In this document: positions 1 through 64,000 of the stretch, one piece after another
Layout: the number at the start of each line of letters is the position of its first letter
Numbering within the stretch: position 1 is the stretch's first letter
Origin: Emiliania huxleyi CCMP1516
Taxonomy: Eukaryota
NCBI RefSeq assembly: GCF_000372725.1
Contig: NW_005201381.1
Span: 307,953 to 371,952, forward strand
DNA length: 64,000 bases
Reading direction: 5' to 3'
Translations under genes and position numbers: made by a program
The notes under the pieces: generated by a model
Told to the model about the DNA's origin: nothing
Databases searched by the model: none
What the model saw: only the letters and a program-made list of their open reading frames with translations

Positions 1-141
1 TCACACTCGTATCTGGCCTTTTCTCGGGGCCGCGCCTGCGGCGCGCCGTGGTTTCTTAGATTTTTGCGGAAATCGGTTGGTAGGGTTTCTTATGCCACGT
101 TTTCTTAATGCCCGCAACCCACTGTATGTTGTCCTGTGTAC

Positions 142-207
142 GTACTTTTAGCTTACTGGGAGAAAAGAGAGAGGGGGTTGTGTTCTCTAGGCCCCTCAGG
201 GCCCTAC
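142..207. repeat. 66-bp dispersed repeat, probable DNA-transposon end (copy at 51856-51921)
   Basis: gtacttttagcttactgggagaaaag.gagagggggttgtgttctctaggcccct.agggccctac occurs at both loci with 2 mismatches. It ends in AGGGCCCTA (TAGGGCCCT on the minus strand). Confidence 0.75.
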
Positions 208-269
208 TGTTTGATACAGTTGTATCTGATTCCTACACGTCGAACCGTGCAGCAGCCTGTGGAAACTCG

Positions 270-2385
270 ATGCCAGACCTGCGCGCCGCCGCCGGCAGCG
301 CGCTCAAGGCGCTCGGCGGGGGCAGCAGCGCGGCGCTCGGCGGCGGCGGCGCGTCGTCGTGGGAGACGTCGCTCGCATCGCTGCCGCGGCTCATCAGCGA
401 GTCGTCTGCGGCGGAGCTGCGGGCGGCGCAGCCCGCGCTCACGGCGGCGACTCGGCCGGCGCTGCTGTGCGGCCGGCCGGGTGTGGTGGGGGCGGCGTGC
501 GCGGTGGTGCTCGCGGGCGTGCGGCGCGGCGACGCCGAGGGCGATGCGCTCGCGATCGACCTGCTCCCGCCCGTGCTCGACCAGGCGACGTCCTTTGGCG
601 GGGCGTCGCCGTTTGCAGACGTGTGCCACTGCTGCGCGCTCGACTGCCTGATGCTGCTGCCTCGCGCGGCCGCCGTGGCGGTGGCGCTGCACCCGGGCCG
701 CACACTCGCCTCCGCCAACCAGGCCGCGACTCGCCGCCGGCTCGAGACGCTCCTCCTCGTACTGTCGCGCCAGCCCGCCGCGGCGGCGGACCGCCTCCAC
801 CATGAGCTCGCGGCAGACGCACTTGTCAAGCGGCGCGCGCCGGCGGTGGCCACGGAGCTCGAGTCGCTCCTCACCGACGCGCGCTGCCCCAGCCTCGAGC
901 TCTGCCGCCACGCATACCTCGCCCTCACCGAGCGGTGCCCCCGCGTCGGCGCACAGCGGCTCGCCAAGCTGCCACATCGCGTCCAGATCGGGCTGCGCAC
1001 CACCGCTGCAGAGCGCTCGGCGCCGCTCGGCCCGCCCCTCCTCCCGCCGCCGCCGCCGCCGCCGCCCGCCGCACAACTCGAGCTCGTGCAGGCGAGATGT
1101 AGCCGAGATGCAGCCGAGATGCAGCCGAGGTGCAGCCGAGGTGCAGCCGAGGTGCAGCCGAGGTGCAGCGGAGGTGCAGCGGAGGTGCAGCCGAGGTGCA
1201 GCCGAGGTGCAGCGGAGGTGCAGCCGAGGTGCAGCCGAGGTGCAGCCGGGGTGCAGCCGAGGTGCAGCCGGGGTGCAGCCGAGGTGTAGCCGAGATACGC
1301 TGGCCGAAGAAGGCCCGAGATGCAGGATTGCACCCCGGCACAGCCGAGACACAGCCGAGATCCAGGCGATTGCCGTGCATCCTTCCCGGAATTTCCCGGA
1401 CCCTTCCCGGACCCTTCCCGGACCCTTCCCGGACCCTTCCCGGACCCTTCCCAGACCCTTCCCGGACCCTTCCCAGACCCCTCCCCCGCAGGCTCTCGCC
1501 CGCGGCTGCGTGGCGCGGCTGCGGCTGCGGCGGCTACGCGCCTTTCTGGACGAGGCGACAGTGGGCGACGCCGTGGCGCTGCTCCCGCGCGGCCATGACG
1601 GCCTCCGCCGAGGCTCCGGGTTGCTGCAGCCTCGCGGGCACGCCGGCACGATTGTGTGGCGCGGACGGACTGACCTCGCGCCCGGCGAGTGGTTTGGAGT
1701 GTGCCTTGCTCTGCCCGCGGGGAGGCACGACGGGGCGCTGCGCGGCCGGCGCTACTTCCGGTGCCCGCCCCGCCACGGGCTCCTGGTACGCGGGTCGGAG
1801 ATCCTGCCGCCGCCGGCGGGCGGCGCGTCCGACCCCCGCCCGCAGGGCCTGTCTCTCGGCCACGGAAGCGGCGGCAAGCCGCCGGTACGCCTTTCGTCAA
1901 AGAGCGGCGCCCCCCTTGACGGCGGCGGCGGCGTCGGCGGGGACGACGACGGGACGCGCCCCCGAGGCAGGTGGGGACGCCCCGCCCTCCCCTTTGGAAG
2001 CCCATCCCGTGCCCTACCGAGGTCCCCCCCCCCCCGAGGGGTCCCCGCGCCTCCTGTTCAGGAGTCCCCCCCCCCCCCCCCCCTCCCTCCCTCCCTCCCT
2101 CCACCCTCCGGCAGCACCGGCAGCACCGGCGGGTCATGCGGCTCCGCCTCGTCCGCCGCCTCGTCGTCCGCCTCGGCTGACCTCGACCTCGCACAGCACG
2201 CGACGAGGGGAGAGCTCCTCCAGCGGCTCGAAGAGGCGACCCACTCCTTCAGCGAGGCGCTCGAGGCCCAAGCGGACCCCTCCCCCTCAGGCGCCGGGCG
2301 GGCCGAGGCGATGGCGCGGCTGATGGCAGCGGCCAACGAGCAGACCCTGCTCACGCGTCGGCTGCAGCAGATGGTACTGGAGTGA
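270..2385 (+). CDS. IQ-motif and CAP-Gly domain protein (spliced)
   Basis: ATG at 270. Removing the GC-AG intron 1092-1491 gives LVQ|ALARGCVARLRLRRL (IQ-like). CAP-Gly pattern GTIVWRGRTDLAPGEWFGVCL..PAGRHDGALRGRRYFRCPPRHGLLVR at about 1645-1790. Possible further intron near 1971-2061; stop at 2385. Confidence 0.8.
1092..1491 (+). repeat. Intron filled with 11-bp minisatellites (gcagccgaggt)n and (cccggaccctt)n
   Basis: Tandem arrays at about 1095-1295 and 1395-1480, inside the GC-AG intron. Confidence 0.9.
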
Positions 2386-2664
2386 GTTTTGATCCGTGAG
2401 TCTGAGCCGGAGCCGCGGTGGGCGGAGCGGGCATATCGGATAGTTCTTTAACGCGTAACGCCGATAGCTGTGTGGTCTGTGATGAGAGTGTGTTAACACA
2501 GTGCGCGCCAATTGAGCCTGGTTTTGCTTAGGGGGGCCGGCGAGGGTTTTGCTTATAGGCGGGCCGGCCGAGGGTTCAGCCGGTGAAGGCTTCAGGATCA
2601 GGAGGTGTAGCAGGGATAGGCGGGCCAGCAAAAAAGAATCAAAAAAGCCGACCAGCCGTGTACC

Positions 2665-5112
2665 ATGGTCTGTGCGATCCTCTGCCTCGCCAGTGCGCAC
2701 GCCTCGGTGCTCTCCGCACCAGCCGAGCCGCCTCTCACCCCCGAGAACATCAATCCGCGGCTGGTCGCAGCGGAGTACGCCGTGCGGGGCAGGCTGCTCG
2801 ACCGGGCCAAAGAGCTCGAGTCGGTGGGGAGGCGGACGGTCAAGTGCAACATCGGGAATCCGCAGGCGCTGGGCCAGAGGCCGCTCTCGTGGGTGAGACA
2901 GGTCCTCTCCCTCGTTCTCAACGCCGACCTACTCGAGGCGGCCGAGGCGGCGGCATGCGGCAGCAGTGACGGCGAGGCGCTGCGGGCGCTCTTCCCGCCA
3001 GACGCGGTGGCGCGGGCGAGGGTGTACGTGGACGCCATCTCGTCGGCGGGCGCGTACTCCGACTCGCAGGGCGTGCTATGCGTGCGCGAGGAGGTTGCGC
3101 ACTTCCTCCGCGAGCGGGACGGCTGCGGCTCCGAGGCGCGCGGCCAGAGCTGTATATGCACCTCTGCACCCTCCGGCACTGCCGTCGGGCAGCCCTGCTC
3201 AGCACCTCTGCAGGAGGAGGGTGCTGCGTCCGTCACCTGCGTGGGCCGCGCCTGCCCCCTCGCACCTGCCCCACGGACGACACTATAGTCGCCCCCGTGA
3301 ATACTTTATTCTGTGAGAGCCCTGGTGTGAAGAGTGCGTGAGGGGTCGCACCCGTTGCACCCGGACCTGCCTCCCAGGCGCGCGACGTCTTCCTCACGGA
3401 TGGCGCGTCGGCGGGCGTGCGCGCGCTGCTTCAGGCGCCGCCCAAGTCGTGGAGACTCGCCCACTTGATCACCTCCCCGTCACATCCTACACACCTTGAC
3501 CTGCACCATCCTCCCACCTCACCCGGACCGAGGCCTTACCCTCACCTAATCCCGTGTCCATGCGCGTGTCCCTGGTACCTCTTCCTCCCTGGCACGTCCC
3601 CAGGCGCTACTCGGCCAGCCGGGTGTCGACGCGATCCTGGCGCCCTCTCCCGTCTACCCTCTCTACTCTGCCCTCTCGACGCTGCTCGACGGCGCCGCGC
3701 TCCGCCCACCGAGGGCGTGTCCAGGACGTGTCCAGGACGTGTCGAGGACGTGCTCTCACAGGCGGCGCCGCGCTCTACCCGCTCACCGAAGACGCCGCCG
3801 GCACGTGGGGCATCAGAGTGTCCAACCTCGAGGCATCGCTGCAGCTCGCGCGCGCGAGGTGCGCGATCTCCCCATATCTCCCCATACCTCCCCATACCTC
3901 CCCATACCTCCCCATACCTCCCCATACCTCCCCATACCTCCCCATACCTCCCCATGTCTCGCTGGACGACGCGTGGTGCGCGATTTTCTCCCCCTCTCTC
4001 CCCACAGGGGGTCGAACGTGCGCGCGCTCGTCGTGATCAACCCCGGCAACCCGACTGGCCAGTGCATGAGCGCGGAGGAGGTTGCAGCCGTGCTCGAGTT
4101 TGCGGCGCGGGAAGGGCTCGTTCTGCTCGCAGACGAGGTCTACCAGACTAACCCTAAACCTGACCCTAACGCTAACGCTAACCCTAACCCTAACCCTAAC
4201 CCTAACCCTAACCCTAACCCTAACCCTAACCCTAGGTCTACCAGGCGAATGTCTACAACGGCGGACCCGCGCGCACCGGCAAGCGGCGGAACGACTTCCA
4301 CTCCTTCCGGCGCGCGCTCGCGCTGCTGCGGCAGACGAAGCCGCAGCTGGCTGCGAGAGCGCAGCTCGTCTCGATGCACTCCACCTCGAAGGGCTTCTAT
4401 GGCGAGTGCGGGCTGCGCGGCGGCTTCTTCGCCCTCGATGGCAACTGGGACGACGGCGTGCGGTCGCAGCTCGTCAAGCTCTCCTGGACCTTTCCTGGAC
4501 CTTTCCTGGACCTTTCCTGGACCTTTCCTAGGTCGCAGCTCGTCAAGCTCGCCTCCATCTGCCTCTGCTCGAACGTCGTCGGCCAGCTGGCCATGGGTTT
4601 GGTCGTCTCGCCGCCCCGGCCCGGCATGCCCTCCCATCATACCTCCAGAGTACCGAACCCAGTGTGGGTTCAGTCCCGTGGGTGGTGTGGTAGGCATGCC
4701 CTCCCACGACACGTTCGCCGCAGAGAGAGGCGCCATCCTCGAGTCGCTCCGCGCACGCGCAGACACGCTCGCCGCCGCGCTTGACGCGCTGCCCGGCGTC
4801 ACTTGCGCGCCTGCTGAGGGCGCGCTCTACCTCTTCCCTCGCATCGCCCTCCCGCCGGCGGCGGTCGCCGCGGCGCGCGAGGCGGGCGTCGCGCCGGACG
4901 AGCTCTACGCGATGCGGCTGCTCGACGCGACGGGTCTGGTGGTGGTGCCTGGGTCGGGCTTCGGCCAGCCCGACCCCGAGGCGTACCACGTGCGCACCAC
5001 CTTCCTCCCTCCCGCCGACCAGCTCGAGCAGGTCACCTCCGCCATCGCCGCCTTCCACCGCTCTTTTGTCGACGAGTTCGCCACGCCCGCCGCCGCCGCC
5101 GCAACCGCGTGA
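2665..5112 (+). CDS. Alanine aminotransferase / glutamate:glyoxylate aminotransferase (PLP fold I), 8 exons
   Basis: Motifs EYAVRG, CNIGNPQALGQ, GAYSDSQG, VFLTDGAS, VINPGNPTGQ, LADEVYQ, SMHSTSKGFYGECGLRGG, EGALYLFP, VVPGSGFGQ and HVRTTFLP. Introns 3136-3377, 3435-3603, 3692-3761, 3859-4007, 4138-4235, 4463-4531 and 4624-4693 give an open frame. Hydrophobic N-terminus. Confidence 0.95.
4149..4234 (+). repeat. Interstitial telomere-like (CCCTAA)n tract in an intron
   Basis: About 14 units of ccctaa and variants between the donor at 4138 and the acceptor at 4234-4235. Confidence 0.95.
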
Positions 5113-6772
5113 GGCGCGGGCCGATAGAGCACCGGCCGCTTGCTGGCACCGGCCGCGATTTGCGCGCCGCGGCCGAGACCCTCCGTCCCTCCCTCAGCGG
5201 TGCGCCGAGCGCCCGGGTGGAAGAACTCCGTCTCCGTGCTAGGTGCACGTGCTCGTGTTGGGTGTGTGCGATGTGCGTGTGGGGTGCTGGGGAGTTGATC
5301 ATACAGACGGACGGGCGTAAGCGTTGTACACACACACAGGTAAAGTGTGACACTTTACCTCCTAAACGGACTTTACCTAAGCTAAACGGACTTTACTCCA
5401 CAATGGTCTCACCCCTCCTTCTCAGCCACAGGCTTCTCCTGCCCGAGCGTGCTCTTCGGCGTCTCTCGGCCCACGACTCTCATGGCCATCATGGTCTCTT
5501 CCCGCCCGTGCTCGTCTCCTCTCGACCTGGCTCCGAGGTAGTACGCTGCAGCGGCAGCGACAGCGAGGGCCAGCCCGAGTTTGTCCGTGGATCTGACAAC
5601 GGCGAGTGTGGCCTTTCGCTGCTTGTGCTGCTGGACCATGTCCACAAAGCAACGCTGGTACGGCACGCCCCCGGGTGAGTCTCGCGCCTCGCTGTCGCCC
5701 GCGCCGTGAGAAGCTCAAAGCAAAAAAAAACTCCCGGGAGGCGACATCGAGTGTGTACGTCGTGTGCTGGTGTGATCTGTGATCTGTGAGGGTCCGCCCG
5801 CAGGCGCATTTTTACCGAGCTCCGAGGCGGTGCCCTGGTGCCGAGCGCAGGCAGTGCCCACCGGTCAGACAAACACAACATCTCTCTCTCTCTCCGGTCG
5901 GACAGCATTGTAGATCCCAGGGCGAGGGTGGTGGAGAGGGCCGGCGGTCCGTGTCTGGTGTTCTTAGCTCCGGGTTGTGAATGAGCTTGCCTGCCCCTGG
6001 GGGGGCGGTGACTGAGTGCGGTCGAGCCGCCCGCGGCGGAGGCAAGGCGGCAAAGGGTGGCAAGGGCGGCGGCAAGGCCAAGGGCGGTGGCAAGGGTTGT
6101 GGCCGTGTGGCGCACCAGACCCGCTTTGCGCCGCCGCCCTCAACGCCCGATATACTCGGTTAGAGCCGGCGGAGCGACGGCGGCAAAGGTGCGGCCGCCG
6201 CGACCTCATACGGTGTCGAGCGCCGTAGAGACGGCCCCGAGAGCCGCCACCAGGTGTGCCACGACCGCAGTCGCGAGGCTCGTGGCGATGGATGCGCCAG
6301 ACTCGCTTTGCGCCGCCGCCCTCAACGCCCGATACTCGATCAGAGCCGGCGGAGCGACGGCGGCAGAGTTGCGGCCGCCGGCGACCTTCCCCTCGACCAC
6401 GCCGCCGACCCGTCGACAAGCACGCGTGGACTGCCATCGAGAAGAAGGAGAAGGAGGGCGGCGCATCCGGAGCCCGCGGGCGCGGCGTGGGCGGGCGCGG
6501 GCGCGGGCGGGCGCGCGGGAACCCCGCCAGCGGAGGCGACAATGCCTCTGGCGGCGCTGCAGGCGGCGCGCGGCGCGCCCCTCGCCGGTCTCCCGCACGC
6601 TCCTGAGGGCCGAGAGGGCCGAGAGGCGGGGTTGGTGACCCGGGGGCATGGGCGGTGCGGCCCGCGCCGCGCGCGGGCGCGTGGCAGCCCGTGAGTGCCG
6701 AGATCGGGTCTGTGCTTCGACGTAGCATGGGCCCCCGGAGGCCCAAGCATCTACAGCAGCGGCGAAGTGAGC

Positions 6773-7676
6773 CTCTGGGCCGGCGCGGGGGCCCCCGGAG
6801 GCACCGTGCGCCGCGCCGCAGTGCGGAAACGGGGCTCCGGCTCTACTAGTCTCTACTAGCACCAACTTCCCGATCTAACCCGGTCTAACAGAGGGCAGAT
6901 TTGGAGAGATCTCGAGGAGTACATACAGATAGACCCTCTAACCATAAGAAAACTCCGACCTGATCGGTCGTACTGACCGCCGACAGATCACTCCAGACAG
7001 CAGACAGCGCGACGTCTGCACGCGGCCGGCCGGGCGAGAGGCTTGACACGATCCGACCCTGCGACCCTGACGCTGCAGCTCTAGCTATCAGACATGCACT
7101 GCTGACTGCTGCCACAATATGCGACCTGTGCTGGCCCACTTGGCGGCCTTCCCGGTCAGTGGTGAGGCGCAGTTCAGAGCTGTCGATGGCGCGATGCCGC
7201 ACTGGTCCCACATTGGTGACACGAGACCACCAAGTTTGCCAGTCCAAGAGAGAGGCACCGGCGCTGTCCTGTGAAGGTGCGTGGTCCCTCCTGACTGCCC
7301 ATGCGCGCGAGGCTGTGTAGGCATAGCCTCGAGAGTGCCAGCAGCCAATCCGAGGCGACGCGCATTGCGCCAGAAGCGTGCACACGATGGAAGGACACCT
7401 TCCTACTGGTCGTAGAATCAGGTCGTCACTGAATGCTTGATACTAAGGCCGCGAGCTATGCAGGTGATCAATTGTGCATCATGGCACGGTCAGCAGCGCC
7501 GACAGGCTGTCGCAAGGCGTGATAGCATGGCCGCAAGTACGCAGAATTCCCATGAAAACAAGTAAAAATCGCGAAAAAAAGAAAAAATCCCGAAAAAATC
7601 GGCGCCTGCGGCGGGCCGTGGGAACCCATCTCCCCCCCGCATGGACACCCTCTGGGGGCCCCGCGCCGGCCCAGAG
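6773..7676. mobile_element. Non-autonomous TIR DNA transposon with 8-bp TSD
   Basis: TIRs ctctgggccggcgcgggggccccc / gggggccccgcgccggcccagag. Perfect TSD AAGTGAGC at 6765-6772 and 7677-7684. Second copy at 63144-64000. Confidence 0.9.
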
Positions 7677-7756
7677 AAGTGAGCGTGTTTGTGGTGTTGG
7701 TGTGACGTCTGAGCTTGGATCTGTGACTAAAGCCGCTTACCACTGATGGATCCCCA

Positions 7757-8608
7757 GGCCGAGCGTTTTTGATCTCTGGGTCAGTGGGGGGCCGAGCCGC
7801 CTCGGGGTGGCGGGCGGGCGGGCGTTTTGAAAAACAGAAAACAGAAAACAGAGGGGGGCCAGGGCCCCCACTACGATTAGACACACGCACCTGGCTCCTG
7901 GGACAAGGGGCGAGAATCGCGCAGCATGCAGTTCAGCGGAGATGGGAGAAGCTGAGAGGGGGGGGGGGGGGGACGTCCCGACACGGCAGCTTGGAGCTGA
8001 CCCCAGGAGAGAGAACGAGAACAGCGATGGCGCCCCCATATGACCGTAGACAGAAATGACGAGCCGACAGCGATGCAGCGGCAGCGAAGGCGGCGAGAAG
8101 GGCCCGGACCGCCGGGCGGCAGCAGAGACATCGGCGGACGGGGGAGCACACGAGACACGTCGGCATAGGAGCCAGGGGTGTGGGCTGGGCCTGCATCATG
8201 AATGGGCCTGATAGCGACGGCGGCGACGTAGGCGAGACGGCGGCGAGGGTGGCGACGGTCACGATGTTACGACGATGAAGCTGACGAAATGGATGACGCC
8301 ATCGCGCAACAATGGACATATCCTCGATGTCGTCGTCCTTGCCGGAAGGGGCAGCGCACGCGCCTCTGAAGATCGAGGCGCGTGGCTCAAAGCCGGCGCT
8401 GCGCGGGGTTTCGTGCCCATCCGACATGGTCTACTTTTCCATTTTTTGGATGCCGTGGTCGTGGGGGTCACTCACGACCCGCCGACGAGGTACCGTAGGC
8501 GGCGCGCTTTGACGGTTCTACATTTTGTTTTTGTTTTCAGTCTAGGGGGCCCGACCCCCTCAGAGGCGGCGGGCGGGCGCCCACTGACCCAGAAATCAAA
8601 AAAACTCC
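7757..8608. mobile_element. Non-autonomous TIR element inserted in the repeat unit
   Basis: tttttgatctctgggtcagtgg (7766-7787) is inverted at 8581-8602, and the segment is absent from the empty copy at 10296. TSD ambiguous (possibly CCA). Confidence 0.75.
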
Positions 8609-8784
8609 ACCCGAATAACACACAGAGTGAGCGCCCCAGCACTTCACTACGGTCTACGCCCTCCGCGCGAAATCACTAGTGGTGCTTTGTGGCAGCACAT
8701 TGTGCTTTGTGGCAGCACGGGTGCGGTGCCCGAGACCGAGTAGAGGCTCTACCATAGAGGGGGCGCTCCGCCGCTAACGTAAGG

Positions 8785-9822
8785 TAGGGTGCCCACAGGA
8801 CCCAAAAGAAAATAGCTTTCCGCCTCAAAAAGGGACGCACGAGCCAAATCTGATGTTGGAGTGTTCCAATAGGAGCGAGGCCTCTTCCGTGGGGGGACCG
8901 AGTGCCTAGGAAAAGAGGGTTCCCCGGTTTGTCACGCGCGAGCACGAGCGTGACACTGCACTTGGCGCCGAGCGCCCGCGGCTCAGACCTTGTGCAGGCC
9001 ACCCCTCGGTGACCATGCCGGTCCGGACCGACGGCGCTCGGTGTGGAGCAAGCAGACCCCCCCCCCCCATCGGCGCGCGCTCGCCATTCCAACGGCCGCC
9101 AGGAGCACCAAGAGGACTCCTCATGGCTGTGGTCAAGTGTGGGCTTCGACCGGCCTCGGCTGGGGGGGCGGGTTGTCCCGGCTGCGGACGCCTTCTGCAG
9201 CCCCCTGGGCCCGTGACAGCACCCCAAAACTGCCCCTCGGCGGCATACAGCACTGCCAGCCAGCCTCTTCCTCCTCCTAAGGGCTGTACTATAGGCCATA
9301 TTGCGCCGCCTCCTACTGGCAGCCGGGCGGGCGCGCGCCGCGGGCGCCTCGGCGCGCGCACGGCTCGCAAAGTTCGAACGAGTACTGCCGCCCGGCCGCC
9401 TCAAGGCTGCCGGGCGGCAGTACTCGCCTCGCAAGGCGCGCACCGGCTGGTCTGGCTGCTGCGCCGGCGGCCGCTGCGCTGGCCGCTGCTGCGCCGGCTG
9501 GCGGGCGGTACGGCCGCCGGCGGCCGCTGCACCCGCGCCTTCCCTCGCGGGCGCCGTCGCGCTGCGCGCGCCCAACTCTGCTGGTACACGGCACGCGTCG
9601 TCACACAGCCGCGGAGAACAGGCGGTGCTGTGCGTGAAGCGCGCGCGATCTCGTACTTTTAAGGCTGGATCCGGCCATTCCAAGGGTATACCTTTGAGAA
9701 TCCCCAGCGTCCCACCCTCCTAGTCACACTCTCAATATCTCGACTCTCCAACACGAGGTGCTGCGATCGGGGGTGGCCTATTTCTTTTTTCCTTTCTTTT
9801 TTTGGGTCCTGTGGGCACCCTA
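8785..9822. mobile_element. Non-autonomous TIR element, perfect 23-bp TIR, 7-bp TSD
   Basis: TAGGGTGCCCACAGGACCCAAAA / TTTTGGGTCCTGTGGGCACCCTA. CGTAAGG is duplicated at 8778-8784 and 9823-9829 but single in the empty copy (10466-10472). Confidence 0.95.
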
Positions 9823-9891
9823 CGTAAGGGGAAACCCTCAAAGCGGGCAGACCCAGACGCCAGACCAACCCTCCTCTCGGGGAGACCCCGC

Positions 9892-10249
9892 TAGGGTTGT
9901 CAAACGTTAAGAGCTGAACAGTGTTGCTAGTGTTAACAGTAACAACAGAACAACAGTGGGGCTCCCCAACAACCGTAGCTAACGTTAGGCCGGCTGAACA
10001 ACAATAAGGAAGGCCTGGCAGTGACCCACGACGATCTCTAGTGTCCAGTGCGGGTAAAACCCGAAAATACCCGGGAAAACCCAGGTTTTTTCGGGTTTTA
10101 CCCGGGTTTTTTGGCATTTTCTGCTTGCTGACCACTGAACAACAGTAACAACAGTAACAAACAGTAACAGCTTGGGCTGGGGAGAACACTTGAACAACGT
10201 TGAGGATTTCAGCCAACAATAGTGCAACTGTTAGGCCCAAAGTTAACGT
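9892..10249. mobile_element. hAT-like MITE with truncated right end (copy at 33613-33992)
   Basis: Begins TAGGGTTGTCAAACGTTAA and is colinear with 33613-33992. Internal aacagt/gttaac repeats. Confidence 0.8.
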
Positions 10250-11216
10250 CTGAGCTTGGATCTGTGACTAAAGCCGCTTACCACTGATGGATCCCCACCC
10301 GAATAACACACAGTGAGCGCCCCAGCACTTCACTACGGTCTACGCCCTCCGCGCGAAATCACTAGTGGTGCTTTGTGGCAGCACATTGTGCTTTGTGGCA
10401 GCACGGGTGCGTTGCCCGAGACCGAGTAGAGGCTCTACCCTAGAGGGGGCGCTCCGCCGCTCTAACGTAAGGGGAAACCCTCAAAGCGCGCAGACCCAGA
10501 CGCCAGACCAACCCTCCTCTCGGGGAGACCCCGCCCGTGTTTACTTTATGGTTTCCTGGATCCTGCAAACGCGCACCGTAACCCGATCTTGATACATCAT
10601 CCGGCCCCCGCGCTCGCCCGCTCGGGGTGCGCTTCTTTTTTAGGACTTATAGCTCCCCCGGACCTGGGGTGTCCGGCTCCCACCTCCCAGCGTCCGGGGT
10701 GTGAGCGCAGATAACTGCACTCTCCAGGAAAGTGCTCCACCGCAGCGAAATCCGTCTCCCGTCTCCGCGCAAACGCACGAATGAACTATGAAGAAAGAAT
10801 AAAGAAAGAAAGCCCTAAGCCGTGCCCGCCCAATCAAAAAAGTCGCTCGAGGCGAGCTCCCCCATGCATCGTGGCTACCGGCTACCATGCTACGTCATGC
10901 TACCTTGGCCTCTTTCTACTCTGTGCCTTGCGGGCGCTTTGCATCAACCACTCATTCAAATCCGGCCTCCGCCCGCCGCTCGCCTGGTGGCTCGCGCTCG
11001 TGGCCGGCGCCTGCGGCGCCGCGCCTTGCCGCCGCGCCGGCCCCCGCCCGCCCCCGGCCCCACGCGAGGTCGCGCCCAACTCGAAGGTCGGACTGCAGCG
11101 CGCCTTGTAGTCGGCATTGTGCATCCTTACCCAGAAAGGCGCGAGCGCCGTATCGCGCTGCCGCCGCCGCGTGCCCGCCGCCTTCGCCTCGTCCTCCCTC
11201 CGCTCCTACGGTGGAT

Positions 11217-22850: not shown

Positions 22851-24198
22851 CGCCGCCGCCCCTCCCGAGCGGGCGGACGAGCTACCTGGAGTCCTCTCGA
22901 GGGCGGGCCCTCGCCGCGGGCGCCGCAGCTGCGATGGCGGCGTGGCTGCTGCTGCGCCGCTCGCGCGCGTCACCGGCTAGCCAGAGGTCCCTCCCTGCAG
23001 CGAGGCGCAGCCTCGCGCCGCAGCTGCCTCTGGCGCGGCCAGAGGTGGACAGCGGGCGGGGAGGCGGCGCCGCGTGGGCGAGCAAGGAGCGCCGCGCGCC
23101 GCAGCAGAGTGCTCCTCCTTGCCCCGGCCACGACCGTCCCACCCCTTCCTTCGGTAGGCGAGCCAGGAGCCGCTGCTCCGCCACGCCTTGCGCAACGCCG
23201 GCCGCAGTGGCGAGGCCGAGCCGATGCTCTCCGCCGCTGCTCTCCGCTCCGATGGCGGCCGAGCGACTCCGCCCAGGCCGACGGCCGGGTGGCTGGGGAA
23301 ACCAGCCCCCCAGCCGCTGCCGAAGCCGGACCCGCACCAGGTTCTGCGCGAGCGGCCGCCGCTTTCCCCGCGCTCACCCCTCGTGGCGGCGTGGGAGGAG
23401 GGTGGGCGCACGGTCGCCCGCTTGTTCGAGTTCGACGGTGCCGACCCCTCCGCCCCCGGCTCGTCGTCCGATTGCCCGCCCGACAGTGCGGCGAGGCAGG
23501 CGCGGGGTCGTGCCATTCGAGCGCGCGCCTCCAGCTCCGCTCACGTCGGCGGCGAGGAGCTTCTGCTCGACGGCCGGCATTGCGCGCACGGCCGGAAGGA
23601 GCCCTGGTACTGGGCTCCGTCCGCGGCGCCGGTGCAGTTTTCCTCGCGGCAGTCGCGGGGGGGCGACTGCGAGGGCGCCGCCGGAAGCTCGAGCGGCGGC
23701 GGCGCAGCAGAGCCGCGCAGAGAGGAGGTCTTGGCAACTCTGAGTGACGCCGAGCGGACGCTGCGCGAGCAGCAGACGCTGTGCGAGTCTCTCGCCGCCG
23801 GTGAGAAGGACGCGGGTGCGCCGCTCTCTGCTGTAGGCGCGCGCTCGCTCGGCAGCCGTGGTGCTCTCACCCGGTCGTGGTTCGGTGGACAGGCATCGCG
23901 TCGCTGCTCCTTACGCGCGGGCGGGAGCTGGCGGCGACGCGGCTCGAGGTGTGCAACTGCTCTGTCGCCGTCGCACTCGGCACTGAGTCGGGGGGTGCCA
24001 GCTCACTGCATGTCACGCGGGCCGAGTCGAGCGAGGTGGCGGCCGCCACGGCGGCGGCCGCCGCCGCGGGACGCGCCGCGGCTGAGGCTGCGCAGGCGGC
24101 CGACGCAGCGGCCGCGCGCGCCACGCCTATCTACACGCTCGCGCGCTACACTCCGCAAACGAGGGCTGGCGGCGGGTTTGGTGGCGAGGCTGTGAGCT

Positions 24199-24234
<36 letters not shown>

Positions 24235-25607
24235 GGACAGAGGCGGCATCACCCTGTCCGCGGCGCTCGCTGCAGCTCGACGACGACGACGACGACGAGG
24301 AGGAGGAGGAGGAGGAGGAGGACGAGGAGGAGGAGGAGGAGGAGGACGGCGCTGGCTTGCTGCAGGAGGGCTGGACGCTCGGCTCCTCTTTCCGCCACTC
24401 CTCCGCCCGCTCGTCCTCTCGCAAGAGCAGGGGCCGTGCCTCCTCCTCCTCCGACCGCTACTCCGCCGTCTACGACTCCTACGACTCGGAGGCCGGCGTG
24501 TCGCTGCAAGTGGCCGACGCCCCGTCCGCTTCCCCCGCCCGCTCGGAGCAGTCGGTCTTCTCCTTCATGCTCGACTACGACGGCGATCCGGGCGCCGCCC
24601 TGCCCGAGGGAGCGACGCGGCAGCGAGCGGCAGCCGTCCACAGCCTCGGCAGGGAATGCCGCCCCACCCCCCGGATCGTCACTCTGTAGGTACTTTGACG
24701 AGATCGACGACGACGAGCTGATCGCCGCGTGGCCCGCGAATCTCGCCCCGCCGCGCCAGGGCGAGGCCGAGCTCAAGCTCCCGACGGCGGGCTACCACAC
24801 GCCGCCACAGCTCTCGGCGGCGGACCTGAGGGCGCTCAAGGCGGAGGCGCACGGGGCGGGCCTGTGGACGCCCTACGACATGCCGCCGACCCCGCGCACG
24901 CCCTCCCGCGTCCCCTCGCTCCCCTCGCCGATCGCCGAAGGGAGCGAGGGGCGTTCGCGCGGGCCGGTGCCGACGGCGCCGCCGCCGTCGGCGATGCCGT
25001 ACCGCGGGCCAGCGCGCGAGGCGGACGGACTGCCCGTCGACGAGGACGCCGGCGAGAGCGACGCGCAGGAGGCGCACCGGCGGAGGCAGAAGTTTGACCG
25101 CGCCGTTGCCTCCAACATCTTCGCCGCGTCGCAGCGGCTTTCGCACCGCGCAGAGTCGCTCGGTGCGCTCGCCGAGGGCTGCGAGCCGCAGGCGGAGGCG
25201 GCGCTCACCGCTGCGCGCGCCTGCCTCGACGGCGAGGTGCAGGAGCTGCGTCGGTCCTCTCTCCCCCCCGCCGGCCAGCCACGTCGCACGCCCCTCCGCC
25301 CCACCACAGTCGGCTCGTGTGCCTGCGCTATAGGTTCATGCGGCAGCTCGCGCGCTTGCTCGAGCGCGACCCGATCCTCCCGAAGCGCGAGCAGATGCGC
25401 TGGGTGATCCAGGCCGAGCGCAACTACTCCCGCCTCCTCTCGCCAAGCCCCCAGCCGCCGGCCGGCGCCGCGATTGGAGCAAAGCCGCCGCCCGCGAAGC
25501 GCCGGCGGGGCCTTCCCTGGGGGCGGCGCAAGAGCAAGGCTAATCAATCCGGCCAAGTGTCGGTGCCGCAGATCTCGCAGGGGAGCGCAACACCTCTCGC
25601 GATCTGA
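22850..25607 (+). CDS. Hypothetical low-complexity spliced protein (separate gene or C-terminal part of the preceding gene)
   Basis: Successive coding-like segments with acidic D/E runs, separated by plausible introns. Last exon RFMRQLARLLERDPILPKREQMRWVIQAERNYSRLL with stop at 25607. Confidence 0.45.
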
Positions 25608-26153
25608 GCCGCCGCTCGGGGCGGATTTCGAGGAAGGAATCGGAGGAGATCAGAGCGGATCATCTGGCTGTGTCGGTGCTACGTACTGTCTCTCTGTCTG
25701 GGGCGGGGCTCGCGGGGCGCTGGCTGTTAGTGGCCGCACACCCCTAGCCGCTCCTCACACTCTTGTCTCTCACATGGTGGGGTGCTCTCTCTCTTGTGAT
25801 GTGTCCGTCGCTGCGCTGGCCTTCTCTTCGCGTCTGGAGAGGCGTGTCCGTGTGCAGCAGCTGTGCGCAGAGGTACTGGTTTTCTGCCCTGTCTTATCCG
25901 TGTCTACGTCGTGGCGCAGCTGAACATGAAGCAAATTTTGACACATTGCTCTCTAAATATTTTTGTCAAAATTGCATTGAGCGGATGTCGAGAGCAGCAC
26001 AGGGCCACAGCCGTCTGACTGGTCACTAGAGCCGTAAAAGTGTGCCGATTTGGCGTCGGGCGATTATATCCGCCGCCGGCGATAAAGAGAGCCATCTCTT
26101 CCCTCCTCGAGAACGGAAATACGGGGCGACCCCCGGAACGTCGTCGGGCCGTT

Positions 26154-26984
26154 CTAGACCATAATCTGGCCCTTGGACACCCTCTTGCCGTTGCTGAGGC
26201 GGCCGTCCTTGGTGATCCTGCGCTCCTGCGCCGTGATGGACGGCCGCGTGCTGCCCCATGGCCCGGCAGGGATGACTTGATCGCCCTCTTCGACGCCCGT
26301 GGTGCAGATGGCAACCATCTGTCGAACAGCGAAGGATGAGGGGTGGGGAGTCAGAGATGGGGGCACAGAGCGCGGAAAAGTGCTGAACGGGCTCGAGAAA
26401 GCCCCGGGCCCGCGGACACTGCGGCGAAGGCTCTCTTCAAGCGTCGTTGGGACCGACCTGCATGACCCAACGAAAGAGACCGGTGATGGCACCCAGCAAG
26501 ATGGTGCCCGTGATGAAGACGGTGATGTACCCGTCGAAGATGTAGGACGGGTACTGCCTGAAGGCGCCGCGCGGGCAAACGGAGATGGCCATGGGCATCC
26601 TTGTGGGCACAGGCGGCGGATATCCAGGGCCACTCACGGGTTCTTGAAGATGAGGATGGAGAGAATCAGCGTCGAGCTCGAGCGGAGGAAGTCGGACATC
26701 AGGTGCAGGAACGCAGAGCCCATATTGACCGCCTGCGCACCGCGCGGCGCGGGGTGGGAGTTGGGGTCGTGGGGGGGGGGGGGGGGACTCTTGAGCTCTG
26801 ACCTCAGACTCGTCCTCCGCCTTCTTTGTTCCCACCAGTTCACCAACGTCGCCCTGTCCAAAGCTCCTGAAGGCGAACAGCGAGCCGATATCGAAGAGGA
26901 GGCCGAACAGCGCAAAGGCGCAGACGATGCGCGGGTCCACGCCAGTCCACACGCAGGCCGGGGAGCCGTCCTCGAGCGTCGAGC
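26154..26984 (-). pseudogene. 3' half of a cation diffusion facilitator (ZnT/SLC30-like) gene, 5' end replaced by a MITE end
   Basis: Hydrophobic segments and AVNMGSAFLHLMSDFLRS (CDF TM5 HxxxD), then FDGYITVFITGTILLG. Upstream sequence is the CTCTACA MITE TIR. Confidence 0.65.
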
Positions 26985-27136
26985 GCCTCTACATCGCTCT
27001 ACAACGCACGCAGTTCGTCACGCGGTGGATGTAGAGCTCTACAGCTCTACATTGCTCTACAGCGCTCCAGAGCGCTCTACATCTCTACAGCTCTACAGCG
27101 CTCTACACTCTACATCCTCTACACCCTCCCTCAGGG
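26985..27136. mobile_element. Solo TIR of the CTCTACA MITE family
   Basis: Matches 15130-15270, ending in ccctccctcaggg. Confidence 0.9.
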
Positions 27137-27545
27137 TACGACGAGTTTTTGAGGCGGGGGACCTGCCAGCCGCGCCTGGCGCAGCGCCGATGCTGCACCA
27201 TGTGCGCCGAGGCATTTAGCACTTGTAGCGAGCGCACATGGTGCGGTGCGCGTACTTGAGCAGGCGGTGCGAGCCGCAGTTGGCGCAGGGGCCCTGGGAG
27301 TGGGCGCGCGCGGCATTGACGCGGACCCAGGTATTTCTCGGGTATACCTGGTTTTTTGCAGGTATACCCGGGTTTTACCCGGAGGGTGTGCCAACACCGT
27401 GCTAACGGCTGTGCTAACGCTTGTTTTGGGACTGCCGTTCGACTGTGCTAACACCGACCTTTGCGCCAAGTGTTGGCACGATCTGTAGTCAGTGCTGCCC
27501 CTGGAGGTGTGCTAATGTTAGTCCACCAACCCTGAAGCCCCCTCC

Positions 27546-27930
27546 CCTCTTGCACAACAGGAATTTTGACAATTAACCAGTGGGGAAAGGCACGACTCAC
27601 AATGAACGATGGGCTTGCCCATCCCGGAGTGGTTCGATCCCACACAAACCCGAGACGGTGACGGAATGCTGGCTGATGGTCTCAGGCCCAGTGAGGTAGT
27701 GCATCAGACTATCCCGGATCCTGCTGAACAAGCTCCTCTTGTAGCTCGATCGGTCAAACCGCCATCGCCGTCGGGGAGAGGGGGGACGACACTGCTCCTG
27801 CAGCGTGCACCTCGATCCTGTACCGTGTTTGTTATGACCCCCCCCAATGAACACACCAGTGAGGGAGGGCGAGACGATCGAGGGGTCCCGTACCATGCGG
27901 AATCGACCCTATCCAGTGCTCAAGTGCTCA
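27546..27930 (+). repeat. 385-bp direct repeat, copy 1
   Basis: Near-identical to 31377-31761; ends agtgctcaagtgctca. Confidence 0.95.
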
Positions 27931-28024
27931 AGCATCCGTCCTCTCCGCGCGACCCCGGCCCCTCTCGTAAGCCCTAGTGCGGACGGTTTTTTTGCGGTAT
28001 CTTGATGTATCTCTGCAATATCTG

Positions 28025-28192
28025 ACCGTATCTCCCCGTATCTCCTTGCATCTCATCGCATCTCCCCGTATCTCCCCGTATCTGCCCGTATCTCCCCGTA
28101 TCCGCCCGTATCTCGTATCTCCCGGTATCTCCCGGTATCTCCCGGTATCTCCCGGTATCTCCCGGTATCCCGCCATATCCCGCCATATCCCG
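28025..28192. repeat. 10-bp minisatellite (tatctccc(c/g)g)n
   Basis: Directly visible tandem array. Confidence 0.9.
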
Positions 28193-28679
28193 CCGCGGAT
28201 ACCGCGAAAAAAACCGTCCACACCCGGGATCTCGTAGCCGCAGCCGCGCAGCCGCAGCCGCGGCCAGGCCACTTGCCAGGCCCAACTCTTGCCGCTCTCC
28301 TCTGTGTCGGGTTGTGACGAAATCCCAAGCATCGCGTCTCGTCTCAGAGTTTGACCGTTTTATTTATTTAGCTGGCGGCCAAGTCGGACGAGATGTGCGA
28401 GAGCTTGTCCGACGATGTGACGAGGGGTGAGCGGGGACGGATATTGAAGATCCCTCCACACCAAGATCGTGCAGGGCGGCCGGACACATGTTGTATCCCT
28501 CTAAAATCCCAAGCATCGCGTCTCGTCTCAGAGTTTGACCGTTTTATTTATTTAGCATCCGTCCTCAGCTCACCTTGCCCAGGAGTCGCGAGGGTTTGCC
28601 CCCCCCCCCCCCCCTCCGCCCGCCCCCGCCCCCGCCCCACCACCTCGCGTGTGTGGAGAAGTCAAAACCTTACCTTACC

Positions 28680-29805
28680 TTACCTTGCCCAGCTGCTCCA
28701 TCTCCTCGTCCGTCAGCGCAAACTCCAGCGCGGCCAAGTCGGACGAGATGTGCGAGAGCTTGTCCGACGATGTGACGGCGACCACGTCGCGCTGCAGCAC
28801 CCAGCGCAGTGCCACCTGCACCGGCTCAGTCAGCGGCGCGCTGGCGGCCCCTCACGGCGGGAGAAGGGCGGGTGCATCGCCAAGGCGGCAGGGCGGGGCA
28901 AGGCGCGCCTGAGCCGCAGAGCGGTTGTGCGCCTTTGCGACTGCCTTGACGGTCGGGTCGCTGAGCACGTGGCCTGTGCCGTGCATCGTCACTCCGCCGA
29001 GCGGCGAGTAGGCGGAGTAGTGGACGGCGTGCCTAGAAGGCTCCTAGAAGGTTCCTAGAAGGTTCCTGCTGAGTACCGGGTAGGCGGAGTCGTGGACGGC
29101 GTGCTTGCGGCACGTCTGTCGGGTCGCGTCGTCGCGGCCCCAAAGCTGCGTCGCCTCGGAGTGGCCGCCGATGCTGTAGCCGCACTGGTTGACGGCCGGC
29201 TTCACCTTGACGCGAGGGAGGAGCGCCTCGACGGCGCTGCTGTTGAAGTTCGAGATGCCGATGGCCCGCGCCTTGCCGCTCTTCACTAGCGGCTCGAGCG
29301 CGCGGTACGCCTTCACGGTCTCGTCGAAGCTGGAGCACGGCCAGTGCACCAAAAGCAGGTCGACATAGCTCAGCCCGAGCACCTTTAGATCGTGCAGCGC
29401 GTTTTCGGTCGCGTTGCGCTTGGCGAGCAAACAGAGCGACTTGGTGAACTCGGACGGGCAGCACGGGATCTTTGACGTGACAAAGATCTCTTCGCGAGGA
29501 ATGCCGCTCTCACGCACCGCCGCGCCAACCTCGGCCTGCTGCCGGTCGGTGTACGTGAGGGCCGTGTCGAGGCCGCGGACGCCGAGCTTGAGTGCGGCGC
29601 GGTGATTCCACTCGAAGCCAAAGTTCAGCGTTGGCATCTCCACGCCGGGTGCGATCGTCACACGAGGCACACCGCCGAGCGCGGCGGCGGCAGCGGGGAG
29701 AGGAGCCACGCCGCCGAGCGCGGCGGCGGTGGCAGCAGTGGTGGCGGTGGTGGCGGTGGCGGCGGAAGCGGAGACGAGAAGCAGGCACGTCACGGGCACA
29801 ATCAT
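28680..29805 (-). CDS. Aldo/keto reductase with probable signal peptide (spliced)
   Basis: MIVPVTCLLLVSASA; GVRGLDTALTY; REEIFVTSKI; LGLSYVDLLLVHWP; GKARAIGISNF; KPAVNQ; YSAYSPLGG; AQ|VALRWVLQR. Exact 3' end uncertain. Confidence 0.92.
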
Positions 29806-30051
29806 GGCCTGGAGGCCGACACGAACAAGGGCTCGCCTGTCTGCTATAGCCGCAGCCACTCCCAGCTACTCGGTGTGAACAGAGTTCGTACTCGAGTACC
29901 GAGCAGCTGGGAGCAACTCGAGATCCCTCGAGAGTTCACGCGGAGTCGGCTGGGGCTATACCAGACAGAGGGCTCGCTGGGGAAGGTACTCGAGGAGGTA
30001 CCGGGTAGCCCCCCCCCCCCCCCCCCCTCCCTGGGCTCATTCCCTGCCCTT

Positions 30052-30151
30052 NNNNNNNNNNNNNNNNNNNNNNNNNNNNNNNNNNNNNNNNNNNNNNNNN
30101 NNNNNNNNNNNNNNNNNNNNNNNNNNNNNNNNNNNNNNNNNNNNNNNNNNN
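30052..30151. other. Assembly gap (100 N)
   Basis: Run of N. Confidence 1.
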
Positions 30152-31376
30152 GGAGGGGGGGCGAGCAGGGACCCAGAGGAGAAGAGGCGTGTGAGAGACG
30201 CACGGTTGCAAAGAGGAGGGGGGGTCTTGGGGATATCGTTCACCGACTGTGTCCACTCGCAGCGGGCAGCGGCAACGGATCCACTCGAACGGGATGATAT
30301 CGTCTGCGGCCCCGCCGGCGGCGCTGTCACTGCAACTACCACCGCCGCCACCGCCACCACCGCCGTCGCCGCCCTCCCCCCCGCCGCCGACTCCCGCACC
30401 GATCCCGCTGCTACTCGCACTGCTCACGCAGCTGCTTGCGTTCCTGCTGGCCTCCACTGGCCCATTATCAATCACCATCGGCGCGGGGCTGGCGTGGCAG
30501 CCGGGGTGTTGGGCCACCTCCGTCATCGACGCGTCCATCATGCCGGTCTCCTGCACTGCTTGGGCTATCGGAGCAGCGTCTGTCGTCCCGGCGATTGTCG
30601 CAGTGGCGTGCGCGGCCACCATGGGCCAGAGGGCCGACGACGCCGCAGCCGACGACGCAGCGGCTGACAAGAACGCAGACGGTGCGAGCCTTTGCTGGCC
30701 ATCCGTGCCCTCCGAGTCGCTCTCGATGAAGGCGGCGATGATCTCGTCGATGAAGTCCCCGCTGCCGCCGTTGCCCGACATGAGCCACCTGGCGACGCAC
30801 CTGCCCCCGCGACGAGCTCCTTCCCCAAAGGCCGAGTAACGCACAGCCTCTGTGCCGCTGCGCGGGGGCGCGCCCCTAGGTCTAGGTACTCCGAACTTCG
30901 CACACAACTGGGTGGAAGCGCACACCATCGGGGGCGGTCCTGGCGGCCGGAGAGTCTGAAAACGTGCAAGAACCACCTCGAGGCTACCCTTTGACATGAG
31001 GTGGCCGCGGCTACCGGCCGGCTGCTCAAGCACTTCCCGCGCACCAGCTCACGCCCGGCAGCCCTAGCCAGCCAGGCCCGGCGCTTGGTTGGCGACAACA
31101 GTGCTGGGCAGCAGCAGCAGCATCGATACGAACGCGACATGGGAGGAGGAGATACCCGAGCAAAATAAGATCACGGCGGACGCGGTGAAAAAGATGATGG
31201 AGAGACAGGAGAGGCAACCAACCAACGGCGACACACATGGCGGCGACGGACGGAGGCAAGGACCATGGAAGACGAGAAATGGCGGAAGATAGAAAGTACG
31301 TGCCGAACCCTAGGGTGGCGTACGGCGTGTTCGAAGGACCGACACGATTCGGGAAGCGCGTCCCAGGGGACGCCCA

Positions 31377-31761
31377 CCTCTTGCACAACAGGAATTTTGA
31401 CAATTAACCAGTGGGGAAAGGCACGACTCACAATGAACGATGGGCTTGCCCATCCCGGAGTGGTTCGATCCCACACAAACCCGAGACGGTGACGGAATGC
31501 TGGCTGATGGTCTCAGGCCCAGTGAGGTAGTGCATCAGACTATCCCGGATCCTGCTGAACAAGCTCCTCTTGTAGCTCGATCGGTCACACCGCCATCGCC
31601 GTCGGGGAGAGGGGGGACGACACTGCTCCTGCAGCGTGCACCTCGATCCTGTACCGTGTTTGTTATGACCCCCCCCAATGAACATACCAGTGAGGGAGGG
31701 CGAGACGATCGAGGGGTCCCGTACCATGCGGAATCGACCCTATCCAGTGCTCAAGTGCTCA
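31377..31761 (+). repeat. 385-bp direct repeat, copy 2
   Basis: Near-identical to 27546-27930; followed by (ggta)n. Confidence 0.95.
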
Positions 31762-32121
31762 GGTAGGTAGGTAGGGCGTTTTGGCGTGAGTCAGTCAGTG
31801 TCGACAACCCACCCTATCTCCGGCTAGGAGCCATAAACAGGGGGGTGCGTCGAAAGCAAATTTGATAACAGACGCCCCTCGCTTTTGCAAAATCCTGCAA
31901 AGGTGGGGACGTGTCTGTCCTCGACCCAGCCCGTTTTATTTATTTATTTGTTACCTAGCTTGGGATGTCCGTTTTATTTATTTATTTAGGGACTGAGATG
32001 AGAGATAGGACGAGGCAGACGCCCAAGGATGGGCGACGGCTGGCAAGCACCACACTCACCCCTCTCCTTCAATCCCATGTCCATGTCCATGTGTGTGATT
32101 ATTAGAAGCCAACAAGAAATC

Positions 32122-33165
32122 AGGCTCCAGGTGGCTTCGGCCCCTCCAAGCCACCTCTGCGCTGCATGCCCCCCCTCGCCACACCTGGAGGGCTGGAGCA
32201 CGTGCGCCACCTGGGCGTCACTTCGGGAATTTCATCGTGCGTGTTCTTTTGAATAGGAATGTACTATACACCGCCTCGGCACCACGAGCCGCCCCCGCCG
32301 CGCCTCCACAATCCACTCTCGCAACTCTACCGCGCAGCCAGCACACGACGTCGGCGAGGCCGACAAAGCTCTGCATGGCCTGGTTTATCGAGGATCGAGT
32401 GATGGCGTATTATTGGGCAGTCTTCTCATTGGCGAGTCAGACTGCTCAGCGTCGGCAGCAACGGCGCGTGAGCAGCGCAGCCACCGGCTCCTTCCGTGGC
32501 TCGGATTTTCCGTTTTTTTATTCAAACTTCGCCAGGTGGCGCACGTGCTCCGGCCCTCCAGGTGTGGCGAGGGGGGGCATGCAGGTGGCTTGGAGGGGCC
32601 GAAGCCACCTGGCGCCACATGCCATGCCCACCTATCGGGCCCAGGTGGCGCACGTGCTCCAGCCCTCCACGTGTGGCGAGGGGGGCGGGGCAGGTGGAGG
32701 GGCCGAACGAAGCCACCTGGAGCCACCTGCCCAGGCCCAGGTGGCGCACGTGCTCCAGCCCTCCTCGTGTGGCGAGGGAGGGGGGGCAGGTGGCTTGGAG
32801 GGGGCCGAAGCCCTTGGCGCCACCCGAGCGCTCACATGGCCACAGGCGGCGTTTGGAATCTACTCCAGGTGCTTTTTGCACTGTTTTGCCCATGGCCACA
32901 GGCGGCGTAAGCCATCTGCTCCAGGTGCTTTTTGCACTGTTTTGCCCATGTCCACAGGCGGCGTAAGCCATCTGCTCCAGGTGCTTTTTGCACTGTTTTG
33001 CTCATGGAGCAAGTGGCTGAAGCCACCTGCATTTTTGTGCAAAAGGCTCTAAAATGGCCGAAATCCCTGGTGGCGCACGTGGCGATTGCCACGTGTGCCT
33101 CGGCTAAGAGGCCTCTCCAGGCGAGAGTCAGGTGGCACGACGCGAGTCAGGTGGCGTGGAGCCTC
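32122..33165. mobile_element. Repeat-rich non-autonomous element (CCAGGTGGC/GCCACCTGG motifs; 56-bp tandem unit at 32863-33005)
   Basis: Many direct and inverted copies of ccaggtggcgcacgtgctccagccctcc. Short terminal inversion aggctcca/tggagcct. Confidence 0.55.
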
Positions 33166-33612
33166 CTACCTGGGGACATCTCTCCGCGCTTGTCGCGCCT
33201 GATGCGCTCTGCGAGGGGGCCGGGGGTCGTAGTTGTCGTGCTCGAGCGTCGGGAAGACAGCGCGCCTTTGCGACCTTTGTCGGCCCCGAGCTGCCATCCC
33301 CAGTACAAGGTGTACCAGTCGCCGCGAGGATAGAACCGCAAGCGTTGACCTTCTTCTTGTGTGTGTGGTGGCGGCGTGCCGTCCTCCCATCTCTCTCTTG
33401 GGTTGTCTTGTCTTTTCTTTGAGAGAAAAAATCTTTCAAATCCACGTGAGATAAAATGGGATGTGCATCCCAGCTCACATTTTCATTTATCATTTTTGAA
33501 GCACGACACATTGATCGATCAAAAACGCGCGGTGACGCCGCTTAATTGCCGCTTGGATATATTCTTATTCAAATTTTGGTTTTAAAAACATCAAAGCACT
33601 TCATCCAAACAC

Positions 33613-33992
33613 TAGAGCTGTCAAACGTTAAGAGCTGAACAGTGTTGCTGGTGTTACAGTGTTGTTGTTAACAGTAACAACAGAACAACATTGGGGCTCC
33701 CCAACAACAGTAGCTAACGTTAGGCCGGCTGAACAACAACAAGGAAGGCCTGGCAGTGACCCACGACGATCTCCAGCGTCCAGTGCGGGTAATACCCGAA
33801 AATACCCGGGAAACCCCAGGTATTTTCGGGGTTTACCCGGGTTTTTTTTCTGCTTGCTGACCGCTGAACAACAGTAACAACAGTGTAACAAACAGTAACA
33901 GCAAAGGCTGGGGTGAACACTTGAACAACGTTAAGGATTTCAGCCAACACTAGCGCAACTGTTAGGCCCAAAGTTAATGTTAAACAGCTCTA
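33613..33992. mobile_element. hAT-like MITE
   Basis: Imperfect TIR tagagctgtcaaacgttaa / ttaatgttaaacagctcta; homologous to 9892-10249. No TSD seen. Confidence 0.8.
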
Positions 33993-34566
33993 CTTGTTGA
34001 GACGATTTCAGCCAACAATAGTGCAACTCCATGCGATCTCGGATATTTTTTGACCGGAACGCCAAAAAACTACTATGTCTTCGAGTGAAAAGCAATCCGA
34101 GCAAAGCCGCGGCCGCAGTGAATTAAAGGCGGTTTTCGAGGGGGGATCTGGAGAATCTGGGAATCTGCTCACCACGGACCCCCACCTCATCGAAAAACTT
34201 TTCACTCCAAGACATAGTACTTTTTTAAGGTGCTCTACAAGCTAGGCAAAAGATATGGCATTGCAGGCCATTTAGGGCCCCTTAGACGGTCACTGAGTAG
34301 GCCAAAATCCCCACTCCCCACTGGGGCCGGGAGCAACCTTAAGGCGTTTGACAGCTCCACGGGTCAAACACCTCGACAGATGTTAGGCATGGAATGGATT
34401 TGAACTTTTCAGGCAAAATTAATCAAATATATCCTAGCGGGTTTGTGATCAAAAATGTTGGGATGGGGATGCCCCCAACCCCCCCCAAACATCCGTCATC
34501 CCATGTGTCTGTTATCAGGTGTGTCTTTATTGACTACCTGTGTATTGGCCGTGTAGACCCGCCGCG

Positions 34567-35847
34567 TCATATGTTCAAGAAGTTCGAGAGGCGGCGCCGG
34601 CCCTTCTTCGTCAGCTCGTGGCCGCTGCCGAGCGCGTCGAAGACCTTGAGCAGCAGCAGACGCGCCGCGCCATCGGACCACGCCTTGTCGCGCCTCACGA
34701 TGAGCAGTAGCTCGTCGATGGCGTCCGCCTGTTCCCCCGACACGAGCAGGCGCTGCGCGAGCTCGTACCGCGCGGCGTGGTCGTCTCGGTCCGCCTCGAG
34801 CGCCAGGCGGAGCTCGCTGACCGGGCGGCCGCCTTCGGGCGCGTCGACAGCGAGGGCCACCGCTGCGATCGCCTACCGTAGGCGCAGCTGGACACGCTCC
34901 GAGCGTGGTGGTGTGAGAGGGGGGGGGGGGGGGGGGATCACCCCGCCCGCCGGGATGGCGCGCCTTCCTCACGGGCGGCGCCTCAAGGTCTGCCGCGTGG
35001 TTCTTGGTCAGGTCGGCGACGAGGTCCTGCGCTGCAGAGAGCTGGTCGTCCTGCAGCGCGCACAGCGCGAGCCCGGCCTTGGCGGCGGCGGCGAGCTCCG
35101 GCAGCGCGCAAATCTCGGCGTACCTGGGCGAGCGACGGGGGCGGGGCGGTGTGCCAAAGACTGCCTGCCCGTCCGCAACGTGCAGTGCTGCGCACTTTGC
35201 TGCGGCGGCCGGGATGTCGCCGCCCTCCAGCAAAGCCGCAGCCTCCTCGAGCGCCTTTGGGCCGGACGCGTCCGGTCCGCCCGCGAGCGCGACGGCCTTG
35301 TCGACGAACTCCTTGACCTTGTCGTCCGGGAGGACGCCTGCCGTCACAGCACGGCGGCGTCACACCCCACTCCTGCTCTCGTCCCCGCTAGCGGCGGACC
35401 CTTGAATGAGTCGACAATCTTCCCGCCGTGCAGGAGCATCACGGTCGGAAGCGACGCCACCTGCAGCGCCTGCGCAATCTCCGGGAGATTGTCCACGTTC
35501 ACCTTTGCGAGCCGAACCGTCCCGCCCGCCGCAGTCACCAGCGCCTCGAGCTTTGGCGTCAGCTGCTTGCAGGGACCGCACCAATCGGCGTAGAAGTCGA
35601 GGATGACGGGTCCGCCGACGGGCGGCGGCGTCGCAGAGGCGCGCACGCACAGATCGTCAAAGTCTTGCGGGCTGCGCACCTCCACGATGGGCAGCGTAGT
35701 CGAGGTGGCGGCGGCGGCGGCGGGCGGAGGCGGCGGCGGCGGCGGCGGCGAAGCGTGCGTCGAGAGGTGACGATGGGCCGCCCCGCTAAGCGCAAGATGG
35801 TGAAGACGACTCGCAGGTCTCAGCACGCGCAGGGCTGCGCCCGTCAT
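34567..35847 (-). CDS. Thioredoxin + TPR protein (YbbN/CnoX-like), likely organelle-targeted, spliced
   Basis: PVILDFYADWCGPCKQLTPKLE, LAKVNVD. C-terminal DDHAARYELA...AIDELLLIVRRDKAWSDGAARLLLLKVFDALG..HELTKKGRRRLS. Arg/Ser/Ala-rich N-terminus. Confidence 0.9.
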
Positions 35848-36055
35848 GCTCGCCCTCGCGGAGATGGGTGGGCGGAGAGTGTCAATGTGAAAATGTCGGC
35901 TTGTTTTTCTTTTCAGTGAAAGTAGCTCTCGTGGTGAACTGCTGACAGGGTTTGCGACGAGGAGCGATTTTTGTAGGTGGGTTTCCGATTTTTTGAAATA
36001 GGATCCGAAATAAACGGAAAAAATTAAGGGCGTAGACAAAAAATATCGGCGTTCG

Positions 36056-36467
36056 CAGGTGGCGTTTATTTTTGCTTGGCCGGGTATCATGATGAAATTC
36101 TGCAAAAACCTGACCGGCCCCTGCCCTGCCCCTACCTACCTACCTACCTACCTACCTACCTTACTTATGAGAAACTAAAAAAGAAATCACGGGATGGGTG
36201 AAGGTGGGGTACTATACCAACTAGAGTGATGGTTGGTGGTACTCTCCTGCATCCACAGTCCTTCTTGTGACATGGGAGGCCACTCTCAAGCCCTACAAGC
36301 ATCAGATCACCCATTTGGGGAGGATTGACATCGTGATTTCCGCGGAAAATTTCTTTTTCTGCTGTGAAAATTCCAGCTTGAAGAGAGGGAAAAACCCGAC
36401 GGGAGGGCCCAGACCTACCCTTCCTACCCCGTCATGATACCCGGCCAAGCAAAATAAACGCCACGTG
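36056..36467. mobile_element. MITE with about 37-bp TIRs and 4-bp TSD
   Basis: caggtggcgtttatttttgcttggccgggtatcatga / tcatgatacccggccaagcaaaataaacgccacgtg. TTCG at 36052-36055 and 36468-36471. Confidence 0.85.
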
Positions 36468-36503
36468 TTCGCGCCTGGTTCGCGCCCTCCCCGGTTAGCC
36501 ACC

Positions 36504-39479
36504 ATGATGCGCTCGAAGGCTCCCTCTGTCCTCGGCAAGCGGCCGCCACGCCGCGAGACGTTCGAGGGCAGCCGCACGCTTCCTCCCTCGCGGGCGCTAA
36601 CCGACGGCGCCATTGCCGCGCTGAGCAAAGAGGGAAGGCCGGCGGACGGCACGCTCGATCCGCCGGCACTGCTGCAGGTGGTTTTCCTGACTCGACAGGA
36701 GACTACAACACCAGGCGCCGCGCGGTACCGCCTTCTCCTCTCCGACGGCCGACACACGAGGCCCGTAATGCTCGCAACAAATAACCACCACCTAGTCGAG
36801 GGCGGCGCTCTTGCACCGAATGCTCTCGTCCGGCTGCGGGTGTGCAAGAGCGTGAGTGTCGCGGGCAAGTCGCTGCTCATAGCGAGCGACGTGGAGCCAG
36901 CGGGGGAAAACGACGGCGTCCTCGGCACGCCAAGCCCGTGGGAAGAGCGTCCGCGGGAGGAGACGCCGCCACCAGGCAAGGGCGTGGCCACGGGCGGAGG
37001 CGGGTCGGTGTCAAGCCTCTTCACGACTGCGGGCGGCGGTGCCGTGCACCTGTCGGAGCGCGGCCGTCGCCGCGCGCAGCAGGCGCTGAGGGAGACCGCC
37101 ACCGACCCGCTGACACCTCCCCCTCTGCCGCCGTGCGTCGGGCCAGCTGCGGCGGCGAGGGAGGCGGCGGCGGCGGCGAGGGAGGCGGCGGCGAGGGAGG
37201 CGGCGGCGAGGGAGGCGGCGGCGGCAGAGGGGGTGGCGGCAGAGGAGGCGGCGGCGGAGGAGGCGGCAGCAGAGGAGGCGGCGGCTGCAGGGACGGCGGC
37301 AGCGGCGGAGGCGGAGGCCGCGGATGCGGCGGCGAGGGAGGCAGCGGCGAGGGAGGAGGCGGCGAGGGAGGCGGCGGCAGCGGCGGCGGCAGGGGAGGCG
37401 GAAGCGAGGGAGGGTGCGGAGGCAGGGGCGGGTGGCCGCAGCAGGCGGCGGCGCAAGCCCGCATCCCCTGCACTCAAGGCTCTGGTCGGGATGGGGTTCG
37501 ACGCCGAGGCTAGAGATCAGCCGAGATCAGCCGAGATCAGCCGAGATCAGCCGAGAATCCGGAATGTGTTCGAGGCAGAGGCTGCCGGCGCGACGCTGCA
37601 CAAGACACGCCCACGACACGGCCAACAGGCAACACGTTCAAGACACGTCCGAGACACGTCCGAGACGCGTCCGTAGGCCGCCCGCGCAGCCCTCGCCTCG
37701 AGCGGCGGAGACGCGCCTCGTGCGACGGAGCTGCTGCTCTCTGCGCCAGCGGCGGAGGCAACTGCCGCCACGAACCCCGGCGGTGGCGCCGCGGCGGCAG
37801 CCGAAGGCGGACGCGAGTCTGGCGGCAGAGGTAGGAAGGCCGGCGGCAAGGCTGGCGGCAAGGCTGGCGGCAAGGCGGCGGTGGAAGGGGTGGGGATAGG
37901 GATCGAGGCGGGGACGGGGGCGGGGGCGGGGGCGGAGGCAGGGGCGGAGGCGGGGGCGGAGGCGGAGGCGGGGGCGGAGGCGGGGGTGGGGGCGGGGGCG
38001 GAGGCGGAGGCGGAGGCGGAGGCAGGGGCGGAGGCGGGGGCGGAGGCGGAGGCGGGGGCGGAGGCGGCGGCGGACACTAGCGCTGCAGTGCTTCAGACGT
38101 CGGGAGGTGACACTGCCGAGCCCGCCGCCAAGCCAACCGCCTCAAGGCCCAAGCCCGCTGCCGCCAAGCCCACCGCCGCCGAGGCGGAGGCGGCGCGGCC
38201 GCCGGCCAAGCGAGCGCGCGGCGCGACCTGGAAGGGCGCCCGGGGTAAGGCGGGGGAGGCGGAGCGGGAGGCGGCGGTCCAGGCGGGGGAGCGGGGGGGT
38301 GGCGGGAGGGCGGCAGCCTCCGCCCGAAAGGCGGCCCCTCCCCGCCCGCCCGCCCGCCCGAGCAGGGTCCGCACCGTCGTCGCGCTCGGCGCGCGCATCT
38401 CGCACCGCACGGGCGTCCGTCCGACTCTTCCGCCCCGACCCGCAACACTTCCTCCACCTCTCCACCCCTCCAGGCGCCGACCTCGCTCCGGCAGAGGCGG
38501 AGGCGGTGGCGGCCGCCGCCGCCGCCCTCGGTGCGCGCGTGCACACAAAGGGCGAGAGCCTCCCTCAAGGCTGCTCCCACGTCGTCATCCGAGAGGGCGC
38601 GACGCGGCTGCCGCTGCGCGCCTACTTCGCCGCCGCCGCGGGGTGCTGGACCGTCACCGCCGCTTGGGCGTGTCCCCTCCCTTGAAGCGATGGCGCGGCG
38701 GGCCAGACGAGCCGTCTCGGAGCCTTCCCCGGAGGCCCGCGTAGGTGTTTCGTTCCCTCGAGGCGGGGGAGTGGGCTTGCCCGGACGAGTACGAGGCGCG
38801 GGCCGGAGGCGTCCGCGAGGCGCGGCTGGCGCGCGCACTGACTGGGGCGGGCCCGCTGGCGGGTCAGACGGTCTGCTTCTGGCGCTGGTCGTTGCTGCCC
38901 GCCCTCTAGCTGTGAACAGCGTCTCTTCACACCTCGAGCTGTGAACAGGCGCGGGTCGCCGCTGCCCGCCGCGACGCTCGCAGCGCTCGTGCGGTGCGCG
39001 GGCGGCGAGGTGCTTGCCCGCCCTCCCCCCCTCCCGCCTCCTCGCCTCTGCTCGCGCCCCATCCCTTTCTCGCCTCGCCGCCGCGCGTCGCCTCTCTCGC
39101 CCCGAGCCCCCCTCCCTCCGCGTCCAGGTGAGCGCCTCGCCGCGCGCATGCACCCTCATCGTCACCGACGAAGCCGACAAGGTCCCCGTCAGCGTCGCCA
39201 GGGCGGCGGCCGGCGCGCCAAAGGCCGCCGCACCGAGGCAGCCGCGCGCCTGTGAGGAGGGGCGCCTCCCCACGCGCGCTGTCTGCCGAGCAGGTACTCA
39301 CCCTCAAGGCGCTCCTCGACGCCATCTGCGCGCCCCCGGGGGTGGAGATCCCGCCCACGTCGGCCGAGGGCCAAGCCGAGGTGGGCGAGGGCTCAGCCGC
39401 GGAGGTTGGCGGCGACATGGCGCGGTCGGAGGGCGAGGAGGGCGAGAGCGAGGACGGCGACATCTCGGACGAGTATTGA
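36504..39479 (+). CDS. RPA70 N-terminal OB fold + BRC-like repeat + UBA + tandem BRCT-like protein (spliced)
   Basis: LTDGAIAAL..PALLQV..RYRLLLSDG....VMLAT..HHLVEGG (RPA70N-like); LFTTAGGGAVHLSE...RAQ (BRC-like); LKALVGMGFDAE|AARAALASSGGD..RATELLL (UBA); CSHVVI...LRAYFAAAAGCWTVTAAW (BRCT). Confidence 0.7.
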
Positions 39480-39982
39480 GAGTTCTGGGAGGCGCCTCAC
39501 CGAGACCCGGATGCGTCCATCGCTTAGTTCCCAACATCAGCCCCGGGGGGAGCGCGACGGCCCTTCGAATGGTTCGCTCAGCCCATCCGCACCTCTCCAC
39601 CTACACTCCAATCTCTCCTCACCCTTGTCGTGCTAATTTAAAGGGAACTACAGAGGACCATGGTCGACCAAAAGCAAAGCTCAGCACCAGGTAACACACC
39701 CAGCGGGTGGTCGTCGGCCGGCAGCTGCCGCAAGCCGGAGGGCGGATGGGGATGCTTCACAGTCTCCGGCTAAAAAAAGAAAGAATTTTGCCCCTACACA
39801 AAATGTCACAAATCTCTGTGTGGTGGCGGCCTTGCGTTCTTTCTTTCTTTTACAGATCACCCAGCCCCCTCGCACGACACTGCTCTCTGGGCTGCTCTCT
39901 GGGCACGGTCGAGCACGGGACTGGCGCGCACTGGCACTAACACAGGTACACCAAAGAACTACATAGGCAGCACCTGGCAACG

Positions 39983-41548
39983 ATGATTAGCACCAGCCGT
40001 GCTCCCTCGCTCGACCCGTTCGCATCGGTGCGCACCTCGCGCTTCGAAAGCAAGGAGACCGACCGGCTCACGCGTGCCCGAGCGCGGCTGTCGTACGTCG
40101 AGAGTGGTTTCGGCTATGGATGGTGCGTGCGATCTGTGGCGACTGTGAGTACCTCATGCGTGGAGGACTAGGCCTATTCCGGCGTAGGTGTGCGGCGAAG
40201 CGGCCGCTCACCAACGCGCTGGTGCTGGCGGCGTGTTTTGCTCTCTCACTCGACATCCTCGAGCAGTTCTCCCTGCAGGGTCGGTCGCTCGCGGAAGTGG
40301 ATTGGCGGCGAGCACTCGGATTCGGCCTCTTCGGGCTACTCTACCTCGGCCTCTTCCAGTATGCTTACCTAATCTTCGGCTTCAAGGCGCTTCCGCCGTG
40401 CTGCCTCCGCCATGCTAGCAAGAGCTGCTGCCGGGCTAGAGGACCCACCACCTCACCGCTGCGAGCTCCGGAGCAGGCCCTCTTCCCTCGCGCCGAGGCC
40501 TTTGGGGCGGCGTCGCTTCGAGACAAGGTCTCCGATCCGCGAGGCATGCTCGACGTGCTGCTGCAGACGGGCATCGACGTTCTCGTGCTGCTGCTCTGCT
40601 TCCTCCCCGCCTACTACACCGCGCGCACCCTCTCGCCCATCACGGGCCTCCGCCTCTACGAGGCGACGCCGCCCCAGAGCCCTTCCCCAGACCCTTCCCA
40701 CAGACCCTTCCTAGAGCCCTCCTGAGCCCTCCTGAGCCCTCCTGAGCCCTCCTGAGCCCTCCTGAGCCCTCCTGAGCCCTCCTGAACCCTCGTCGTCACC
40801 CGCTCTGGCGGCTGGCACTCGCCCGGCCCTCGACACCCACTCCGCAGCAGAGCCGTCACGGGGCCGACTGCGTGGCAGGCGAACTGGGAGCACGACGCCC
40901 GCGCCGTCGTCTCCCTCTGGGCGCCGATCGACGTCCTCTCCTTCAGCGCGCCACTCCACTGGCGCCTGCCGCTGCGGCGCGGCTTCCGATAGTAGCAGCA
41001 GCAGCTGTACTGCGGCGCGGCCCTGCGGTCGTAGTAGCAGCAGCTCTAAGCAACTCTTCAGCAGCCCGAGCAGCAGCTGTGAGCAGCTCTTCAACTCCGC
41101 CTGCGCCACCGTCAGGTACGTCCTCTCGCTCCTCTACGCGCTCGGCCTCTCCCTCGCAGACCACGGCGGCGCCTCGCCCGGCCTGCACACAGCCCTCGGG
41201 GCGGGCGAGTGGGTGGAGGCGCGACGCGGCGGCGGGCTGGCGAGGGAGGCGCCGCGAGCCTCCCATCTCCAACCAGGCGCCCTCTGCCCCTCAAGGCGAC
41301 CGAGGAGCACTCGGCGGGAATGCGTTACAACTCGTACAACGACGTGGACGATCCCAACAGCGGCCGGTGAGGGCGCCCACGATGGGGTGAGATGCCTTCT
41401 GCGACGGGACGTGGCGCGAACCGGAGGCTTTGAGGACACGGGCATGGTTTTTCAGGGGGAGTTTTATCCGGCAATTGTGTTGGATCATCATCATTTTTTC
41501 GGTACGCGGATAAAAATCGCATATGCGAGAGGATATGATGATTCATGA
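39983..41548 (+). CDS. Mpv17/PMP22 family membrane protein (spliced)
   Basis: KRPLTNAL; DILEQ; VDWRRALGFGLFGLLYLG; NWEHD...VSLWAPIDVLSFSAPLHWRLPLR|YVLSLLY. The 3' end is uncertain. Confidence 0.75.
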
Positions 41549-41712
41549 TGAATGCGGAGATTGCCGTGAAGCGGCGTGACAGGTGACACGCGGGGAGCGA
41601 GCCGTGTGCGCCCCTGAGGCTGAGCCCTCGGTGCCCGCTGTGGTGTGATAACCTGATATGGCGAGAGAAAATCTGAAAAAAGCGGGATCGGCTGTCGCGG
41701 AGAATGCTGAGA

Positions 41713-42110
41713 TCACGGCGCTTCGACGGCGTCGAAGCGCGAGAAGACAAAGCGCGTGTCGTGCGCCGAGGCCACCTGGTACATCTCGCTCGTCCCCTCG
41801 ATAGCGCCCTCGGCCTGGGCGCTGGTGACAAAGTGGCCCGACGCCGGGTAGACGTCTTGCTTCCCGTAGCGCGGAGAGAGGGATGAGAAAGACTGGCCGA
41901 CAAGGCCATGTGGGCGTGCCTGAGCGGCATCGCCCGAAGCCAAAAAGCTCACGTCGAGCCTGTGATTTGGGCCCTACATGGCGCAAAGTGTCGGGTGAGA
42001 GGGCCGCGACCGGGGACCTTTAGCGCGGAGCCGCGCCGAGATGTGGCCGTGCACGCGGTTGCCTCGCACGGTGATGGTCCAGTTGCGGGTGCTGAAGGCC
42101 GCGCTCGCCA
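41713..42110 (-). pseudogene. Gene fragment with a PHGLVGQSF...AQAEGAIEG...FSRF C-terminal domain
   Basis: Protein-like exon GPNHRLDVSF..PHGLVGQSFS...GKQDVY...TSAQAEGAIEG..MYQV...FVFSRF. I recall this as a multicopy haptophyte domain of unknown function. No 5' part visible. Confidence 0.5.
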
Positions 42111-42456
42111 TGTCCTGACTCTGACAAACAAACAGGGCCATCATTTTGCCAGGGCTCCAGGCCCCAAATGACGTGTGAGTGTTAGATTTGTTTGGTATTG
42201 CTAAAAATCTCTCTCTGACTCTGTGCAACAATACACTCACACACACGCCCGCGCGGCTCACGCACTGCGCGACCCCCCGCGCCCTGAGAAAACAGCAGCC
42301 GTACAACACAAGTGAGCCCCCAGCCAGCAGCCCCGCACGACGCAGATTGCGCCCTCGCACGCCTGCACCTTCTCAGAGGTTCGCGCCAAAACTTTTCTTT
42401 CACAAAAAGAAAACCATGGTACCAAGGACGATCAAAAAAAAATCACAGCGCGTCCG

Positions 42457-44985
42457 ATGGTGGCGGCGGCGGCGAGGGCGGCGGCGGCGGCGGCGGCGGC
42501 GGCGGAGAGGGACGCGAAGGCGACGGCAGAGGCGGAGAGGGCGGAGGAGGCGGCGAGGGCGGCGGAGGCAAGGGCGGAGGCGGCGATTGCGGAGGCCGCG
42601 GAGGTGGGGTCGGCGGACGTGGCGGCGGGTGCATCTGGGCGCCAGCTGATACTTGACGAGGTCGGCACGGGTATCGTGGAAGCGGCTGAATGTGGCGACG
42701 AGGAGAGAGTGCGGGCGCTCCTCGAGAGAGGCGTGGAAACTGACGAGACGTACACCACCTCGGATGGCAAGACTACTGGCGTCACGCTGCTGATGCTCGC
42801 CGCCGCGCTCGGACACGAGGCGATCGTCGAGATGTTGCTGGAGCACGGCGCGACGGTCGACATGCAGGACAGCAAGGGCATTACTGCGCTCATGTACGCC
42901 GCCATCAAGGGGTGCGTGCCCATCGTGAAGCAGCTGCTGCAGCAGGGCGCTGATATCGACTTGCCAGACTCGCTGTTCGGCCGCACCGCGCTGATGTTCG
43001 CAGCACTCTTCAACCGCCCCAAGGTCGTGCGCTACCTGCTGAAGAGGGGCGCGGACCCAGAGAAGCGCAACATCGATGGCGAGACTGCGCTCGAGCTCGC
43101 CACGGAGAAGGGCAGCAAAGAGAGCGCCCGGGTGCTTGACAACCTCCTCAGCCGAGGGGGGGGAGGCACGGGGCAGGGGTCAACCACGGGGGAGGGGGAC
43201 GTTGTCGCAGAGGCTGCTACGCTGGGCGATGAGGCGGCGGTGCGGGAATCGCTCGATGGGGGCGGGCAGAAGATCAACGCGACCTTCAACGACGGCACCG
43301 CGACCGGCCTCACGCTGCTGATGATTGCGTCGCAGTGGGGGCACGCGGACATGGTCGACATTCTCATTCAACGAGGCGCTACGGTCGATCTCAAGGACAG
43401 CGAGGGCCGCACCGCGCTGATGGCGGCCGCGACGAAAGGGCACGGGCGAATCGTGGAGACGCTGCTCGACCACTCCGCCGAGGTCAACCTGGAGAACACC
43501 ACCGGAGGCACCGCGCTGATGTACGCCGCCACCAAGGGGCACGAGCACATTGTGCACACGTTGCTCGGGCGCGGCGCCGCGGTGGACCACCGCGCCAGCG
43601 ACGGCGCAACTGCGCTGATGAATGCGGCCTACTATAACCACCCCGGCACCGTGTGCTGCCTGCTGCAAGCGGGCGCCAAGTTGGACTGGCGCGACGAATA
43701 CGACCGCACCGCGCTGTCCATGGCCAACCGCCGAGGCCATACCGCATGCGTCGAGATCTTCAAGGAGCACCTCAAAGGGCTGACGGGGGACGAGAGCGCG
43801 CGCAACCTGGCGGACGAGGCCGAGGCGGAGGAGCGCCGGGCAGAGGCTGAGAAGAAGGCCGCGGCAGACTCGGCGGAGGAGCGCCAGAAGGCGGCCGCGC
43901 GACGGGCAGAGGCAGAGGAGAGGGACATCGTGACCAAGCAGATCCCACTCGATGTCGTCTCCGCCGTCAGGCGAGGCAAGGAGGCGGACGAGGAGAGGAC
44001 GCTGGCATGGATCGAGAGCGGCGGGCAGATCAACGAGGGCTTCGTGGACGGCGAAGCGGCCGGCGTCACGCTGCTGATGGTGGCCACCATCTACGGGCAC
44101 GAGCGGTTGGTCGACACGCTGCTGGAGCGTGGTGCTAGCGTCGACCAGCAGAACGAAAACGGCTTCACCGCTCTGATGTACGCGGCGCACACCGGTCACG
44201 AGGGGCTGGCTGACAAGCTGCTCAAGGCGGGAGCAGAGGTAGACCGACGGCCCAACGATGGCGGCACCGCGCTGTTTCTCGCCGTCATGTTCGACCACCC
44301 TGCCGTCGTGCGGCTGCTGCTGGCGGCCGGTGCGGACCCAGAGGCTCGCAATTCGAGGGGCAAGACAGCGCTGCAGATGGCCAAGAGTTTGCCAAAAGAC
44401 AAGTGCGGTGCCGCGGCTGTGGTCAAGGAGCACTTGGCCGCCTTGAACGCTTCGAGGGAGGCGGATGCCGCGCGGTGCGGTGAGGCGCTGCTGGCCGAGA
44501 TTGAGGCGGAGGCGGAGGCGGAACGCGCCAAGGAGAGCAAGGGGAGCAGGAAGGCCAAGAAGAAGAAGAAGAGGGGCAAGGGTGGCGGAAGCGGCGCGGC
44601 TGGACCGTCCAGCACCGCTCCGTCGGGGGCGGACGGGGCGGGGGTGGGGGTGGAGGCGGAGGTGGGGGCGGCGGCGGGGGCGGGGGCAGATTCGGCCGAG
44701 GAGGACGGGAGCGGACAGGTCCGAGAGGCGGGGGAGGCGCAAGAGGCGTCACCGCTGCCCGAGCCGCCTGAGATCTTCGTGTGTCCCATCACCCAGGAGC
44801 TGATGCAGGACCCCGTCATGGCGACCGACGGGCACACGTACGAGCGGCACGCCGTCGAGCGCTGGTTCGCGACAAGACTCACGAGCCCAAAGACAGGCGC
44901 GGCGCTTGACCTGGCCTTGCTTCTGCCCAACCATGCCATGCGGCACCAGATTATTGAGTGGCGCGAGGCGCATGGATGGAAGTAA
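42457..44985 (+). CDS. Ankyrin-repeat protein with C-terminal U-box (E3 ligase-like), intronless
   Basis: Many GxTALMxAA..GH..IV..LL..GA repeats. U-box PEIFVCPITQELMQDPV...DGHTYER.AVERW...TSPKT...LLPNHAMRHQIIEW. Confidence 0.95.
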   Translation: MVAAAARAAAAAAAAAERDAKATAEAERAEEAARAAEARAEAAIAEAAEVGSADVAAGASGRQLILDEVGTGIVEAAECGDEERVRALLERGVETDETYTTSDGKTTGVTLLMLAAALGHEAIVEMLLEHGATVDMQDSKGITALMYAAIKGCVPIVKQLLQQGADIDLPDSLFGRTALMFAALFNRPKVVRYLLKRGADPEKRNIDGETALELATEKGSKESARVLDNLLSRGGGGTGQGSTTGEGDVVAEAATLGDEAAVRESLDGGGQKINATFNDGTATGLTLLMIASQWGHADMVDILIQRGATVDLKDSEGRTALMAAATKGHGRIVETLLDHSAEVNLENTTGGTALMYAATKGHEHIVHTLLGRGAAVDHRASDGATALMNAAYYNHPGTVCCLLQAGAKLDWRDEYDRTALSMANRRGHTACVEIFKEHLKGLTGDESARNLADEAEAEERRAEAEKKAAADSAEERQKAAARRAEAEERDIVTKQIPLDVVSAVRRGKEADEERTLAWIESGGQINEGFVDGEAAGVTLLMVATIYGHERLVDTLLERGASVDQQNENGFTALMYAAHTGHEGLADKLLKAGAEVDRRPNDGGTALFLAVMFDHPAVVRLLLAAGADPEARNSRGKTALQMAKSLPKDKCGAAAVVKEHLAALNASREADAARCGEALLAEIEAEAEAERAKESKGSRKAKKKKKRGKGGGSGAAGPSSTAPSGADGAGVGVEAEVGAAAGAGADSAEEDGSGQVREAGEAQEASPLPEPPEIFVCPITQELMQDPVMATDGHTYERHAVERWFATRLTSPKTGAALDLALLLPNHAMRHQIIEWREAHGWK

Positions 44986-45351
44986 GTTCGAGCATTCGAG
45001 AGGTTGACAGCCGGCTGGAGTGAGACTGAGACTGAGAGGGCGAAAGACGGGTGGGTCCGAGGGTCCGTACATAGCTATCTGGCGCAGTTTGACTCGCGTG
45101 ACTGCGAGCGGCTGCAGAGTGCCTCGTGGTGTTTCTCTCTTCTACTCGCGCCTCGTCTTTTTTACTAACGTACAAGTTCTTCATCCTTTCGGGGCACGGG
45201 GGCATGCAAGCTTTCCGGGGCCGGGCATGCTGGTTCTGGTGCTGAAGCTGTCCTGTGCGGCCTGCGCGCAGTCCTCAAAAAAGTGCCAGAGTTAGAGCCC
45301 GTATATCCCCGGGTGGAAGGCGTGATCGAGCGTGAGTGCGCACGCGGGCCG

Positions 45352-46419
45352 CTACAGGCCCTTGTTGCAGAGGACGTACGCGATCGGCTTGCCGTCTTTA
45401 CCCTTGAGCCCCTGGAACTCGGGCTCGAGCACCCCGACGTCGATTTTCATCTCCTGTGGAAAGACCGCGATCGCCATGGGCAGCGCGCCGTAGATGGAGC
45501 AGCAGACGAAGACAAACTCGGCGACGGCGGACGCGTAGAAGCCGAGCGGCACCACCGACTTGAGGATCCCATTCGCGATGGGCGGCAGCAGCATCGGTGC
45601 GATCGGCAGCAGCAGGTTGCGGCTCAGGACTGTGTTAATGACTGCGGACTGAGCTGCCGCCTTGCTCACGCCGAGCGGCGTGCCGTCCGGCGCTGTAATC
45701 GGCACGCCGCCCTGCATCTCGGGCAGCCGCGTGAACCCGACGTTCGCTGCGCCCGCACTGACCACGGCCACGTACGGCACGGCGATGCCGAGCCGCTTGA
45801 TCCATGGCGGACCGTTCTCGACCAGCTTGCGCGCGCCGACCGCGATTGAGCACGAGACGCCGACGGCGAGCGCGTATGCCTGGCCGACCTGCGACCAGTC
45901 GACCGAGGCGCCGGATCGGTTGACGTAGTTGACCATCACGTTGACAGACTGGTTGATCCACTGCCAGAATACGATTTGCGACGGCGAACTTGCCAGCAGC
46001 ATGCCGGCGGTCGGAATGGCGTTGGCGGGCACAAACGCGCTCATGCGACCTCCGATGAACATCTGCTCCCCCGTGGTCGGGTGGATGATCGCGCTGACGA
46101 TGCGCTTTGCCTCCCAAAGCTCCGCGTCGCTGGCGTTCTTCGCGTCCCCTTTCTCGTACGCCGCCAGCAGCGCCTGCGCCTCCACGAGCTCGGCCTGCGT
46201 CGTCAGCAGGGTCTTGGGATCGGTCATTTCGCGAAAATGAGCGAGCCGGCCAGTGAACGAGGACTGGTCGTAGCGGTTCCCGCCGAGCGTGAACGTTGGT
46301 ACGCTGCCCTTGTCTGGCGCAGCTTCGCAGCGAGCGGCGGCGGCGATGGCGGTCGACGCGGCAACGGTGGTCGCGGTTGCAACACGCGCCGTTTGCGATC
46401 GTAGAATGCGGCCGAACAT
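45352..46419 (-). CDS. SFXN: Sideroflexin (mitochondrial tricarboxylate/serine carrier family)
   Basis: RYDQSSFTGRLAHFREMTDP, LWEAK.I....IHPTTGE...GRMSAFVP, FWQWINQS.N..VNY.NRSG, SKAAA, LPMAIAVFPQ, NKGL*. Confidence 0.95.
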   Translation of the reverse strand: MFGRILRSQTARVATATTVAASTAIAAAARCEAAPDKGSVPTFTLGGNRYDQSSFTGRLAHFREMTDPKTLLTTQAELVEAQALLAAYEKGDAKNASDAELWEAKRIVSAIIHPTTGEQMFIGGRMSAFVPANAIPTAGMLLASSPSQIVFWQWINQSVNVMVNYVNRSGASVDWSQVGQAYALAVGVSCSIAVGARKLVENGPPWIKRLGIAVPYVAVVSAGAANVGFTRLPEMQGGVPITAPDGTPLGVSKAAAQSAVINTVLSRNLLLPIAPMLLPPIANGILKSVVPLGFYASAVAEFVFVCCSIYGALPMAIAVFPQEMKIDVGVLEPEFQGLKGKDGKPIAYVLCNKGL

Positions 46420-47037
46420 CGACCCTTTTGAGCGCAGGCGAGGCAATGCAGGGAAGCTGGCCGCTGCCCGCCGTCGGTTCAGTTTTTTTTCACACCAACG
46501 AGAAGACAAGAGTCAAGACACAAGACTCAAAGAGTGCTCCCCGGAAACCTCCACCGGGCACCGGGTCCCCGCCCATGATGCGGTCTTCACGCGCGCCGCC
46601 CTACGTATGTTACTTGTTACCTGTTACAGCACCCAATGGAAATAAGGATTCGCGTCGCAACGAGTACCTACTACGTGTGCCTGGTCAGTGAGCAGTGCAC
46701 ACCCGGCCGCAGATCGACTAAAGACCGATTACAGCGGGCCGTGGCACTGCTCCTGCCACTCACTTCTCGCGTCACCTAAGATGCCGCGGGGAGGCGCGCA
46801 TTCGCCGACATCGATCGTGCAGACGCTACGTCGTACTAAGGTACGTTAGTTGGGCGGGCGGGAACGCGGGCCACGGCCAAGCCCCCTGCCGGCCAGGCGG
46901 CGCGTTCGCCTTCCCTCAAAGCTCGTCGTAGAGCCCCGGCCCGTCGTTCGCTCCGTCGTTGCCCGAGGCGCCGTTCGGCTCTCCGGAGTGCTCGGTGGCG
47001 GCGGGCGCGCTGCCTCCGATCAGAGCGCAACGCGGCT

Positions 47038-48743
47038 TCATCCGCATATGGCCAGCCGCCTAGTCACACGCCCCGACCTCGAGGTCTCCCACGATGCTTT
47101 CAGCTGCCAACGAGGCGGCGAACTCTCCTTTTGCCGCTTCGCACGCTCGCCCTCCTCGTCCTCGTCCTCGTCGCGCTCGCGCGCCTGGTGTGTGGATTCG
47201 GGGAGCTGACACTCGGCGCATCGCGTGGTCTGCGGCCGTTCGAATACAGTCGAATACCGCTGAACATGAATGCTAGAGAGGGACATGCACATGCACGTGC
47301 ACATGCACATGCACATGTCAATGCACATGCACATGTGCATGTGCATGTGCATGTGCATGTGCATGTGCATGTGCACGTGTTCGCGCGCCTTGGCCTTTGC
47401 GTCTGCCACCGACGAGTAGAGGACGCCGCGGGCCTGCGGTTCGGGAGGCCAGGAGCGGATGATGGGGCTGGTTCGGAGCGAGGGAGACGCAGGGGGGGGT
47501 GGGGAGGGGGGGGGGAGAGGGGGGGGGGGCGGGGGGGGCGCGAGCGTCTTGCCTGCGTCTCCTTCTCCGCAGCCCGCCGTCCCTCCTCGGCGAGTCGCTG
47601 CTCCACGGCCGCCGCTGCACCCGCCGCTGCACCCGCCTCCGCGTCCTTCGCCCCGCCCTCGGCCTCAGCCGCAGCGGTGGCAGCCGTTGCCGCCGCTGCG
47701 GCCGGCTCCGCCTCCGCCGCCGCCGCCTCCGTCGCCGGCGCTGCCTCCGCTTCCGCTTCCGCCGTTGTCGCTTCCGCTGGCGCCTCCGCTTCCGTTGACG
47801 CTTCCGCCGATGCCGCCGCCGCTGCCGCGGCTGCCGCCGCCACCTCCTGCGCCGCCTTCTTCTCCGCCGCGTGCCTTGCCGCTATGGCGGCCCGCCTCGC
47901 TCTCCTCTCTTCGATCTCGCGCTGCTCGCGCTGCTCGTCCGACTCCTCCGCCTACCGGCGGGCAAGGAGGTGGGGCGGCGCCCATGGGTCGTGGCGCAGT
48001 GGACGGCGGTTCGCGCCTGCCGCCCCAGCTGCTCCTGGACGCGCTGTCGGTACTCCTCCTCCTCCGCCGCCTCCGTCGCCGCCTTTGCCGCCGCCCTCTC
48101 CGCCGCCGCCTGCGCACGAGCCAAGGATGAGACGGGGAGGGGGAAGGGGGGGAGGGGGGGGAGGGGGGGGGGGGTCGGTGGTGGAAGAGGAGCGGCGGAC
48201 GGGATGATGGGCGCTGGAAGCGTCGCGGCTGTGGGGTGCGTGGCGGTCGGAGTGGCGGTCGGAATACGCACGCGCCACCTTCTCGGCAGCCGCCTTCTCC
48301 ACCGCCGCCTCCTCACGATCGCGCTGCCTCGCCTCAGCCCTCGCCGCCGCCTTGGCCGCCGCCTCCGCCTCCGCCGCCGCGCGCGCCTCTTCCTCCTGCT
48401 TTTGCCGCGCTGCCCTCCGCTGCTCCTCCGCTTGCTGTGCTGGGTGCGGAGGTGGGGGTGCCAGGACGGGCTGCGCCGCGGCTGTCGGAGATGGCGGCGG
48501 CAGCCCGAGCGCTGCACACGCCTGTGCCATCTGAGTCTGCAGCGCGTACGCCATCTGCGCACCCTGCTGCGCGTGGGCGAGGCGCAACGCCTCGATGTCT
48601 GGAGGTGAAGAACCGGCGTTGTGCGCGGCAAGCATCGTCTTTTGCTGCTGCAGCTGCAGCTGCAGCATCTGGACGTGGTGCTGTCGCTGCAGCAGAGCCA
48701 GGTGAGCCTGCCGTTGGTCACCGGGAGGGGCGGAATGCTCCAT
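47038..48743 (-). CDS. Hypothetical Q/A/E-rich coiled-coil protein (spliced)
   Basis: Coding-like Ala/Glu/Gln-rich exons separated by C-rich introns; (cacatg)n at 47283-47375. No domain recognised. Confidence 0.45.
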
Positions 48744-49119
48744 TTCTTACAGACCTCGAGGAAGCCCCACGAGAGGGCGGGTTTGGTTCAAGGCAGGTGA
48801 GGTGGGGCGCGCCCCGGGGGGCGAAGCTCACACGCTGCGTGTGACACGGCGGAGGGAAAAGAAACAGAGGCTTGCTAGGAAAGCTCACACAGAGGACATT
48901 CACCCTTTTTCCGAGGGGTAGAGAGATGGAGCCGCGCGACACTATCGTGCCTATATCTCCCCCCGTCTACGACTACGTGCTGCAGCAATCGTCCTGAGGG
49001 TCCGGCCCCCCACCGAATTGCAAGTAGGTCTGCTCCATTGTCAGACCGGTCGCGGGGTGAACCGGCTCCGACACTTCCACCTGCCCACAGGGCACGCGTC
49101 GGTTTGTCTACGCATGAAG

Positions 49120-50020
49120 CTCACAGCATGTGACACGAGCGGCTTGTCGTCATCGGCGACGTCGCTACTCGAGGAGGACGAGCTCGACACAACCACTGCA
49201 CGGAAGCCGTGCGAGCGAGTGCGCGGGCGGCGGCGCACTTTGACTCAGAGCATGCTCTCAGTCGGACTTGCGCGCAGGCACGCGAACGCGAACCGGCGTG
49301 CGCCGCTCGACGTCGAGGCGACGGCCGCGGCCTGGCGCTTCTGCGCCGGCGTCGCGGCCTCCTCCTTCTTCGCCTTGCCGGTCGCGGGCGACTGGCCGCT
49401 GGCGGCCGGCTCCGCCTTGGCGATCTTCTTGACCTCGGCGACGACGGCGGCGGCGGACTGGTTGATCTTCGTGAAGACCTCCTTTTTGGGAGCGCGTCGA
49501 GCTTCTCGCCGATACAGGGATCCACACACGCGTGAGCCCGGCCGAGGGAGGTGCTCTGGCTCCCTCACCGCCCCGTTGAGCACCTTGCCCAGCCACAGGT
49601 TGAACTTCACTTGGTGCTCCTTGCCGGAGGCGAATCCTTGCGGTGCGGCATCGTCACAACGCGGACAGAGAGCCCGCCGAAGTCTCGCGGGCGATGGGCT
49701 CGGTGCCGCGCCAGCGGGCCTTCTTGATGAGCGAGTCGTGCTTCGCCGCCGTCGCCGCGATTCCCGTGCCGCCGCCACGGAAAGTGGCCCGAGCTTATGC
49801 GAAGCCCACTTTGCGGCCTTTGCCGCTTGCCCACCGCTTGGCTTCGTCAACGGGCGGCCTTGCCACACTCGCCTCGGCATCACTCGAAGCTGCGAGCTCG
49901 GCTGCGGCCACAAGAGCGGCCTGCTTGGCACGCAGCTGCGCAATCGTCGGCCCGCGTGCGCGGCTTTTCAGGGCCTGTGCCGGCGAGTTGGCGCTCACGC
50001 GCTGAATCATCATCGTCATG
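49120..50020 (-). CDS. Hypothetical Lys/Ala-rich protein (spliced or degraded)
   Basis: Segments MMIQRVSANS...GRKVGF, GFASGKEHQVKFNLWLGKVL and KKEVFTKINQSAAAVVAEVKKIAK lie in different frames. Confidence 0.35.
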
Positions 50021-50080
50021 GCTCTGTCTCGCTCGCTCGTGCGTCCTTGCAACACACCCCGGACCCAAGACGCACAAGCA

Positions 50081-50608
50081 CCAATGGGTGGCAGGTGCCT
50101 CTGCTGCTGTGGCATGCCTCACGGCTGCGACTGGCAGGCGCCTCGGCGCGTCAGCTCGGCTCGGCGTAGCGATAGTGGCCAGCGCAACTCGCCTGGACTC
50201 AACGCTCAGCCAGGAGCTCCCGCACGCGCTGGCGCGACTCATGGCGCATGCAACGCGCAGCAATGCTCGCCTCGCCTTGCGCAAATGCGACCGCTTCGCA
50301 GCCGACAGCCCACCGCCTGAAGCACAGCGACGAATGCGGCACCGGCGACACATGGCAGGCTGGTCATGACGCAGTTATAGGGTGTTGTGTGCCGTCAGAG
50401 TGACTCTCTGTGTGTCAGGGATAGTCAGGGCCGTCCATCAGAGCTCCAGTAAGCTCGGAGACACCCAATTAGCGCGGCTCGACCTCTTTGAGTCACTGCC
50501 TTCCCGGCGGTTTGGCTGTAGAGCCTCTACAACAAACTCTACAGCAAAATCGCGCTCTACATTGGCATTGCTCTACAACGCAGGCAGTTCGTCCCGCGGC
50601 GGATGTAG
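50081..50608 (+). mobile_element. Internal and partial right-TIR copy of the CTCTACA MITE
   Basis: Colinear with 14653-15181. Confidence 0.92.
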
Positions 50609-50689
50609 TTGTAGATTCGCGCGACAGGCAAGGCGCGGCTGCGGGCGACGGCTTCCGCCGTCGCCCCCACCACAGGAGCAGTCACACCA

Positions 50690-51618
50690 CTCCCACTCCA
50701 ATGATTCACGATCAACGAAGTGCGGTCACTGTGGTGAAGCAAAGGCGCAGTTGCGGGATGCCGACGCCAATGGGCGGGAGGCGGCGCGGCGTGCTCAACG
50801 TGCCAAGGAGTACCAGGGCAGGTCGCTGAACGCACTGGGCGTTGGGACGGCCTCCGTGCCGCGAGCGGCGCAGAGAGTGTTCGAGCGGACGCGCGCAGAC
50901 GCGTTGGTGCGGTGGGAGACAGAGCAGCTTGAGCAGTACACTGGCGCGGCTTCTTACCTTCGACGGGAGGACTGCGTGCTGGGGGTGATCCAGTCGTTCT
51001 ACATTGTGCAAACGGGCGCGCGCGTGTCTGAGCGTGATTGACGAGAGCAAGCGTTCGTGCATCACCGAGACGGATGTTGCCCGCCTTTTCAACGCAGTCG
51101 GGCGGCGGGTGGCTACGGGTGTTCCGGGCGAGGACACCTTCCCGATGGGCGGCTACTTCAATGAGTTCCGACGCGAGGGTGTGAGCGTGGAGCTGGTGCG
51201 TGAGCTGCGGACGGTGGTCACAGGCGCAATCGCTGCGATCGGTGGCGATGTGTCAGCGATCACGGCGAGCGCAAATTCATTCCGCAAGTGGTACAGCGAC
51301 GCGCAGAACGCGACGGCCGTCGCCTTGCTTGGGCGAGGCGATGCGGTGAACATTGCGATTATGCGGGCTGCGAAGCAGGTCTTTGCCAGATGGTACTGTC
51401 CGGGAGGGCGGCTGTACGTGCCGGGAGCTGTGAGCGAGCTCGCGTCGCCGGCGGCCTTCGGTGATTTCGAGGTGCCGGGTGGTGTGGTGCGAGACCTGCT
51501 CTACAGTCTGTACTCTCAGCCCACAAGCAAGTGGTTGGCCAGGGTGGATCGCGCTGAAAGGCGGATGCCGGAGAGGGTGGACGTGTCGCAGGGACGCAGG
51601 CGGCGACGACGACGATGA
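50690..51618 (+). pseudogene. Unknown protein, probably frameshifted at about 51016
   Basis: Two overlapping coding-like ORFs switch frame in a (gc)n run; N-terminal CGHC. Confidence 0.35.
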
Positions 51619-52224
51619 GTGAGCGCACGATGCGGAGCGGGCGCGTCGTTGAGTTTGCGGTCGACAACCGGGACATGGAGGGGCCTCCGAGACAGTACGG
51701 GCCAGTCACCGTCAAGTGTGTGAGAGTGAAGAAGAGACTGTGGAGAGATGCGTCAGAAAAAAAGATATTCGTATCTTTTTGCCCCCCTCCGCGCAAAAGT
51801 TTGTTGTGCGCGTAAAAATCGCTAGCGGCCATGAATCGGTAGGCTGCAGTTATGTGTACTTTTAGCTTACTGGGAGAAAAGGGAGAGGGGGTTGTGTTCT
51901 CTAGGCCCCTAAGGGCCCTACGCGCGGCGTGAGAGCTCGGAAGCGAGCTTTGCACGGCGATCGAGGATGGCACGGTTCACCCCCTTCACCCGAAGAGCGA
52001 TGGAGATGCGTTCCGCGTGGTGTGACACAAATGAGAGGCGGGAGTGGGGAGGGTACCGGTCGGTCAACGGTAACTTGCGGTTGTGAACAGGGTCGTTTGG
52101 TTATATCCGCATGTTACAAACCGGTACAAAGTTGTCAAAGCGGATGCCGAAGCCGGGCAGCTCGCAAGCATAGCCCGTCTGCGCCCGCGCAGTCAGCTCC
52201 TCCATGAGCCGGACCCCGAAGGGC

Positions 52225-54189
52225 TCAGCCCTTGTGGGGGGTGCTGCACTTGTTGGGGTTAGGACAATCAGCGCGCTTATGGCCCGCAGGGCCCACCTTG
52301 CCCGCGCACCGCCCGAATTTGCCTTGGTCGGTGACGAACTGGTCGCACACGTGGTTGTGCTTGCATGTCCCGTCTGGCTTGAGCATCGACGGCACATGCG
52401 CCTTGCCCAAGTTCCAAGCTGTGCAAGGGGCCCCATCACTCGAAAAGCGTCCATTCCACTTCTTTGCGGTGTTGCCTGTCTCCCCGGACCGCGGCTCCCC
52501 GCCGCGTGTACGAAAAAAGGCGGACTCCTGCACGTTGGGGTACACGGCCGCGAGAATGAGGCGCGCCTCATCCATCATGCCGGCGAGATAGACCTCCTCG
52601 GTTGCCTTGCGCAGGGAGAGCGCCCCGCCAGACTCCTCCACCTTGCGAATGAAGGCGACGAATAGACACACAGCAAGCTGCCATGGATGTCCGCGATCGA
52701 GGATCGTCTCGTAGACGACGTACTGCAGGAAAGCAGTCAGCTCGGTGGGTGACGTGCCCAGTCCAGAAGAAATCATCAGCCACAGGTTGAGTGCGGCCCC
52801 AAATTCCGACTCGGTCTTCGGGTAGACGATGCGCGCACTGTGAACTGAGGTCGCCCGTTGCGTGGTGGTCGTCCCGGCGTTGAGCGACGCAGTGGTTGAC
52901 GATTTTGCAACGCCGTCAGCCACCTCCCGGCTCACCTTGGCGAAAGTGAAGGTATAATCCCCAGTTGGGACGGTTGGACCGTGCTCGGACCCCCCGGCGT
53001 CAGGGATTGCAGTCTCCTTGAGCGTCCTCAGGAGGTCCAGGCTGCGGGTAATGTTCGCAAGCTTTCGGGTTTTCTCTTCCCCCTCTTCCTCGGCCTCGAC
53101 GCCAGAAAGCTGCTGGGCCAGCTGCTCGACTGCCTCCATCTGGCAGATGCGTCCGGCGGAGATGGCCTGGACGATATCGCCCTTGGAGGTATCGGCAGTG
53201 ATGGAGAAGGGCGTGCCCGCGGCTGGGCGGCGGCGCATCGCCACAAGGGCCTGAAGGGCGTTCGTCCCAAAGATGCGCAGGTAGCGCGGCCGGATGAGGG
53301 TGGCAAGAGTGACGGTACTCACGACTCCGACGCCTGCCATCGCCGACGCGTTGGTCGCGACAATGGTGATGGTCGGGCACCGTTGATCTGTGTCGTAGGT
53401 GCAGGATGCGATCGAGCTGCCACACGAAGGGCAAACAGCGCCGACTCCCCCGAGCCCCCCGAGGACTAGTAGCGGGATCATGACAAGGCCGTACTGGTAA
53501 ACGGCGACGGAAAGCGTGCAAAGCAGGCCACCGCGGGCTCGGAGAGAGGCGTGGAGGAGGGAGACCGACTCTTCTGAAGGCTCGTCAGCATGAGCACCGC
53601 CTCCACGGACTCGGCGGAGCAGGGAATCGATCCGGGTCTCAAGCACGTACGTCTTGATGTACGTGTCCATGAAGTAGCCAACGTGCCGCCCCATGGAGCG
53701 CGTGGCGAGGTAGATGGCGGAGAAGGTGAGGAGCACACCTGCATAAGGGCCCATCGCCGCGTAGTCCCGGAACGGCTCGGCAATCGCCGCCGCCCCGTGG
53801 CGGAACAAGGGGTACCCTCCACTGAGGAGGAGGAGGACGCGGACAGGGGTGTAGTCACAGAGTGCGCGAACCTGATAGCCGACACAGTAGACGAAGACGG
53901 CCATCCTGAGGAAGAAGAGGAGCTCAGGTCCCCCGTCACCGCTTGTCACCAGCTCAATCAGGGTGGTACCCAGCAGGTAGAGGAGGACTGCCCCAGCCCC
54001 GGCACGGTAGACCCGGCTAGTGAGAAGGGCTGCAAGACCGTCATAAGCGAGGCCCACGGCGATCGACCAGAGGAATAACGTGAACTCGATCGTAGTGTAG
54101 GCCCAGCCCATCAGAGAATCGAGGCCACTGGCCTCTGGCTCTGCTCCCGCCTGGGATCTCCTATTGCGACCCAGAGCTAAGAGAGACAT
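52225..54189 (-). mobile_element. Gag-like ORF1 of a tyrosine-recombinase (DIRS/Ngaro-type) retrotransposon, pol absent
   Basis: Intronless 654-aa ORF ending in CTAWNLG...GTCKHNHVCDQF...GRC...GHKRADCPNP, a Cys/His finger like Ngaro/DIRS ORF1. A short overlapping frame follows and stops at 52101. Confidence 0.65.
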
Positions 54190-54616
54190 CGCGAAAACCG
54201 CGCCAATAAGTTGCTGCCGATAAGTTCGCCCAACGGCGGCGCGGCGTGCAATAATTGCAAATAGGAAACCGCGCCAGACCGGCGGCGCCGAAGTGGAACG
54301 GCGCCTCGCACGGCGGACACCAGCAATATTAATAATTGACTTGAGTCGCCATGGTAGGACGCCGCCCTGAATGATGTTGATGACGGCAAAGCAACCCGAA
54401 TAATAATAGCCATTGCTCCCTCAGTGTAAACGACTGTGAATACCGAACTCCCCCGTTCACACCTAGTCACCGTGGCCCAACTGGGGTCAAGCCTGCACTC
54501 TCTCCACTCAGTGTATAGTGAGTGAGCAGCGCACGAGATAAAAACAAAAAAAAATCGGAGCACTCACTGCGCACCCGCTCTCGCCGAGCGCCTGCTCAAA
54601 GGCGGTTGCCATTTGC

Positions 54617-55675
54617 ATGGTCGTTCACCTTGCGCCCCGTCAGCCGCGTGGCATTGATTCGCTGGTCTCACCGCGTCAATCGTTTGTTTACAGGTCTACC
54701 ACTCGAGCCTCAACGGCACGGAGACCGAGGTTGCCTGCGGCTGTGCGATCCTGCCCCTCAAGACGAGCATCCGCGGGCCTGCCGAGTCGGCGGCAGAAGG
54801 TGCACTCCGCCGTCCGGCGCCTGCCGCCGGCTCAGCCTTTCCGCAGTCAGCCTCGCCGGGCCGCAGGTGAGGAAGATATCGTCGACGAGACGCTCGGTTA
54901 CTTCAAAGCCAACGTCCTCTTCAAGCACTTTGAGGTGAAGGGCGCGGCGGACCGAACTCTAATCTACCTGACGCTCTACACGACGCAGTGCCTGAAACGG
55001 CTGGAGACGTGCCCGACGCAGGTGCCACACTCCGCGCCGCTCCCACGCGCTGTGCCGCCACGGGCCGCGCGACGGGGTCACAGCTCGCTCAGACGCATCG
55101 TACCTGCGCTCTTGGGCCCTTGGCCGCACTGCAGCGACACACCATCCACGCTCTCGGGGACCGGGCGCCGCCGCCACGCAGACGGACGGCGTCAAGGCGC
55201 TGACGGCGCTGGCGCACGAGGCCTTCAGTGCGCCGGGCGAGCCGCGCTTCGCCCTCGCCTCCTTCTTCCCCGCCGGAGCAAGCCCGGCAGAGCTCGGTGC
55301 GCAACGCCACCTCCCGGCCCCGGAGGGTCGGACGCGGGCGGGTCGGCGCTGTTGGCGGCGCTGTGATCGGCCTGTCCCCACCGCCGCCTGCGCATCGCGT
55401 CTCCCCGAGTAGCCGCCCACTCTTCCGACCGCCGAAGAGTCCCCCGCGCCGGATCGCAGACCTCTGCCGCGCGTACCTCAAGCAAGCGCGAGAGGAGCTG
55501 GGCCGGCGGCTGGCTCTGAAGGTTGCTGCGACGCACCCCGCGCATCCCGCCCACTCCACCCCCCTGACCGCGACTCCGACCCCTCCCCTCTCCCGAGGTT
55601 TACGGCGACAACGGCCCGCCCTCAAAGCTGTGGATCGCCTTTTCGAAGCGCAAGTTTATGAACAAGGCGTTGTGA
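54617..55675 (+). CDS. ARPC3: Arp2/3 complex subunit 3 (p21-Arc), 6 exons
   Basis: Spliced product M|VYHSS...CAILPLKTSIRGPA..|EEDIVDETLGYFKANVLFKHFEVKGAADRTLIYLTLY...PGEPRFAL...|DLCRAYLKQAREELGRRL..|VY...PSKLWIAFSKRKFMNKAL*. Confidence 0.97.
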
Positions 55676-55758
55676 GATGTGGGTCATGATGTGCGAGTCC
55701 GAGACTGAGAGAGCACTTGAGAGAGCGGCAGAGCGCCTGCTGCGGTGCCGGTGGGCCC

Positions 55759-57262
55759 TCAGCCCGCGAACTCTGTGTGTGTACCGCGCCGGCGGCCGCT
55801 TGTGTGAAACGATAAAATGAATAGGGCCGACAAAACTGTCAACTCGCGACGCCAGGGGCCGCAGGCGTGGCCGCGTTGCGATGGGAAGCTCTGCCCTGGC
55901 GGGAACCGCGCGTGCCGCCTCGCCGCCATCCGCCAGCAGTTGAAGCAGCACATCGCCGTGCGCCGAGCCACATCCCTGCTACATCCACGTGGCAGCGGCC
56001 GCGACGATGCTGGCCAACGAGAAGAGCAGTAGCGCCGCGCGCGCGGACCGCGCAGGCAGGGAGAGGTGCCCATCGCTGTTGAGAGCGGCGGCAAGGCCGG
56101 TGAGCAGAAAGAGGGCGGCGGGAATGGCAGCGGCCGGGAGCAGCCGGCCAGACACCTCAAGCTTTCTCTGGCCGTCCGCAGCGCCGGTGGCCGAGATCGT
56201 GCCCAGCGGCACCCAGCGGCCGAGCGCGCCGATTGCGAGGAGCGGCGCCTGCCAGCCCGTGTGCTCGGCATCGATGGTGACGTACGCGAGCACGCCCACC
56301 TGAGAGCGAGGGCGCGGGCACGCGTGGGCCCCGAAGGCGTACGAGAGCTTCTCGGAGGCGTCTCGGAACGTCTCCACCTCGTGCTGCTGCAGGAGGTCGG
56401 GCTTTTGCTTCAGAGCGCTGCGAAGCGCGGACCGCGCCGAGGGCGCGACGACGGGCATGCTCTCCCACGTGTCCGCCGTCTCCGGCACGCCCACGCACAG
56501 CGCGGCGAGCAGCAGCGCCAAGAGAACCGGCAGCGAGTGGGAAGGCCCTGCCGCCGCCGCCACGACAAGCGCGACGCCGCTGCAAATTGCAAGGCGCCGG
56601 GGGAGGGCGCGCGGCTCCTCCGGCGCGGAGGCGCCGCCCTCCCACGTGGCGACCAGCTCGCGCCACAGCGAGGCGGGAGACAGCTCCTCCGGCGTCGGCC
56701 GAACCGACCATGCAAGGGCACCGAAGGAGAGGAGCGCGGGCAACCGCATCGACTCGGGCAGTGCCAGTCGGAGTGCACTGCAGCCTACTGCGGAGTAGCC
56801 GAGGCGCGCCGCTGTCGGCGCAGCCTCCCACCGCTGCACCAGCCCCGCACCGGGCAGCCGCTTCCAATCCGCATCACTCAGCTGGGACAGCCAAGGCGGC
56901 GCGCGATCGGCGAGCGCGCCAGACAAGAGGTAGACGGCCGTGCCGACCGTGTCGTCTGCCAGAGGGAGGACCGAGAGGTCTTCGGGAGGCAGCCAATCGC
57001 CGTACTTCTTGCGCAACTCCCGCTCGACTCCTTCAACGGAGCCGTGTCGGTGCAGCAGTTTGCGCGTGTCCGGCTGCCGCTTGTCGATGCCGTGCGCCTC
57101 ATAGAAGCGGGACAGGCGGTAACTCAGCGCAGACTCACGCGTCCGCATCGTGCCAGCGTACGCAGTGTACAGCACGAACCCCACCAGCGCTGATTTCAGA
57201 GCAAGGGTTGGCACTGTCATTAGCACAAGGCCTTCCTCGAGTGGCGCCCGATGCTTCACTCA
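55759..57262 (-). CDS. Hypothetical multi-pass membrane protein
   Basis: 426-aa ORF (55979-57259) with several hydrophobic stretches; ends uncertain. Confidence 0.55.
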
Positions 57263-58556
57263 TGCTTCGGTGTGAAGGGCCTCCAGGGCTCGCACTTCAA
57301 CCTCTCACAGGCCAGCGCACAGCGCCATAGGAGGTATTTTCTTCTCAATAACAAGGCTGTGAATCACGCCCGCTGAAACAGTTGGCGGGGATTTTTTTGC
57401 GCCAGTCAATAGAGCATGAAAATACCTTTCAGACGGTACCTTTCTGTCCTCCAGAGTCGAAGAACTCGTCCGGTGGCTGGCCGCCAAAGTGGCTGGACGG
57501 CGCCGCGGCGCACACTGGTGAGCCGCGGAGCACACTGCGGGAGCTGTCCTCGGCGCAGCCGATCGGCTCCCGCGGCCTGGATGGTGGCAGTGGCACTCTC
57601 TGAGGCTCCCTGTACCCTGATTTTTTCAGTGTATGTGGCTCTTACGTACATTCCCGTAGGAGGACTCTGCTGACTGACACGGTTTGTCTGGATCCCTTGT
57701 CTGCGTTTCTGACGTGGGGACTGAATTTGGTTACGGTGGATCGTTGGTCGACGTCTGCTTGCCTGCGCCTTCCCCACCCCCATCAGCGCCGTCGCCTTCG
57801 TGTGCCTGAGGGTATGGGGGTGGGCGCCACCCTGGGGCTACCCATAGCATCGTCGGCTCAGTGATGGGTATCCACTCTTGCCCCCGAGCAATCAAACGGT
57901 ACCTCACTCAAGCCGCGAGGCGTCGAGAGCCGAGCTCGAACGGCGCGGCGAGGCTGGTGCGAGCGAGGGTGAGGGCGAGGACGAGTCGGAGGACGAGGAC
58001 TTTGGGGGGGGGCGAGGCGTCCGAGTCGGACAGCGTGGAGGAGGAGGAGGAAGGGGAGGAGAGCGAGGAGGAGGGGGGCGCTGCCACATCTGAACGAGCA
58101 CGGCCCGAAAACAGGGACACGTACTAGTACTGTGCCGCTGCACACGAATGCTTGAGGTGGTACTCCAGTGGCACGCGCGCCGCAGCGCGGCGCGTGCGGC
58201 CGTCAGGAGCGGATCCGTCAGTTAGTTGTGTTTACGCCGGGATCGTGTCCTGAGTAACCTGGGCAACCATTCGGGGCCATTTTTGTTAACACCCTCGCCC
58301 TCGCCCTTGTGTGGTTCCACCCTAAAAGGACGTCCTCGTCGCCGCGAGAGGAACCCCCGTGTGAATGGTTTGTTAAAAGACAGAGGAACCCCCGTTGCAC
58401 ACCTCTTGAGGCGACGAAAGTCGCGGGGCAAATTCATCGTGCTGGCTATCGCCCGCGGCCCCCTCTCAGCCCACCAAAATCCCCCCCCCCCCCCCCAGAT
58501 GCGCGATGGAGATCTGTATCTCTGAGAGCAGGAGGAGCGTGGTGGTCTAGGCGGCA

Positions 58557-58949
58557 TCACATGACCGAGCAGCCACACGTCTTGTTCGAGCAGGGAGATC
58601 CGTTGGTGGCTGGCCAATAGCCGACCCAGGCCACTAGGGGCACGCTCAGGCAACATATCACGAACGTCGTGCAGCAAATGATGAGAAAAAAGATGCTTGC
58701 GCCCAGGGCGACCGTCGCAAGAATGCCCGGCTCGATCACCCGGAGGTATTCTCCGACCCGCTCAACGTCCACCTCCAGCTTTCGCCTGCTGCCTCCGCTC
58801 TCTCCCTGGCCTGTAGGCGCATTGACGTCAGGATCGATGTTGTGGGATGTTGGCCGAGATGAAATCGCTGCCGGAAGTGGTAGAGGCGACGCAGCGCCAC
58901 TCGAGAGGAGAAACGTCGCTGCTACGATGAACGAGCTTGGTTGCATGAT
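58557..58949 (-). CDS. Small hypothetical protein with signal peptide and Cys-rich TM segment
   Basis: MQPSSFIVAATFLLSSGAA...; TM ILATVALGASIFFLIICCTTFVICCLSVPLV. Confidence 0.5.
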   Translation of the reverse strand: MMQPSSFIVAATFLLSSGAASPLPLPAAISSRPTSHNIDPDVNAPTGQGESGGSRRKLEVDVERVGEYLRVIEPGILATVALGASIFFLIICCTTFVICCLSVPLVAWVGYWPATNGSPCSNKTCGCSVM

Positions 58950-59132
58950 GGCTGGCTCAGGAACGAGGAAGCCGGTCTGCGCGAGCTTTTGACGGACGGC
59001 GCGAAAGAGAGGCGCGGCTCAAAAAACATGCCAATTCGACCGGCGATCTTATTTTACGATCCATTTTGACAGAAAGAAGCGACGCGCGCGCAATATTGTT
59101 CACACATAGTCGACCCCCCCCCCCCCCCCCCG

Positions 59133-60625
59133 TTAGCTTCGATACCTGCGTCGCCACGCCATGTAGTTGACGAGGGCCGCTGGGCAATCGGCAGTCGGCA
59201 GGTCCTCCACGCTGCTACCCTGCAGCTCGGCAAGTGCCGTCTCCCGCCCCTCGGCCGCCGCTCGCCGCCTCTCCTCCCGCGTGTCGATGATCGCCTCGCC
59301 GCGGCAGCGGAAGAGAAACGGCAAACCGACGCGCTCCTCGCCCTCCTCCGGCGCCAGCACGCGATGGCGGCACGAAGTGTACTCGCCTAGTGTGTGCATG
59401 GGGACTGAATGTGCACGGCATGTGTGTTCGGCGCCTCGCGTCAACCCAAAGGTACGAATACCGTGAATACGGCTGCAATATGGCCGAAACAGCCGAGTTC
59501 GTCGTCCCGGGTCCTATTCGAATCAGGGTCTGAGTCCCGCATCTAGGTGTACGCGCCGCCGCTCACCGCCGCCAGCGTGTCCCCCACCATCACAGTGAGC
59601 AGGCCCTCCGTCTCCTCCGCCGCCTCCCCCTGCCCCCCCTCCAGATCCACCCAACGGCGGCTACTCTGGCGGAACGCCTGCAGCCCGGGCACAGAAGCGC
59701 GAGGGTCGAGGGTCAGCAGGCCGACGTCGTTGTGCTCCTCGCAGGCGACCCGCCGCCCGCTGGCCAGAGTGACGAAGCCGGGCGCGTCGCTCTTGTACCG
59801 GCAAGCCCGCAAGCCCGAATGCCTACTCACATCGTCCGGTTCAGCGTCGGCAGCTCTCTTGTTCTGGAAGGGCGCAAAGCCCGCGTGCCGCAGCGGCGGG
59901 CAGCCCGCATGCGCCTCAAGCGCCTCCTTCGATGTCGCCGCCGCCGCCGCCTCCTCCTCCGCTTCTATCGCCGCCTCGGCCTCCTCCTCCTCCGCCGCCG
60001 CCGCCGCCCCCTCCTCCGCCGGCAGCTGCGGGTCGAGGAGCGAGGCGAAGAAGCCAGGGCTGGCTCCGAGGTCGGAGGCCACGTGCGCGAGCAGCACGCG
60101 GGCGACCCGGTCGAGGGTGGCCATGCTCCGCTCCGCCAGCGGCGTCAGCGCAGGCTCCGCCGCGTCGCCGCCACGGAGCGCTGGGTACACTCCTCGTCCT
60201 CGTCCTCCCTTCACGAGGCGCAGCTCCAGCTGCTCGCGGTTGCGGCCGCGCGCGAAGCCGGCGAGCGTCCCGCTCGCAGGCCCATACGCGCCCGCCTCCT
60301 CCAGCTTGCGTGCTTCGGGCGCGGCAAACCACGCGGCGGCCGCTGCCTCTGTCTGCCGCAGCAGCGCCGCCATGTCGGGCGGAAGGGCGAGCTGAGCATA
60401 TCCGTCTCGGCGCAGCCGCGCGCAAAAGAGGTGAGCGCAAGCCCGACCGGCCAACAGTGGCGCTAGTTCCAGCGGCGGGTCATCGACGTCTCTCTCATTG
60501 CCGTCGGCCGCCGCTATGGCTCGCCCTGCGACGAACTTGCGGCGAGCTGGCCCGCCCTGCGAGCCGACCCGGAAGGCGGCGATGAGATCGTCTTTCGTAG
60601 GCCTAGCGGCGTCCGAGTCTGGCAT
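59133..60625 (-). CDS. 2OG-Fe(II) dioxygenase (IPNS/DIOX-like), spliced
   Basis: LRRDGYA; LRACRY; EEHNDVGLLTL (HxD); PGLQ; VMVGDTLAAVSG|GEYTSCRHRV (distal His); RVGLPFLFR. Stop at 59133. Confidence 0.9.
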
Positions 60626-60732
60626 GGCATGCTAAAAGGAAGAAAGAGATCGAGAATTTTCATGTGCTCTCAGAAGGGGGCGACCGCGAGGTGGCATGAA
60701 GGTCGCAGCGAGAATCGGCGAGAGACTGCGAA

Positions 60733-60862
60733 GAGAGATAGGAAGAGGCGGACGCCCAAGGGTGGGCGACGGCTAGCGCATCACACCCCTCTCCTTAAAA
60801 TCCCTGTGTGGTGGCGGCGTGCCGTCCTCCCATCCCTCCCTTGGGTTGTCCGTTCTCTTTCT
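60733..60862. mobile_element. Short fold-back element (split copy at 32000-32076 and 33362-33416)
   Basis: Arms ggacgcccaaggg..tgggcgacggc and gccgtcctccca..cccttgggttgtcc are imperfectly inverted. Both halves recur 1.3 kb apart at 32.0 and 33.4 kb. Confidence 0.65.
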
Positions 60863-61490
60863 TTCTTTCAAAAGCGGCTCTAAGTGCACTCAACCGGGGT
60901 GGTCTTCGACGGAAGGTTCGGGAGATGAGGTCCTGGAAGTTTGTTTCTGCCGAGATATATGTGGATGGAAGAGCTGACTGGATGGACAGAAGAGCTGTTC
61001 CTGTACACTCTGTAGGATTTTTGCTAAGGTTCCACATGCCCACGGCGGGCTCCCACCACCCACGAGCCACGTGTTGTTTGGCGCGACACGGAGCGGGGCT
61101 GGGCAGGGTTCACCCACCCACACGACAGGCAGGGAGGGTCCCAGCCAGGGATTCCTCTCTCGTATAGGCCACAGGTTGCACCCGGCGGCACGGGGGCAGG
61201 CGCGGGCCTCCTAGGATTCCTACTGGTTGCGCTCTCCTAGTTCTCCTGCTCCGGACAAAAGGGACAACAACAAGTTCGCAGCACGTTCGGTGGCCACTGG
61301 CGGTCGGTGGAAAAAAAGTTGCGGGATGTCTGTGGGCCCGAGAGCGATATGCCATGTCCGCCTTGCGTTGTTTCATAACATCGAAGGCTAAGCTCAAAAA
61401 AAGTTTTTGCTGTGCATCGGCCTGAAACGAGAGAGGCTGCCCCCAGAACAGCCAGCCGACAGCCCGGTGCGCCCAAGTGTGCCCGCTCCA

Positions 61491-62823
61491 ATGGCGCGCG
61501 AATCGCCACCCCCCTATCAGCTTCTCCCCGGTGATCCGTTCAACCTCACACTGGGCGTGCTTGTGGCCTCCCTCCTCGCGGCGTGCAAGCGAGTTCCTGG
61601 GCTCGCACCCCTTGTGCAGGTGGCGGCCTGTCGCTCGCTGCCGCCCGCCGCCCGCCAGCTTTCAGCCCGTCCCTTCCTCACGCCGCGCAGTGGCAGCTCA
61701 ACGCGTACACTAACTGGAACCTGATCTTCATCATGCTGCGGCTTGCACTGAAACAAAAACAGTGGGATCCGTTCCTGGCAGTCAATTCGGTCGGAATTCT
61801 CGTCGGCTTCCGCACCGCGATGGCGCAGGCAGACACAAACGCCGTCGGCGAACGCGCGCGCCGCGCCCGTCCCGTCCCCACCCGCATGCCGGTGGCGCAG
61901 GGCATCGACGAAAACATGCGCACCAAGATTCGGCACTTGGGGCTGCCGCTATCCCGCCGAACGTTCGTCTGTCTCGATCACCTGCTGCACACGGTGCCGC
62001 CGGCGCTGCTCGTCTCGCACCTCGTCCGCCGCAGGAAGCGGGTCCCGCTGCTCAACATCGTCTACGTGAGTCGCGCGTGTGCCGAACGCAGCGAGGGAGG
62101 GAAGGGGTTGAACGTAGCGTACGGCCATAGGTGATTGGGCTGTCGACGTGGTTCAACTTTCGGCAGAGCGGGCTCGCCCACGCACCGAGACGCGTGCCAC
62201 GGCTCCCTGAGTTGCCCATGGTGTGCGTCCACAGGCAGAGCGGACACCTCGACGCCTCCGAGATTTACGTGCCGCACCCGTGGCGGCGCACTTGGGCGCG
62301 AGAAGCCGCCTCGCACCCCTGCCGCAAGCCACCCTGGCCCCTCACTTCGTCGCTCCGACGCGCTGCCTCCTGCGCCCGCTGCCCCGCGGAACCATCAATC
62401 TCCCACAATTTCCGCCGGGTCCAGGTGTCCATTCTCGTCGGGTGCGCTGCCACGCCGCCTCTGGTCGACGCGCTGATCCGCAAGGAGAGGTGGCGAGTGC
62501 TCGCTCTGGCGAGCGCCATGCTGCTGCCGTACCTCTCCTCCTCGCTCGACCCGAGGCTGCGGCAGCGCTACTTCTTCGAGTTTCAGCTGCAGCGGTTGCG
62601 CAAGGAGGAGGCGCATGCCCGCCCCAGCCCTCTTCCCGCACCCGTGCTGCACACAGACACCCTCCCCGGACACCTCCGCAGCAGTCGGCGCCCACCCCGA
62701 GAAAATGCCCGCAGGAGTCGAGGACGTGCGAGGACGCGCCGCGCTCTGTCACGCCGGGCGGCGCCTTCCGCAGCCGCCCCACCGGAGCGCGGCAGGTCGG
62801 TCGGTGCAATACGACGGAGTTGT
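61491..62823 (+). CDS. FAR-17a/AIG1-like membrane protein (spliced)
   Basis: AYTNWNL and LDHLLHTVP resemble the Thr- and His-containing motifs of AIG1/ADTRP; several TM segments. The 3' end is uncertain. Confidence 0.5.
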
Positions 62824-63143
62824 GAACACGGAGAGAGATGTGTTCCTTGTGGCTTAGAGGGTGTCGTTTCTGTTAACATTTGCAGCAAACTTGGACACCA
62901 CACACCTTGATTTCCGTGTTCTTGTCGACTTGAACGGACTTGCAGCACCGGGGCTGGCCGTCGGGGCTCTCTTTTCGACCACCAGCTGTGTTTGAGCGGA
63001 CCCGCGCCGCGACCACGTGCACACACCACACAAATAAATAAATAAAACGGACACCTCTACTATAGGAGATGGGTAAAAAGGAACAGGTCCCCGCCCTGCG
63101 GTCTTTGTGCAGGGTTCTTTTGACACACACACAGCACACACAC

Positions 63144-64000
63144 CTCTGGGGGGAGGCGGGGGCCCCCGGAGGCACCGTGCGCCGCGCAGCAGTGCGGAAA
63201 CGGGGCCCCGGCTCTACTAGTCTCTACTAGCACCAACTTCCCGATTAAGCTAGGTTAATCAGAGGGCAGATTTGGAGAGATCTCGAGGAGTACATACAGA
63301 TAGACCCTCCAACCATCAGAAAACTCCAACCTGATCGGTCGTACTGACCGCCGACAGATCACTCCAGACAGCAGACAGGCCGACGTCTGCACGCGGCCGG
63401 CCGGGCGAGAGGCTTGACACGATCCGACCCTGCGACCCTGACGCTGCTGCTCTAGCTATCAGCCATGCGCTGCTGACTGCTGCCACAATGTGCGACCGGT
63501 GCTGACCCACTTGGCGGCCTTCCCGGTCAGTGGTGAGGCGCAGTTCAAGAGCTGTCGATGGCGCGATGCCGCACTGGTCCCACATCGGTGACACGAGACC
63601 ACCACGTTTGCCGGTCCAAGAGAGAGGCACCGGCGCTGTCCTGAGAAGGTGCATGGTCCCTCTTGACTGCCCATGCGCGCGAGGCTGTGTAGGCATAGCC
63701 TCGAGAGTGCCAGCAGCCAGTCCGAGGCAGTTTGTGACGCGCATTGCGTCAGAAGCGTGCACGCAGCTGGAAGGACACCTTCCTACTGGCCGTACGATCA
63801 GGTCGTCACTGAATGCCGAAGACTAAGGCCGCGAGCTATGCAGGCGGTCAGTTGAGCAGCATGGCACGGTCAGCAGCGCCGAAAGGATGTCGCAAGGCGT
63901 GATAGCATGGCCGCAAGTACGCCGAATCCCATGAAAACAAGTAAAAAATAGCGCGAAAAAGAAAAATGCCAAAAAAAATCGGCGCCTGCGGCGGGCTGGG
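63144..64000. mobile_element. Second copy of the 6773-7676 TIR element (runs off the window)
   Basis: Colinear with about 6785-7617, with scattered mismatches. Confidence 0.92.

Follow-up and report, generated by a model that had tools for sequence, protein, structure and literature searches.

The alanine aminotransferase (ALT) gene of Emiliania huxleyi CCMP1516 raises the question of how an intron can come to begin with a copy of the first bases of the exon that follows it. The origin of introns outside of transposon bursts is an open question with few clear break-repair cases so far, and in E. huxleyi, a model alga, a mechanism can be tested computationally, since genomes, strains and RNA data are publicly available. 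The gene was examined within a window of 64 kb, the whole stretch of DNA that was analysed. It lies at 2665..5112 on the forward strand, encodes 526 aa in eight exons (2665-3135, 3378-3434, 3604-3691, 3762-3858, 4008-4137, 4236-4462, 4532-4623 and 4694-5112), and was identified from its frame, from protein matches and from the Pfam class of its product, aminotransferase class I/II (PF00155). Excision of the seven introns leaves a clean frame of 1581 nt.

The translation is 100% identical to P0122, a record named Emiliania huxleyi alanine aminotransferase, which may come from the same DNA source and is not counted as independent support. Independent support is given by P0001, a protein from a 1599-nt JGI contig that is identical to the model at 523 of 526 residues, and by RNA. 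An RNA contig holds 692 letters between 3133 and 4693, the exact length of the spliced model. The joints of introns 6 and 7 are found in all three RNA runs, from three studies, and are absent from the one DNA run among the joints listed. Two joints and one split contig were used, from the 15 listed of 172; these joints cover introns 6 and 7, while introns 1-5 are supported by the length of the RNA contig and by the proteins. The letters that fit either side of the joint number 20 for intron 6 and 14 for intron 7, and junctions with 10–25 ambiguous bases are easily put in the wrong place, which is a warning for annotation. The junctions proposed in an earlier note on this DNA, and its claim that the introns are spliced out cleanly, are both upheld by the 526-aa frame, the matching proteins and the RNA. 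Assembly artefact was rejected as a source of the introns, as they are present in another metagenome contig, where introns 1-3 and the start of intron 4 are nearly unchanged, and in the DNA run, whose contigs run through introns 1-3 and into introns 6 and 7.

Across introns 1 to 7 the exact match between the intron start and the start of the next exon is 7, 4, 3, 1, 9, 19 and 13 nt. Intron 1 (3136..3377, GC-AG, 242 nt) has its first 7 nt in common with 3378-3384, with AG before both copies and a non-repetitive filler; this match consists of low-complexity GC sequence and carries little weight by itself. The 4-nt match of intron 2 (3435..3603, GC-AG, 169 nt) is within chance. Intron 3 (3692..3761, GC-AG, 70 nt) carries an 11-nt minisatellite (3712-3752) and has a 13-nt repeat at 3690-3702 and 3763-3775, in which the copy is offset by 3 nt and one GCG of the exon is missing. 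Because orthologues have equal protein length at this point, either the loss of one GCG from the copy or priming at a CG microhomology is the probable cause. Intron 4 (3859..4007, GT-AG, 149 nt) has no copy of the next exon. Inside it a 10-nt repeat (3858-3867 and 3975-3984) surrounds a 10-nt minisatellite (3868-3955), and no AG precedes the second copy; since the intron minus this insert would be 32 nt, below the shortest of the 31 introns analysed in the window (62 nt), the insert is not a simple second insertion. Intron 5 (4138..4235, GT-AG, 98 nt, codon 282 phase 0) shares its first 9 nt with 4236-4244, and its filler is a telomere-type CCCTAA repeat (4148-4234) whose last unit, CCCTAG, is the acceptor. 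In intron 6 (4463..4531, GT-AG, 69 nt) the first 19 nt equal 4532-4550, or 22 of 23 when the match is extended, and an 11-nt minisatellite (4482-4529) leads to an end in CCTAG. Intron 7 (4624..4693, GC-AG, 70 nt) has the same first 13 nt as 4694-4706, with a non-repetitive filler that contains a small hairpin. All seven lie on the forward strand.

The earlier note had placed such repeats at six of the seven introns. Four are clear at the boundary (introns 1, 5, 6 and 7) and one is shifted (intron 3), whereas intron 2 falls within chance and intron 4 has none. Its further statements, that the first copy supplies a GT or GC donor while the filler supplies the AG, that repeat length varies (here 7–27 nt) and that four of the seven ALT donors are GC, agree with what was found.

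To measure how far such matches exceed chance we used 21 transcript-confirmed introns of the window, namely the seven of ALT, one from a split RNA contig, ten from RNA joints and three transcript-derived introns of a thioredoxin gene. A further ten introns are frame-inferred, for a total of 31. The second set of RNA joints contributed ten of 15 listed (19 in all), the five with sides of 20–23 letters being dropped as repeat artefacts. A review states, in the portion of its text available, that repeats of this kind require a control (PMC3443670). Cross-pairing and permutation within the window served as the control, and the excess remained. Matches of at least 7 nt occur in six of the 21 confirmed introns against 0.05 expected by cross-pairing, or 0.10 with the first two bases given, and matches of at least 9 nt in five of 21 against 0.004. 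Over positions 3-10, 94 of 168 positions match with 56.3 expected, a value reached in 0 of 20000 permutations. On the mirror side, which compares the 3' end of the intron with the upstream exon, 50 positions match against 46.4 expected, and no match of at least 7 nt was seen in the 21 confirmed introns. Even the 23 introns that have no long copy show an excess of matches at positions 2-5 (p=0.004).

A long copy, exact or decayed, is found in 8 of 31 introns of the window, about a quarter, and copy lengths are 7, 9, 9, 11, 13, 13, 19–23, 20 and 25 nt. Minisatellite arrays are flanked by a repeat of at least 9 nt in 6 of 23 cases (0.55 expected); four of these six coincide with intron boundaries, and the other two are internal to introns, where no AG precedes the second copy. 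A weakly informative annotation-free count of repeats, with tandem arrays masked, gave 7 of 95 of the boundary type and 4 of the mirror type. The sample is one 64-kb window, and ALT, which was picked for its pattern, is richer in copies than its neighbours; outside of it, matches of at least 9 nt occur in 2 of 14 confirmed introns. Chance and splice consensus alone were both rejected as sources of the matches. The footprint is real, statistically strong and visible beyond the ALT gene, and the predicted excess over chance holds in the window.

These counts bear on the simplest account of the copies, a plain tandem duplication of an exon piece holding AG/GY, from which both splice sites would be taken. 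An AG does precede the donor in three of the eight long-repeat introns, and two frame-inferred introns (19296-19456 and 28574-28683) have a 9-nt mirror match. However, the donor lacks an upstream AG in the other five, two of which have A or T at -1, the mirror match of at least 7 nt is absent from all 21 confirmed introns, and none of the fillers is exon sequence. Tandem duplication is refuted for introns 6 and 7, and for the pattern as a whole we regard it as very improbable.

Among other introns of the window, one in a neighbouring gene (18199..18440, forward strand, GC-AG, RNA joint) has its first 11 nt equal to the next exon and a C/T-rich low-complexity filler. An intron of an aldo/keto reductase gene (29033..29104, reverse strand, GC-AG, RNA joint) matches the next exon over 13 exact nt and 24 of 25 nt overall, encloses an 11-nt minisatellite, and has AA before its donor (AA/GC). 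Its copy and that of ALT intron 6 are the longest found. At 21460..21532 (forward strand, GC-AG), a frame-inferred intron with indirect RNA support holds an 11-nt minisatellite and a decayed copy of 17 of 20 nt. A candidate intron at 56300-56494 with a 10-nt match was dropped, since its own frame is open and coding-like. Also left out were a 9-nt match at 62163-62234, in a gene for which no continuous frame was obtained, and the introns of a 36.5-kb gene whose homologues are only proteins that read into introns.

Three introns of one neighbouring gene, all on the forward strand, differ from the rest in that they have a common filler, which starts 9 nt past the donor. The intron at 17197..17426 (GC-AG, frame-inferred) has its first 9 nt identical to the next exon and CT before the donor, and within it a 27-nt repeat (17191-17217 and 17258-17284) surrounds a 10-nt minisatellite. 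The intron at 18629..18902 (GT-AG, RNA) has an exact match of 1 nt and 5 of its first 9 nt equal to the exon, while that at 19033..19181 (GA-AG, RNA) has an exact match of 5 nt and 7 of 9, and its rare GA donor is supplied by this exon-like start. Such a family is what would be expected of DNA-transposon introners that have a fixed target duplication, for example of 9 nt, and in which minisatellites have since overwritten the element body. The intron at 18629-18902 also contains a subterminal 9-nt inverted pair, and two exact matches of 9 nt fit this length. In the text available for dinoflagellate genomes, donors are reported to arise from duplicated targets of 4 or 8 nt and to include GA and GC (10.1101/2020.10.14.339549), and the list for CCMP1516 itself comprises 653 introners of five families, their duplication status given as '?' or 'N' in the accessible part of that source (PMC9860276).

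The three homologous introns are probably a case of this overwritten-transposon kind, and the introner reading may be valid for a subset of introns. As a general account it is quite unlikely. A fixed duplication cannot yield 13, 19–23 or 25 nt, and the youngest-looking copies have neither an element body nor inverted ends. Homologous multi-copy bodies within the window are limited to the three introns of the neighbouring gene, with none among the seven of ALT, whose fillers are mutually unrelated except for simple-repeat families. The confinement of the related filler to one gene of the 64-kb window is also compatible with local copying. No terminal inverted repeats were found at the ends of the ALT fillers, but they are missing from many published introner families too.

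Whether the ALT introns were gained together with their copies was examined in 64 homologous loci from a metagenome scan. Locus L034 is genomic, having one intron of its own (codon 144), falls in the sister clade of the E. huxleyi protein (support 99/97), and lacks an intron at all seven ALT sites. L020, with introns at codons 235 and 334 and by reading also in 386, five bases before site 7, lacks sites 1-6, all six that it covers. Two proteins predicted from other contigs, P0007 and P0010, continue without a break across sites 1-6 and extend into introns at other points; P0007 may derive from a transcript that was spliced only in part. Protein length at the ALT intron sites is unchanged relative to orthologues, and the copies equal the E. 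huxleyi exon rather than that of L034. Six of the seven sites have an intron in none of the homologous loci examined, and at these the ALT introns are lineage-specific; they include introns 2 and 4, which have no long copy. The exception is intron 5, whose site is occupied in L025 and L058, which belong to a paralogous clade, and has a donor in the distant L066 (too short to be placed in the tree). The comparison with orthologues turned out as the proposal of intron gain predicts in L034 and L020. The earlier note had named intron positions conserved in distant algae as evidence against its proposal, and the site of intron 5 in part provides such evidence.

The shared position raises the alternative that older introns were rewritten, a copy of the next exon having taken the place of their 5' part. 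This could occur by aborted repair templated by cDNA from the spliced mRNA, or if a duplication spanning the acceptor arose and the old unit was then lost. Rewriting would directly explain both the one-sidedness of the pattern and a filler that is typical intron sequence ending exactly in AG, and local duplications across donors do exist (17191-17284, 3858-3984 and the first intron of L020). Against it are the six sites with no intron in any homologous locus examined, and the fact that no intermediate, in the form of a mid-intron copy of the exon start after AG, was found among the 31 introns. None of the four genomic sequences in the orthologue clade, in either subclade, has intron 5, so that loss followed by parallel gain at a perfect AG/GT requires fewer events, although rewriting of an old intron is possible there. 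Parallel intron gains are frequent in Daphnia, according to the part of that report available (PMC4202315). L034, the closest genomic relative, has 74% protein identity to E. huxleyi ALT and agrees at 96 of 169 four-fold sites, which is near synonymous saturation and means a long branch; because this relative is so distant, gain is not separated from later rewriting by the comparison. On balance we consider rewriting unlikely. As a reference, eight introns of GC-rich homologues (L020, L025, L034 and L058; 24 alignment gaps were found in homologous loci, several of them not introns) have boundary matches of 1–5 nt and five ARPC3 introns have 0–3 nt, all of these introns being undated. In E. huxleyi itself, a strain contig covering introns 1-4 and a DNA run both have the introns, and no intron-less allele was seen in either.

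The boundary copy, clean splicing, a donor within the copy, an AG within the filler and absence from orthologues are all observed. Spliced introns gained by staggered-break repair that captures filler and duplicates the cut site would account for these features, and we give this reading about an even chance of being correct. Two offset nicks 7–27 nt apart, or templated end-joining, would place a copy of the target at either end of a filler, which may be drawn from the common satellite, telomere or intron sequences of the genome. The fillers observed are a telomere repeat, 10–11-nt minisatellites whose families occur repeatedly in the window, and low-complexity or unique DNA. In coding DNA, inserts would be expected to persist only where splicing removes them precisely. 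Since the spliceosome here takes GT, GC and GA as donors, a donor could arise from any target that starts with G followed by T, C or A, whereas the filler would have to provide both the acceptor and the pyrimidine tract; such a filter would produce a one-sided pattern. Copies would decay over time, leaving the short residual matches seen at most other introns. Because two introns also contain the repeat-filler-repeat build in their interior, where AG does not precede its second copy (17191-17284 and 3858-3984), we infer a general mutational process that duplicates its target around a filler, with splicing acting as the filter in exons.

Much the same outcome, by different chemistry, could be reached by target-primed reverse transcription, in which the nicked antisense strand would be extended by a reverse transcriptase, whether telomerase, an enzyme of the non-LTR or Penelope type, or a polymerase of DNA repair. 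The RNA template could be that of telomerase, a satellite transcript or a spliced-out intron with AG at its end, and the length of the duplication would vary with the position of the second nick. Duplications made by target-primed reverse transcription are about 7–25 nt long, and those found here vary from 7 to 27 nt. The telomere fillers at 4148-4234 and 17477-17596 both reach to the acceptor and read as the C-rich strand in the forward direction, as a telomerase template would. The three related fillers of one gene are alike up to the final AG and all in sense orientation. In mammals, telomere sequence is inserted at breaks with target duplication, as the available part of one study describes (PMC2246262). 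However, splicing also selects for sense orientation and a final AG, the three related fillers have a common 5' start as well, unlike 5'-truncated copies, and neither poly(A) tails nor a source element were seen in the 64-kb window. We consider target-primed reverse transcription somewhat unlikely.

Staggered-break repair, the preferred reading, has its nearest counterpart in Daphnia pulex. There, 33 of 90 new introns were described in the available text as having 4–12-nt repeats and were inferred to be gained at staggered breaks (PMC4202315). The E. huxleyi window is alike in its variable repeats, in fillers that have no common element and in absence from outgroups. The earlier note had taken variable-length target duplications for a different mechanism; they do set these introns apart from fixed-duplication introners, but are not a new kind, having been described in Daphnia. 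Relative to what that source reports, the E. huxleyi repeats are longer, reaching 19–27 nt, and nearly all on the donor side, the fillers are GC-rich minisatellites and telomere repeats instead of AT-rich DNA, donors are often GC or GA, and the introns appear fixed in the strains seen where those of Daphnia are polymorphic.

The splice arrangement itself resembles that of the introner-like elements of Symbiodinium and Polarella glacialis, whose classes 4/5 and 6/8/10 take their donor from a fixed 4- or 8-nt duplication (10.1101/2020.10.14.339549, from the part available). Common to both are a donor (GT, GC or GA) from the duplicated target, an acceptor borne by the insert, an unaltered protein and a strong preference for G as the first base of the next exon. 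The dinoflagellate elements, as described there and in PMC9860276, have fixed duplications of 3–9 nt, multi-copy bodies and often inverted ends, whereas the ALT introns have repeats of varying length and unrelated fillers. A haptophyte introner example from Chrysochromulina (4 nt; PMC9860276, seen in excerpt) has the opposite polarity to the E. huxleyi copies. The footprint thus acts like intron gain of the Daphnia break-repair type with the splice logic of introners, and not like a fixed-duplication introner family. Mammalian interstitial telomeric repeats are likewise inserted at breaks, with target duplication in a minority, and no introns are reported in the available part of that study (PMC2246262), whereas in E. 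huxleyi intron 5 the final CCCTAG of the telomere filler is the acceptor.

No description of the footprint for E. huxleyi was found in searches of full-text literature, and prior mention in the genome paper, the 2016 introner paper or supplements is possible. The pattern is likewise undescribed in the available parts of PMC11347168, PMC8379373, PMC2784329, PMC7407515 and 10.1101/2024.06.04.597373. Haptophyte introns with acceptors that end in minisatellite or telomere repeats were found neither in viral contigs (4 and 55 loci, with 13 of the 55 skipped as repeat-rich isolate virus genomes) nor in prokaryote genomes (60 loci).

The donors provide a further connection. E. huxleyi is reported to have 56–65% GC donors and some GA, a shift ascribed to high genomic GC content, with no mention of boundary repeats or intron gain in the portion of the paper available (PMC4028052). 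The window agrees with that report in the use of GC, GT and GA, with 13, 16 and 2 introns respectively among the 31. A duplication process would offer a cause for the GC-donor majority of this species, and predicts that the donor equals the first two bases of the next exon. Because GC is about three times more common than GT in the exons of the window (676 against 235), introns gained by target duplication would mostly have GC donors. Of the 31 next exons, 28 start with G, and donor type follows the exon start (counts of 11 and 2 against 2 and 9, p=0.003), a link that gives p=0.13 when limited to the 21 confirmed introns. The idea in the earlier note that the repeats could explain the excess of GC donors is thus suggestive at the scale of the window and not significant in the confirmed set, and the duplication process may underlie the excess. 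A broader proposal, tentative and in our judgement doubtful, is that a large share of E. huxleyi introns come from one ongoing process that has no transposon body, in which staggered nicks are filled by copying RNA (the telomerase template, transcripts of satellites or spliced-out introns that end in AG) and the duplicated target of 7–27 nt becomes the donor, so that this process, and not base composition acting on old donors, would have made GC the majority donor.

All five introns of the ARPC3 gene (54617-55676) begin with a GT donor and match the start of the following exon over 3 nt at most, in contrast to those of the alanine aminotransferase gene. Three introns of another single gene, at positions 17197-17426, 18629-18902 and 19033-19181, have a filler in common, which begins 9 nt past the donor and extends up to the acceptor, with aligned pieces that are 69-84% identical. 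When two marker motifs of this filler were searched for in the rest of the window, only one match, with 1 mismatch, was obtained. The shared filler could represent either an old family of introners (intron-making elements) or an intron that was copied locally.

The donor of the third of these introns, at 19033, is one of two GA donors with RNA support, and it belongs to the stretch that copies the first bases of the exon; the other, at 23087, is not part of such a copy. A second intron containing telomere repeat was placed by reading frame at 17474-17599. Its 3' end reads CCTAG, and it matches the next exon over just 3 nt.

Mirror matches, in which the end of the intron equals the end of the upstream exon, were found at 9 nt in two putative introns placed by reading frame, 28574-28683 (- strand) and 19296-19456 (+ strand). 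In the DNA downstream of the aldo/keto reductase gene, 48 nt of that gene's exon sequence recur (28375-28422, identical to 28730-28777), flanked on either side by a copy of a 51-nt stretch (28322-28372 and 28506-28556). The region 28322-28556 looks like a templated insert accompanied by a long duplication, located in non-coding DNA.

In a related, haptophyte-like genomic orthologue of the aminotransferase (metagenome locus L020), the first intron (4848-5318) opens with (GT)n(GA)n, and extra copies of the upstream exon end together with the donor lie within it. An orthologous protein record (P0007) is translated through two in-frame introns, at sites other than those of the E. huxleyi aminotransferase; one of the two introns, at codon 334, is common to L020. 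The translated sequences suggest minisatellites resembling those of E. huxleyi.

High-copy repeats occupy 5800-10500, 13700-15300, 27000-28300, 31390-34050 and 63000-64000, with very high DNA depth over the first two stretches. Several occur two times within the window, and one has a CTCTACA-type satellite of 8-10 nt. An intron-rich gene lies at 36504-39479, its first exon carrying a precomputed PF04057 match. Two long genes that appear intron-free by reading (42457-44986 and 45270-46400), presumably encoding ankyrin-like repeats and a sideroflexin-like protein, adjoin genes with one intron per 100-200 nt.

Follow-up and report, generated by a model that had tools for sequence, protein, structure and literature searches.

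A locus in a 64,000-nucleotide stretch of Emiliania huxleyi CCMP1516 DNA (contig NW_005201381.1; the whole stretch is referred to here as the window) had been proposed, from its letters alone, to encode a DNA-repair scaffold combining an RPA70N-like domain, a RAD51-binding BRC-like repeat, a UBA domain and BRCT-like regions. This raised the questions of whether these modules belong to one gene, whether the FxxA motif is conserved in orthologues, and whether the product could link RAD51, ubiquitin and phosphopeptides, as had been suggested.

Gene model and transcript evidence

The locus was modelled as a single gene of seven exons (Table 1). The unusual domain set was borne out: the one model contains RPA70N and the BRC repeat, followed by a probable UBA and then the BRCT region. 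The splice sites were GC-AG in five introns and GT-AG in intron 5 alone; the window DNA is GC-rich, and GC-AG introns that, as here, contain short internal repeats are suggestive of haptophytes of the coccolithophore type.

Table 1. Features of the gene, with positions counted from the first nucleotide of the window
Feature	Positions	Strand	Remarks
Seven-exon gene, 796 aa	36504-39479	+	Joined exons, sole stop at the end
Exons of the gene	36504-37508, 37677-38388, 38474-38667, 38745-38881, 38949-39009, 39128-39223, 39294-39479	+	
RPA70N-type OB fold, aa 32-148	36597-36947	+	Pfam, PDB match, alignment to human
Single BRC repeat, aa 169-198	37008-37097	+	F173-T-T-A176, V181, L183, helix, A194-L-R-E197
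Linker 1, Pro- then Ala/Glu-rich low complexity	37098-37451	+	No stop in P0001 and P0002
Probable UBA, aa 321-357	37464-37742	+	Interrupted by intron 1 (37509-37676) immediately past the MGF loop
Linker 2, Ala/Gly/Glu-rich, then Pro/Lys/Arg-rich stretch	37743-38366	+	37881-38078 unbridged
First BRCT repeat, aa 566-655	38367-38798	+	Exons 2-4
Probable second BRCT repeat, aa 672-750	38847-39338	+	Exons 4-7; conserved in all relatives
Acidic C-terminal tail	39426-39479	+	Ends D-G-D-I-S-D-E-Y-stop

The stretch was present in 14 of the 17 runs listed, from five studies, the RNA nature of these runs being a guess and not recorded. Transcript-like contigs showed joints for introns 1, 2, 3, 5 and 6 (five of the six introns); those for introns 1, 3, 5 and 6 were seen in all four runs compared and that for intron 2 in three of the four, which represented four studies. 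Two additional runs gave joints for introns 1, 5 and 6, together with contigs retaining introns 2, 3 or 4, and such retention was found in contigs of runs X11, X12 and X13. Of two runs from other organisms, X15 yielded no contigs, while the matches in X16 were confined to short repeats with 80 % likeness. Intron 4 was absent among the listed joints but is probably real, because 25 unplaced letters precede exon 5 in two contigs and because an ungapped alignment to the relative P0056 crosses that junction.

None of the listed contigs spanned the whole gene, and none bridged positions 37146-37406 or 37881-38078, which are both Ala/Glu repeat tracts. A search for proteins of near-equal length returned only P0001 and P0002 (97-99 % identical), and a word-based search for longer RPA70N plus BRC relatives found none, nor the full-length protein itself, among 6964 candidates of 588-2000 aa. 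The unbridged tracts and the missing full-length protein would be expected if there were two genes here, one for RPA70N, BRC and UBA and another for BRCT, merged only in the model. Against this, both gaps were flagged as skipped repeats by the tool, the reading frame is open across both, the first tract is free of stops in P0001 and P0002, which belong to other assemblies, and RPA70N and BRCT share one chain in six of seven relatives. Two genes are accordingly considered highly improbable, and the single gene that had been predicted is upheld.

An RPA70N domain without the DNA-binding domains of RPA

The N-terminal domain matched Pfam PF04057 (Rep-A_N) at aa 32-126 with 38.5 bits (cut-off 26.7). 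Its best PDB match was human RPA70N (E 7.7e-7), and 13 of its 14 PDB matches were RPA70 entries; in Atlas it was placed at 0.93 to RPA70N, with TEBP-beta/TPP1 clusters close at 0.92. Three of the four key groove arginines stay basic in the alignment to the human domain: R74, R76 and K122 align to R41, R43 and R91, R64 falls on R31 or next to it, and V119 occupies the position of K88. The groove arginines of RPA70N are reported to be required for binding acidic-hydrophobic partner motifs, and the affinity of the domain for ssDNA to be very weak (PMC10479964).

The ssDNA-binding and trimerisation domains of RPA70 do not follow this domain. DBD-A, DBD-B and DBD-C gave no Pfam match in the exon pieces of the window or in the seven relatives described below, and no RPA DNA-binding OB domain was found in the 796-aa model. 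True RPA1 matches such as P0015 and P0028 carry DBD domains, and an RPA1 paralogue with DNA-binding domains was ruled out on their absence here. An RPA70N-like OB fold lacking the RPA DNA-binding domains, as originally described, is therefore present.

A single BRC repeat

The BRC-like peptide quoted in the original prediction is present, and its FxxA module has the expected hairpin hydrophobics at +8 and +10 (F173, T175, A176, V181 and L183). Gly stands at +4, where Ser usually follows FxxA; a missing Ser at this place has been linked to weaker binding (bioRxiv 2022.01.25.477309). The place of the second (LFDE) module is held by A194-L195-R196-E197, which provides one bulky residue and an acid where two bulky hydrophobics and a final acidic residue are expected. 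The two modules appear complete, and their register is kept over 25 residues. Upstream of the FxxA module the peptide resembles the extended hairpin of Leishmania BRC1, with V at -4, S at -2 and L at -1; the second module of Leishmania BRC1 is described as dispensable in the same preprint (bioRxiv 2022.01.25.477309).

The consensus given in the original prediction matched once in the six frames of the window, compared with 0.01 matches per shuffled set (200 sets), and in none of 20,000 protein shuffles, the pattern having been fitted after the sequence was seen. PF00634 was the sole family matched by a 42-aa piece (12.7 bits, E 0.09), below its cut-off of 20.3 bits. A PDB search with the BRC peptide alone gave no matches. 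When aa 27-201 were searched with phmmer against 1.84 billion proteins, 93 matches were returned; Pfam was run on 35 of these, of which 30 were Rep-A_N proteins and five were BRC-repeat proteins matched over the peptide. Four of the five scored far above the PF00634 cut-off, and one, which carries a BRCA2 OB1 domain, just under it.

From these five proteins, 62 repeats were cut by pattern and used for leave-one-protein-out profiles. The peptide scored at least as high as the median held-out repeat in all five tests, and the whole protein reached 29.2 bits, compared with at most 0.5 in 86 decoys and at most 6.1 in 1000 shuffles; the test is partly circular, as the reference repeats had been found through the peptide itself. 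The peptide thus scores like true repeats, though below the Pfam cut-off, and a chance FxxA was rejected. The repeat is identical in P0001 and P0002 and untouched by all nine coding differences listed across six runs. On its sequence, it appears to be a full two-module BRC repeat.

Predicted complex with RAD51

A short RAD51 motif fetched 74 metagenome loci; a RAD51 motif scan of viral contigs found none. In one of the metagenome loci, L047, the RAD51 frame is intact at 340 aa (E 7e-147 to human RAD51); its product was chosen as a stand-in, the RAD51 used thus being from a source other than the window's organism. Its ATPase core was co-folded with the 40-aa peptide, without alignments, and the predicted complex scored 0.80, compared with 0.32 for the best of three controls. 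Among solved pairs 51 of 78 reached the mark applied, as did two of 108 mismatched ones (71 of 105 and two of 126, respectively, for eukaryotes), peptides lying outside the calibration of the tool. The runs agreed in at least 91 % of contacts, with a partner pLDDT of at least 73.

In the model the peptide docks in the FxxA site of RAD51, with F173 and A176 as the best-defined contacts. The predicted interface also includes aa 194-195 together with RAD51 positions 205 and 251, which in the human protein line a second pocket (bioRxiv 2022.01.25.477309). BRCA2-RAD51 complexes are already in the PDB and the result may reflect memory of them; since like complexes have been solved and peptides are uncalibrated, passing the mark indicates likeness to BRC-RAD51 rather than binding. 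With that reading, the proposed link to RAD51 gains support from both the repeat sequence and the co-fold with the stand-in.

UBA, linkers and BRCT region

The 3' half of the probable UBA scored 12.4 bits with PF00627 (cut-off 22.4). Once spliced, the segment reached 20.6 bits on a profile of the UBA segments of three relatives, compared with 3.9 bits unspliced and at most 12.0 bits in 1000 shuffles. The UBA segments of six relatives were likewise below the Pfam cut-off, at 13.5-20.4 bits, and the MGF loop was found in all four lineages. The UBA split by an intron that had been predicted therefore holds at this strength. A basic cluster at the end of linker 1 (aa 314-318) could serve as a nuclear signal.

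No BRCT family was matched by the exon pieces taken singly, and a PDB search with exon 3 alone gave only talin (E 0.35), a chance match. The spliced C-terminal region was 41 % identical to P0056 (E 7e-22). In two of the seven relatives the first BRCT repeat passed the Pfam cut-off of 21.3 bits (P0097, 26.2; P0100, 24.6), the other five being below it. PDB matches of the BRCT region were all BRCT proteins; microcephalin (MCPH1) was best when the C-terminal region of the relatives was used (E 2e-4 to 5e-4, over about 35 residues), and weaker matches included the kinetochore protein KKT4 and SLF1. In Atlas the region lay at 0.90 to BRCT or tandem-BRCT and MCPH1 clusters, with MCPH1 at rank 2.

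A BRCA1 match extended weakly into the second repeat (E 0.17), and the score of repeat 1 against repeat 2 (16.4) was equalled by four of 100 shuffles, so that the second repeat is not significant alone. AlphaFold2 gave low-confidence models of the BRCT region twice (pLDDT 37.8 and 41.0). Of the two BRCT-like regions in the original prediction, the first thus stands, while the second is weak; the pair is MCPH1-like on sequence, with a supported first and a probable second repeat. The long Ala/Glu linkers do exist and number two, but they lie between BRC and UBA and between UBA and BRCT, the BRCT repeats themselves being adjacent (aa 566-750).

The phosphate pocket of SLF1 is given as T13, G14 and K56 (Thr-Gly and Lys) (PMC10598736), while in 53BP1 the pocket Lys is K1814 and R1811 recognises a free C-terminus (PMC4688034). 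In the protein studied here the corresponding positions, as judged by alignment, hold G573-A-D, R621 at the Lys position and L618 at the carboxylate-binding Arg position, and only one of the three is basic or hydroxyl-bearing as expected. The relatives have a Ser one place off (aligned with G573), Arg or Cys, and Leu. This degenerate pocket makes canonical phosphopeptide reading doubtful and weakens the phosphopeptide-binding part of the adaptor that had been proposed.

A conserved acidic C-terminal tail

The conserved C-terminal tail had been missed earlier. In all four lineages the protein ends in an acidic run followed by D-G-x-[IL]-S-[DE]-E-[YF]-stop, and 45 to 150 unalignable residues precede this tail. 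The pattern was found at the protein end in none of the 94 other proteins compared. It resembles the pS-Q-E-Y-COOH tail of gammaH2AX, which is bound by the BRCT pairs of MDC1, MCPH1, PTIP and 53BP1 (PMC4688034), and is also of the acidic-aromatic motif type found among RPA70N ligands (PMC10479964). The tail could therefore sit in cis on the BRCT pair or in the RPA70N groove. The window's protein contains no S/T-Q site.

Relatives and origin of the repeat

P0056 was found through RPA70N alone (phmmer, aa 27-201), and a further search with cluster look-ups brought the relatives to seven proteins in three clusters. The domain order was UBA, RPA70N, linker and BRCT region in six of the seven; the remaining one, P0097, is a shorter member of the cluster of P0100 without UBA and RPA70N. 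Hence the BRCT region was kept in all seven, with UBA and RPA70N in the same chain in six. Linker lengths vary greatly in the family, and the UBA has shifted position relative to RPA70N. Family scans found no member in 597 stretches of metagenome contigs or in nine of viral contigs. In prokaryote genomes one candidate came up among 599 stretches; its frame looked like that of an unrelated metabolic enzyme, with only a short Ala-rich stretch in common, and it was rejected as chance.

The repeat profile found no BRC repeat in any of the seven relatives. The FxxA motif, whose conservation in orthologues had been put forward as a check, is therefore not conserved, which refutes a family-wide role for it but not the repeat itself, which reads as a two-module BRC. 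The lineage-specific adaptor of the original prediction has to be divided in the same way: the BRC repeat has so far been seen in this species alone, whereas the UBA, RPA70N and BRCT scaffold is shared with the relatives in another order. Most likely this lineage acquired the repeat from a gene of BRCA2 type, the alternative being its loss in the relatives.

Comparison with known systems

MCPH1 is reported to recruit BRCA2-RAD51 to damage sites, to contact RAD51 and to stabilise its filaments (PMC7498314). It has an N-terminal BRCT and a C-terminal pair, whereas the N-terminus here is RPA70N (UBA then RPA70N in the relatives); RPA70N, UBA and BRC are additions, and the phosphate pocket is degenerate. 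A strict MCPH1 orthologue was rejected because the N-terminal BRCT is absent. With BRCA2 the protein shares the FxxA, hairpin and second module in register, with the same RAD51 sites predicted by the co-fold, but it has a single repeat and carries BRCT, UBA and RPA70N instead. The helical domain and OB folds of BRCA2 gave no Pfam match in the exon pieces or the seven relatives, and a BRCA2 orthologue was rejected because these parts of its DNA/DSS1-binding region are absent.

RECQL5, MCM9 and FIGNL1 are motor enzymes. BRC-like motifs are described in all three, and BRC A-motifs are described as competing with RAD51's own motif and disrupting filaments (PMC11229353). The protein studied here likewise has a RAD51-binding type of A-motif outside BRCA2, but without an enzyme domain and in a repeat that scores like a complete BRC. 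Engineered BRC-RPA70 fusions, reported to restore recombination through the ssDNA binding of RPA (PMC11329725), also place BRC and part of RPA70 in one chain; they use ssDNA binding, whereas only the protein-binding N-domain is present here, and this absence leaves room for an inhibitory role.

Every module is thus already known. The literature covered, which included few subscription journals, described neither the domain combination, nor a complete BRC in a protein that is neither BRCA2 nor an enzyme, nor the conserved tail; the combination may be listed in supplements to comparative surveys of BRCT or BRC proteins.

Proposed role

Taking the gene model, the domain matches and the co-fold together, the protein is probably, by a modest balance, a DNA-damage adaptor of 796 aa encoded by one gene that has gained direct RAD51 binding, comparable to MCPH1 with one BRCA2 repeat added. 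The repeat is predicted to bind a RAD51 monomer by inserting F173 and A176 in its FxxA site, with the helix lying over the second site. Attachment at damage sites may be provided by the BRCT pair and UBA, through acidic or phosphorylated histone tails and ubiquitin, while the RPA70N groove would bind repair or checkpoint proteins through their acidic-hydrophobic motifs, in the manner of RPA's own domain. An ssDNA-binding domain is lacking, so that loading of RAD51 onto DNA would depend on a partner. The S-[DE]-E-[YF] tail may be an internal ligand, bound by the BRCT pair or in the RPA70N groove.

The same lone repeat, without a DNA-binding domain, might instead restrain RAD51 by sequestering monomers or stripping filaments at ubiquitin-marked sites. 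The disruption of filaments by BRC A-motifs, the BRC-like motifs of RECQL5, MCM9 and FIGNL1 (PMC11229353), and the need of working BRC-RPA70 fusions for an ssDNA binding that is absent here (PMC11329725) are all in keeping with restraint; yet the protein lacks a helicase or ATPase module, and MCPH1, its closest BRCT match, stabilises RAD51 filaments (PMC7498314), so that this alternative is regarded as unlikely. Less probable still, the protein could have kept a family adaptor role without RAD51, with the BRC repeat a recent insertion in a loose linker that does little. Such a passenger would explain why the repeat is missing from all seven relatives, and it fits the variable linkers, the displaced UBA, the degenerate BRCT pocket and the presence of KKT4 and SLF1 among the weaker BRCT matches. 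It sits poorly with the apparent completeness of both BRC modules, whose register is kept over 25 residues, and with the absence of all nine coding differences from the repeat, though nine are too few to demonstrate selection.

Returning to the RAD51-binding adaptor, a wider scheme can be sketched, which as a whole is speculative and more probably wrong than right. The protein and its relatives would make up a eukaryotic family, so far undescribed, of repair scaffolds that gate themselves. In these, a free RPA70N would recruit RPA partners without ssDNA, and the gammaH2AX-like tail would keep the BRCT pair or the RPA70N groove closed until displaced by damage marks; one lineage would then have captured a complete BRC, so that one polypeptide combines the steps of the MCPH1-BRCA2-RAD51 relay. 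If RAD51 binding is true, the protein would represent a natural capture of a complete BRC by a scaffold that is neither BRCA2 nor an enzyme, beside an RPA-free RPA70N, and the relatives without BRC would provide a ready comparison for a RAD51 mediator or inhibitor arising by domain capture. The conserved tail, in turn, suggests a protein mimicking the histone damage mark that it might itself read. The organism is likely to be hard to manipulate; the peptide-RAD51 and tail-domain contacts are small and cheap to assay biochemically.

Domain architectures in other proteins

In several lineages, RPA70N (Rep-A_N in Pfam) behaves as a mobile module. Among the database proteins found with the repair-gene protein, one group (P0003–P0010, P0013, P0014, P0050, P0069, P0075 and P0026) comprised proteins with two to seven tandem Rep-A_N domains, together with one fusion of Rep-A_N to a protein kinase, and no RPA DNA-binding domain was found in the tandem Rep-A_N proteins of this group. 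P0025, a BRCA2-like protein with a BRCA2 OB1 domain, possessed five BRC-like repeats in which the Phe of FxxA was replaced by Leu.

The GC-rich RAD51 sequences L008, L018, L019, L030, L036, L037, L041, L046, L047, L065 and L074 formed a coherent group (76–100 % identity to L047, the RAD51 used as a stand-in in the co-fold), and came from metagenome records that were aquatic-looking.

Introns of the repair gene

Introns 2, 3 or 4 were kept in some transcript-like contigs of X11, X12 and X13 (sequencing runs presumed to be RNA) across 38376–38930. Such contigs could stem from RNA that had not been spliced, from regulated intron retention or from DNA; if any of the three introns were retained, the protein would lose the BRCT pair and the tail. 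Short repeated words were present in two introns, an 11-mer occurring twice in intron 4, giving two possible acceptors, and a 10-mer in tandem in intron 1. As these words drew many unrelated contigs, they are common genome-wide.

Neighbouring features

Directly upstream of the repair-gene start codon, between two divergent genes, lies a stretch flanked by terminal inverted repeats that resembles a non-autonomous mobile element of small size. The divergent neighbour, presumably encoding a CnoX/YbbN-like chaperedoxin, gave no indication of a connection to the repair gene. The long open frame probably encodes a ubiquitin ligase.

Features in and around the repair gene
Feature	Position	Strand	Details
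Divergent neighbour gene	34570–35847	−	Thioredoxin and TPR_20 domains
Terminal inverted repeats	36056–36467		23 nt perfect + 17 nt at 94 %, enclosing ~340 nt
Repeated words, intron 1	37513–37556
Repeated words, intron 4	38909–38948
Long open frame	42316–44985	+	Many ankyrin repeats, C-terminal U-box
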